Source: Trichoplax sp. H2 (lineage: Eukaryota). Taken from it: a DNA stretch of 64,000 nucleotides. This document shows, one piece after another, positions 1-64,000 of this stretch (position 1 is the first letter of the stretch; the number at the start of each line of letters is the position of its first letter). The DNA lies in assembly GCA_003344405.1 (NCBI GenBank), contig NOWV01000018.1:372001-436000 (forward strand), written 5' to 3'. A program made the translations under genes and the position numbers. The notes below the pieces were generated by a model. That model did not search any database. It was not told where the DNA came from and was given only the letters and a program-made list of their open reading frames with translations.

Positions 1-804
1 GCTGTAACAGTTAATTCTTTGTTGGGATTACGGTCATATTAAATTTACATATCTTTTCGAGATTAACAATAAATAACTTTGACAAAAAGTTGATTGAAAG
101 GGTATTTTATAAGCTGTTTAATCAGTGGTGAAAGACTTACACCTAATCAAGTGCTTGTTATAAATTTTTTTGTGTTTGTAGTTTAGAATTGATACGTATA
201 AATATATGAGAATATCATAAAAAATGTATACATAGAGTAAGGTCTAAATTTTAATTTCGTTATTACGTTTCAGTGAATAATAAAGAAAGCATGAATGACG
301 CCCATACCATAATATGCTAAGAAGGTCATGGCCGAGTTTAGAATAAAATTAGGGATAAATGTAGTGTCTATGTAACTACTACAACAGTAATTAACTATTA
401 AAGACCAACAATTGATCTGAGGAAATACCTTTCATCACTTTCATTTTTTACTGTTAATTAAGAATTTATTTTATATTTCCCATATTGACAGAATGATCAC
501 TAAATAGCTCTTTATTTATTATTTCATTAGAGTGCGGTTTTAACGCACGTGTAGAACTAACATGACAATCTAATTAATGAATATCTTCATCTGCATCTTT
601 TATTCTATCTTAGCTACTGATACAGTACCATATTATCCACTTTATTGAAAAAAAACAATATCTGAAACTTGCTTAAATGCATTCATTATTACAATATAAC
701 TAATAACTGTGCATTGAGGATTGCAGTGTGGGTAGAATAATTGATTGCAAAGTTATCTTGATCAGTTACACTGATTGATGAAACTACCATCCACATACCA
801 CTAA

Positions 805-3800
805 TTACATTCTTCTATTAGACGTGAAATATATTGCTAATACCGATATTGCCTGAAAGATAAAAGGCGATACTAATTCAACTTTGTGAAACCTACAAAA
901 ATCTCCTTTTCGTTTAACCTATCATTCGAAAATACTTACCAATATTAGTTCTAGTATGTATGAAAGCAAACTGAGGTCTCCCGTATAAATTTTTTCAAAA
1001 TTGGCCAGAGTAACACAATCGAAAAGGATGGATATTAAGAAATTGCCATAAATTTCGAACCTATACATGGAGCGATCAAATCGACGTAAGTCTATATAAA
1101 TTCACCATTTCAATAGATTGTAATGAACTTTACTTAATATTCATAAATGGCTTGGCATTATCACGGCTGGAAGCTGAAATGTTCGATGATTGCCAATCAT
1201 TTTGAAGAAGAGGCATAGATGAGCCAATAATTCCACCGTAAATGACGAGAATGGGAGCAACTACACCTAAATAGAATTCGCTACCTTGAACCAACCAACA
1301 GCTTCAAACAAGCAAAAATAGAAATTATATAAACATTTGTACAACGTGCATTGTAGTTAAGTATATCTTGAATAGTAAACTATGGCAATAATACAGCAAA
1401 TTAAAGCCAACTAAGCATTATTTCAGGACTATGACGTTATTAGATAATCGACAAGAGCCGTGAGCCGTCAATAAAATCTTACAATCGACCGACACCAAAG
1501 CTATCTTTGCCTATGGTGGCCGTTAAAATGGTCATCAAACCAGGTAAGCCTTAAAGATAAAACAGGGCGCAAAGTCTATTGAGATCATTATATTCTGGAA
1601 AGGTTTCCCTAATTAAAGAGAAAATATTAGGCCTACCGTAGACAATGACAAAAAACCAAGACCATCTCTTCAAAGAGCTAGCTTGCAATAGCTGGAACGA
1701 AATGGAACTAACTTCATTAACGGTCCAAAGCATAGAGGTGATACTAATAAGGCAAAAGTATTGAGCGAAAAATCCGGTTATTCTGCACGCTACCTAAAAA
1801 AAAATCGAAGCAAAAAATTTCGTACACAAACAGCGGATAAAATTGCGTTGTATCAACGTGATGGTAAATGGAAGTAATTGTAATAGAAATTGTATTGTTT
1901 TGTCTCTTACCGAATTAATATCGAGTGTACTGTCGTATTGATCAATACCAAAAGCAAATACGATTTGCATAACAAGCAAAGCAACAGTAGTATTAATGTG
2001 TACTATGTCAAGACTAGTTTTCCTCGATCTGTTATAGAATAATATTCATAAGAAATTAAAGTTATTTCGTTCATTTTTTACTGTCAAAATTATGCATCTT
2101 AGTTTGACATTTTTATCAATCAACGCTAAAACTCTAAGATATCAAACCTTAGTAGTAAAATTAATAGTAGTGTGTAGATAGAAACAGGAACTATATCGAA
2201 GATTTTCGATCTTATTCCGGAATTTTGTTCTCTATTCTGATACGTTGACTATGGATATTGTTAGAAAAATATAGACATGGATTATGTACGAATAATGTCC
2301 GCTATGCGGATGAGTTAAGCATGGGAATAATTAACAACTTTGTGGACATAAATTATGCATGATATCGATGCAGCTTGCACATAAATTTTTATCATAATGA
2401 GTTTACTAAAGGCATAGTTAACGAATTAGTAAACATAAATTAATGCAAGATGCCAATGAAATGAAAGTTAAGTATAGGTTATGTTATCATAAATCAGTAT
2501 TCAATTAAAACTTACAGTTTCGTTACGTCTGACATCCATCGAAACAGATTGCATAGTGCTTGCAATACCAGTTAAATCAGTTGCTAAAAAACGAAGTCAA
2601 AACTTTTAAGAATCGAAATAAAAAGGTATAACTATTCACATTAGTTACGAGCATAGCAGAGCTACTACTAAATGCTTAAAAGTCAATCATACACCATGCA
2701 AAATTATAACACCCTCCAATTTTTCTATCACTTAAGTAGATTTGAATTGTGCACTGGTAATAATTAGTCTTTCATTTGTCTATAAGGAAATCTAAGATTT
2801 TTAGCATATTTTTCAATCATAGTAAAATACAAGGGCTAGCTTTCATAATGTTAGCAAATTCAGATACAAAATAAAGGAATTAGCATGATATCTCAACATA
2901 TACTACGACAATTAAATACTTGAAGATCATTAGGTTACTTTCGCCATTTATTAGTTTCATCTATACTTGATACTATTTGATACTAACGTTGAGCAGAGAT
3001 CCGTGCAGATTCGGTCTCATCGATTACTGCCCTCCTTCTCCTAAAACCGCTAGAAGAAGTTCGAGACGATGTCGGTACAAGATGTGGTAGTTTAGTAGTC
3101 AAGTCAAAATTTGGGCAAACAGAGGGACAGGTGAAGACTAATTCTTCCGTAGTTCTTGTTACTGTTTCGATCCATGGTGGGCAGCTAATGACGGTTCTTG
3201 AAATTGTAGTCGTGGTATAAACTGTTTTCGTTGAATGAATACAGATACTTGACAAAGTTTCAAGTGGTTCAGTAGAAAAACTTTCCAATTCGACGAAGCT
3301 AGAAGTCGAAAAAACATCTGATTTGACTGAGCTAGTAACAACGGTGGTAACAATTTCCGGTACAGATGTTTCGGTACTAGTTAGGAATTCTTCACTTTCC
3401 TCTGAAGAAAAGACTAAGGATTCAGATTCACTTTCTAAAACTCGATACTTCACTTGAAATAACCGTTGTACTTGGGGCAACGGAACTGCTTACACTACTA
3501 CTTGTGCTAACGGAAGATGATGAAACTACGGTTGTTGTCACAATTGTGCTCGAGACTTCACTAGTTACATCTTGACTAGATGTAATAGCTGATGTTGACT
3601 CTATTTCCTCAGAAGAACTTTCTATCTCAGAAGAGATTTCACTACTGACAAATTCAAATGATGATATTTCACTTTCTTCGACGATGGTAGTAGAAGGTTC
3701 GATAAATTCGCTCGATTCAACACTAGTTATGATTTCTGCAGGAGTTGAAGATATAACCAATGATTCAACTCGAGTAGTTGTCATCCTTCTACTTGATACT

Positions 3801-5483
3801 GTGGAAACTGATCTACTAAATATGAAGGTCGAGGAAGACGATGATGTCAGTACGCTAGAGGTTTCCGGAACGCTGGATGATGTAATAACACTCGAAATAA
3901 CGCTTGAGCTTTCTATGGAACTTGTAATCACTGTTCATTGATAAAAAAATTGATGTAAACTCATTACATACATTCATTAATTAGGCCGTACGAATTATGC
4001 TATGACCAAGTATTACTATTTATCGAGGCAAAACGTTTACATTATCGCAAATAACTACAAAAAGCGCAGATAAAACTAGAATCGATTCTTTACCATCTTC
4101 TCGACTTGATGTCAGTTGCGTGACTGAAGTAGTACTCTGCTGTGGAATAATGGACGATGTTTCCTTATCGCACTTAATTTTCTTATACCACGATTGACAG
4201 TGCTTCAAGGTTTCTATTATGGAGAATATTAGCATGTTAATATGTCCAAGATGGTTATTCTAACTGCAATCTTGAAACGGTTGCATTACGAAACTTACTT
4301 CTTGATCCAAGATAAACCTTGCATATTTCAGGCCAACTTAATTTACGATACCATATAGCAACTTGGCTAAATTTAGCTTTTGTCGTTGTTTTATGATAAA
4401 TGGATCGCCCAAGATAAAATTTAGTAAAGTTATAATGTGATGGAGCGTAATGGTAACGGCCAACTTCGCATTCTTTTGTGTTAACAAATAGACGAAATTT
4501 TTGATGTCCGTTAAAAGTGAAAAGAATATGAGCCCATTTACCAATAATTCTAGACGGAATTGTGGAGTAATAGATAAAATTGCCAACGGAAGCAATAAAG
4601 TAAGGATGTTTGCCGGAAAATAATGCAATTCTAAAAAAGTCTTTTAATCCACCAGCACTAACATAGTAACCATCATTATGATAACCATACAGTGCAATCA
4701 TCTTGATCCATAGACTCACTGTTAAACCGTTAGTACAAAGTGATAAATTTCCTAAACATTCATCGGTATATTCACCGAGATGTACCCAACTATGGCCATC
4801 GGTACCAATACCACCCGGCTGAGGAGGACATGGCCATAAAACAGCAGCATAGTGTTCAGCTTTACCATCATATCGACCGCAGACATTCTCAATTATTTTA
4901 CCGTCCTTTAGTTTACTTAACGGCCAAAATTCGTCGGCTCCGCAAAACCAATCCTCTATTTATTTAAATGTAAAATTAAGTTTAAAATCGATGAGTACTG
5001 TAAATCGTTTACTGTCATTTAAATTGGTATATAGCCTCTAAAAAGACTACGGTATTTCGATTTTAAAGTGAATTATTGTTGGATTATTTTAATCTTTTTG
5101 ATTTAAAAAATCAAAGAACGTGGAGATATAAAAAATGCAGATAGGGATCTTCCTTGCTATTTCGAATTCATAACTTACTTTTGCCTTTGTGGTGATGATA
5201 ATAATCATCATAAACCCAGTCTGGAGGATATGTATTATAAGACCAATATGAATTGTGATGATAGCCACCATAGCCATGCCCGCCATGCTGATCATCATTG
5301 TGGCCATATCCTGCTTGATATAATAGACTCGAACCTAAAATTAGAACAAGCTTGATAGAGAAGTGAAGATTGTTTATGTCGCAATTGATTGTATCCAATA
5401 AATCAGAAATGCTAGTCGCCTTTAAGAATGAAATTGTGATTAGAGAAATCACTTAAACTTACAATTGAAAGTGTTTTCTGCAT
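805..5483 (-). CDS. Adhesion-class (secretin-like 7TM) GPCR, ADGRD/GPR133-like pentraxin/LamG ectodomain plus Ser/Thr stalk; 13 predicted exons with one frameshift
   Basis: Exons with AG/GT boundaries and consistent phases: 5483-5463, 5350-5179, 4955-4299, 4213-4094, 3930-2988, 2583-2516, 2248-2148, 2027-1911, 1793-1637, 1549-1483, 1301-1134, 1060-940, 852-805. Signal peptide MQKTLSILVLILGSSLLYQAGYG. LamG-like CLGNLSLCTNGLTVSLWIK...GKWAHILFTF...FSQVAIWYRKLS. Family-B TM motifs: IVHINTTVALLVMQIVFAFGI (TM2), ACRITGFFAQYFCL (TM3), YGLPG (TM4), FCWL (ECL2). The 3' end is uncertain. Confidence 0.8.
2988..3930 (-). other. Ser/Thr/Glu-rich mucin-like stalk exon
   Basis: ORFs 3428-3931 and 2983-3480 are both low-complexity S/T/E/V-rich and are joined by a frame change near 3437-3440. 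Confidence 0.8.
4299..4955 (-). other. Exon encoding a pentraxin/laminin-G-like domain of the adhesion GPCR
   Basis: ORF 4255-4719 extended upstream to an acceptor: WPL...WVHLGEYTDECLGNLSLCTNGLTVSLWIK...W.HI.FTF.G....LFVN...LGR...F..VAIW...LS..EI pattern. Confidence 0.75.
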
Positions 5484-7589
5484 GATGCTTGGTATTTGCT
5501 GAGAAATACCTGCTGCAAAAGAATCTGTTTATATATCAGCGCCTGGCAAAATGAGGCCGGTTTGCTGTTCTCATGTGTTTAAATCTACTCCTTGGGGCTT
5601 CATACGGTACTATATATGGCTTTAATCCACCAAAGCATACAATCTACATTGTAAGATTTTATCCTATTATAGACGATATGGTACGTTCAATTACTGATTC
5701 ATTATTGAGGCAAAATCTTAATAACCCGTTAAATATGAAAGTTAAGCTGGGAAAGGCAATTATGCTTCCAGTAGGTAAGAAACCGCAAACTTTTCTTCAC
5801 CGTTAGATAAAAGAGACTATAATTTAGCCGTGATTGCTTTCATGGACAAATCATTGATTATCGTACTGTATATTCATTGATAGCTTAGACGAAAAAATGT
5901 TGGAGTTATAAATGATATTACCATCATCTAATATATGAAAATCACTTTTTAGGCAACAAAATGCCTTATCAAAGCGTGTCAATTATAAAATACTTACGTC
6001 AATGTCAACAAATCAGCAAACAAAAGTAACAGCCTATGCTTTCTCATTACATCCATATTTGCCGGATTAGGAGGCAGACTGAGGTTTTGCAAACCTACGT
6101 CAGTAAAATTATCACGTGGAAAAGTAGTGATGTGCTATATTTTTTAATTTAACCCAGCTCGATAAATATCGTGTGCATAATCATCAGACTTCATCACATT
6201 TTCATGGCTTCGTGATGTGCCGGAGTAACGCAACGCATGTAATAGGCAAGTTGCTAAGCCTCCGCTCACCAGAATTGCCTCAAATGTTATGCAGTGATCC
6301 CGTAAATGCGGAATGAGAGGGAATTAACCTTATAGTGGTGCTGTTAGCTGAATTTTTAATTTGATGGAAAATATTGAACAAGGTAAATCTGGACTTAATT
6401 TAAATACTCTTAAAATGATAATCTTGAACCAACGGCAGTTGTAGAAATCCAGAAAATATTTGTTCGGTATTTTAGTCCGCTTCACTGCAACAATTGCTTG
6501 AGCGCATTGTAACAAAATGTAGATTATGTTGAATTCTTGATTGCTTACGTAAGTATAATATGGAATCTGGGCCATCTCAGCTAATGAAATACAAAAACCT
6601 TTCTATGGTAGTAAAGGTTATATCAGTTCCGTTAAGATCTTTTTATTCATAAAAATTTCGTTCTTCAAACGGTTGATACATGCGCTGGTAACAAAGCTAC
6701 TCTCCATCTGGTGCTCATTATCTAAGACCATCTTTTTATACGCATCATAAACTATTTTGAATGTACTGATCGGATCAGAAATTGGCTCTCTTCACTGCAA
6801 AAGTTGTTAAATTTAGTAGTAATATTTTGTGTAGCTTGACTGTAAAAAATTGTAAAAGCCGATATGTGTTATAGTTTAGTATTTATTAAATCGAGATTCG
6901 AAAGAATGCGGCGACTGAGCGTAGCACACCCTACCTGTGAAATGCGCAAATATGTTTTGATTTGAAACGATAGCAACATTCACACAAATTCTTACAACTA
7001 GGTACAACATGAGAATCATTTGCAATTATCTATCTATCTACTTCAGATTGCATTTATTCGTAACCGGAATAGGGAACGCAGCACTTCCTTGATCCTCACA
7101 TTGAAAATTATTTTAAAACCGCTACTGTAAATGAAACAAAAATTGCTATGAGTACATTAGTAACCAACCATGCTAGAAATAATCTGACCGTTAATTTGTT
7201 TTCGTGTGTTATAACTTGATTATTATTAGTTTGCTTACTTCATCTGAGCTATCGATACTAAACTATTCCTTCTTAATAAGATTAGGGCACAAATTTTTAT
7301 GCATATTTATCAATATCTTCACAGATGTTGCTCACGGATAATCTAACCACGACATTGTAACGATACTGTTAATTATTGAAATGGCAATAGTTTATCATCA
7401 GAGGGTGCAAACATTATGAATTTTCACATTTGAATATGTACTATCTTATTCTGACTATAATCCAATCAACGGAATTGCTTGAACAGTTACCGTGCGCGGG
7501 TTATAACAGAATGCACATACCCGCGTTCGCCACACTCGTTTAAACCAAAGTTTTACATGCGCGTGCCATCCGAAGATTATCTTGAAATG

Positions 7590-7606
7590 TTAGGGTTAGG
7601 GTTAGG
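7590..7606 (+). repeat. Short interstitial telomeric-type repeat (TTAGGG)x~3
   Basis: ttagggttagggttagg. Confidence 0.7.
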
Positions 7607-10600
7607 TAAATTTTAACATATGGTGATAGAAAATTCGAATCTGATAGAAATGACTTACTATGTGTTTTAATAACTTGTAGTATTAGTAGATATGAACTGA
7701 TATGGCAAGTAGCTTTGAATTGAACAAAATTACTGTTAGTACACACTGACATTCGAAGTGTTTGAAGCGACATCTTTTTCGCTTATTTCTCATTTCCTAT
7801 ATAGGGTAATAAGTGGTAAAGTATTTAAATGATTTCTACCATACTTCCTTGAAGCTTTTTAGGCTCGATGTTTGTAAACTATCAGTAATTTTCTGGTTAA
7901 CGAATTAAGAAGAATAATGATTTTAGATGCTAATTCTTAAAGGAGTTACATGAATAAATTGCCACATACAATATTTCTACGATAATATCGGAAAGATAAC
8001 TCATCGTATATTTACCATTCCAGTTACAAAATCAATGCATTACATTCTGCTTTACCTTTTACGTTGGCATGCAGAATTAAAGTTCGAAGAATTCTACTGT
8101 AGACGTAGTAATGCTATAATCGATATAAAATACAAAGATTGCAGGTGATTGTTGCTTCGCTACCGGTAATATTTGGAAGTTATAATAGTAACACGCGTAC
8201 ATATTTTCCTGTCAAAAACAGTTATGTAAAGTAAATTTTTTATCATAATGCGCGAAGCTATCGCGTACTCCAGATTTTGCTAGAAAAGAACATAGCAGCA
8301 TAATAAATTGGATTGTAAACGAAAAGTATAATACATAGTTTTAATAGGTGATTTACTCTGAACAATAAAATCCCCTTCAAGATATAATTGTAATTCTACG
8401 GTACTTTATGCTAGTATGCATTACCCTCGGTATTTAACAACATACCGTGAGGATAATTGTTAACCCATAGTGCTTTGGTGTGTCTTGGTGTAGAGAGGAA
8501 AACGAAAATTCTATCAGTCATTTCATTATAAGCTTGATAATTTAGAATAAAGCTTAGTCTTGGCGTAATTGCTTCAACATAATGTTAAATATCACGATAT
8601 CTCGTAAAAGATTTATTTCCTGATGTGATGGTATCATTGGTTATAGGTATTCAGCTATTGAACACGTAGTTTCAAATTTCTGTACTGTAATTATTATTAG
8701 TTTGATCGTAGAAAAGAGTTCATTTTCGCATATAATGCCACTGTTGGTCATAGATATTCAACCGTTGAATACGTAGTTTTTAGTTTCTAGTTTCTGTAAT
8801 GTACGAGTATTTAGTTTGATCGTAGAAAATAATTTGTTCTGAGATTTTTGATCCTGCTAATTCAACACAATTTCTAGAAAGGCCTACGATTGATCTTTGC
8901 TTAAATAATAACTAATGATAAGAAGTTCAAAACGATTTAGAATACGAGACGCAGTATACTGTAGGCTAGTAACTACAATTTACTATCTATAAATTCTGCC
9001 TAACAACTCGGTCTAGTATACACTACTACTAACGAAGTAGTGATAGTATGGCTTGAAATGTTGGGCAGAATCATCTTCCTAGCTGCTATTTCGAACTATC
9101 TTCAAAGTTATTTAAAGTATTTTACGAATCGTAGCTACTGGTAGATAAAATTTTCTGTATTGTTCTGGAGATTATGAAACATTCCCAACTCTTTTACTAT
9201 CTTCAAGTCAGATCTTCAATTTATTGGTTAGTTTTTGCAAACAATTTGTCCTTCAATTAGGTCTTATTATTATGTACCCATATTGCTCATTTTTTTGTCT
9301 GCATTTTCTTTCACTAGTCCAGTAATTATTTTTTAGGTTCTTACCGTACTTTTTACTCCAGTTTGATTGATTAATACGCTAACGTTGCGAAAAGTGCGAG
9401 CTAAAAGGTTATTTTACCCTACCATGAATAAGACATCGATAATTCAGAGCCAGGTCAAAGTGACCCTGAAATAAGTAGGAAGGTTATAGCTTTGTTACAT
9501 ACCTTAAATGTATTGTCTTAAATATGATCTCATTAATATATAAGTCACAACGAGAATAAAGCATTATTAGAAATTTGTGTTTCTGGATGCCCAGTCTGTA
9601 TTACAAGGTGCAGTAAAATACTCAGCAAATGTATTTACGCTTACACTGCGGTTTAACTTATGTAAATGCAATAAAGTACTGGAGTTTGCTAAGCAAAGGA
9701 TTTCGTTATCATAAATAATAAAACCAAATTTGTAGAATATAATAAGTACAGCGGATATTTCTGATTTATTTGGTGTATCGTGTCGATCAGTTATTTTAAA
9801 AAATAAAGTATGCACCTTTCTTGACCATTGACAACAGACTGTAGTTCCGGTTGTTAGTTGACTAGTGATAGAAACTGCACAAACTCATTTGCCGCAAGTA
9901 TTGGTATATTTTTCTACGCCAAATATTTAGCAATCCCTGATATTCAGGACATGAATGTAACATTAATAGATCATTACCTAGATAAAAGTCCTTCACTAAT
10001 CTGTAAAGTGATAAAATATAGTTGTTAGCAATTGTTCTTTCACGATTTGATCCTGGATAATCAAAACGGCTGCCGGCAAATAAACGCCATGTATAGTACT
10101 ATAGGGATACGACACTATTTTCGCTGTAAGATTCTAAATACTATACAGTGCGAAACTACACGTTGTTATGTATCACTAGCTAGGGTAACAGAAATTAATG
10201 TGGAGATCAAGATGCCGATGAATATACCATACGCGTGGTCGTTTGGAATAAAAACAGTTGCATATGATTACACACTTGTACTTTTGTGCAGCAAATTTAT
10301 CCCCTAATCACATTATATCTATTAGTGTCTTCGCGAAATGAGCATCGTTCAGTATAAAATCATACAAATTGAAGATACTCTTAAAGGCTTTCTATTTGTA
10401 AGGATATTTAATAAGAAGACAGAAAGCTTGCGATAAGCTTTATAAAGGCCATATTGTGAAATGAATAAGTCCATGCAGGGTATTGTGTGAGCGTTACTTA
10501 CGATCTTATGTAGCTGCTTCTTAAAGGTTAGAATTGATTGTGTTTCAATCAATGTATGAAGTGATTTCTACTGGATAGATTTCGAGATTCTTATTTAAAG

Positions 10601-11565
10601 CTGGTTAGTTGAGCGCGTAGAGAAATTGGCCGATTACTTCGCAGACATTTAAAAGCCACTTTTACATTACGACGGAAAGCTTACTCTCTTGAAGGTGAAA
10701 AAGCAAAAATATACCCTTATTCGCTGATTAAGGTAAAGTAATGTGATTTAGTAGTTAACAAATGTAATAGTTTATCCGAAGAGCACTGATATTGCAAATA
10801 AATGACAAATTTTAAATGTTTGTTGGAGTCAAACGTTCTGGCTAGAAATTTTCCAATCATTTTACCTATATTTGCAATAACGTGTAAAATTAGATATCCT
10901 ATTACGAAGATTCCTTTACCGGCGTAAATAAGCCTAAATAAAGCTGCTTTTGATTTTAGTCTCAAATGAGAATCAATGTTCCTTTGCCAGTTTAAAAACA
11001 ATACCTATGCGTATGTTTAGTATTAGTAATTATACGTTCTTATGAATATGGTATTTGGCGAAATATGCGCCCATTCAGTATTATACTAACAAAGTTAAAA
11101 GGTCTTTTCGGTACTCATTATCATACGAGCATTTATCTACTACGGTATACGAGTATAATTAAAAATAACATAACTATGGAGAATAACAGGGATACCGAAA
11201 AACTTTTACAATTGCTGAGGTTTTCATATCCGATTTCAAAATATGTTGATGAAAGACTGGCCCTTCCATATTAACTAACATTTATTGTTTCAACATCCGT
11301 TCCTGAATTGTTATATCCGTACAAACAGATAATTTTGACCAAAGAAACAAAATTGTTTTATACATAAGCGGAAATCAACATGACCAAATTTACTTATGAA
11401 TCGATTTCATCATACGGGCGCACATACATGCATATGCTAATTTTCTTAGATATCAGCTTTATCCAACGATAAAGTTACGATTTACCTGTTAATCATTATC
11501 CATCTCGTTCTATCTCTGCATCGAAATCAATTTCTAAAGTAGATTTATTTCAAATAATCGACAAC

Positions 11566-14500
11566 ATGGATCTTAGGCTGCCAATTTTTACCAGTAACAA
11601 TACTGGCCAGCCACTTCAGCAGGGGCACTTTATAGATCATTTTCTTATTTACGGCCTAGCGGAGGAAGAAGGATTACAATACCTCAAAAGTGACGGTCAG
11701 TTCTTTACAGATGCTAAAGTAGATCAAATTTTGTATGAAGACAGCTTTATTCGTTAAATCAATATTCTTCCTGCAATATCTATTTTTGTTAGTCTTCTAT
11801 TAGTACTGTCTTCGATTTCATAAACTAAACGAGCACATACCAGTATTATGGCAGATAGTTCTTCGATCAAGACTGCAATGCTGTTAACCATACGCTCGAT
11901 GCTAGCAATAAACAATAATACGTGCAGTCTTTACCTCAATTATCTATCGTTTTTGTGTCGCCGCTACTAATTTGAGATAAGGAAATCGTACAATTTCTTG
12001 TTATATGGTCCCAAAATGTACACACGTTGTTCACTGTTCGGTCTTTAGGCGTAACAATTTACACCGTATGAATACTAATAGCAAGTAGTACTTGATTCTC
12101 TTAGTGGTTTGCCAACAGTTTGGGCGTTTGAGCGCCATACTGCACTTTGCTCGACATCAAGTCTTTTGCTATATATTCTATTCTATTGCCTATCACTTTT
12201 TAATTACAATGCCAATAATTCTGTACTACTGGTCATTAAGCTCTAATTTTCAGTAAAATTTGTCCCCAAGTTTATTAGATAGATGAATATTGTCTGTAGT
12301 AGTAGTATATGACTATTGATGATGATAATTCTTGCACGTAAGTCACTACAATCGCCATTAAACAATGTCTTTCTGCTAGCCGTTACAATCATGGAGGTAA
12401 AAGAAAAACTTTACCTCTATGGTTACAATCAATACAATGTGACTTTATTTTTTGCATAATATGCTCTTCTTTTGGTTATTGAGATAGTGTACGATACTAA
12501 ACTACCAACCTTTATTAATAACCAATATACAGAAACAATTTTCTCTTTTCTTGTCCGTGGCAACTAATAATTACGGTTCCTTTCGAGCAAGCATATTTGT
12601 AATTAACTTTAATTTGATTTATTGCTCTATTCAGAGGCACTGTATTCGCTTACACCCATTAAATCTATGCTACAGTACTTTTAATTTTTACATTGAAGTT
12701 AAATTATGAACTAGCGTGGTAAGCTGGCAGAGTAAAGCTATATCTATCATATAATCAGTCAACTTATTCGTAATTCCGTGACCCTAACAGATGTAAACAT
12801 AAAATCTTCGAAGGACTGTCATAGATATACAAGTGATTAACAAACCGATTAGTTCTATGAACTCTTCCTTAGATAAAGTTAAGAAATCAACAGCCATGTC
12901 TATGGCCATCGTACTTGACATACTTGGGTATTTACCCTATTACATACGATTAAGCTCATAGAACCGTCTCAATAATCAACTCGAAACTATATCAAGTGGA
13001 ACTGCATACTTGAAACTAATAATTACCGTTTTTACAGTAGTTTACTAAATAACGATACCATCATAGCCTTTTAACTTGTCATTGATTGAGTACTTACTGT
13101 AATGTATGTGCTACCAATCAGTTTTCAAAATATTAAATAGAAGATAAGGCATAAGTAAAATTCGTAAGCACTCAATTATTGGCTTACTAATCCAGGAGTA
13201 TAACTGTTATGATTAACCTGATACAATACTAAAAGATTAGCAGCTATCAAAAGATAAAATATTTGCAAAGTTACCCGTATCTAAAGAGCTTACATTAAAA
13301 TGAGACTTCGTAGTATTTGGCAATGCAAATCGTTTGTCAGTAAAATATGTAATTCAGTTGTAACCAAAATATTATCGACTATGAATCTTTGAGGAAATAA
13401 TTTATCGCGTAGGGGCATTAAAATCAAGTACCCGTAAATAGTTTAGCGCTTGTATACTTTTGTCAAGTGAAATATTAAGAGTTACTATTTGAATAGAGAG
13501 GATTCTTAAATATAAGACTCAATCTTAGGATTTAAGTGGTTTATATTTTCAATCGATATTTTAAAATCCGTTACTGTTTCCAATGACATGCTTTAATATA
13601 GCAGCATGAATAAATATAATTATATACTATAATTGCTTATCGGCTACGATATTTTATCTCGTGATTGTCCATTATTAATTTATATATTTGAAATACAGAT
13701 GATTTTACCATTCCACCATTACAGCGCGGATTCGAGGCAAACTACAAATTTTGCATGTATAGTAAGAAAGGTGAAAAAAACGTCAATCACGACAGAATGA
13801 AAATGGTAACTTAGATTTTTGATCTTAGCTAGCTGAAATAAAAATTACTATCATTGAATGGAATTAATAGAGAAAATATAATTTCATAACACTAGAGGAA
13901 ATGAAACAAACTATTTTACGCTACTATTGGTGTATGTAAATGTTGTGATTATTACCTGTACTATTACATACTACAGTAATTTATAGAGTGATTCTACTGC
14001 ACTGTCGGAGAAGTTATAAAACAGGATTAACTTCGCAAATTTAAAGTACCTTGCTAACAGGATAGATATTAGAATTTGTGAGACCACAATATATATTTCC
14101 ATTGCAGTTTTGTTTGCCCCATGGCTTGCAACTAACCACATCAGAACAAAATGAAAGAAAACCAAAATTTCATGCTTTCACTACTACTCTGGAAGACGGT
14201 AGGCGAAAATATGGCTGTGTTTTATCCTTTTATGAGGAATGTACTAACAAGAAAATAAAAGAGTCCTTAGTTATACTGTACAAAATGCATTCAGAGAACA
14301 TAGTATTACCACTAAATCAAGAAGATACTTCGAATTTAAAGGAAGAGATTAAAAGACTAAAGGAAGTTAAAAAAGCAACGGAGCAAATATCATATACAGA
14401 AGTTCAAAATTTATACGTATTAAAATGTTTTGCAATTTATACAGAATATCCTTGGTTTGATGTATACAGGAAACTACTTGAGGCTTACTACAATCACTAT

Positions 14501-17500
14501 AAGAGGGAACATAGCCAACTTAAGCCACTATTGCGATATCTCTTGCGCAGTATTCCATGCCCGAGTCCTGGACAAATACTAGAAATCCCTATCGACACTG
14601 ACAATACTGTTACAGTAAAATATCCTTTTCTATCTCAGTTTCCTCATTATGGATTCTCCTTCAAGGAAGTTTTTAAATACATCACACCAGAAAATTTCTT
14701 AGAGATCTTAAATCATGCGCTGCTTGAACATCCGATACTACTATTATCGTCCGGTAATAACCTGCCCTATTAATATGTGTTAATACTCACCATAAAAATC
14801 TAAATATACAGTACGGTACTTTTAAATCTAGCTTAAAGAGTTTATATCCTTGGCTGTAAACAAAATCTTGCAATCAATTTCCTGAAGGCTTTGATGCAGT
14901 TAGCTAGATTTGTGTTAGCAAACTACATAGCCCTACAAAAACACCCAGCGCCCCTAATTACTTTTAAGTTTAGTTTATTTAAGTTAGAGAGTGGTACAGT
15001 ATCTAATCCTACTTGTTTAAATACTTTGAGTTAAAAGTATGAGAGGAAGATAAATTTTCTATGAAAGGGTTTACTTACACAACAGTATTAACATACTGTA
15101 TTTCTTATAGATCCATACTTGTTGGTGCTCATAGCAGAAAGTCTACGTATTGTGTTACTGCCATTTTCTTGGCCGCATACTTACGTTCCATTGTTGCCTC
15201 TATCGCTTTCCGATTATTTGGAGAATCCATTGCCTTATATTATTGGGGTCATCGTCCGGAATGAAAAGGAACATTTCAAAGTATTATCAGTAGCAAGTAA
15301 TGTAAGTTCCACAACAACTACTTTTATACTGCGACTCCTATCATTTATTGTATACCTCGTAACTATATTAATACTAAAAGGAATTAATTATTTGGCGAAA
15401 TTTATATTTAGAGTCTACTTTGCACCGTCCATATAGATGATAAAAAGCTAACTAGTCCTGATGATATTGCTCAACTACCCTATAAGGACTACTTATTGCA
15501 AAATCTACAAAGAGTTATTATTGATTCAAACGGTTCGAATAAAGCGCTTTCTAGCTCAAATGATGAAAAAACGGGTCATTTTCAACATAATAGGCAACAT
15601 CCTCCAAATCTTAAAATACAACGTAGGCGTAATCGACGAGCTAGCGTAGCGGCTTCGTCAGGTTATTTAGTTAGTAAATATGTGCCTACTATTTGCGAAA
15701 ATGATCAGTATGCAATACCTAAAGATTCAGAAAGTTCCCAATTTGACTTAGCAATTCGTCAAATATTTATGATTTACTTCGCCTATTTATTTCAAAAATA
15801 TGATCAATTTCTCTCGAAAGATAGCGGAAGACTACACCAAGAAGATGCAGTTGTTTTCGATCGCAATGAATTTTTAATCGATCAGCCAACTGCTATATCA
15901 CAGTTTATCTCGGCTTTTATTCAGTCTCAAATGTTTGCGACCTTTATTGATTCATACAGCAAGCCATCTGGCCAATATTATCAAGAAACCATAGCTCACA
16001 CTACAATATTTGATAAATATACTGATGCAGTTAAGCAACAGTTGGAAGAAATGGACTGGTTTAACGAAAACTTTATAACCTCAGGTGGAGTATATTAAAC
16101 TAGTAATGAGCAATAGAGGATCAAATTTGTGTTTTAAATTGCGGCCAATGTCTAATTTACCAATATTCTAGATCGATCTGTCATTACGCATGTATGAACA
16201 CTATGCAATAATATTTGATATTTTTCTATATTTCCAGTGCAGTAGTAGCACGAAATAACCTTATATACTCTTGTTCATTTTACTTCATTCAGTCTGCAAT
16301 AAGATGGCTAGCAATTCTGAGGATAATTCCTATAAAATAATCCAGTTGTCGGGACCAAAGCAGGATAGTAATAATATATATGCAATAAAAGCGATGACAT
16401 CTAGTGACTCAGAATCCGATTTAGGTTGTTATTGTGGACTTTAATTTCACTGCTGTCTACTACTAGCAATTAATAAACTATTATAAGCATAACTGCATAC
16501 TAAAGTAATTAGCACTGTATAGAGCTTAAGCATTCCAAAAATATCTTTCACCATTTTTAACTAGAAGAACAAACTCTTAGTAAGCCTTTGATTAAGAAAC
16601 TTCCTTTAGCAGCAATGCGACGTCGATTCAGTTTGCCTGTGCAAAGTTTAAGCAGCAAGAAGGTAGATCAAGATCTAAAATTCTCACTGTAACTTTACAT
16701 CATCCGTGACATCATTGTTTTAATTACATCTTTTAATGCGTAGGTCTTAGTAAATATTGGAGAGTAGTATATTAATTTATGACAAATTTTAAACCTAATA
16801 AAACTAAATTTAAGAACTATTGTACTATGAAATCAGATTCCATCATCGAACTATATACCTGATAAAGTTACTAAAAGCAATACTGGCGCTGAATTTCATG
16901 AAATTATTGTTGATACGATGATGAAAGAAATTGCATCGAAGGTTGTTTATGTTTTGTTTTATAGCATTCAAGAATTAGGCGGTAGAACTGTCTGGAAATT
17001 ATACTTTATCTTTAAATCAGTTCTTTAATGTCATCATAATCATAAATGCATTTTAATTATGAGACAATTACTCGAATTACTCTGCTAATATTTTAGTCCA
17101 TAATATTCAGTGATTCATACTACTTTTCAATTACATCATGACAGACGAAAGCTGTAATTCTTGATAAGTTATCAAGTGAAGATGCTTTGCAGGATTATTA
17201 TGGAGATGTTGAAGAAGTTAAAGAAAAAACATTAATAAAAATATTGTATGAAATGTTGGAAAGAACATTTAATCATGGGATAGCAGAAAAATCCATGAGT
17301 GTAAGATTATACATAGTTCTAACTTTAATATTCACTATATCCTTTGATTATAGCTTTAATCAGTTCTGAAACCGAGATAATTTGGATTTATCGGAAACAT
17401 TATTACGCTATTAACAACTTAATTTTCAACACAGAATGAGTCTGTCTTATGGAAACACCTAAGTCGTTACAGATCTAGCTTCATCAGAGGTAGACGGGGT

Positions 17501-20500
17501 GGAGTTGTATCTGGTGCAATTTCAAACCGATCAGTGCCAACAGCAACCAATGGTTGGTTATATGCATAATTGATATTTTAGCTATTAAATTATATATTTA
17601 TTCTATTCCAAATATTTAGTATTAGTATTAGAGTTTTCAATGTTTTTAAAATTTAAACTCTAGTTCCTACGTTGCTATCGTTAGTATTAAACGTCATTTA
17701 AGTGAAAATATCTTGACTTTACCTTTAAATAGTTACGAAACAGGTACTAATTATCTCCTTAAAATCACTTTATTTCTCTCTTATTTTAGTTATTTGAAAA
17801 ACTAATCGATTTCGCTAAGGCGAAATTAGTTTATCCGAATATCTTTTTAATAGTTTTGTAGTATGCACATAAAGTCAAATAATAACCATAATGATAAAAG
17901 GCACAAACTATAGTTTATTTAACTCGAAATTTTTATAGTAATTTGACTTCCAATGCTACGGTGTTATTTAACGTAAACTATAAGTTAATGTGATTGATCT
18001 TATACATATTGAGCAACATGGAAATATATACTTTATAGAAATACTAGGTGAAAAAAGAGATCATATTAGCGAAATCAAGCGAATTCTGCGGCGAATGGTA
18101 GAAAAGCCAAGCCTGATTGAAGATTTAACGTAAGTGTAAATACATTTGTTTCAATTCGTATTTACGCTTATGCACTCCTATGTAATGATCAGACACACAA
18201 TAAAATAACAGTTCTAGCAGATCTGTACTGGGAATAACAGCCGCGTGCAATGAATCATTTGAAAAATTGAGGGATAATGTCGAGTCTAAGGTTTATCATA
18301 TTCTATTCTTTTCCAGAGCAATTGCTGAAATGAAAGAAATCGGTACCGATGTTGGCTATGTTAAGGCATTTTTACGGTGAGTTAGTGAGATGCTTCTGAA
18401 ATTTATTATCGACAGATTTGGTAAATAAACTATTAGCAACAAGCGTGACAGCATTTATCGGCATAGTAACGTCTTTACGGTTTCGTCCTTTGTATCTAAA
18501 AGCTTGGCTCTTGAAAAAAAATGTTTATCCAATCATTTGAAAGAGTTGGTAGAAAGAGATGATTACTTCCTGGTGTGAGTGATTGCATATTACTTGGTCA
18601 AGAATAATTAATTATGTAGACAAATTATAGCTGCTTCGATTCCCAAACTGTAATTATGTAGTAATCTATGCATTACTATACCGTCCTATATCTGTTTTAT
18701 GCGGTATTACAATTTCGTTAAGTAATCTCTATCAATGCATTCTTGCTGTTATTTTTTTTTAAATATGTAGTTGGAAACTATTAAGATGTTTATTGAAACT
18801 ATTTTATAGTATTAGGTATTAGCTTACTTCTTGATATCATGTAGTAGTATTGTTGTAGCATAATGTTGAAGCAGTTATAAGATGCAGGTGTATGTTGTAT
18901 GCGATATGATTAAGTTCAATTCATTTGTGAACTAGAACTGCTTTTTCTGGATAGGTCGCAATATAAGGAATGCGCTCTTATTCATAACCAGGATGCAAGG
19001 CATCAGTTATTTATGCACTTACTATCATTTTCATTATTTAACTTTCGATGCATGACTACCAGCTACTACGGCACAGGTTTGAAATTTGTAAGAAAAGCTT
19101 CGCATAGCTATAGATTAGTTTAAAATTCTTATGAAGTATTTTGTAATATTCGTACGTCTACCTAGCAATACCATACATAGTTATATATTAGAGAATATTT
19201 CTCAGTAAGCTACTGTTAACCGCTATACTGTAAAGTTAGTGCTTAATTCAGAGGTATAGAATGCTCTTGCGATATGAAAGTACGATAAATGATAGCAAAG
19301 TAATGATCACTTCAGTATCATTACCTATCCGTTATTCCTTGAAACGAAATGAAATCAAAGACACCAATATTAACGGAAAATCTCTATCAATCATGTGATT
19401 ATTACAACTATGTCTTATCTGTTTATTTAAATTACTAAACTATAGAAAATATGATTACATTATATTTATCATATTTATGGAAACAGATTACTCAAAATTT
19501 ATCTAATTTGTAGCTAGATTGGCAGTATTATCGTAGAATTTCGTCTTATATCATTTAAAGACATGAACCATAATTATATAATTTTAATTTATAGAATTAT
19601 GTTTTACATATCATTGCTTTGATAGTCTACTGAAATCGAATGCATATCGGTAGTAGCAGTGCAGCACTTTTATTTACAATATTAATTTATAAAACCCTTA
19701 CGCTGTCAGCTCGATGCTTCACTTGATTGTATGATTTATACTATTAATATATTTTAGAATTGATATACAACATATTGGTCATTTCATCCTGTGGCTCGAC
19801 TTCACGTTCGTTTTGGATAATATTAATTGGAGATTTTGGATGTACCAAACAGATCTACTTTGATGAAGGCGCTATTTACACAGACATCAGGGTAAAACGA
19901 AATAATTTTAATTTAAGTCATAATTAACTGAATCTTCTTACAAAGTAATGGTAATTTAGAATTTGCGGATAATATAATCGCCAATTTATTTTCCATATTT
20001 ATCTATCATTTGTAAGCATCGTAATCTCGGTCGAATAAGAGCAATAGTTATTGGAGATGAAGTACCAGGTTCTATCAGATATACTGCATCCTTAATTTGC
20101 TACCGATTTGATAATATATGACTGCTACAAACCAAAATATATTTATTCTTTGCTAATTTTTGTGTAATTACTAAATTAGTCAAGCGAAATAGAAACAAAA
20201 TTAAACAAATCATCGTACAAAATACCTTAATGGCACATCTGTACGGGTAAGAGCATATTTTCGTCTTCAACATTAGCCTAGAAATTATCATTGAAGTGCT
20301 GTTAATAAGCAATAAAAGTATTACTTCGAGTCTAAATATTGCTTATCATCTAACGAATACTTTAAGCTCAATAATTGATTCTTATCGCAGATTTCCCTGC
20401 CATCAATGGGATTTACAATATTGCCTTATCTTACCTGGTGTCCTGATTAATATTGCAACGGATAAATCTAGACAAATCGTACTAAGAGAATATAGCATTT

Positions 20501-21688
20501 ATACCTCGAAAATGGCAAATCGTGATAGCAGCAATCTATTTTTTAATCCCATGCAATTATTAGAGAAGCATCGCACAAATCAAGTTTATCGTAATGAGGG
20601 TCAATCAAAAAAAGGTGTCAGCGTCATTACTGATAATAAGAATTCTGATATGAAAACCATATTTTTAAACATTTTGAATGAAATTGAAGAACTTGTGAAT
20701 AATCCACAGCCTCTAGAGGTTAAAACAAAATTTTTAATTTTCTCTGATAAGCGAGTATATGTTGCAACTTTCAAAACATTGTTTTAATCTTCACTAATTA
20801 GACTCCACAAATTAACTATTTATTGTATGGCAAGAACGGATTTTGTGATATACTCTATCAGGTACCGTATAAAGAATAATTAGTTATAGTTTTACAACTT
20901 ATCGTGATATGATTTTATGTTATTTAACTATTACAAGCATGTTTGGTATACAGATTTTCAACCAAAACCAGTTGAGATCTTCACGATTTAAAGGCTTTAA
21001 ACAAGAAATACTTTCAGCATGGGATTTTATTGGTAAGTCATTATGGCTTTGGAAAAGTATTTATAACGACAATAACAAAATATACAAATAAATTCACTCT
21101 ATTTCTATGCTCTTATTGTAGAGAAAATAGTATATAATTTAAGCAAGCAGACGAAAAAAATAGACACTGAAAAAGTTATTGTATATTTTATACAATCAGT
21201 TCAGAGAATAAATCAAAATATGACTAACTTTGATCAAGCTACGAAAGTAAGCATATTTACTGCTCAATCATAATTACTAATAATAATATTGATGCATCAA
21301 ATAAGTATCTTATGCTGATTTTGCATTGTTTTTTTTATAACAGTTTCAAGCGTTCATTCATGAAGGAATAAGGTAAGACATACATCAAATAGGATTGCTA
21401 ATGTATAGCTTTAAAATATTGTCTTTCATCGCTAATTTTCGATTTATTTCAATTATTAGTAATAAAATGTTGGCGATGTGGCTAACATTATTTCCTAATA
21501 TACAAATAACCAAAGAACATTTTGATCCCCAATCTCCTCTTTTGAATGTAGAGTGGATGAGTGAAATATCCGATGCTATAAGTCGTTTGCTAACCCACAA
21601 TCTTAAACTCGATAATATTTTTGATTCAGCTATTTGCTGTCTTCGAGATAGTCAAAGTTTTCCCCATTGGTCTGCGAAAATGGCATGA
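11566..21688 (+). CDS. DENND5: DENN domain-containing protein 5 (Rab6-interacting protein 1): uDENN-DENN-dDENN-RUN-PLAT-RUN
   Basis: Exons include 11566-11695, 13699-13805, 14108-14753, 15111-15301, 15412-16084 and many small 3' exons. Motifs: HFIDHFLIYGL; FCLPHGL...KPKFHAFTTTLEDGRRKYGCVLSFYEE; LLPFSWPHTYVPLLP...LENPLPYIIG; FISAFIQSQMFATFID. RUN1: LERTFNHGI, IGTDVGYVKAFLRLALEKK. PLAT: NLGRIRAIVIG, QNTLMAHLYGFPCHQW. RUN2: SAWDFIEK, KFQAFIHEGI..KMLAMWL. Confidence 0.9.
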
Positions 21689-24519
21689 AATCTTAAATTT
21701 CCAACTTTATAGAAATGGTTGTACCTAGAGTTATTTCAATTTTTACTAAAAGTAGTAGTTAATGTAGTTTACAGCTTTATGAGGTTAACTAGTAATATCT
21801 AGAAAATGAAATTGCTTATAAGAATTAGGCCACGTGTCTACTAATTAAGGTTGATTCTATAGCCCGCTACTAATAGTAGAACTTAAAGCTTTGCTTATAA
21901 TATGATAATAAATTTGACATGACTAGCAATATGGAATACAATATCTATATAATAGTATAAGAATTACTATAGTGCCAAGAATTGATCCAATAATACTACA
22001 TCTATGAAGTTTCTGGGAGAAAAAAGATTTGCATGAGCAATATAAATAAAAATAGCGGATAATCAATTTATTCTTGGCAGATACGAAATTAAAGTTAGAT
22101 ATATATATTGAATTTAATGTTAAAGTAACAACTCAGATGCAAACTCTACGATACTACTTGGAATACGAGTCCATTAGCATGGGTTTCAGGAGTTGTAAGA
22201 ATTAATAAAACTGTATCTATAAATGGAAATTTTCACTTATGGTATTAGTTAATAACTATTTTAAGTAACATGAAGACAGGCAATACTCGATTGTAGGTTA
22301 CTTATGTTTAATGTATGCGACTTTGAGTAATGCAGTTCTTTTATCTAACACGTAATCAACTATATTATAAATTATTTCGAAATACCCTTGGCCCATGTTA
22401 TTGATAACGCTAATAGCATTGATGTTAAGGTATTAACTATTTATGTAATAGTAATCGACTAATAGAAAAGATAGTCAAATTCAGCGCTTCAAAATGAGCT
22501 TTAAAGTAATGATCGTTGTCCGTCGTCTACTATCATGTTACATCTGACAGTCTAGCTTAAATAACAACGCAAGTATATATATGTGTAAACCTTGTATACC
22601 AATCGATTATCTAAATTAGTCAATTTAGTTTAATTGTCATGATTACGATACTTTATTCTACTTTAACTACATAATCACTACAAAGTTGCTACATCTGATG
22701 TCGATAATAGTGGAATACTATTTAATGTAACTAAGGCTCAAACGGCGCATTAGTAATAATATTGTGATTGCACTATGATTTAGGCTAGACCTCGTGTCCA
22801 GAATGCAATACGAATCACAAATTATAAGTATTATTTCGTGTTTTTGTCATATGTGCGAATTCGTTACAATTTCTAACTTAAATTCGGTATCGATACGGTA
22901 CCAGTACGATATCCAATAATAAGTGACCTAATTATCCCACTTTTACAATTTATACGATCACGGAATTATACTGATACTTTTATGGGTAAATACTAATTAC
23001 CAAATTTTGCATTAAATTTGCAATTAATGGTGGAATTTAAATATGTACAAATTACAAATATTTCAGCATATAATTAATGCATAATTACGACAAAGTCATT
23101 AATTTTATAAAGAATCACTAGCTGTTTTTCATCTAATAAGGTAATTTTAAAAACTACAGATAGTAAATAACGCCCTAGCTGGACACATTTTACAAATAGT
23201 TTAACATCGTATTAGTTGATAGCGTATGTACTCATGATGCTGGATTATCTATTGAATGGTCAGACTCCTATAATAGTTCCCTTATTATATCAGCACAGCA
23301 GTATATTAATCATAATCGAAATCATTGCTACTGTATCCTTTTTATGGTCTGTCATATACATAATGTACTGTAGTAGTGTGCGGCATCAATAGACAAGCAT
23401 TTACCACTAGAAGTTATCGAAAATTAATGATCTTGGAGGAATAATTCGAAACTGCCACAAGAATTATCATGATGTTAGTACTTAGCTTAAAAGTAAAGTT
23501 ATATACTATAAATCGTAAATTAATAGATCTACTTCATTCTAACGAAAGTGATTATTAATTGTAAGATTTTGGTAGTAATCTTGTATATTTATATTGTTTT
23601 TGCTATTTCACTGTAGCTCAATTATAATAAATTACGGGCTAATTGTCACAATTTCGCAAGATATATGATAAAACATTTTTGAAATTTATTATTGCTATGG
23701 TCTCATAATTCAATATGAAAATAATAGAGAGCAACTTTCATAAAATAAATTGTGATGAAATAAAGTTAAAACCTCTGATTAAGCTTATTTTACAACTAAT
23801 GCACTATCATATCACATACGGGTACAGTGCAGATGTTATATTACAGTACAAGTTAATAAAAATCTGATTCGAAGTAGATTTTAAAATCAAAACTTATGAT
23901 AAAATTAGTTTGAATACTTTGGATATATACATGTATAATAGAGTAATAAATTTGATAAGTATCATTAATGTCCCTTAAAATATTATAACAGTTTTCAAAG
24001 TTGAAAAATTTTAAAACTTCTAGCCTACTTCCACATTTTTAGGTAGCTATCAGTGATACTGTAGGTACATTATTATTGCAGTAAATATTAATTTTTTAAC
24101 TTTTTCTTACTTTTAAGATTCAATAAACGAACAAGTTGGTTTGCTGGTTGTAATACCGTTGAATGTTGAGAAAATTCAATACGTATCATTTCGAGTTTGG
24201 GTAGTACTAAAATAATAATATAAGCTTATTTATATTTTATAATTCAATATTTAACGTACACGTACGTATATAACTGCTAATACACCCTTCCGTGTTTACT
24301 CATTTCGTTATAGATATAGTCATAATCAATCAGAAAAAATTTACCTTTAGCTTTATTATTTTCGAACAATTCTGGTGATTGCTGTCATCACGATTATAAG
24401 AAGAGAAAAATAAGAATATTTCTTATTTTCAAAAGTTAATTCCATAAGGTATACCGTGACAAAACATTCAAGCAGTATCGTATTTATTAATACTTTCGCT
24501 TTCCTAACGCAATTTTCTA

Positions 24520-27500
24520 TAACTTTACGATACCTTGCTTTTTTTGACAAGATCTGCTATTCCTTGTATCGTTGGTCCTAAAATCTATAAAGTTTAATGA
24601 TTACTTTATTTTTATAGTCACTTGTTAGCCGATGCCATACACAATTTTTGATACTGTTGTATTGATGTGGAAATTTTGTTCGGGAAGTTTCTTCAATACT
24701 ACAATTATAATGGACTGAAAAGCTGCGCTATCATAATACCAATCATGAATCGTACCTCATATTCTTCGTTTGTCATCAGTGTTTCAAATAAATGCTGTAT
24801 TACGTAGTGATTTTCAGCTATTTGTTTAATCTGCAAAAGAAAAACGATTATTCCCTTAAAATAAATTCTTTATACATGCATTGTGTAAGTAGAGTAAAAT
24901 AAAAATTTTAGCATAATACCTGTGATGCAGTTGCTGATCTAGCCGCACAAGCAATCGTCCTTGTTATAAGAATATTGCGGTATTTTGAAATCTGCAATAT
25001 CAAATATCTATCGTCACAAAGTGTGTAGACCACATAAATATTAAAAGATGACTGTGTAATATTGATGTACAAACCCTAGGCATTCCACGAAGGAGAACTG
25101 AGAACACATCATGATCGATTACACCCTTCATTTGTATATAATCATTATATTTAATTAATCTGTTTATTGAAAGATAAGCTGATCAAAGCATACGTCATAC
25201 GGTGCATACCTGCAATAATCTACTATTCACGCGGATTACATTAATCAGGAGTTTTAAAGTATTCTGTTAAATATAATTTCATATCAAAATATGTACTGTA
25301 AAGGGCAAATAATAATAGTAGCAACATGCCACATATATATTTTTATTTAGTATTTCTTTGGGTACCGTAATAACATCGAACTCGCAGGTGTTGTTTAGAA
25401 GGATTGCTTTCAGTACAGGGATCAGTTTTAACCCTATCAGTATCTAATTAATACCAAAAAATGAAATTTTTTCATTATTTAATTTGCTACTTTGGATAAT
25501 TTTACAACATTAATTGGTAACTGGTGCCTAGAGGTATTTCTCAGTACATGGGTTAGTTTCAATCCACTATTACCTAATTAAAACAGGAAATTAAATATTA
25601 ATCATTCAATTTATTGTAAAATAAAACGAACTGAGCCTAATTTACTCTCCATAAATTTTAAAGCACGGTACCTTTACTTCTTGGTGGTCCTTACGCTGCG
25701 ACATTAGTACATCTAAAAATCCTAATCCAGCAATCTAAATTTTATTAAGATGTATATAATTATTTCATATCTTTTCAGATAAAATATTGATCAAATAGCA
25801 ATAACTGAGAAAATTTTAAAATAAACTTTAAATTGCTACAGATCTTTGGAAAAAAGATTTGCAAATATTTAGTATCTCTACAGATCAAATATCTAGTAGT
25901 ACAGTAGTAACGAAAAAAACTTTAAAAACGGACTCAAATTTCTTACACGTAAATGCGGCGATTGACTTGCTACAATTTCAAATATGCAGATAATAGGCGT
26001 TGTGTTAAACGCTTCCTATAAATCATAAAAAAGGAAGGCAAATTTTCAATTTCAAGATACTTCACTTTCCTTAAGCAATGAGTATTACTTAATCTTGTGA
26101 TAGATTGACAGAGAAAGTCAATCTTTCGTATAATATATTATTTACTTAATCTAAATCTTTAAGTAATATTATGTGTGCCTCACCATAACTTTTCCATCTG
26201 AATATCGCGATGCGTTGTCTATTATAGATGATGATAAAATATCTCCTTTTTCAATAAATAGCAATCGTAAAACTTGTATAATTTCTCTATAAATCTGTTA
26301 GAAGGAAACAAATATAAATGTTATCCTTGTAAATAAGCAATGAAAGTTTCTTTTACTATACTTATGAGTAAAATATATATATACATAAATACCTTGATAT
26401 CGTTTGACTGTAAGAGAGTGGATATTATACTAGTCAGCTGTAATTGAATGATTCACATCGGTATTAAGGAATGTCGGACAAGTAAAACTTTTATATAATA
26501 TCTTCATTTATATAGCAGTGTATTGCCGTACGTCAATAATATTATCTCGCAATGCAAGACAGTATTCTTGATAATCCACAGAGAAATGATAGTGCAAGCA
26601 CTTATTTAAGGTATAAATTAAACCCTTAAGAAATAATACCTAAAGAATGTAAAAGATTTTCAGCGTCATATTAATAACTAAAGTACATGTTTAATGTATA
26701 CCGTATTATAGGTAATTGCTTAACTTACCGATTTGCCGCTATACATAGCGGAAAGTAATTTGGGGATAATCCCATAGTTTAGAAATAATATGTCGTCTAA
26801 AAATTAGAAATTGCATGACAGCGGTCTATAAATACCGATGTATATGTGTATGTCTTGTACTACTTAAGTGTAGAATGTCATAAATGATTTACTTACTTGC
26901 ATACGCCGCAATAACCTTTAAAGATTTTAATGCCAGTTCTTCGATAGGTGATAATATTAGTTTAAACAATAGGGATATATCCGCTAGAGAATGACATACA
27001 TAACGAATACCTTAAATATCTCAAATTTTTAGCTTAATTTTCTGCTAATACGTGTGTTTTGAGCATGGAAACACAAATACTTAAAGAGTATTAACTTGCC
27101 CATTGATATTGTCCTTGGATTAGTAGAAATTCCCTTTATATGGAGAATAATTTCGATCGTTTTAAGCAATACCATTCGTTGCTCATAGCTACAATGAACA
27201 TAGCCATTAATGTTCAACTATAAATATGTAATTTAGGCTCGACATAATGAATAATTAACTTACTCATCATGATGATGTAAATTGCTAAATATTTCAATAA
27301 TAAGTCTATCGCTGCAAAGGAAAATATTTAAAAGGCATAAGAATTAAACTAAAGCAAAATGGGTCATTAAATTTAGCATGCGTATTTCATTTCGTAAAAG
27401 TTTTAATGTCAATAAAATATCCCACCAATTAGCTTGAGAAATTGTCTTTCCTCCAGATATTCTTTGTTAAATTGACAAAACAATAAACGTATAAGTAGGA

Positions 27501-28118
27501 TTATGTCGAGTAGTCAATTTTTAGGTTATATAATGATTCTATTAATACCTAAAGTGCATATGAATTACCACAACTATAACTATCATATTTATCTGTCCCT
27601 TGCAACATTTTAATTCATTCGATAGCATAAATGCTCTTTCCTGATAATCATATAATTACACATTATGAATGTTGAATTCAATATACCGTAGTAATAAAGT
27701 ACGATAACTTTAATGGAAAATAATCATTGTCATTCATACAGGTTATTCGTGCACTTATTGCTAGATCTGTGACAGCTTACTAAAATATTATGAAAATATA
27801 ACTACCTTACATCAATGTAAGCGTAACCTAAGGCTAGCCACTAATTATTTTAGCTGATTCTCACTGATTTATGATGTACGATTATATTGATAAGTAAGAT
27901 ATCATGTACGGTGCTCATGAACTTACATATCATTTAAAAAATGAACCTGGCTGGAGGGCAGTAACATGGACTGTAGGATCTACGATAATGTATGCAAATA
28001 AAATTAATAAGATTAGGCTCCTGTAATGGTCGCTTAAAGCCGCAAATAAATCGTATTGCATTTGAGTATCATACTTTACCTTAACTATTTTCGATATTGG
28101 ATTATCTAAGTCATCCAT
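24520..28118 (-). CDS. Divergent importin-alpha-like armadillo-repeat protein (about 16 small exons; ends uncertain)
   Basis: Spliced translation: MDDLDNPISKIVK-ILQSMLLPSSQVHFLNDI-ISGGKTISQANC-DRLIIEIFSNLHHHD-DYEQRMVLLKTIEIIL..-ADISLLFKLILSPIEELALKSLKVIAAYA-NDILFLNYGIIPKLLSAM..-..-EAFNTTPIICIFEIVASQSPHLR-IAGLGFLDVLM..-ILIGLKLIPVLKAIL..-NTLKLLINVIRVNSRLLQ-GVIDHDVFSVLLRGM..-..TIACAARSATASQ-IKQIAENHYVIQHLFETL. The last repeats align by eye to importin-alpha ARM7-9 (NITAGN..QIQ.VID..IFP.L; AITNATSGG..EQI.YL). The ATG at 28118 follows an acceptor, so upstream exons (to ~28700) are likely. Confidence 0.6.
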
Positions 28119-30589
28119 CTATGATACAAAGAAGTGCATTAGCTAGCAATAAATTGGATGAATTTTGTCGATGAACTCAAAAATAGATGAATACATCATA
28201 TAATATTTGAAATAATAATCAGTTCAAGACTGTCAGAGATAATGATGCTACACTTAATGAATGGGGTTAAAGTACCGCTGGTAAATGTTAATTTTTAATA
28301 GTAATTGGAACAGGAAAGTAGGCGATTACCATTACTTATCGCCTTGACGTCGATTATGGATAGTAATTTGATCATCAGGAATATCTTTGTTAAGGCCTGG
28401 CTCAATGATTAGGCCCTGTGTAATTCATTTTCAAATGGTAAGGTTACTGCTGATTGAAAATTCACGAGGAAAGAGTAGATTCAGAGTTAAAACTGCCCTA
28501 TATTGGGCAAACTTATGTATTCCATTTTCATTAATAATCAACGATCATTTATTTCTAATTACCTGAAGTCTATAAACTTTGGTTTAGAGCATCCGGTTAA
28601 TCGCAACTTATGATCAATGAATTTATAATTAACAGGCAGATTTATGCTTGGCTGTCAAGTAAGTATAATTTTGTTACGGTGTTATCTTACCGTTAGGATA
28701 GTTTAATATGTACAGTAGTAGTAGTAGCTAGTATGGAAGATATTCATATTTGTAGTGCTAGGTAAGGTAAGTAATGCCTTAATAAGGATATTATTTGCGG
28801 TTGTTTATTACATATTTGATATTGATTGCTATTATGTGTAGATAGTAGTAAGATGAATCAAGTTCTAGCTATTGATAGTTGAATTAGATAACATACATGC
28901 TTAGATTAAGATTAAGTATGAGTAAGAGATTTAAAATATTTACTGATAGAAAAGCGATGTTTCGAATATCTCAGCTCGAGATGCCTCTCCGAGAAAGGTA
29001 TAATAAAAATACTGTTGTTGTCTACAAATTACCGGTTTCTATATAAATGGGAACGTTTGAGTTGAGTTGGATGGTGAAAAGTTGTAAATATGTCTATGCT
29101 AATAAAAGTTCTATCTTTACGGTACTACGCTGAGTCTGTTCAACGTTTAGTAAAAGAACGTTTAAGTCAGTAGTTACTTAAAGACTTTTACTGTACGTTT
29201 CCTTGTCGCAGATTTGAAATTGTGACAGATTTACTTCAATGATAGTAGAAGCGATCAATCTACTTGTGACTATACAACCTCCATTGGCAAAGCCAATCGT
29301 AACAGTAACCTGTTTTAGCTGTTAGTAAGCTATTAAGAACTAATAATTTTGGGGGTAAAAGTTAGTATAGAAATTATCAAGGTACTGCAATCTACGCACG
29401 GATAGTTTGGAATTAAAAAAAATGAGATCAATATTTAGGCCATAATTTTATTACAGTGGTCCCTAACGGAAGGTGCTACAATTTCTGCTCCCTTTGGCCT
29501 TAGAATATCGAAAATATAAGCAATACTGTATAGTGCAAACACCGGTACGCTATGATTTCCATTACAGCAGCTGATTTTAAACTGCAACATAACTGTGATG
29601 ATGGCGACGTTAACAGTGATATCTTGACAGCAGAAAGCGAACATATACGTGTTATTAGTGTATATGTTACGTATATAGTGTATTTAGCTACATAAAATAT
29701 TGCATCACTCTTATATCAATAACGACAGCAATGATCTTGTAACTAAATGAAGAATTTCTTTAAATCGTTGTCTAGTGTATCACCTAGAAATCATCTTAAT
29801 AAGTCGGTAAGATCGATACTTTTACTTACATTAACTTGTCTTGAGACTTGTGTAAAACAGATTAACTTTTCTAACTTGTTCAGGCAATAAGTCTTTAACG
29901 TTACTTTTTAAGAGTTACAGTATGCCAAACTCACGACCACTACGACACTGACCAAATTTTTTGACTCCTTACAGCCTAAATAAGGAATCTGATTACAAGT
30001 AAATGAATAAGAACATCGTTTAAAGCTACTCATAAACTTTAGTAAAGAAGACGAAACGCATTTTGAATCAGATAGACGACGTTATTTCTGTCCTAAGCAG
30101 ATGCCTACGACATAACTGAGCAGCCTCTTTAAAGGATGGATTTCCGGTAATATTTTTCTTTTAGTAGCTGCCCTGCCTCTTTATGATAGTTTATATATAT
30201 ATGTTTTGTTCTTTGTTTTACTACTCTAGCTAGTAATTACGATGCCTATCGTGTATGGCAATTAATATTAATTACTAGGAATAGAGTACAGTTATTGAGC
30301 GGGCGCTATGATCAGCGTACTTGGACTATCTCCGGTATGAAATAAGAGAATTCCAATACAAGGTCAAGTGGCTGTTGATATCCTTAAAACTTTTGCATAA
30401 TCGGCTCGATGTTTCATAATTTCGCTAAAAGTAAGGATATATCGATATATCTATTCATTCTATGCTACTACACTGTATCATTATCAGCAAGGGCTTACTA
30501 GGTTAATCTTTAATTCAGTAATTCGCTTTCTATTACGAGTGGTAATGGGTAAATTGATGACCTTGAGAACTATAATTAGCCTTAAAGTA

Positions 30590-31200
30590 AAAGTAATTGA
30601 AAACTTTACTGGTCTTGATTGTTGATGAATTGTGCTGAAGTAGAATAAAAGAGCTGCAAAGGCTATTGTGTAATATTATCAGTTTAAAAATGATGGCATC
30701 AATTATAAAGTAATTCTATCCGGAAGCTATGTCATACGTAATTAGTCAGAGCTTCAATTAATAAAATAATGATCCAAGATTGGCTAGATAGTGTAATGAG
30801 GAACCTTTGCTAGTCTTAATTGTTGATGAATTATACAGAAATAAAAATAAAAGTGCTTAGGTTGTAGTGTAATGTTGTCAGTTTAAAAATGATATCAATT
30901 ATAAAGTAGTTTTACTCAGGAAGCTATCTCATACGTAATTATTCAGAGCCTATGAGTAATAAAATTATGATTTAAAATTGGCTAAATCTCAGAAGTAATG
31001 AGCAACCTTTGCTACTGTAGTCTTGATTGTTGATGAGTTGTACAGCTACAAAAAATAAAAGAGCTGCAAAGGCTGTAGCATAGTGGTTTCAGTTTAAAAA
31101 TGATACTATCAATCATAAAGTAGTTTTATGCAGGAAGCTATATCGTACGTAATTATTTAGATATGGAAGTAGTAAAATTATGATCCAAGATTGGCTGGAT
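30590..31200. repeat. Diverged tandem repeat, three copies of ~200 bp
   Basis: Recurrent aac(c)ttt.ct..gtctt.attgttgatga...cagtttaaaaatgat...ggaagctat..catacgtaatt...tgatccaagattggct, with units starting at ~30601, ~30802 and ~31003. Confidence 0.85.
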
Positions 31201-32347
31201 GGAATAATTAGTAACTATGATTAAAATTGAACCACTGGAGTTATTTATGTCGATAATTGCTACGTTTTACACGTTAATTCATGATAGAAAATGTTAGTAT
31301 TACAGCATAAATGAAGATTGATCTGTTCCCTTTTAGCCTAGAGTTAGGGTACGATTTACCTTGACTACCAAGGAAAACCGCTGCAATGTATTATCCTTCA
31401 TGAAGGAATGAAATAAATATTCTGTCAAAACAAACAGTAGAAGGTACGATAGCGCAAAGATAGCGAATATTGAGAAACCAACAGGAAGTCTAGCATTTAA
31501 GTTTATACTTGATCATGACATTAAGCAATATTAGCAAGAAAAGGTTACAAGGTCAGTTAAAACTACGGCTCTATTTTAGCCCGCTATCTTCAGTACCACA
31601 ATCTCCTCGGTATCGTCCTCCTCAATATTAACATCTCTATCGTAATCGCAAGATGATGATAAATCATCGCCTTGGTGAAAGTTAAAAATTGCCATGTTAA
31701 AACCATGAATATCTGTATCCGAAGCTGTCGAGATCATACTTGTTGTCTTGGAGGTCGTAAAATAAATATAATTGTGTTCGTTAGATTGTGTATCAAATTG
31801 ATTACTTTATTTGCCTTCAAAAGCCATATTGTACAGCCAATTTTTACGAATCTTCTCAGTTTCTTATCTCTGCATCGCCTTGCATGCTGTGTAACATTAT
31901 GATCTTATATAGAAGATGCCTAGTATAGTAATATCCTAATATACGAATACTTATCATATACCGTTTAAGTACTGTATTGTATTACATTCATAATGTACGA
32001 CATCATGACTACATATAGACGACATGCTATACATATAAAGACATTATCTCAATCCCATCTAAAACCTATAAATACCCTTGTACGCTAACTCGTTAGTCAG
32101 TTCCTACATTCCTGCTATCTCAAATACCTTATCTATAACAACCATATCATTGTTAGCCTGTAACTTGTATCTCAATAAAATCCTTTATACCTTCTATCAT
32201 CGTCTACCTTAAAATACTTTACGCTACTTAAAGAAGATATCATTACAGCTGATAGCTTCATCAGAATAAGAATATACCTCTTCATCGCTGTCTTCCTCAG
32301 TGGAAGAACGTCGGAATTATCTATCTCACTGCCGTCAGAGCTATCAG

Positions 32348-32367
32348 NNNNNNNNNNNNNNNNNNNN
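32348..32367. other. Assembly gap (20 N)
   Basis: Run of n characters. Confidence 1.
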
Positions 32368-32585
32368 TAAATCTCAGAAGTAATGAGCAACCTTTGCTAC
32401 TGTAGTCTTGATTGTTGATGAGTTGTACAGCTACAAAAAATAAAAGAGCTGCAAAGGCTGTAGCATAGTGGTTTCAGTTTTAAAATGATACTATCAATCA
32501 TAAAGTAGTTTTATGCAGGAAGCTATATCGTACGTAATTATTTAGATATGGAAGTAGTAAAATTATGATCCAAGATTGGCTGGAT
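32368..32585 (+). repeat. Near-identical copy of 30983-31200 immediately after the assembly gap
   Basis: taaatctcagaagtaatgagcaacc...caagattggctggat is repeated; I found one mismatch. Confidence 0.9.
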
Positions 32586-33544
32586 ACGTAGTCTACGACG
32601 ATGGAAGAACTTGATCAGTTCAATCTACCAGTAATAGCTACTTGCTACTCGCTGTCAACTATGTTCAAGGGTTGAAGATATAGCATTTAACCATCCATCA
32701 GCTGCGTTAAATAGCTGCCAGTCCTGTAGTTCACGCACGCGATATCAAACTTCTGGCGCCTTCGCTTTAGGCTTTAGCGCCAGCGGAAAATCCCCACGTG
32801 TTATACCAGAACAGACTGATAGTGCAGTAAAAATCAGTAATACAGTAAAATAATCCGATTACTATAGACTGTAGTTATTAACAACCAACAACATGCGCAA
32901 AAATCAAGATATAGGCGGATTGGATAGTGCCAAGTAGCAACTGCAGCGCTACGTTCCCCATAAGTTTCTCACGGTCATCACAAGTATAAAATAAGCGCAA
33001 GATCTTGATCGACAAATTGGCTACAATCAGTAAAAATTGCACTCTAGCTGCCTTCAATTTTTGGTACTACTATTTGTTGTGCTCATTGTAAGAGTTTTCC
33101 CAGCCATTTTCAGTCTACTGTATTTGTTTTGGATGTATTACAGAGTGGCCATTAAATATTCATTCTTGAAAATAGCACAAGTATTCAACTATGTCACAGA
33201 ACGCAAACATGTGGTAAGAGATGGAAAGCAATAGCAACTTTGACATTGAAGTAAAGTGCTCTAGTTGACTACCGATCGTAATGCTCGAATAGGCTGGCTA
33301 AAGCAATGAGACTATAAATAATTGATGAATTTGTCAACACGAAGCAAGTTGCTACTGAAAGATAAAGCCAATAGAGGATTTCCTAGCCATATACAGTACC
33401 TGTAATAAAGTGATACAGAACCGGCTGCACTAGCAGGAATTGTGCGATCAATCTGCACGAAATGATAGAACAAATTTGGGATAAAAGCCTAGACATAATC
33501 CGTGCGGACATGCAATAGAGTGTCTATATAACATAACATATATA

Positions 33545-34090
33545 TAGCAGGCTACGGTAGCCGTGCACTAAATCTTCACTAAAAATGATGAAGGAAATCT
33601 CTGCTGGGAAAAGAAAAAGTCTATACAGGATTCTGTAGATATGGAATAGAGTCGATAACATGTTACGATAAATGACAAAGCCCATTCCGATTGGAAGATC
33701 AATCCTATGCAGGATTCTGTAGACGCATATACTGTAATACAGTGTAAGCCAATAGCAGATTGTGATAACTAACAGTCGTTTTATCTAAATCCTCCTAAAA
33801 ATTCTAGCAGTATACTGTGCTCGTATGCAGCAGGCTACTGTAGCCGGGCACGAAATCCTTACTAAAAGTGATGAAGGAAATCTCTGTTGGGAAATGAAAA
33901 AGTCAGGATTTCGTAGATATGGAATAGAGCCTAGATCAGTTTACGATAGCATTATGCCAAATCCTCACTAAATGATGAAGCACATTTCTGTTGGAAAATC
34001 AGTCCTATACTGTACAGGATTCTGTAGATACGAGTGTATAGCAGGTTGTAATAACAGTTATTTTGCGCTAAATCCTCGTTCAAATTCCTG
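33545..34090. repeat. Diverged tandem duplication, ~280 bp unit with internal sub-repeats
   Basis: gcaggctac.gtagccg.gcac.aaatc.t.actaaaa.tgatgaaggaaatctctg.tgggaaa.gaaaaagtc at ~33547 and ~33830; caggattctgtaga recurs about four times. Confidence 0.8.
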
Positions 34091-37000
34091 CAAATTACTA
34101 TAATGAGTAGCTGGATCAACAGTAATATCAGAGGGAAAAAATTAAATATCGATAAAGTCTATATGCAAATTGTAGCAGTTAATACTGTTGAGTATGGCTA
34201 TATGTGCAAGGTCTGGACTGTTTTATGAATCAATAAAATATTCCATCTTCGACTGATATTTTAGAATGAAGGCCTAGAATTATTGATATCGTTTTGCAAA
34301 ACATTAAAGGTAAACAAAGTTGTTGGAGTTCAAAGAAATGATGTGTCTGAATATTATCTTGAAAGCAATTCTGGCTAACTTGTGTAGGCTATACTCGTGC
34401 ATTAAATACATCTACTGTATCTGTTGAAGTAGGCTCTTCAGCGAGTTAAATCGCCGGCAAAGACCTTACAGTTTGTTCATATAACTAGGTAGGTGGATGC
34501 ATCAGTGGTAATATTCTTGCAACCATAATTTTTCTGCCTTGGATAGGAACCTTGCAAACATGTTCATTGGTTATGGTATTTTGCGACTGCCTAGTGATAT
34601 TATACGCTTTAGCTACGCGTATATGGATTGACAACGTGATCGGTAAGACTTGTTGTATAGTTTACTTTTAAAACTACTCTATTTTAATATTCAGTAAGGC
34701 ATGTGTTGAATGATATGTAGTCGATTATATCGGTTAAAATCAGTTTCTGTAGTTAATACGAGTGGAAGTATTTTATGGCAATAACGCATTGATGTTAGGA
34801 GAAGGTGTCTAAATGAAATTATCTCGAATCATCTATCTGCAGGAGAAGATATCATGAATTCGACAGAAATTATTTTGCCCTAAGGTAATGAAAGTCATTG
34901 ATGATTGATAAATAAAGTAGGAATATTCTGCCTTGATATTATCATCATGTATTGGTAAGCCCTGCCATGAGGCATAGCGAGAATTAATACTAATTTTTTT
35001 AGGAGCGTTTTAACGCCTCAATTATTTCGATTGCTTCGGACATAGAATCTGTAAGTCAATGAACATCATTTTCTTAGCTACTTATAAGCTATGCTTATCC
35101 TTATTTCTTATTATATACCCTTAGATTTGAGGTGAAAATTGATATTATGACCTTGTGGCGAATTTTAATTAACTTGGATCAAGTAACTAAAGATTTTTAA
35201 AATAAATGGTATAAATATATATTTATTATAACCGATCTGAAGATCTATGGTAAAAATTTTGCCATATACAGTAGTTTGGTACAGCAGGATTGTTATAATG
35301 ATCGAGATATATATGCTTACATGCTCTGTACACCAATTAGGTCATATCGTTACAGAAACTATGCTACTTCATCAGTATCAGTACATACTGCACACGTATG
35401 TAACCGATTTCGTTATGAAATAGCTAATACCAATTTTAACTTTTCAGGTCATCCCTAGTATAAGCGAACTCGCAAAGGCAACCAGTGAGTTATAAACTCT
35501 GCCGTCTCACCATATGTTATAGCAGAACAAGTTTGAGTTACTGTTATCTGCATTGCAAATGTTAATATAAAAGGTTAAAATTTAATTTTTCAGTAACATC
35601 CAAATTTGCAGTGGACGGGGATGATGTATATAGTATCGGTAGAATAATGACCGACTAATTTAAACAGTTATACCGATTCTTGATGCTGTTGAAACTAATA
35701 AAAGTTACTACCGAATATAGTTAACGACTTTCAGCCACTACTGATAATCGTACTATCTTTAATACTTAACTCAATTTGAGGATATAAGTTTAATGCGTAA
35801 CTTTTAAGAAACTTTATGATTTTAAGTATTACCGTGTGGTAAATGATTAATGAATCTCCATTTTATTTGGTCATTTCATATAATCAATTGCATGCTCACA
35901 TAGTAGGTTGTACCGAACTTATGTTCTAATAATTATAACGTAGTCAAAAGATCTGTTGTTAACGTGTAAACGATTTTACTCATGATGTTGGTATTAATTA
36001 CGTACAGAATTTGCAATGACGGTAATAATTTCGTAATATTCCATTTTAAAGTTTCTCTTTAGTCATGTTAAACGATTACTAAGATAAAGTCTCTAGTACG
36101 TGTATTATGTAATGATTCAATAAATAATACGATATGTTTCTGTATTTCTGTATGTTGAACGAGGGGTAGGAGAATGCTGTATTTTTCAATCCATTTAGCA
36201 ATAATAACTGTTAAACACGCAGGATCAAGAAAAGGGTTATCATTTTATTTTACCGTCTATGATGATAAATATGAAATTTTTAACGGTGGGAAGGCCGTGA
36301 GTATTCTGTACAAGGAAGGTAACTTATATCCGTGTCTAGATGTGAGCTATAAAAGAAATCATTTAAGTTTATGGTCGGATACTAGACAAATCTTAGCATC
36401 AAGATTAGATTAAAAAATATCGCCACAAATATACGTACATGAACGTAAACTTATTACGGATTGTCCATCTGGTGAATTAATATATGGTGTAGATACAGAT
36501 ACGAAGCGGAAAGTGAGATGAACAGCAAGTAAAATCATTACGGTAATAGATTTGCAATAAATGTTAAAATATTTCCAGTGGCGTTTATTTTATAGAATGT
36601 ATTTATTACGATATTGAGCGATAAAATCCCATATTTATTGCGTTAAAATACCTTTCAAGTAACTATCAACCATTAATCCAATTTCTGGATATAGGTATTT
36701 CAATTTGTAAAATTTTAAATGAATGACATACAAAAAAGTAAAGTACTATGAAATTATGATTTGTATACATCCAATTTTAAAGCGATGGGATATATGTGTG
36801 CAATTATCATAGGTCAGCAACCGATAGTTAGATAGAAATACGGTGTAACAGTATACTGTATTAAATAAAAATGGTTATTATGCTCTACAGCCTAAATATT
36901 TTGCGAATAAAATAACCTAAAGTACTGGATGATTTTTCATAAAGTACCGTAGTCGTCTCTGTCCTTGGCGATATTTAAGATACGGATAATTAATTTAATT

Positions 37001-40000
37001 CAGAGCACACGACCAGTTAGGTTCTGCAAATTACAAGGACAGAAAATTATGTGAACACATTATGTAAGGAAGATATTACCATCGATAATTCAATGTGACT
37101 GCTAGATTAGATTTTGTTTTGCATCTTATGTTAGAATAGATAAGCAGTAATATATCCGAATAAACTTAAGCAAATAGAATTGCAGCTGCAGAGAATGGAA
37201 TTAGATATCGAATTCCATTACGCAATACGCGAGACATTAAATACCTCAATGTAAATAAAACAGCTTAGATATTTTTAAATATTTTAAAGGTCAAAATTAT
37301 ATTGTTAAACTTCAATACCTTGATTTAAAGGACGAAAAGGCCTTAAATTATTGTCCATGATTTAAATACTGTAGCCACTATTAAAAATTTAGTATTGATC
37401 GTGATAGATCATTATGGCATCATTTTAAAAAATGCGTTATTTAGGTTTTTGGGTGTGGCGTAGTTAGGCGTGATCAGCACTTAGAAGCGTATTATGTGAA
37501 ACAGGTGGAAGAAAATGGTTAATTATTTATTTATCTTATAATTAAGCTTTGGATCGTGTGATAAAGTGTCTTCTCAAAAATACAACACGAACTATAGTTT
37601 CTTGTAAACTTCACTTTATTACATAAGATCAGGTTCGTCTCATAACTACCAAGGACCATCTAGCTTCAATAGGACTATCTCTGGACTATCTATTACAGTG
37701 AAAACTCGCGGGTTATATACCCTTTGCTACAGAATGAATTTTACACATTGCAATCATATCTTGCTAATTAAGTCGCAAGATAGCAGTTTATCATCGCGCG
37801 AGCTATTCATTATTTACGCGTCCAATTAAAGCACCACAATGCAACTCTCACACTACTAACATAATTATTACTATCTATTACTATCATGAAATCTTAATAT
37901 AAACATCTCAATAGTATCAAGACAATACGTATGTAAACCTCTGCTACAAATAGATATCTTAAAAATCATACAATCCAACAAACGAGTACTACTACTCTCG
38001 TACAGTCTTACAATCATAATCCAAGCTATATTTGGGGCTGCACTACAGATCGATATATGAGATTACCTTACTTGATGAAATTTTTGTATTTTTAAATTAG
38101 AATTTAAGCATCTAAAAGTCAGCCTCTATTTGCTGATATCCGATAATTAATTATCCGTAGTCCCACAATCATCTTTAATTTTGGTATGAAATTCAATTAT
38201 TTACGTGAAAGGAGATTACTTTTCATCATTCAATCAAGTTCATTTATTTATGCGTTAGTTAACCCGTGAATCCTGTAAATCATGCTCACCCTGTAAACTA
38301 TTTATTTAATAGTAATTAATAAAAAATGGCAGCAATCTGTCATGAATTGTTCTTATTCCTTTAGTTAATCAATTTATACCGATGTAATGTATGAATATTT
38401 CTTAGGAATACTTAACGTAAATATCCATACCAAAAGAAAACTACCTAGTATTGTACTGATTAATTACTGATATTTTCATTTTAAAACTGATTAATTACAA
38501 CACCTTACTTACGTAGATATTTGTTCACTATAATTTTCCTTAAGTTACTATAACGACGATTAGCAGAGAAGAAATAATTTTTGATAACAACTCTCTTAAT
38601 AGGTTATTTCAAGCCAGGTTACGTAACTAGCCATAATTATATTCAATCTTGAAAAAAATTGAGAGCATAGTTGTTTAGATGACAGTAAATTTGTAAAATT
38701 CATTTAGATAGCGTACCATGAAATTTAAAATCAATATTAAAAGCAGGTGTTAGCGATAGACGTAACTGAGTGATTTTAATACGTAGCACTGTACGTGATC
38801 AACTTACTGTATTAATCTACCTGATAGTATAAATTCTGGAATTGCTTGTAACAATTTTGTAGCTCAGATGATATCATTATTAATAGCCGTAAAATAACAG
38901 CCAAAATAAAACTTTATCCCATCTGATTCTCAAATAATGATTTACTTGGTGATCAATTATTTAATTTGATGACTTTAGTTCGAATTATTTGAAGTCAGAC
39001 TATTACGTAGATCATTTCCGAAATAATAACAACATTTAGAAGTTAAAAATTCTTCTCATGATATTTGAGCTCTTTTATATTGGAGTAAATCAAGGATAAT
39101 TACGAATCTGAAGCAACTGAGTTGATCATGAATGTCACTAATTATGATTAGCATTTGAACTAAAGTAGCATGAGCTAAATTAATTGTACTCCATTTTTAA
39201 ATATATTAAGAGATGATTTAATCCATTAAAATTGAACTCGTACAGATATAGACTAGTATAATAGCTTCTTATGCCAGGATGAGGTAAAATCCTCTAATTT
39301 ATACCATACACGCAATGCTGTGATTCTACCTTAGTGAAACATCAACTCTCATAAAATGAATACTGCAGCAGTGCAAATATTCATAGACATGTTAATAGGA
39401 TTCTATAACTGCATATTTAGGAATGTATGTGTATAGAATTTTGATATTATGCTATTAGTAAATTGTTGATTTAATTTTCTATGCAATGATTACCTGTTCA
39501 AACTGATTACAAAGACTATAGAACAAATTGAACTTAAACATATGTTGATGATTAGTTGTCATGGCTTCTATTATGATCTGATTCTACAGATGTTAAAGAT
39601 TTTATGTCTTGCGCATTAACAATTGATATTCCTAAATTAATCTTTTATGCATTGTCTACACTGTTTGTCTCAAAAGGTCAGTAGGAAATAAGTGAATTAC
39701 TACCATCCATTTTTAACTAATCATATGGTTTAGTTCAAGGCAAGCCAGTTTACAATTGAGAAGTTTGACCATGGCACTGTTTTTACGTCATTAATCTTAA
39801 AAGATTGGAATTTACCCCTACTGATATCGTTCGATCATTTGAAGTATTTCCTTCTAGATTAATAAAGAATTAATAGGATTGTCTTGTAAGCATTTATAAG
39901 AATAATTAAGGATATTCTTGTATATTCTTCTCAATTTGTAGTTATCTCTCTCTTTTGGTCTTCATTTTCAGCTACGCTACTACACTATAATATTGAATGT

Positions 40001-42049
40001 GAATTTCTCTTTATTCCTACTCTGTTGCTCTTTCATTGTCATCAGTGACATTGTCATTCTTATTAAAAATTGATGGCATACAGTTGTTGATGATGAAAAG
40101 GTTTAAATAGTAACTTTCCATGAAAATTAGCTCTTAAATTGATCGATTTCCATTTATTTATGCTAGCTAATATGACATAAAAATCTTTACTGTATTAAAA
40201 AATGGATACCGTAACATTTTAATCGATACTCTTATTTTATCTATATCTTGCTTTTACCTGCTATTATAAGGTTAATCGTAGGAGTGCGATAGGAAGTAAG
40301 AGATAAAACATTTCAAAATCTAAATGTTGCAGGCATAGATCAGTAAAATATCTTTATCGCCTCTCTTTCAATTGATTTATAGGTATTAATCGACAATATT
40401 GATTGATATTTTATGATATTGGCCTTTCCGTGTTTACAGATTAGAGCTTCACTGGAGAAATACTAGCAAGGAAAAAGGTAAGCTAACGTTCATAAACAAC
40501 GCATCCGCTTCTTTTACACAAGATGTTTTAGTAAGTATATTGCCTACTGTAATAATGGAAAGAGAGATCAAAAACTTGCCACTATAATCAGTTTCCAAGC
40601 TACGGTATTCTTTAATATGCTCTATACGTATTATTATTTTGATGATATTATACGAAGATAAATGATTATGATCGCGATGATACTGACAGTATTTAGAAAA
40701 TAGATATCAATCTTTTGACAAAGCACACTAGAATCAGCTTTATGCTATAAAAATTTATATTAATAGTAAATCACTAACAAGCTTGGAGCAACAACTATCA
40801 AAGACTTTACACGAAATACAGGTACTTTGATAGAACAGCACTTGATTTTGGGGCGATTTTAACGGTATCAATAATAACCCAATTGCTGCCATAAAATTGA
40901 TTCAAGTGTGCTTCTTTGAGGGGAGGAATAGCCTTACTTTCTATGCTAGTAATTGCTAATTTAGCAATATCCATGGAATGAATAATGATAAAACAGAGCA
41001 TTTGAGAGTAAAAACAGAATGATAGACCAAGGTATTTCCCTTCTTGCAATGATCATGGTTTCAGATTATATTCGCCATATACTACGTCTCCGAGTATACA
41101 GAAAATATTTGCAATTTTTTATTTCATTTCAGTTACTAATCTTAACATGACGTGGTCAGAAATTAACTACTGATTCCATGAATCAGATTTCACTTTCATG
41201 CATAAATATGATTCATTTTATGTTCTTTAACAGTCATCAATTCTATGAATTACGAAATCACGATTACACCTAGGAGATTGTCGAGCGAGGCAGAATATTC
41301 ATATCAGTGATAAGAGATTCTAGAAGTACAGAATTCATCAACTTGAGTCAAGTAGCAAGTCAGAATTATGAACGAATTTTACCATCAGTTATAGGGGTTT
41401 GCGTTTAGGCTGGAACTAAATATATAAATTAGCTTAACGTTTACATTGGATATTTATATTGATACCGGTAGAGAGGGATTCTAGATGCAATAAAGTCATG
41501 TACTTACACCTAGTTGAAGGTTTATGTTAGTATTAGGTAGATAAATAGATAGATATTAAGAGGACTCTATTAACACTACAATCATTTGCTTATAATATAG
41601 TAAGTAATCGGAAACATAGGCAAAGTGCTATCTACCTACAAGATTCAAGCGGCTAGTCTGTTCAGATTTTACCAGAAGCACACATTTATGTTTTTCAGAG
41701 TCATATAAATAGTTAGGAGAAGCTAAATAATTTCATAGATTTCTAGCCAACGGTACTTATGGATACTACTAAATTTCACGACATTGATGCTTCCTAAGAT
41801 ATACTTATATGATTAGAGTTTTAGGAAGGATGACTCAACTATATCGGTTGTTTCATGTAAATAAAAGTAAGTATTCACTCTATATAGTTTCGTATGCAAA
41901 AGGCAATCTGTATAAATTCTTAGCAATTACGTATATTAATACTAAGAACCCAAGCGAAGAAAGGATAAGTAGATGATACTGTTGATAGACTAATTCCTCA
42001 TAATATTACTAGGTGAATATTTTTCTAATATTTTACCTTTAGTAGTACT

Positions 42050-42690
42050 TAGAATTCGTGCAATGGAAAGATACATAGATGATATCGTTGATAGTTTAAC
42101 TGTTTATACTATAAAGAAAAGCATAATCGAATTTGATTCAACTCATGATATTATACACTATGAACGATGCTTGTGATTTCTTTAGCAACGGTGTGGATAG
42201 CAAAATCAAAATACCAGATAGTAGCCAATGATTTATATATCACTTTGCTTAAATAAGAAATCGTTATGAGGCGGGCTAATTTTATTTTTTAAAATTCATG
42301 CTTATATTAGATAGTGCTGATAGATTAATTGCTTACAATCTTACAGCAGTAAAAATTTTTTTAGTATTTTACACTTAGTAAGACTAAGAATTCATGCGAT
42401 AAAAAGATACACAGAAGATATTGTAGATAGACTAACCGTTTTATACCGTAATATAATGAAAAAGCTTGATTACGTTTGATTCAACTCATATTATAGATGG
42501 GCGATACTTCTGATTTTTTCAGTAACAGTATCGATAGCAAAATAAAGATACTACATAGTAGCCAATAATTTATACATCATTTTGTTTTATTTACAAATCG
42601 ATATGAGATTTGGCTGATTTTTATGACTAAAATTTATGCCGCTAGATTGCTGATCATGGTAAATATTATGATTATGCAATCTTACGGTAT
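42050..42690. repeat. Diverged tandem duplication, two copies of ~335 bp
   Basis: gaattc.tgc.at..aaagataca.aga.gatat...tttgattcaactcat...gatagcaaaat.aa.atac...atagtagccaat.atttata.atca at ~42053 and ~42388. Confidence 0.8.
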
Positions 42691-44854
42691 GTTTACTAAT
42701 CATAACATTCTTCTCTAGTGGTAATCTTAAATTCAGTTGACCTCTTCTGTCATGGTTTAGTTAGAGCTGGATGACAATAAGGTGTAAAATAATTGGCTGA
42801 GCAATGTAAGTTATAGATGTGTTTACTTTTGCAGCACTTTCAATAGTAGCAACGTTAAAGCCAATTATCCTCTTTCGTTACGCTCCAATGAATACTAAAC
42901 ATGCAGAGAAAGGATGGCAATTAATATCTTGAAGCGCAAGCTATAACAGTTAACACAGTTTAAATATACACCTTACGCTATTCCTTGCCGATATAATCTT
43001 AAAGACAATTATCCTTTGCTAAGATGTTTTGATACAATCTCAATCGTTAAGAATTGTGAGAAGAATTTAATTGTTCTTGTTAATGCACAATCATGATTCA
43101 GTAGTGGTAGAAGAGAAGGGGAAAAGTGCGACTTCAAATCTCCCAGACATAGTCGCAATCTTGAACTACGTAATCCACATTGTAATTTTACAATTGAATA
43201 TTGAAGATTGCACTAATTGTTAATTATAGTTCAGAACAGAATTGTGGTTTCATTTATAGGCAAAACAAGCGGATTAACTACCCCAGTTACTGCTCCATTC
43301 CATTTTTTAATTATAATTTTCGTAATTATATTAGTTGGAAATAGATTCTGCGTTTACTTACCTTTAAATCTTATTTTTTGTTTGTATCCTGGAAGATTTC
43401 ATTACCGGGTGTCTAAATCTAATTTATTTACCCTTTCAGATATTCGTATATCATACCGCTATAGTAAATTTTATTACAGCGATTAATATTTTCGACGTTA
43501 TCCTTTTTAAAGCTGTTAATCAGAAGTCCTATGAGATATTTAGCGTTCAAGAGAAGGTAGTAAATTGGTCAGAATTTAAAATATAAATATGTGTCCATCT
43601 TGAGAATATATGCTGGTTAGTGGATATGGTAAAAATTATTGGGAGGCTTGGCGAACTCCGAAGTGATTAAGAACTCAAAAAAAATTATATACCCCTTTAC
43701 TTCTAATTTCTCTCAGCTCTTCCCTAATAGCTGATGTACTCAAAATTCGATGTAGAATATTAAAACAAACTCAGCATTGCCATTATTCACGAGTTCGAGT
43801 GCTTCTATGATTGGCTGCAAATAAACTCAACGCTTCTCTGTCCATAATTTAAATTGATTGCTGGGCTTAGTATGAATTTTAAAGACTGATCAAGGCTATT
43901 CAAAACATCCTTCTTCTTGGAGATAAAGTAAAAGTTCTGAAATTTATCAATTATTAGCAATTAGCTCATTGTTAAGCGTGCTTTTTCCGAAATCTTGCAA
44001 TGATTATGATGGCTATTTTGTATTCAGAAATGTCTATTGTCCTGCACATTTCTGTACCGATTAACTATCTGCAAGGCTAACTGCATTGCATAAATAAAAC
44101 TTCTGCCGGATGTACTACACTCAATAAGTATTTTCTATCGCTATCCATTCATAACATATGAGTGCAGAGCAATTTATGCCTTACAATATTCTTTGATCAA
44201 GTCAATTCTGCGTGAGCTTGTACTATAGAGAAATACTCGGGTGTAAATCGTTCTCAATTCATGGTCTTTGCTATACTATTTGTTCATACGGGTAGTATGG
44301 ATAGATTGGCCATCAAAGTATAAATTCATCCATTCGCCAAGACCACTGGAGTATGACATTTTTACAAAATGATCTTAGATAGATTTGAAAACGTTTGAAA
44401 TTGGCATTCTGTTTTTATTGCGTCAAGTTAAAATTCATTTTAAGTCAACACTATTGTGAATTCTTCATCGAATAACGAATAGGGAAGGTAATTTTACTCT
44501 AAATTAAGATTTTTTGTTATATTTTATCAGAACCACCTTGAGTTTTCCTTTAGTTATGCATGTCCTGAGTGTAGTTTACAATACGGACTCTTCTTTCGTT
44601 TTATACTTTATAAAGCTTTCCATGTTGGCCATTCCTTCCATTATCATTGTAATTAATATCATTTTATTGTGATATTTACCTGTTTACTAAAGTAATTACT
44701 GAAACGGGATTATGCAGCAGTACCGTATTAATAAATATCTCAGAAGTGGTCATAAGGGTCGATTGACTCATGTTTTCATCAAGACTTTTAAGTATTTTAT
44801 TAATCCTGACTCTACTTTATCGCTCTTAAAAAGAATTTATAGAGATTATTAGTA

Positions 44855-45350
44855 TAGACTATTGCAAATATTTTTATTTCTGATAATAATTGGTAATGAC
44901 TATACAATTTTTACATTAAATTAATGATTTTTGCCATATTTTACTGCAGTTTATAAACCACTATATCATATAGAATCTGATTTTCGTACAAATATTTTTA
45001 TTTTCAATAACAATTGGTAATGATAATTTTACTTGACGGCAATAGTTTTTGCCACGTTTTACTTAAACTTATAGGTTACTTATCTTACCGAGCCCAATTT
45101 TCCGTATCAATATTTTTGTTACCGTTAGCTGATAATGATAATTTTTACCGCTATTAAATTAATCATTTTCGTCACACTTTAAAAGGACTTACATATCACT
45201 ACTTTATATTGACTCCGATTTGCATAAATATATTTTTATTTGAGTTAATAATTGGTAATGATAATTTTTACTCTAAATGAAAGATTTTTACCACATTTTA
45301 CGGCTGGACTTATAGACCATAACATTATATTGAGTCCAAATTTCCGTAAT
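44855..45350. repeat. Minisatellite-like tandem array, about four copies of ~120 bp
   Basis: aatatttttattt...aata.aattggtaatgataattttac...tttt.cca..tttta recurs at ~44867, 44991, 45108 and 45228, just upstream of the LGR signal exon. Confidence 0.8.
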
Positions 45351-45576
45351 TGTTTAATGTACTCAGCGAATTCCGTAACATTTGCCCCATGACAGTTTTA
45401 GTCATCAAATTGATATACAATAAGTAACTATGTTTGACATTAACAGCACATAGAAAAACAAGCTAGATGTATGATCCACTATCGGAAAGTTTCAAGTCAC
45501 CTATCATTAAAGCCTTTTGTTCTAAATTCTATACAATTATCGTTTTCTGATAAATTAGATGAAGTTAGCGTGTAAA

Positions 45577-48500
45577 ATGAAATGGATCTCTTTGGTAGCT
45601 TTATGGATTTGGACTACGATAACTTCAGGTAGCGTAATCTACCATTATTTATGCAAAACTCTTGAATATTTTTAGGTTAAAAATACAAAATCATCTGATA
45701 TAGTGCTATAATAATTATAACGCTTAACTCCTACACAAGAATGAACACTGAAATAATCTCATTAGCATGAAAAAATTAGCTTACGTATTCTTTCTTAATT
45801 AGGTAATGCGGAAAATTGTCCCCAATACTGTTTGTGCTTGCAAGGTCTTATTTCATGTCAAGATGCTCGAACAAGCACGGTTCCAGTCAGCAATGTGACA
45901 CGTCCAGATGTATTAGTTCTGTAAGTGATTCAAAAAGGCTTTTCTTAGGTATTTTCTAGCTTCAATAGATCATAAAGGTCCTTTTCTAGTATCATTTAAT
46001 ATAGACTAGATTTGATTTTTGTAAAAGCTTTAGTTATCCTGTCTCTGATTAATTTTTCGATGACAAACCAAGTTGATAATTCTGAAACACGGCTGAGTTG
46101 TACAGTATACGAATATTCCGACATTAATATTCGCATTGTATTTAATACTCTCGCTTAATACCTCCCCTTCTTTGTACTTCTACATTCTTCAAGATATTTG
46201 CTACTTTTATATGTGGCATATACAAATAATAATTAATTGCTGATATAGCTATTTAGATAGTATATAGATACTTCAGTTGGATAGCTATTCCTTCCGTGGC
46301 TTTAAAATTTTACAATTTCTATTAGTTGATCCCGCTTAGAAGCGTATCCATAACATTTTTACAATTATACAACAATTTAATAATTTTTTGCCTCTATAAT
46401 ATCTCCTAGATTCTATAATGGAACTTCTGTTAGATCAATCAAAGCACAAAATTTTATCAACTACCCTAATTTGTTAAACATGTAAGTACCATAAAAAAAT
46501 GAAATACTATCTACTCGCCAACTTTTATGATCTTTTGTTATTTTGAGAGGAAGGATTTGATATCCTATGTATACTCGTATTTTATAAGGAATCAGCTCAC
46601 CTTTTTTTCCTATATTTATAAAGATATTTATCTGCAAATTTTTATTTTTTTGGATATCTCAGTTAACTACTACCCCAATTTAGGTATAGTATACGCATAT
46701 ACATTGCGCAGATTAGTTAGTTATGTAACTTTATCATTTAATTGAGATACTGGTCGGTTATACAACTAATACCAATTTATGCATAGTATAGCTTACCGTA
46801 TTTTGAACGAAAGGTTAGCTATCTCAATTAGAAGCCTGGTTACCGAATTACAGTTGCATAGTAAACAGGGATTAGCAAGATTTAGAAATCCTTGATGGTA
46901 AAGTAGATTACGTTTTCCTATAGAGTATCTTAGTTCATTAGGCGGTGCCATTTTTTGTATATATAACTATTTTGTAGCTATACGTATCAAGTACAACTAG
47001 CTTCCTTTAATCCTTAATTCGAGTTTAATATTGAAGTCAATTTATTTCCTATCACACCATAACTAGCTACCTTATTCAGTTACAAAAGTTCTATATAATT
47101 TTTTTATAATTATTGTATAGAAGGTCAGCAATCGGTAGTCATTTTATTCTCTAATTGCAATTGCATCCGGAGTAATTTGCGATTTGTATCTCAGTAAATT
47201 GTACAGGCTCATGTATAGCTAATAAACTATAACAAATATATATGCTGGTGTAATTATTTCAAATCAATCAAATCCTTGAAAAATAAAATTTTTATTTTGC
47301 TTTCTTAAGAGGCTATACTCAATCGAGCTAAACACTCGCTGCAAATATCCACTTAGAGTGGATATCAATATTTTTTTAAAATAAGCCGAAGAGAGTAAAT
47401 CATTAAAGGCATTAAAGATATGAAAGCTATAGTAGAATGGAATAATATTATTTAGTTCTTGTTCGTAATACTGTAGATCATTCTCATTATTACTAGAATT
47501 TTTGCCCATAATGCCATCGAGGTCATTGAGCCAAATGCTTTCTGTGGATTAAACGGACTTCGGAATTTGTATGTATGATCTTGAGTTAAATTAAAAAATA
47601 ATCAATTTTCTAAGACAAGCTATCATACTGCTACGGTATTAATCTCAGTAAATTAAAGAATAGTCGGCGAGAAGCGCTCTTATTTTGCGACTTCATCTGA
47701 TCTTTTACTATCTTGTATGATTGCTATCGTGGTGAAGACGATTAAATTCCAATGGCTTGAAGCGGATTAACAATGACACTTTTGCATGTTTACCTTATTT
47801 AAAGATCCTGTAAGTTGGAGAATATAACATTAAAGCAGTGTAGTTTTAATTATTATTAGCTTATAATATTGCTACTTCTACCGTACCCGATGTAAATCGC
47901 TTGGTTGCAACATTTGAATAGCCAATGAAGTTTATTTCAATCTTGATAGCCTTAAAATTAGCTTATGATCCGATATTGCGACTGATTTATGGCTCATTGG
48001 AATATAAATCTATTTTTTCTCCTATAGCAATATGGATTATAACGATATCGATGCGATCGAATCGCGAGCACTGTGTGGACTGAAAAATCTAGAGACCTTG
48101 TAAGGCGTTCTTAGAAACTTGTTGCCAATGTAAAACTTTTCCATTCCAAAAATGCATTCAGATAGCTTGATTTAGACACAGAGAACTCCTGATACATAAT
48201 TTATTGCATCCTTATTTATCTAAAGAATGAATTGATTGAAATGCTTGTTAATTGATTGGTCCTTCTTTATGGATTTACGTAGGCATTTAACTAGCAATAA
48301 TCTGAAATCCATACCGCAAGATACGTTTTCTTGCCTAACGACATTAAAATTTCTGTAAGTGTTTGTAAATAAATATTTGTACGGTAATACTATGTATGTC
48401 TGATAGTGACTACGTAGATTATAAGACTGGTTAAAGTCAAATATCTATTCTTTAACTAGAATCAATCAATTAAAATAAAACTTATTAAACGCATTCCATG

Positions 48501-51500
48501 CACATATATATAAATTTTATTACTATTGTTTTCAAGATTAGAACTACTGTACATTTCATAAACGATTTGTTTCTGGCAACTCGCAAGATTATGCCAGCTA
48601 CATTTTATGATTCATAAAATGAGTAATATTCATGGTTTTGGGTTATGCAGAGCTATGCTTGATAGTCAGTGATTTTAAATAATACGTACAATGTAGTTAG
48701 CAACTCTGATCGAAATTATCTAACCAGTGTTATAATTTTAATTTCATAAACTCGTAAATAAAAATTTCCATCGATTTTACCTCCTAAAGAACGTCAATCG
48801 TATTACATACATCGATAGAATTTTATTTAAGGAATCGAATCGTCACCTAAGTCTGACAAGCATTAATACAATTCAATTGTTTGCAGATATTTAGATTATA
48901 ATGGCGTAGGAGTAATTGATCCGAAGATGTTTTGTGGACTGAATTATCTAAAGACATTGTGAGTACAATTAACGTTTCTTCTGTTGTATCGCTCCTATTT
49001 ATCGGAGAATTAGGAAAATGAATTAATTTTAAACTGATGAGATAAATGACATTTCTAGCTCAGTGATGATGATATAGCTAACCCATTTTGTCCATTATGG
49101 ATTACGTTTTCGTACCTTTGAATAGATCTCTTACTGGTAATCAAATTAAAAAAGTATCGAACGAAACTCTGGCATATTTAGATTCATTGACAACTCTGTA
49201 AGTTAAAATAGGACCACGAGAATATAGTGACACTAGTGGAAAAAAGTTACTATAGTCGTGTAGATATGCTTCGTAGATCCGATATCTGATGATTCACAAC
49301 GACAGAATAAGAGATAGTCATAATGAAATTATGATTACATTCTAAGCTGAACTAATATAAATCTGCCTAAAGTTCTGAAAATACTTTATATTTTATGACA
49401 TTTCCTGGGATTTTAACTATATTTGTACTTCTCTTTTAAACCGTTTAGGAATTTAGGCTTTAACGATATTGATACATTAGATAATAATCCATTTTGTGGC
49501 ATAATGGGCTTGCAATTTCTGTAAGTTGCATTATAAAATTTTTGTATGATCAAAAAGAAATACTATGTGCAATTAAGAAATTAATTCATATCAACGTTAA
49601 TTCAATTTTAAACATTTTCTAATTATAATTAATTTCTTCAAATTCTAATAGTCAACTAACCAGTAACAAGATAAAAATTTTACGCAATAGAAGTTTGACA
49701 TGCCTTCAGTCATTGCTGTTTTTGTAAGTTGTAATTTGCTATTTGGAAATTTATATTTTTATCCTTTGATTTTATACAAATTCAGTAGTAAATATTCATA
49801 TTAGTCATCAATATGGCTTATTTACACGTACATGCTACCATAGCTATGATTGCCAGTCTTATTATCTGAATGGGGAAAACAAGCTCAATCAAGCTTTTAA
49901 CTAATAAAATTGTAAAATCTTGCATAACTATTTTAGACATATTAATTAATTTTGTTTATTAATGTTTTGATCATTAAAATAAGATGTAGCAATACTTTTA
50001 CATGCTAGAGTAAATATTTTACGCAATTATAGAAATATTATGATAGCTAGTTCCAAATTATGGCCCATTTTTACTATTGATGCTGAATAGAGCAGTTATA
50101 ACATATTTTCTTTTTCCTTTTTTTAAACTTGGATCTGAACGAAAGATCTCTTGATCATAATTCGATCGATACTGTTGAAGAAGATACATTTTCAGGATTG
50201 CGACAATTAATCAAATTGTAAGTTTACTGACGAATTATTCTACTATTGGATATCGGTTCTTTTGCTAACTTAGAATTAGTAACAGCGTATCTTGCTGCTA
50301 TTCTTATTTATACGATTCAATAACATTATGACTATTTTTAAAATAAAATAGCAACTAATTGAATTTATACTGTACAGATAGCCATATAACATTGGTATTT
50401 AATACGGCAATTTCTTATATTATGACTGATAATAATAATTATAGTAAATATGATGAGTTCTCTACACTGCTGTTAGTTTATTTAGTTATAACTCACAGCA
50501 TTAGCTAGCTTTACCTACATCAAACCAGTATGAAAGGTTTTTATGTTAAATTACAAATTATCTGCTCAAACTACACCTAACTTTTACTTGAATTTGCGTT
50601 ATTTGAAGAGATTTATCAGCGAATCTTTTAAGGAGGGTACCGTCAAGCTTTTTTAGAGATCTCACATCATTGATATATTTGTAAGTATAATAACTACATA
50701 ACTAAATTCAGTAAAACTAAATATAGCAATTTACGTAGTATCATAAAATAGATCCAGAGCAGTGATGACGGTTAAGATTTAAATATAAAGTTCATGACTA
50801 TTTGTGTTTTAATCATGGACTTTGTATCCTTATTGTAGGGATCTCGATTATAATCTTATCGAAAGCATTGAGCCAAAATCCTTTTGTGGAATCAATCGGT
50901 TGCAAACTTTGTGAGTTAATACGATCATTTAGAAGAACCTTCAAATTCCAGTACATGATTTCAAACAATAACTGATTAATATTGAGGTAATAAATGCATT
51001 AATTTGCTTTTTCCCAATAATCGCAATGATTAGGCTCTTAAATGGCAATAAAATCAAAGAAATAAAGTTGGAATCTAGTTTGGCCTGTCTATCTTCGCTA
51101 CATACCTTGTAAGAAATTTTTCTTGTACTATAACTGAAGATATTTAAGTAAATATCCTAACGTTTCACAATTTATGCCTCTTTTAAGCCAATGAATGCAG
51201 TAATACTAAAATTATCTTGTAAATGCTAGCCGATCATTCGCTGATTCTAGTTTTGTCACACGGCATCAATCAGTTCTTTGTTGTTCATGTACCCTTTCCA
51301 TGATTGAGTTCATTTCTTACCTTTACTACTACGTAATATCACCATGTTAAACAGTACACAGCGAATATATATACAAATACTAGTATTAGCTGTGTCGATG
51401 GATTGTTAAAATTTACCTTTTAGCTACAGATACTGATGGGCAAAATTACTCAATCAATGATTTATTTGTGATTGGTTCTATTTACATCGGGTTGCTTTTT

Positions 51501-54500
51501 CTATTCCTATAGAAATCTTCAGCACAATTTTATAAGCAGAATAGATTCTCGGTCTTTTTGTCATTTAGATAAACTAGCTCATCTGTAAGTCTTGATTTAT
51601 TATTGTCTTATTAACTGTTAATACCAATTATTTGGGGGATCATTAATAGCAGTCATATCCTTAATCAACTCAGAAAACAATTGTTACAAATATGTAGATA
51701 GCATCGACTGATAATTTTTTCATATTTGTATTTGTAAGGTTCCTGCAGAATAATTTTTTAAGCAAAATAGATTCTGGAGATTTTGATTGCCTTCCGCAAT
51801 TAAAGACATTGTATGTAGCTTGCAATCAATCTATAAGATGACTTAGCTGGTTCAATTATTAACTTTATCAGCGCTGTAAATTTTATATTGCTTTACTAAT
51901 ATTCTGGCTTACGCATTTAATAATTAGGCGTTTATCATTTAACTCGATAAATACAATAGCTGCTAATTCATTTTGCGGAGCCCAAATGATACAAGAACTG
52001 TAAGTAAAAGCCAATTTTATTATTTCATGTTCTATCATACTTAATATGACGGTGTGCTTGATTCTGGGATCCAAGTTAGTTTAGCAGACTAGTCAACCCC
52101 TAAATTAGCCTTTCATGTATCTTCTTAACTGTCCTCGCTAGATTACTGGAAGGAAATGAATTAAAAGAACTACACAATGATAGTTTTGCCTGTCTTTCAT
52201 CTTTGACGAACTTGTAAGTTTCTAAAATCAATTAGATGGTTAGCCATAGATTTCTTTAGTTGAAGTAGAAAGCTGTGGTAGTCAACAGAAATTTTGATGA
52301 TAACATCTGTGTTAATTAATGAGCGAATACACATCTTTTAGTACAAAATATCCGACATATAGCGCTTTCATTTAAAATATATGCAGAACGAACTATTAAT
52401 TTCTCTAGCTGGGTGTAGATGATGAATATAATCGACATATTTCAAGCAATATAGATTACCTAAATTTAAGGCAAATAATAGCTCATAAACTTACAAATTA
52501 GAGACATTGACTTCGCCAAGTTGGAAACAATCCATCCAAGGACATTCTGCCCATTATCAAGTATCGTAGATTTGTAAGTCATTAATCGATTTCTATCTAC
52601 CCTAAATGATGATCATAACATTTTAATATCAGTACGGGATACAATTGGCCTACTATAATATTCAAATGATACATATTAGGCACTTGGAAGGTAACCGTTT
52701 AACAGAACTTTGGTATGATAGCCTCGCATGCCTAGGATCCATTACAGGATTGTAAGTAGTTGTATAAACACGTTCGCTATCTATCAACAGCTTGTATTTT
52801 AACTGCCGTCACTTGCTAGATCGCTGAACGGAAATAATATTCAAGAGCTGCCACCGAGGAGTTTTGAAACATTAATATCCTTGAAAACGCTGTAAGACAG
52901 AAATTTTTGTAATATTTCGCTATATTCTGCCATGAATCGCTAACACTCCAGATCTATGTCGATTAACATTATTAACGTAAAATATTTATAAGGAACTAAC
53001 TATTCTGAGCGTACCCAACTATTAAATTTTCGTATTGGAGTTTTCATCATAACCATTTCCTTCGTCTTCATGTCGTATTTAATAACGTAATTGTAGCCAT
53101 TAGCGCGTTGTAAAATATTTGCTTACTCTGACATGCCATAAAATATACCAATATATTTGATATAGCTACATATCAAAAAGTTATAGAAATTTCTTAGTTA
53201 GAACAAAATACTTATAATAGATTGAGAGCTAGCGAAACAGATCTAAAATTAAAGCTGCGATAAACTACTAATTTTTGGCTGATATTTTTAAATAGGGAAA
53301 TCAGTAACTGCGAACTGACTGTCATAAATGAATATCAATTTATTGGTCTTATTAGTTTGGAGAAACTGTAATTGGATTAAACGTTTATTATATATATATA
53401 AATTATATTTAGATTCTCGGCGCTTTACCCAGACTATAATAAAATGTTAGTGATGCCTTAATAACGTGACTTAATAATCATTTATTCAAATAAATACTAG
53501 GGTATTAAGGTCTAATAATATCCATACCATTTTGAAGACAGCATTCGACGGACTGGATGCATTGCAACGTTTGTAAGTTGGTTTGGATATTAAATCTTGT
53601 GCAGCGTTTAATAACATTATAGTAAATAAATACTTTCGAAATATATTTCATTTTGATGTTATAACTTCATTCTGTAGGAAATGGATTCTAAAAATATTCT
53701 TTGGATCATTTAACAGTATACTTTTATTGCAATTAGAGATTTGACTGACAACGCATTATTTGCCTTAAACTCGACAACATTTCAAAATTTAACTGCGTTG
53801 CAGGAACTGTAAGTTACCAAATACCAATTACTACTCGTGTGCTGTAATTTCAACCCAAAGAGTTAAGCAACCATTGTATAAGCATCTTTACCCGTACAGA
53901 AATACTATAGCATAATTGAATATAATAAATTTAAACCCATTACAAATAAATATTACTTACAGAAAACCACTCAATGAGTAGATTTAATATTGAAATAGAC
54001 GAGTCTCGGTTTACGATACCGGATAATTACTATAATAAAACTTGAAGTAATCATTGTAACTTTGCTATAAAATTTACTGTCTTTGATAAGTTTTAGCTAA
54101 TTGAAAATATAACTGCTATGATTCGCGATTAGATATTTAGATGAGAATACCATTAAGAACTTGGAAGCGAAACAATTTGAAAACCTATCTAATTTACGAT
54201 TTTTGTAAGTTTACTCTAAAGCATTTAGGATTTACGATATATTTGATACTAGATATGGTATCGTAAGTGCGGTATATTCGTTTAGAAACTATGTTCTAGT
54301 TTAATATTTGATGGAATTTGCTTAGTTCTGCGATGTCTATGAAAAATTCGAATAGATATCGCAAGAGTAGGTGTTTCATTTGTAAGCTATACACTTGATA
54401 TCAGAAATGCAATTGCGAAGATTAAATACTCAATCTTCTCTAATATACTATAGGATGTATGTCAACAAAGAATTTGAAATTTTATAAAAATACAAACGTT

Positions 54501-57500
54501 ATTTTCTAAATTTCGATAATATTTGTGTAGTGTTTAGGACTAGCTACATAGCTAAGAGTAAACAGTTGTGCGTAGCTGTCCATGACAGACGTTGTAAAGA
54601 AATTCTTTTAACGCAATATAATAATAGATGTTAAATTCCATGCGTATAAATAAAATTTATTTGAAGATGAATCTCATCGTTTGCTGCATATTAAACTTTA
54701 ATAAAATTACTAAGTCTATGGTAATTATTCAATATTAGATCGTTAAAAACTAATGGAATCGTAAGTGTGCATCCTGAAGCATTCTTTGGATTGCATAATC
54801 TCAAGAGATTGTAAGCATCGAATGATTATTATTATCTCTAGATTTAACGTTGAATCCTACATTACCATGTTGGATATTATTACTTACCAATTAATAAAAA
54901 TTACATCTGTAAATATCATCTATAATTAAAATCTGTATTTGTTTCAGCCTTTACTTCTGTGATATTTTTTAGACAGCTCGATGGCAATCGTATCATCAAT
55001 ATAAAGGATTTAAAGTTACCGGATGCTTTGACATTGGATATTTTGTAAGCAAAATTAATTAGGAATTTAGTCTACAAAACACTAAAATTAATTCGATAAA
55101 GTAGGTAAGGTTATAAATTTGACTGATATTTGAAAGTAAATTTAGCGTTAATGTCAGCGAATTTATATATTGCTCATCTTTGTTATGAATAGTAACAGAA
55201 TATATCGTTGCTTTTAATTGTGGATATAGAAGCTTATCCAAATCTAACTTGCAAAATCTTGCAAAATTTGAAACTCTACTGAGCAATGTAACGGTGAAAA
55301 TAATGTAAGCACCATCGAATTCACACGCATTTTATAATTCCTAATATAACTAGCAAGATAATGTCGACGAACTATATTATAATATATCAAAATATCAATT
55401 ATATCTCTTCATTTTCAAGGCACACTGCTCCATGCTCGGTTTAATCTTAATCTAGTATAAGTTAATCTTTTTTTTTCTCTATCTTGTCACTTATTTCAGG
55501 GATTTATCCGATAATTTATTTCATGAACATACTAATTTTCACTTCTATGATTATCAATCCTTGTAAGTTTGTAAATATCTAGTTGATAGCTATATATTTC
55601 ACGTATTTTAATCAGCAAAAATGGCCCATTTAATAGATTAGAACCGTTGTTACTCAATCTTACTAAAAATTATCTACCTGCAAGTAAAATTTTGTTCTTG
55701 TACTTTTATCGTGCATATAAGAGAAAGTGTGGAGAGCTAGCGCCATCTTATAAGAATTAATTGTAGTTTAAAGTTAAATGCTTAGTATAAGTGCAATTTT
55801 TTTACAATTTTTTCTCTAGAAATTTATCCTATAATTTCTTACAAGAAGATTTTCCCCTGAATTTCTCTAATATTCCATCGCTACGTCATTTGTGAGTAAA
55901 TTCTAGCGAATCGAAAATAAAATAGCTAGAAAATTCAAACTTTGGAGTAGGATGTGCTTAAAGTTAAAGTATAACATTTATGTACGGTAAAATGTAATCT
56001 TGACCTCCAATCATTCTGGGTATTATTTTCATGCAATTTATGGAAGAGTTAATCATTGCTAGTATAGTGTTAGTCTGTTAGTAATCATTCTCAGATTCAG
56101 TCTTGGATTTTTGCAATAGCATGTGCATGAGGTATATGTTATCCGTTAGAGTCAATTTTTTAAAGACACCGCCATGCACAACTTGCAACATTTTCATGAA
56201 GGTATTTACCACTTAAAGCCAACGTTTTCGTTGTATTATCTTTTATTTACAGAGATTTAACTGGAAACCGATATCGACACATTAATGAACGTTTCATGGC
56301 CGTATGGAAAGGATCAATAATGCTATCAATGTAGGCTTAGGAAGGGTGTAATCTATTTTGGTTAAATGAATATGATATTCTTTATAGCAATCCAATTTAA
56401 GGATATTCAATGGAAAAAGTAGTGGATCTAATTTAAAAGACCACAATATCATTCCTTGACTACTTTAATTTTAATTTAAGTAACATTTCATCGAATTCAT
56501 TGGAATCGATTGAAGCTGATACATTTAAGTCTTTGACTGAGCTCAATTCGTTGTATGTATCCTTCTTTGCGTTACATTTTTCTTATTGAATTTATATCGA
56601 AAAGTATTGATAAATACAAACGGATATTGCCTAATAGATATTTGCGAAACAATTATTTGACCAAAATGACCTTTATACGACCTTTATCTAAACTCAGTAT
56701 CCTGTAAGTACTTATTCTCATTATCAATTTGGAATCACAGTTTTATTAACATATAAACTACTTCAAAATGTAGTCAAACATATGTTTAGACAGACAAATG
56801 GCGGTATTAATGTACCGATACTGCAGAATATTATATAACTTTGAATCAGATATTTAATACTGTGCTTATTCGATGATTAAATTATACCTATTAGCATTCA
56901 TAAATTGGAATAATTAGAAGTTATTAAACTTCAGAGAGGATTAACTGATGGTATAATTATTAAGATAACATTATATTTAAATTATTTATAGATCGCTGGG
57001 TAGAAATAATTTTAAAACATTGTATAAAGAGGATTTCATGAACTTAACTGATTTGCGAGAACTGTAAGCTACAGCAATCGCTAAACCTGTTTCTAATTTC
57101 CTTAGTTTAAAGTTATCAGCTATATTCTATAGATTTGTGTTTGATGCCGCTCGAATGCTTCTATTAAATTTCCGACTTACTTTAGTTACTTGGATAACAA
57201 CCGAATTGGATACCTACGTGGAAACTATTTTGAAAATATCCAGCTAACTACTCTGTAACAGAAAATTTTCTTATGAATGTAGCTACGTCATGATTTAAAT
57301 TAAGGAAATTAATTTTAAATCGTGCTATGGGGATACTAGGTTTCTGGAAAATAATATGATATCGTCAGTTGTTGATGTTTTTACCAATTCCTCATCGCTA
57401 AAGACTTTGTAAGCTTCACATAACTTATACTAATTCTACTGGGTATTTTCAATACATCTATAGACAAGTGTAGAAATTTATAATTTCATGCATATATATT

Positions 57501-60500
57501 GGATAAGTGTAGATGAAAGAATCCATCATTTATTCCTTCTTCATTATGCTATTATAATGAAACGGATCTTAGATTTATTTCTATTCATTACTATACTTTG
57601 GCTAAATCGTGGTTTTAACAACTACTTCAATAATACTAATTGTTTATCAAATAAGGAACTTAAATAGCAACCTGATAGAGAATATTGACAATATCTTCCA
57701 TGAATCAATGACACAAGTGAATGCTATGTAAGCATTCAAGAATTTATTGCATTGATAGATCAAGATGAAGTACTCTAACTAATTTCGACATGATATAGTT
57801 ACCTACGCGATAACAGGATCAAGTCATGGAGTGGTGGTCCGTTTCGTCACTCTCCTATTCTGGCTATACTGTAAGTTTGTCTTGCCTTCCAGCTACGGAA
57901 TATCACTCTTAATAATTGATTCACTGGAATAAAAACTATTTAATTCTTTTGATTAATTTTCTACTTGGCACTGTCCAAAAACATCTGAATCTTTATAGAG
58001 ATCTTAGCGAAAATCTGTTGACGGAAGTTAGCGATCTGGGACTTGCTTCTATGAGTCAATTGTAAGTATATATATACATATACTTATCAGTTATATGATA
58101 TTAAAATTATAGTATCAAACTTAGACTATGCTATTAAAAATAAGCAACGATTTCAATAAGAATACTATGATAATCTATCAAATTTTGATGTTCTTGCAGT
58201 AATATAATTAATGAGATAGCGCTCTGTATCATTTTCGGTTCTATATTTTATTCATAAATATTCTACTTACAATTGAAGAAATTTTCTCTCCTACAAATTT
58301 TAGAGATCTGCAAGGTAATGAAATTAATTACTTATCCTGCCGTGGATTACCAACTGCCTTAAAATCGCTGTAAGCAATATCAAGAATTAGTTACTAATTT
58401 CAATTTGAGACTAAATCAAGACTGATAACATTTCTATATGATATAATATTCGGATTTAATGAAGTTATTGGACATTTTAAATTTTTATATCAGTAATTTG
58501 GCCTACAACAACATTAAGAAAATTGACTCTGATTGCGACACCTTATTCCAACAAATAAATGAATTGTATGATTTTCAGTTTTAGAATTGTTTTATTTTCA
58601 ATGATGCCAATACTTGCCTAATTTTGAAGTTTATTTTGAATTTGTAGCGACATTAGTTTTAATAACTTAGTTCCCAACGGCATGAATATTAAAGAATCGG
58701 TACTTGATAAACTGAAGCAAATCCTAGTCTTGTACGTACAGCATGTTTAATTTATTATCCTCATGCTATTGTAGTCAATCACTTGGCAATATTTTCCAAT
58801 ATGGATATAGACTTGACCTAGTAAATTTTAAATTCTTGCTATCGGTTTGTTATTTTTGAATCAGTTTAATTACTATAGTTGGATTGAGAAAGATTTAGGG
58901 AAAGTAATAACTAGATAGTAACTTACTCTTGATAAATTTTTAGATCAGAAGATTAATTAAATTGACTTAAAGTAGTTGAAAGTTCTATAAACGTCATGAA
59001 TATATTCTGAATAATGTAATATTCACTTTTTTGTATAGCTAAATAATACTAATTTATATTCATTAAGGGTGATCTTCTTCTAATATTATTACCTTATCTT
59101 AATGAAATATGTTCATGGGCTTATTCCTAACTAAAGAAATATCGCTGGCAATAATATTACGCGTATACGGCATAAAACAACCTTCAATCAATATCGGCGA
59201 TTGTAAGTTCATCATCGGAATTTTATAATGTCATTTCAAACTACGGTAACAAGTATTATATTTAAACTATGATAGTTTAAGTCACTTATTTCCTTACACA
59301 GTAGATATAACTCTCATTTCCAATAAATACATCGAAAAGTTTCTATATTCTAGCCAAGAATAAACTTAAAATACGCATATACAGTTGAAGAGTATAAAAG
59401 CAGTTTGATGCAAAGGGCTAGTCCAAAAATTTTAATGGTTGCGCATCCTACTGCAGCATTCCCTCCTTACTTAGCCAACTGCGACTTTTTGTAAAGCATA
59501 AAGTTAGATGATGTATTTTCGATATACTGACATTAAGCTGAGAAGATATATGCTTTGTAATAGCACAGTTTATAGTAGCTCTTTCTTTTAACTAAGGATA
59601 ACTTTTTAATATCTTGAGCGTAATACTTTTGATATACTGAAATTAACCTCGAAAATTTAGGATTTACACCAGAATTCTGTAGGTATTAAGCTTCTTTTCC
59701 TAATGAACTATGGTCTTTATAATACAATAATTAGAAACATTAGCTATAATCCGATGACACTGACAGAACTATCTGAATTTATGGGAAGAGGAACAAGCTA
59801 TCTTATGATGATGTAAGCTATTTCCATGCGTTAATACGAATGAGTTTTTGTTGCTTTCATGTCGTATAGAATCTAAACCTACGGTATTTATTTTCTTGCA
59901 GTTAGATTATAATAGCAACTACTACTCTATTTTAGCCGCTAAATGATTTAAATTTAGTTCAATGAATCAATTTTCAGTTCCTTGTATCTTCAACAAGATC
60001 CTTCCATTAACAGCTTTTGTGGCAAAATTTGCATCAAAGATCGACTATAAACGTTAAATACGATAAAATATGAAGCGAAATTTACTAGTATGTAATTTGC
60101 TTTTACTGTATTATTAATTTAATATTTTGAGTGTCATACTGCAGTAGTGATAGACTCGAAATGCTGCAGTAAAATTTTTACTTTACAATCAGGTAATAAA
60201 TAGAAACGTAATCCGATAGAACTGTAAATTGGGCAATATCTAAAATGCTAATTTGAGAAAATTTAAACACAATCTATCAGAATATTTAATCCCTTCAAGA
60301 CTAACTGCTTTAATAGAAAATGGATATATTCAGTTACTCGTTAAATTTCACTTTGAAGCTTGACATTATCTTCATTGATTAATGATTTTTGGTAAATTGG
60401 ATTTCAGCTGATTAAGAGCGTTCATTTTGCTATTTCAGTGACATCAGCAGTTTAAAATTCGAACAGTTACCTGATGAATATTGGCGATTCTATCAAATTC

Positions 60501-63185
60501 TTAGAATCTTGTAAGGCATAACACTCATAGAAGATTTTTTAGTTAAAATATTTACGAAAGGATTTCGTATGTCGACATAGGATAAATAAAATCACGTCAT
60601 TCGTCTAGTATAATTTTACTCCTGGTCATTACGGAATTACAATTTACTTACCAGAATTAACTCTCGTCCACTTGATTTCCGCTTAATTTAGGCACATTAA
60701 GGATAATGGTTTGAAGGAACTTAACTATGCTAATAGGACTAGATACGATAATAATGTGGTTTTAGAATTGTAAGTTATTCAGTTGATTCTATTATTTGCG
60801 TTGTATCGATTCCTGAATAGACAGTAATGATCTGGGATAGATATTACCTAGCTTATAGATGAATCTAAGCCTGGAATTTTAATATGGCCAATAAGAACAG
60901 TATAATTATCACCGAGCTAATTAGTTTATTTTAGCTATAGAAAGATAATAAAGATCAGTATACACTAGAAATCAACGAGGGTTGATCCTTCACGCAGAGA
61001 TCTTAATGGCTGCAGTTGTACCAGTATTCTTTTTCGATATGATCGATTATATGAAGATGCTTAATATCGACTGTTAAGATATGGATATATCAACAAAATT
61101 ATCGATGATTAAATTGTATACTGCATTTCATGGTCTTATTGATGAATTTAAACTATTCTTATCATTATTAATTGAAGAGACGTTTCAGGCAACAAAATGA
61201 ACAATTTCTTTTCCAGTATTGAAGCTCGATTAGTGTCCTTGGAAAAATTGTAAGCTCTAGTTCAAAGATTTTCTTTATACTTTTTCCGATTTAGGCTTTC
61301 TGTGAATAAAGAATATGTATTCTATCTATTAGTGACTCAGTAGTAATTTAGAATTTTATGTCTAAATTCTCTATTTTAAATACTATCTGAGATTTTAAAT
61401 ATGAATTACTCTCGATGGTTTAGAAATGTGGCAAGAAATGGAATTTCTGACATTTGTTATCGCAGCTTAGCAATCCAGTTTCCAGTTATTCAAATTCTGT
61501 AAGTTGGTTTTGTGTTAATTGTAATTAAGATCTTTTTCGTTCCTTTCACTCTCAGTCTAGTTATTAATAATAATGATAGAATAATGATAAGAATGCGTAC
61601 ACGCAATATTATAGCGATGCCAGGATGAATAAAATTGATCGTTTGCAAAGGAGATGCTTCAAAGGAATGGGAAAATTGCGAGTATTGTAAGTTAATTTAT
61701 TGATCAGCAATGGAAACGCTAAATTTCTAACTCAAACTAGGAATATCTTACAAATTGATCTAGTTGTGTATCCTCATATGCCCTTACAGTTTAGGAAAGT
61801 ATATTGAATATCACGAGAATACAAATTTATGCACACAGTTTTCAATTAAACTGTAACTTACAGTTAGTACTTGTAGTTGCCTTATAACATAGACTTTTCG
61901 ATTTTAAATTAATTTGAATGGTAATGTAAATTGGTCATGTATATCAGTATTATCACACTTACTAGCTATGACAGTTAGTTATTTCATTTTTAATATAAAT
62001 GACAGTATTTATTTAAATAATTAGACTTTTGCAAGACAATAACTTGGCATATGTTAGCGGAAAATCATTCTATGGTCCGCCTGAAATGGTCACAGTGTTA
62101 GTAACTACAGAAGTAAATGTAATAATGATTAAATTAGCAAGCACTAATCCTTTTTATCTTAATGTTGATATATTAGATTGACAAAGCGTGATTATCTTTG
62201 CTGTATGGTTCCCGCAAAAATTAAACTTTGTCAACCGAGTATGGGTTCTGACGATTTATCATCATGTGAAAATTTGTTGTCTCATTTTTCACAAAAATTA
62301 TTTATTTGGATTGTGGGTATCTTAGCTGTTGTTGGTAACCTACTCGTGTTTATTCAAAATCATTCCATTCGCAAACAGAAAAATAGCTTGGTTCCAATTT
62401 TTCTTATCAATAGTCTAGCTCTATCGGATCTCCTAATGGCGTTTTATTTGATAATTATTATTGTAGCTGATTTAGCTTTTAGCACTGGAGAGTATGGTCT
62501 GAATTCAGAAATATGGCTATCCAGTCCGTTTTGTTTAATAGCATGCTTTCTAGTTAACGCGTCTAGTTTAACAACTGTACTTTTGATGGTTACTATTTGC
62601 TCAGATCGCTATATTTGCTTGGTTTATCCTTTATCACCGAAAAGAATGAGTATTAAGACAGCACGCATAGTTGTCGTGTTCGTATGGATCTTATCGCTTT
62701 CATTTGCAGCAGCTCCGGTAATATCAAGTGCTAACATGCCAGGGTACCTTCGATTGTATACTTATAACAGCATGTGTATGGCTAATAATTACCAGATTGA
62801 CTACTATCGAGTTTGGATGATTTCTTATTTGTCCATAATATTTATTGCATGGGTAGCTATGACAATCTTATATATGCGTTTATTTATGACTATTCGTCGT
62901 AGCGGCAAGAATTTAAGAAGATCGACCGCAACTGACAATACAGTTATAGCGATACGCCTAGCATTAATTTTAATTTCTGATTTAATCAGTTGGGTTCCAT
63001 TCTACTATGTTAATTTGCATGGGTTGTTAACTTCTGGGCGTGTAGACGTAATAGCACTTCAATTTGTTGGTATATTTTCTTTGCCCATCAATTCAGCTAT
63101 TAATCCATATTTGTATACATTTACAAATATTGATATTATTAAGAAGTTTTTAGTTCGCCAGAAAACATTTAGCACTAAATCTTGA
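45577..63185 (+). CDS. Leucine-rich-repeat GPCR (LGR, type-C/RXFP-GRL101-like hinge and 7TM) with LRRNT and 48 LRR exons
   Basis: Signal exon 45577-45628 (MKWISLVALWIWTTITS). LRRNT exon 45803-45920 (CPQYCLC..LISC). 48 phase-2 exons of 63-84 nt, mostly 72 nt, from 46410 to 62096, each encoding xLxxNxIxxIxxxxFxxLxxLxxL. Terminal exon 62177-63185 with hinge LCC....C.P...DDLSSCENLL, GNLLV, SLALSDLLM, CSDRY, SDLISWVP and LPINSAINPYLY. Confidence 0.9.
62177..63185 (+). CDS. Terminal exon of the LGR: hinge plus complete rhodopsin-class 7TM
   Basis: 335-aa ORF preceded by the acceptor tattag|; seven hydrophobic helices, DRY and NPxxY motifs. Confidence 0.93.
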
Positions 63186-64000
63186 TGACTGCTTATTACA
63201 TTCCTCACTGGAACTAATCTTGATCAATGATAATGATTAAACAAATTTAGTAGTAGCTGGCATCTTTTCATTATATAATTTATTGTTTCATGCCTGTAGA
63301 TATGAGACTGAAGATACTTCTATCAACCTTATAATTTTACTACAACTTAAGGGATATCTAAAATTAAATATAACATTAGAATGTAACAGAAGCTAAATCT
63401 TCACGGGTATTGTAGTTGTGAGCAATCTAGCCCACACACATTTTTTAACAAGGCTTTATAATAATTTAGCCGAAATTTCGGCGATAAAGTGATAGATGTA
63501 ATAAAATATTAGCTTTAATAAAAATTCAAGTAATATTAGTACATGTTTACAAATCTACTGCTGATATAGATGTTCATACTGCTTTCAGGGAGATGAAAGG
63601 ATTTCATATCTATCGTTTCGGTGAAAGTCTTGAAAGATGAGTGTAAATATCTAATTAGATCTTATTTATATAGCGATGCTCAGTCGATACTCAAAATGCA
63701 TAGTTAAGACCCAAAGTAAGAGAATGACACTTAGTCAGTTAAAACTTTAAACTATAAATATCGTAAGGCTAACCTAAGTTCCTTCATGCAAGGTAAGTCG
63801 TCATGGTCTTTAAAGATTGCATCTAACTTCTGCGTCTGTAATAATGGTCAGAAGAGCAAGTTTAATCCTAAAACTGATAGTTGCAAAATTAGCTTAAAAT
63901 ACTGTATTTCGAGACGGACCTGTTCCTTGGTACCACTATAAATTGCATTACGGGAAATATCTGTAAGACTCCAGCTTAACGACGGCATCTAAAAACAGAT

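What the first reader, a model, noticed from the sequence alone, without database searches (positions are those of the whole stretch)
45577..63185. Giant LGR with 48 LRRs, each on its own symmetric phase-2 micro-exon
Seen: I count 48 LRR exons between an LRRNT exon and a type-C hinge/7TM exon, giving an ectodomain of roughly 1150 aa. Established: vertebrate glycoprotein-hormone receptors and RXFP1/2 have about 9-10 LRRs, LGR4-6 have about 17, and type-C receptors usually begin with LDLa modules. No LDLa is visible here; an LRRNT sits in its place. Inference: a solenoid this long would exceed a full horseshoe and suits a large or polymeric ligand (microbial, matrix or self-recognition) better than a small peptide hormone.
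Basis: partly seen in the sequence, partly recalled or inferred. Interest (0 to 1): 0.8.

Follow-up and report, generated by a model that had tools for sequence, protein, structure and literature searches.

The report
Placozoan GPCR with 49 leucine-rich repeats
This is a real, expressed Trichoplax gene for a cell-surface receptor whose sensing arm is built from 49 leucine-rich repeats, each on its own tiny exon; it is an extreme member of a receptor family already reported as expanded in this animal, and the public gene model misses most of it.

Summary
On the + strand, 52 coding exons (45559/45577 to 63185) give one 1573-aa protein. All 49 LRR exons are phase 2 on both sides; 35 are exactly 72 nt. 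Spliced RNA contigs from four public runs carry these junctions and link cap to 7TM, so it is one gene. A 5'UTR exon at about 40383-40477 has an in-frame stop, so no LDLa module lies upstream.

The window is Trichoplax adhaerens. The public model TRIADDRAFT_54151 (429 aa) is a truncated, mis-spliced version.

The 7TM is most similar to RXFP1 (type C) among solved structures. In a tree it sits in an LDLa-free clade with the Trichoplax sequences. A 2022 review already reports 41 placozoan-specific LGRs with unusually many LRRs (example: 34). This is therefore a new, extreme member of a known kind.

The ligand is unknown. G-protein signalling after binding of a large ligand is inferred, not shown. 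Interest is moderate.

The parts
40383..40477 (+). 5'UTR exon; its 5' end is open and the donor GT is at 40478
   Evidence: A loose end before 45557 appears in 4 of 4 runs. Its 30-nt consensus maps uniquely to 40446-40475. An in-frame TAG lies at 40442-40444.
45559..45628 (+).
   Evidence: The length of a contig in run X6 fits 68+95 nt upstream of exon 2.
45803..45920 (+). Exon 2: Cys-rich N-terminal cap (CPxxCxC...C), 118 nt; leaves in phase 2
   Evidence: Joint 45920>46410 is seen in 4 of 4 runs. Pfam gave only a sub-threshold TILa hit and no LRRNT hit.
46410..46481 (+). LRR exon 1 (72 nt)
   Evidence: Relaxed scan; joint 45920>46410
47497..47568 (+). LRR exon 2 (72 nt)
   Evidence: Strict pattern; contig length fit
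47738..47809 (+). LRR exon 3 (72 nt)
48028..48099 (+). LRR exon 4 (72 nt)
48283..48354 (+). LRR exon 5 (72 nt)
48887..48958 (+). LRR exon 6 (72 nt)
49126..49197 (+). LRR exon 7 (72 nt)
49449..49520 (+). LRR exon 8 (72 nt)
49652..49723 (+). LRR exon 9 (72 nt)
50146..50217 (+). LRR exon 10 (72 nt)
50609..50680 (+). LRR exon 11 (72 nt)
50839..50910 (+). LRR exon 12 (72 nt)
   Evidence: aligns to paralogue P0019
51034..51108 (+). LRR exon 13 (75 nt)
51513..51584 (+). LRR exon 14 (72 nt)
51739..51810 (+). LRR exon 15 (72 nt)
51928..51999 (+). LRR exon 16 (72 nt)
52142..52213 (+). LRR exon 17 (72 nt)
52502..52573 (+). LRR exon 18 (72 nt; Asn position holds Ala)
   Evidence: Relaxed scan; donor 52573 appears in table 5c
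52680..52751 (+). LRR exon 19 (72 nt)
52820..52891 (+). LRR exon 20 (72 nt)
53296..53367 (+). LRR exon 21 (72 nt; Cys at the Asn position)
53501..53572 (+). LRR exon 22 (72 nt)
53737..53808 (+). LRR exon 23 (72 nt)
54133..54204 (+). LRR exon 24 (72 nt)
54739..54810 (+). LRR exon 25 (72 nt)
54973..55044 (+). LRR exon 26 (72 nt)
55230..55304 (+). LRR exon 27 (75 nt; the acceptor could be 55233, giving 72 nt)
   Evidence: Relaxed scan. In the 3452-nt X9 contig, exons 3-31 total 2085 nt. That fits the 75-nt form and not the 72-nt form.
55500..55562 (+). LRR exon 28 (63 nt)
55820..55891 (+). LRR exon 29 (72 nt)
56253..56330 (+). LRR exon 30 (78 nt)
   Evidence: Relaxed scan; contig pieces in X6, X9 and X11 (table 8)
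56481..56552 (+). LRR exon 31 (72 nt)
56638..56703 (+). LRR exon 32 (66 nt)
56992..57063 (+). LRR exon 33 (72 nt)
57186..57254 (+). LRR exon 34 (69 nt)
   Evidence: joint to 57340 (table 5c; read)
57340..57408 (+). LRR exon 35 (69 nt)
   Evidence: joint 57408>57656 in 4 of 4 runs
57656..57727 (+). LRR exon 36 (72 nt)
   Evidence: Joints on both sides in 4 of 4 runs
57799..57870 (+). LRR exon 37 (72 nt)
   Evidence: Joints on both sides in 4 of 4 runs
57999..58061 (+). LRR exon 38 (63 nt)
   Evidence: Joint 57870>57999
58304..58369 (+). LRR exon 39 (66 nt)
   Evidence: Joint 58369>58494
58494..58565 (+). LRR exon 40 (72 nt)
   Evidence: Joints on both sides
58648..58731 (+). LRR exon 41 (84 nt, irregular repeat conserved in paralogues)
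   Evidence: Joints on both sides
59137..59202 (+). LRR exon 42 (66 nt)
   Evidence: Joints on both sides
59735..59812 (+). LRR exon 43 (78 nt)
   Evidence: Joints on both sides
60439..60510 (+). LRR exon 44 (72 nt; lacks the Asn; missing from the public model)
   Evidence: Relaxed scan; joints on both sides in 4 of 4 runs
60692..60769 (+). LRR exon 45 (78 nt)
   Evidence: Joints on both sides
61178..61249 (+). LRR exon 46 (72 nt)
   Evidence: Joints on both sides
61424..61498 (+). LRR exon 47 (75 nt; missing from the public model)
   Evidence: Joints on both sides
61615..61686 (+). LRR exon 48 (72 nt; missing from the public model)
   Evidence: Joints on both sides
62025..62096 (+). LRR exon 49 (72 nt)
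   Evidence: Joints on both sides
62177..63185 (+). Last exon: short Cys hinge (CC..C.P..SSCE.LL), intronless 7TM with DRY and NPxxY, short tail, stop at 63183-63185
   Evidence: ORF; Pfam 7tm_1 E=1.2e-23; RXFP1 alignment; joint 62096>62177

Best explanation
A single, intact and expressed Trichoplax adhaerens gene encodes a 1573-aa class-A (rhodopsin-type) GPCR of the LGR kind. From N to C it has a signal peptide, a Cys-rich cap, 49 'typical' 24-residue LRRs (consensus LxLxxNxIxxIxxxxFxxLxxLxx), a short type-C-like Cys hinge and an intronless 7TM with DRY and NPxxY.

It belongs to the placozoan-specific, LDLa-less LGR expansion. It is not a canonical type-A, -B or -C receptor.

The array has two parts. 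Units 2-19 are regular and show a two-repeat periodicity, with Cys alternating between positions 17 and 18. Units about 27-49 are irregular (21-28 residues) and colinear with the paralogues.

Inferred mechanism: a large extracellular ligand (a protein or polymer, identity unknown) binds the LRR solenoid, which is long enough to exceed one turn. The change passes through the hinge to the 7TM, which signals through a heterotrimeric G protein.

Each LRR sits on a symmetric phase-2 exon. This is the layout known from other LGR genes, and it explains how the array could grow by exon duplication without breaking the frame.

Shown: gene structure, splicing, expression as RNA, domain make-up and relatedness. 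Inferred: ligand size, solenoid geometry, G-protein coupling and possible disulfide pairs.
For: - Gene model: 52 coding exons, 4722 nt, no internal stop, all 51 introns GT..AG.
- Splicing: one search lists 15 joints, and 15 of 15 are my exon borders, each seen in 4 of 4 runs from four studies; 36 further joints were counted but not shown. The total of 51 equals my intron count.
- One transcript: one 3452-nt contig (X9) runs from exon 2 to LRR exon 45. Its internal distances fit the model (1149 nt exact; 2085 nt with the 75-nt form of LRR exon 27). Joints link on to the 7TM exon.
- No upstream coding: the 5'UTR exon has an in-frame stop.
- 7TM: Pfam 7tm_1 E=1.2e-23.
- Species and public model: 100% identity to T. 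adhaerens TRIADDRAFT_54151 over the last exon.
- Paralogues: colinear at 37-41% identity over up to 1170 residues.
- Solved structures: RXFP1 120.9 bits, TSHR 83.9, LGR4 34.5; the hinge aligns.
- Tree: the window lies in a clade of 12 (support 0.997) holding all 6 Trichoplax-named sequences. It also lies in an LDLa-free clade of 40 (support 1.0).
- Repeat consensus, Cys pattern and 18 N-glycosylation sequons.
- Period-2 identity in units 1-20: 0.45-0.49 at even offsets against 0.38-0.40 at odd offsets.
- AlphaFold model of paralogue P0001: pLDDT 79.5, 30 regularly spaced strands, then 7 helices. Best whole-chain matches are LGR4 and TSHR; the best ectodomain match is TLR8 (TM by target 0.61, rmsd 6.8).
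- Published context: PMC9545775.
Against: - No ligand, coupling or cell type is known, so the mechanism rests on family analogy.
- The runs were laid as assembled contigs. Contigs drop rare isoforms and cannot give expression level. 36 of the 51 joints were not displayed to me.
- The full spliced protein could not be given to Pfam, the fold tools or the database searches. Its geometry is inferred from a paralogue at about 37% identity.
- The cap exon did not match Pfam LRRNT.
- TM6 has SWxP instead of CWxP (read).
- The review's authors call the hinge of these receptors 'their own', whereas I find it aligns well with type C.
- My tree has no labelled type-A or type-B references and is arbitrarily rooted.
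Confidence: 0.8

Rival explanations
1. It is a pattern-recognition or environmental sensor. With its roughly 40 paralogues it would form an LRR-based recognition repertoire wired to G proteins, detecting microbes, food algae or self/non-self. This would fill the role TLRs play elsewhere.
For: - Placozoans lack canonical TLRs and couple other recognition domains (CTLDs) to GPCRs (PMC6321704, passages read).
- The family is greatly expanded in T. adhaerens (PMC9545775).
- The N-terminal array length varies between paralogues, while the C-terminal module is colinear.
- The paralogue's ectodomain model resembles TLR8, TLR13 and TLR3.
- C. elegans FSHR-1, an LGR, acts in innate immunity (recalled, not read here).
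Against: - There is no evidence of diversifying selection, inducibility or microbial binding.
- Any long LRR solenoid will resemble a TLR ectodomain.
- The immunity paper does not name LRR-GPCRs as candidates in the passages I saw.
Confidence: 0.25
2. It is an endocrine receptor for an endogenous protein hormone (cystine-knot glycoprotein-hormone-like or insulin/relaxin-like), as for canonical LGRs, with extra LRRs.
For: - It is closest to RXFP1 and then to the TSH, FSH and LH receptors among solved structures.
- The hinge motif is shared with those receptors.
- LGRs as a class bind protein hormones (PMC9545775, PMC11087051, passages read).
Against: - It has no LDLa module, which is characteristic of relaxin-type receptors (PMC11863921, passage read) and, as recalled, needed for RXFP1 activation.
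- It has 49 LRRs, against the 7-9 given for types A and C in PMC9545775.
- It lies outside the LDLa-bearing clade.
- Forty-one paralogues far exceed the known placozoan hormone candidates (PMC9545775).
Confidence: 0.15
3. It works without G proteins, as a scaffold or adhesion receptor. Vertebrate LGR4-6 work this way, as recalled.
For: - The best whole-chain fold matches of the paralogue are LGR4 structures.
- A very large ectodomain suits cell-cell or matrix contact.
Against: - By sequence the 7TM is far closer to RXFP1 and TSHR than to LGR4 (120.9 and 83.9 bits against 34.5).
- DRY and NPxxY are intact.
Confidence: 0.1
4. It is an artefact: two adjacent genes (a secreted LRR protein plus a GPCR), a pseudogene, or a mis-assembled repeat.
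For: - The public annotation gives only a 429-aa protein.
- Loose ends at intronic places 57323 and 60376 in three runs are unexplained.
Against: - Spliced contigs bridge the cap exon through to the 7TM exon in four runs.
- The frame is open through 52 exons.
- The exons are diverged from one another (at most 61% identity), and no tandem DNA repeat is found. A collapsed or expanded assembly is therefore unlikely.
Confidence: 0.03

Closest known systems
Placozoan-specific LGRs of Trichoplax adhaerens (41 of 46 LGRs; example Tadh-LGR-15 with 34 LRRs; PMC9545775 and the thesis it cites)
   Same: Same species, no LDLa, very many LRRs, a short Cys hinge, and a 7TM clade with the Trichoplax paralogues.
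   Different: 49 LRRs against the 34 given as the example. I could not see whether this locus is among the 46, because Supplementary Table S2 is closed. The public database model of this locus has only 429 aa.
Type-C LGRs: RXFP1/2 (C1) and GRL101-like receptors (C2)
   Same: Best sequence match among solved structures (RXFP1 6.9e-34). The CC..C.P..SSCE.LL hinge is shared with LDLa-bearing hits such as P0004 and P0037. NCBI names the H2 paralogues 'GRL101-like'.
   Different: It has no LDLa, CUB or CTLD modules. It has 49 LRRs, where PMC9545775 gives 7-9 for type C. It sits in a separate, LDLa-free clade. The 7TM has no introns, whereas RXFP-type genes have introns in TM2 and TM5 (PMC11863921).
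Type-A glycoprotein-hormone receptor genes (FSHR, LHCGR, TSHR)
   Same: The gene layout is the same: a run of small exons of 69-81 bp that carry the LRRs, then a large final exon (PMC4536197; that this exon holds the 7TM is recalled). The conserved hinge segment before TM1 aligns. That the vertebrate LRR introns are phase 2 is recalled, not checked here.
   Different: 49 such exons instead of about 7-9. The hinge is short and lacks the long type-A insertion.
Type-B LGR4-6
   Same: LRR cap plus a longer LRR array (16-18) plus 7TM. These are the best whole-chain fold matches of the paralogue model.
   Different: Weak 7TM sequence similarity (34.5 bits). Their hinge type is different, according to the review.
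Toll-like receptor ectodomains (TLR8, TLR13, TLR3)
   Same: A long array of typical 24-residue LRRs. The paralogue's roughly 30-LRR model superposes on TLR8 with TM by target 0.61.
   Different: No TIR domain and no single-pass membrane anchor; the output module is a GPCR. The array is about twice as long as the TLR8 array (26 LRRs, recalled).

Membership tests
LGR (LRR-containing class-A GPCR) | Rhodopsin-type 7TM domain | tested here: met
   Pfam 7tm_1 E=1.2e-23, 84.4 bits against a cut-off of 30.5
LGR (LRR-containing class-A GPCR) | LRR ectodomain on the same polypeptide, N-terminal to the 7TM | tested here: met
   Open frame through 49 LRR exons into the 7TM exon. Spliced contigs bridge them. 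Single exons give LRR_8 hits below the cut-off, as expected for 23 aa.
LGR (LRR-containing class-A GPCR) | Cys-rich hinge with the conserved C.P...C-E-x-L segment before TM1 | tested here: met
   Aligns to the RXFP1 and TSHR hinges. A regex taken from the LDLa-bearing hits matches.
LGR (LRR-containing class-A GPCR) | Cys-rich N-terminal LRR cap | tested here: inconclusive
   A CPxxCxC...C pattern is readable in exon 2. Pfam LRRNT did not hit, and the only match was a sub-threshold TILa hit.
Type-C LGR (RXFP / GRL101) | One or more LDLa modules at the N-terminus | tested here: not met
   The 5' exon is untranslated, with an in-frame TAG. The 1573-aa model has 0 LDLa-like motifs.
Type-C LGR (RXFP / GRL101) | About 7-10 LRRs | tested here: not met
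   49 LRR exons
Type-C LGR (RXFP / GRL101) | Short type-C hinge and a 7TM closest to RXFP | tested here: met
   RXFP1 is the best solved match, at 120.9 bits against 83.9 for TSHR. About 40 residues separate the last LRR from TM1.
Type-C LGR (RXFP / GRL101) | Groups with LDLa-bearing receptors in a 7TM tree | tested here: not met
   The window lies in an LDLa-free clade of 40 (support 1.0). The 34 LDLa-bearing sequences appear only in the next clade, of 111. The rooting is arbitrary.
Placozoan-specific LGR expansion (PMC9545775) | T. adhaerens gene grouping with the other Trichoplax LGRs outside types A, B and C | tested here: met
   100% identity to TRIADDRAFT_54151. Clade of 12 containing 6 of 6 Trichoplax-named sequences, support 0.997.
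Placozoan-specific LGR expansion (PMC9545775) | Unusually high number of LRRs | tested here: met
   49 LRRs, against the published example of 34
Placozoan-specific LGR expansion (PMC9545775) | Listed among the authors' 46 receptors | not testable with these tools
A full-text search for TRIADDRAFT_54151 found 0 papers.
Toll-like receptor | Intracellular TIR domain behind a single membrane pass | tested here: not met
   The C-terminal exon is a 7TM with a short tail ending at 63185.

The most novel reading that the evidence does not exclude
This receptor and its roughly 40 paralogues are a GPCR-coupled, LRR-based recognition repertoire for microbes, food or self/non-self in an animal that has no Toll-like receptors. 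The two-turn solenoid, with its disulfide-stapled di-LRR module, would bind polymeric ligands. The one-repeat, same-phase exon layout would let array length evolve quickly, and possibly vary by exon skipping.
Probability: 0.15. Interest if true: 0.8.

Novelty: new member of a known kind. Interest (0 to 1): 0.4.

Why it matters
- **Gene model.** It corrects a badly truncated public model (429 aa against 1573 aa). Micro-exon LRR arrays of this family appear to be under-called in placozoan annotations: both closest named Trichoplax sp. H2 paralogues also start inside the array.
- **Size.** At 49 repeats it is the longest LRR array on a GPCR among the sequences I examined. The next longest are about 37 and at least 35.
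- **Evolution.** It shows clearly how symmetric single-repeat exons allow a repeat domain to grow.
- **Function.** Placozoans have no neurons and no canonical TLRs but dozens of these receptors. Finding a ligand for one would bear on how early animals sensed large extracellular molecules.

Tried and rejected
- **Motif scan.** A plain LxxLxLxxNxL scan of six-frame translations showed no array, because the exon border cuts the motif. An exon-aware scan replaced it.
- **Tandem repeats.** Tandem Repeats Finder found nothing. The repeats are too diverged at DNA level, so recent duplication or assembly expansion is rejected.
- **Whole genome.** None is held for this window, so LRR exons could not be counted in paralogous loci.
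- **Earlier findings.** Three look-ups returned nothing.
- **Fuller database model.** No contiguous coding stretch of 40 aa exists in the array, so I dropped it. The 'longer' search with the 7TM exon found no protein identical to it among those of 588-2000 aa.
- **Very long hits.** Hits of 2000-3300 aa looked like possible giant arrays. They are CUB/LDLa/lectin-rich GRL101-like receptors with few LRRs.
- **LRR counting.** The HMM built from the 24-aa units merges neighbours and undercounts (37 hits for the 49 units). I used it only for the span, not for the count.
- **Loose-end sequences.** Those at 57323 and 60376 are not in the window and stay unexplained.
- **Literature.** Searches for cell-type expression or immune roles of placozoan LRR-GPCRs gave nothing specific.
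- **Isoforms.** Rare isoforms such as exon skipping cannot be judged from assembled contigs.

Full report
**What is there.** The window is AT-rich (about 30% GC) with short introns. The only long open frame in the region is 62169-63185 (+), and it reads as a seven-helix receptor. Pfam confirms 7tm_1 (E=1.2e-23).

A plain LRR motif scan of the six frames showed no array. Reading the DNA showed why. Each repeat lies on its own small exon, and the intron cuts the first Leu codon after its second base.

An exon-aware scan looked for AG, 63-84 nt open in phase 2 with an xLxxNxL start, then GT. Results:
- 44 distinct acceptors inside 45577-62177 on the + strand
- 1 in the rest of the + strand
- 3 on the whole - strand
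- 50 shuffles of the region: mean 0.8, maximum 5

A relaxed scan of the gaps added five degenerate repeats. Joining all exons gives an open frame of 52 coding exons:
- a signal-peptide exon
- a 118-nt Cys-rich cap exon
- 49 LRR exons (35 of 72 nt, 3 of 75, 3 of 78, 3 of 66, 2 of 69, 2 of 63, 1 of 84)
- a 1009-nt exon with hinge, 7TM and stop

All 51 introns are GT..AG, 68-1015 nt long with a median of 181. All 50 junctions from the cap exon onward are phase 2, and the split codon gives Leu in 43 of 50.

**Is it one expressed gene?** I laid the assembled contigs of four public runs from four studies on 45400-63300. One run is on record as RNA-Seq; the other three are guessed to be RNA.
- 51 joints were counted, which equals my intron count.
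- The 15 joints displayed are all exactly my exon borders (15 of 15), all GT..AG, each present in 4 of 4 runs. The other 36 were not shown to me.
- One 3452-nt contig (X9) runs from the cap exon to LRR exon 45.
- Its distance from that end back to LRR exon 30 is 1149 nt, exactly as in the model.
- Its distance across coding exons 3-31 is 2085 nt, three more than my first model. This fits the alternative acceptor at 55230 for LRR exon 27.
- Displayed joints then link LRR exon 45 through to the 7TM exon.

Intron-free joints show that this material derives from spliced RNA. Contigs cannot give expression level or rare isoforms.

**The 5' end and the LDLa question.** All four runs carry extra sequence in front of 45557. 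Its consensus maps uniquely to 40446-40475, at the end of an exon whose donor is at 40478. Read in frame across the junction, a TAG lies at 40442-40444, followed 12 codons later by the first ATG at 45559.

The upstream exon is therefore untranslated, and nothing precedes the signal peptide. The model contains no LDLa-like motif. With the 45559 start, the protein is 1573 aa. From Met 1 (signal peptide included) to TM1 it measures 1278 aa and carries 18 N-glycosylation sequons.

**Whose gene is it?** The last exon is 100% identical to T. adhaerens TRIADDRAFT_54151, a 429-aa public model. That model starts inside LRR exon 43 and skips LRR exons 44, 47 and 48.

The nearest other proteins are Trichoplax paralogues at 48-56% identity in the 7TM. 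An unnamed ENA fragment at 80% is probably the orthologue in another placozoan. No longer model of this gene appeared among proteins of 588-2000 aa.

Two Trichoplax sp. H2 paralogues, named 'GRL101-like' by NCBI, align colinearly with my model over 1170 and 980 residues at 37% and 41% identity. Unit by unit, LRR units 12-49 have aligned counterparts in one or more paralogues. Those database models themselves start inside the array, so truncation seems common for this family.

**Anatomy of the array.** The 35 units of 24 residues give the consensus LxLxxNxIxxIxxxxFxxLxxLxx, the 'typical' LRR class.
- Units 2-19 carry a Cys alternately at position 17 and 18, making 7 adjacent pairs. They may form inter-repeat disulfides; this is inference.
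- Nucleotide identity between exons in units 1-20 shows a two-repeat period: 0.45-0.49 at even offsets against 0.38-0.40 at odd offsets.
- The most similar exon pair is only 61% identical, and no tandem DNA repeat is detected. The duplications are therefore old and the array is not an assembly artefact.
- Units about 27-49 are irregular (21-28 residues) but conserved in order among paralogues. This suggests a conserved membrane-proximal module and a variable distal one.

**Relatives and type.** Among solved structures the best match is RXFP1 (6.9e-34, 120.9 bits). Then come TSHR (83.9), FSHR (75.8), LHCGR (71.7) and, far behind, LGR4 (34.5). The short hinge (CC..C.P..SSCE.LL) aligns with both RXFP1 and TSHR.

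The same hinge pattern occurs in LDLa-bearing GRL101-like hits. The 2000-3300-aa hits in the exhaustive search are such CUB/LDLa/lectin receptors with few LRRs, not long arrays.

I built a FastTree of 143 7TM regions: the window plus 142 of the 162 proteins held. P0155 was left out as identical, and the rest were dropped because fewer than 250 query residues aligned.
- The window falls in a clade of 12 (support 0.997) with all 6 Trichoplax-named sequences.
- It also falls inside an LDLa-free clade of 40 (support 1.0).
- LDLa-bearing receptors (34) appear only in the next enclosing clade, of 111.
- The tree has no labelled type-A or type-B sequences and an arbitrary root.

So the receptor is type-C-like in hinge and 7TM similarity, but it fails the LDLa, LRR-number and clade tests for type C.

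**What is already in print.** A 2022 review (PMC9545775; abstract and passages read) reports 46 LGRs in T. adhaerens. Two are type A, three are type C and none is type B. [quoted passage not shown] The example, Tadh-LGR-15, has 34 LRRs. The details are in a thesis and in Supplementary Table S2, which I could not open.

A full-text search for the locus tag found no paper.

The small-exon layout is the known one for LGR genes. The eel and human FSHR genes have a succession of 69-81-bp exons that carry the LRRs, then a large final exon (PMC4536197, passage read; that this exon holds the 7TM is recalled). That those vertebrate introns are phase 2 is my recollection and was not checked.

Placozoans lack canonical TLRs and attach other recognition domains to GPCRs (PMC6321704, passages read).

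**How it probably works.** DRY and NPxxY are intact, and TM6 has SWxP. The hinge segment that aligns with the TSHR and RXFP1 hinges is present.

An AlphaFold model of the paralogue P0001 was built from an 18-sequence alignment (pLDDT 79.5, pTM 0.56). It shows 30 evenly spaced short strands followed by seven helices. Its best whole-chain matches are LGR4 and TSHR. Its ectodomain superposes best on TLR8 (TM by target 0.61, rmsd 6.8 Å over 752 columns), TLR13 and TLR3.

TLR8's 26 repeats close a ring (recalled). If curvature is similar, 49 repeats would make nearly two turns and must spiral.

I therefore favour a large protein or polymer ligand bound along the solenoid, with the signal passed through the hinge to a G-protein-coupled 7TM. 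Only the parts list is shown; the mechanism is inferred. The rivals differ mainly in the ligand class: an endogenous hormone against environmental or microbial material. A further rival is that the 7TM does not signal through G proteins at all.

**Verdict.** It is a giant, LDLa-less, type-C-like LGR, and it belongs to a placozoan expansion already described as LRR-rich. It is best called a new, extreme member of a known kind, with a corrected gene model. Interest is moderate.

Noticed in passing
window 59735-63185 (+): The public protein model TRIADDRAFT_54151 (429 aa) starts inside LRR exon 43 and skips LRR exons 44, 47 and 48. One residue differs at a wrongly joined split codon (G for D). 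The two closest named H2 paralogues (P0001, P0002) also begin inside their LRR arrays.
   Followed up: yes
window 57342; also 52680 and 60964: All four RNA runs read C where the window has T at 57342. This changes Phe to Ser at position 2 of LRR unit 35. One run reads A at 52680. Three runs have an extra T behind 60964, which is intronic. These are strain differences or reference errors.
   Followed up: partly
window 57323 and 60376 (introns): Contigs in three runs follow the window into these introns and then continue with sequence that is nowhere in the window. The cause is unknown; it could be a structural difference between strains, a chimeric contig or a paralogue.
   Followed up: partly
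window 47497-52751 (LRR units 2-19): Cys alternates between repeat positions 17 and 18 in successive repeats (7 adjacent pairs), and nucleotide identity has a two-repeat period. This looks like a di-LRR super-repeat that may be disulfide-stapled. The same FC/xC pattern is visible in paralogue P0001.
   Followed up: partly
window 14066-16098 (+): Exons of an unrelated DENN-domain gene (uDENN, DENN and dDENN Pfam hits).
   Followed up: partly
window 2983-4959 (-): A Laminin_G_3 (concanavalin-like) domain ORF lies next to long Ser/Thr-rich, mucin-like ORFs. It is probably one secreted or surface glycoprotein gene.
   Followed up: partly
window 32348-32367: A run of 20 N, which is an assembly gap.
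   Followed up: no
protein P0028 (unnamed, 1604 aa): This database model contains two complete LRR+7TM receptors in tandem. It is probably two neighbouring LGR genes fused by annotation.
   Followed up: no
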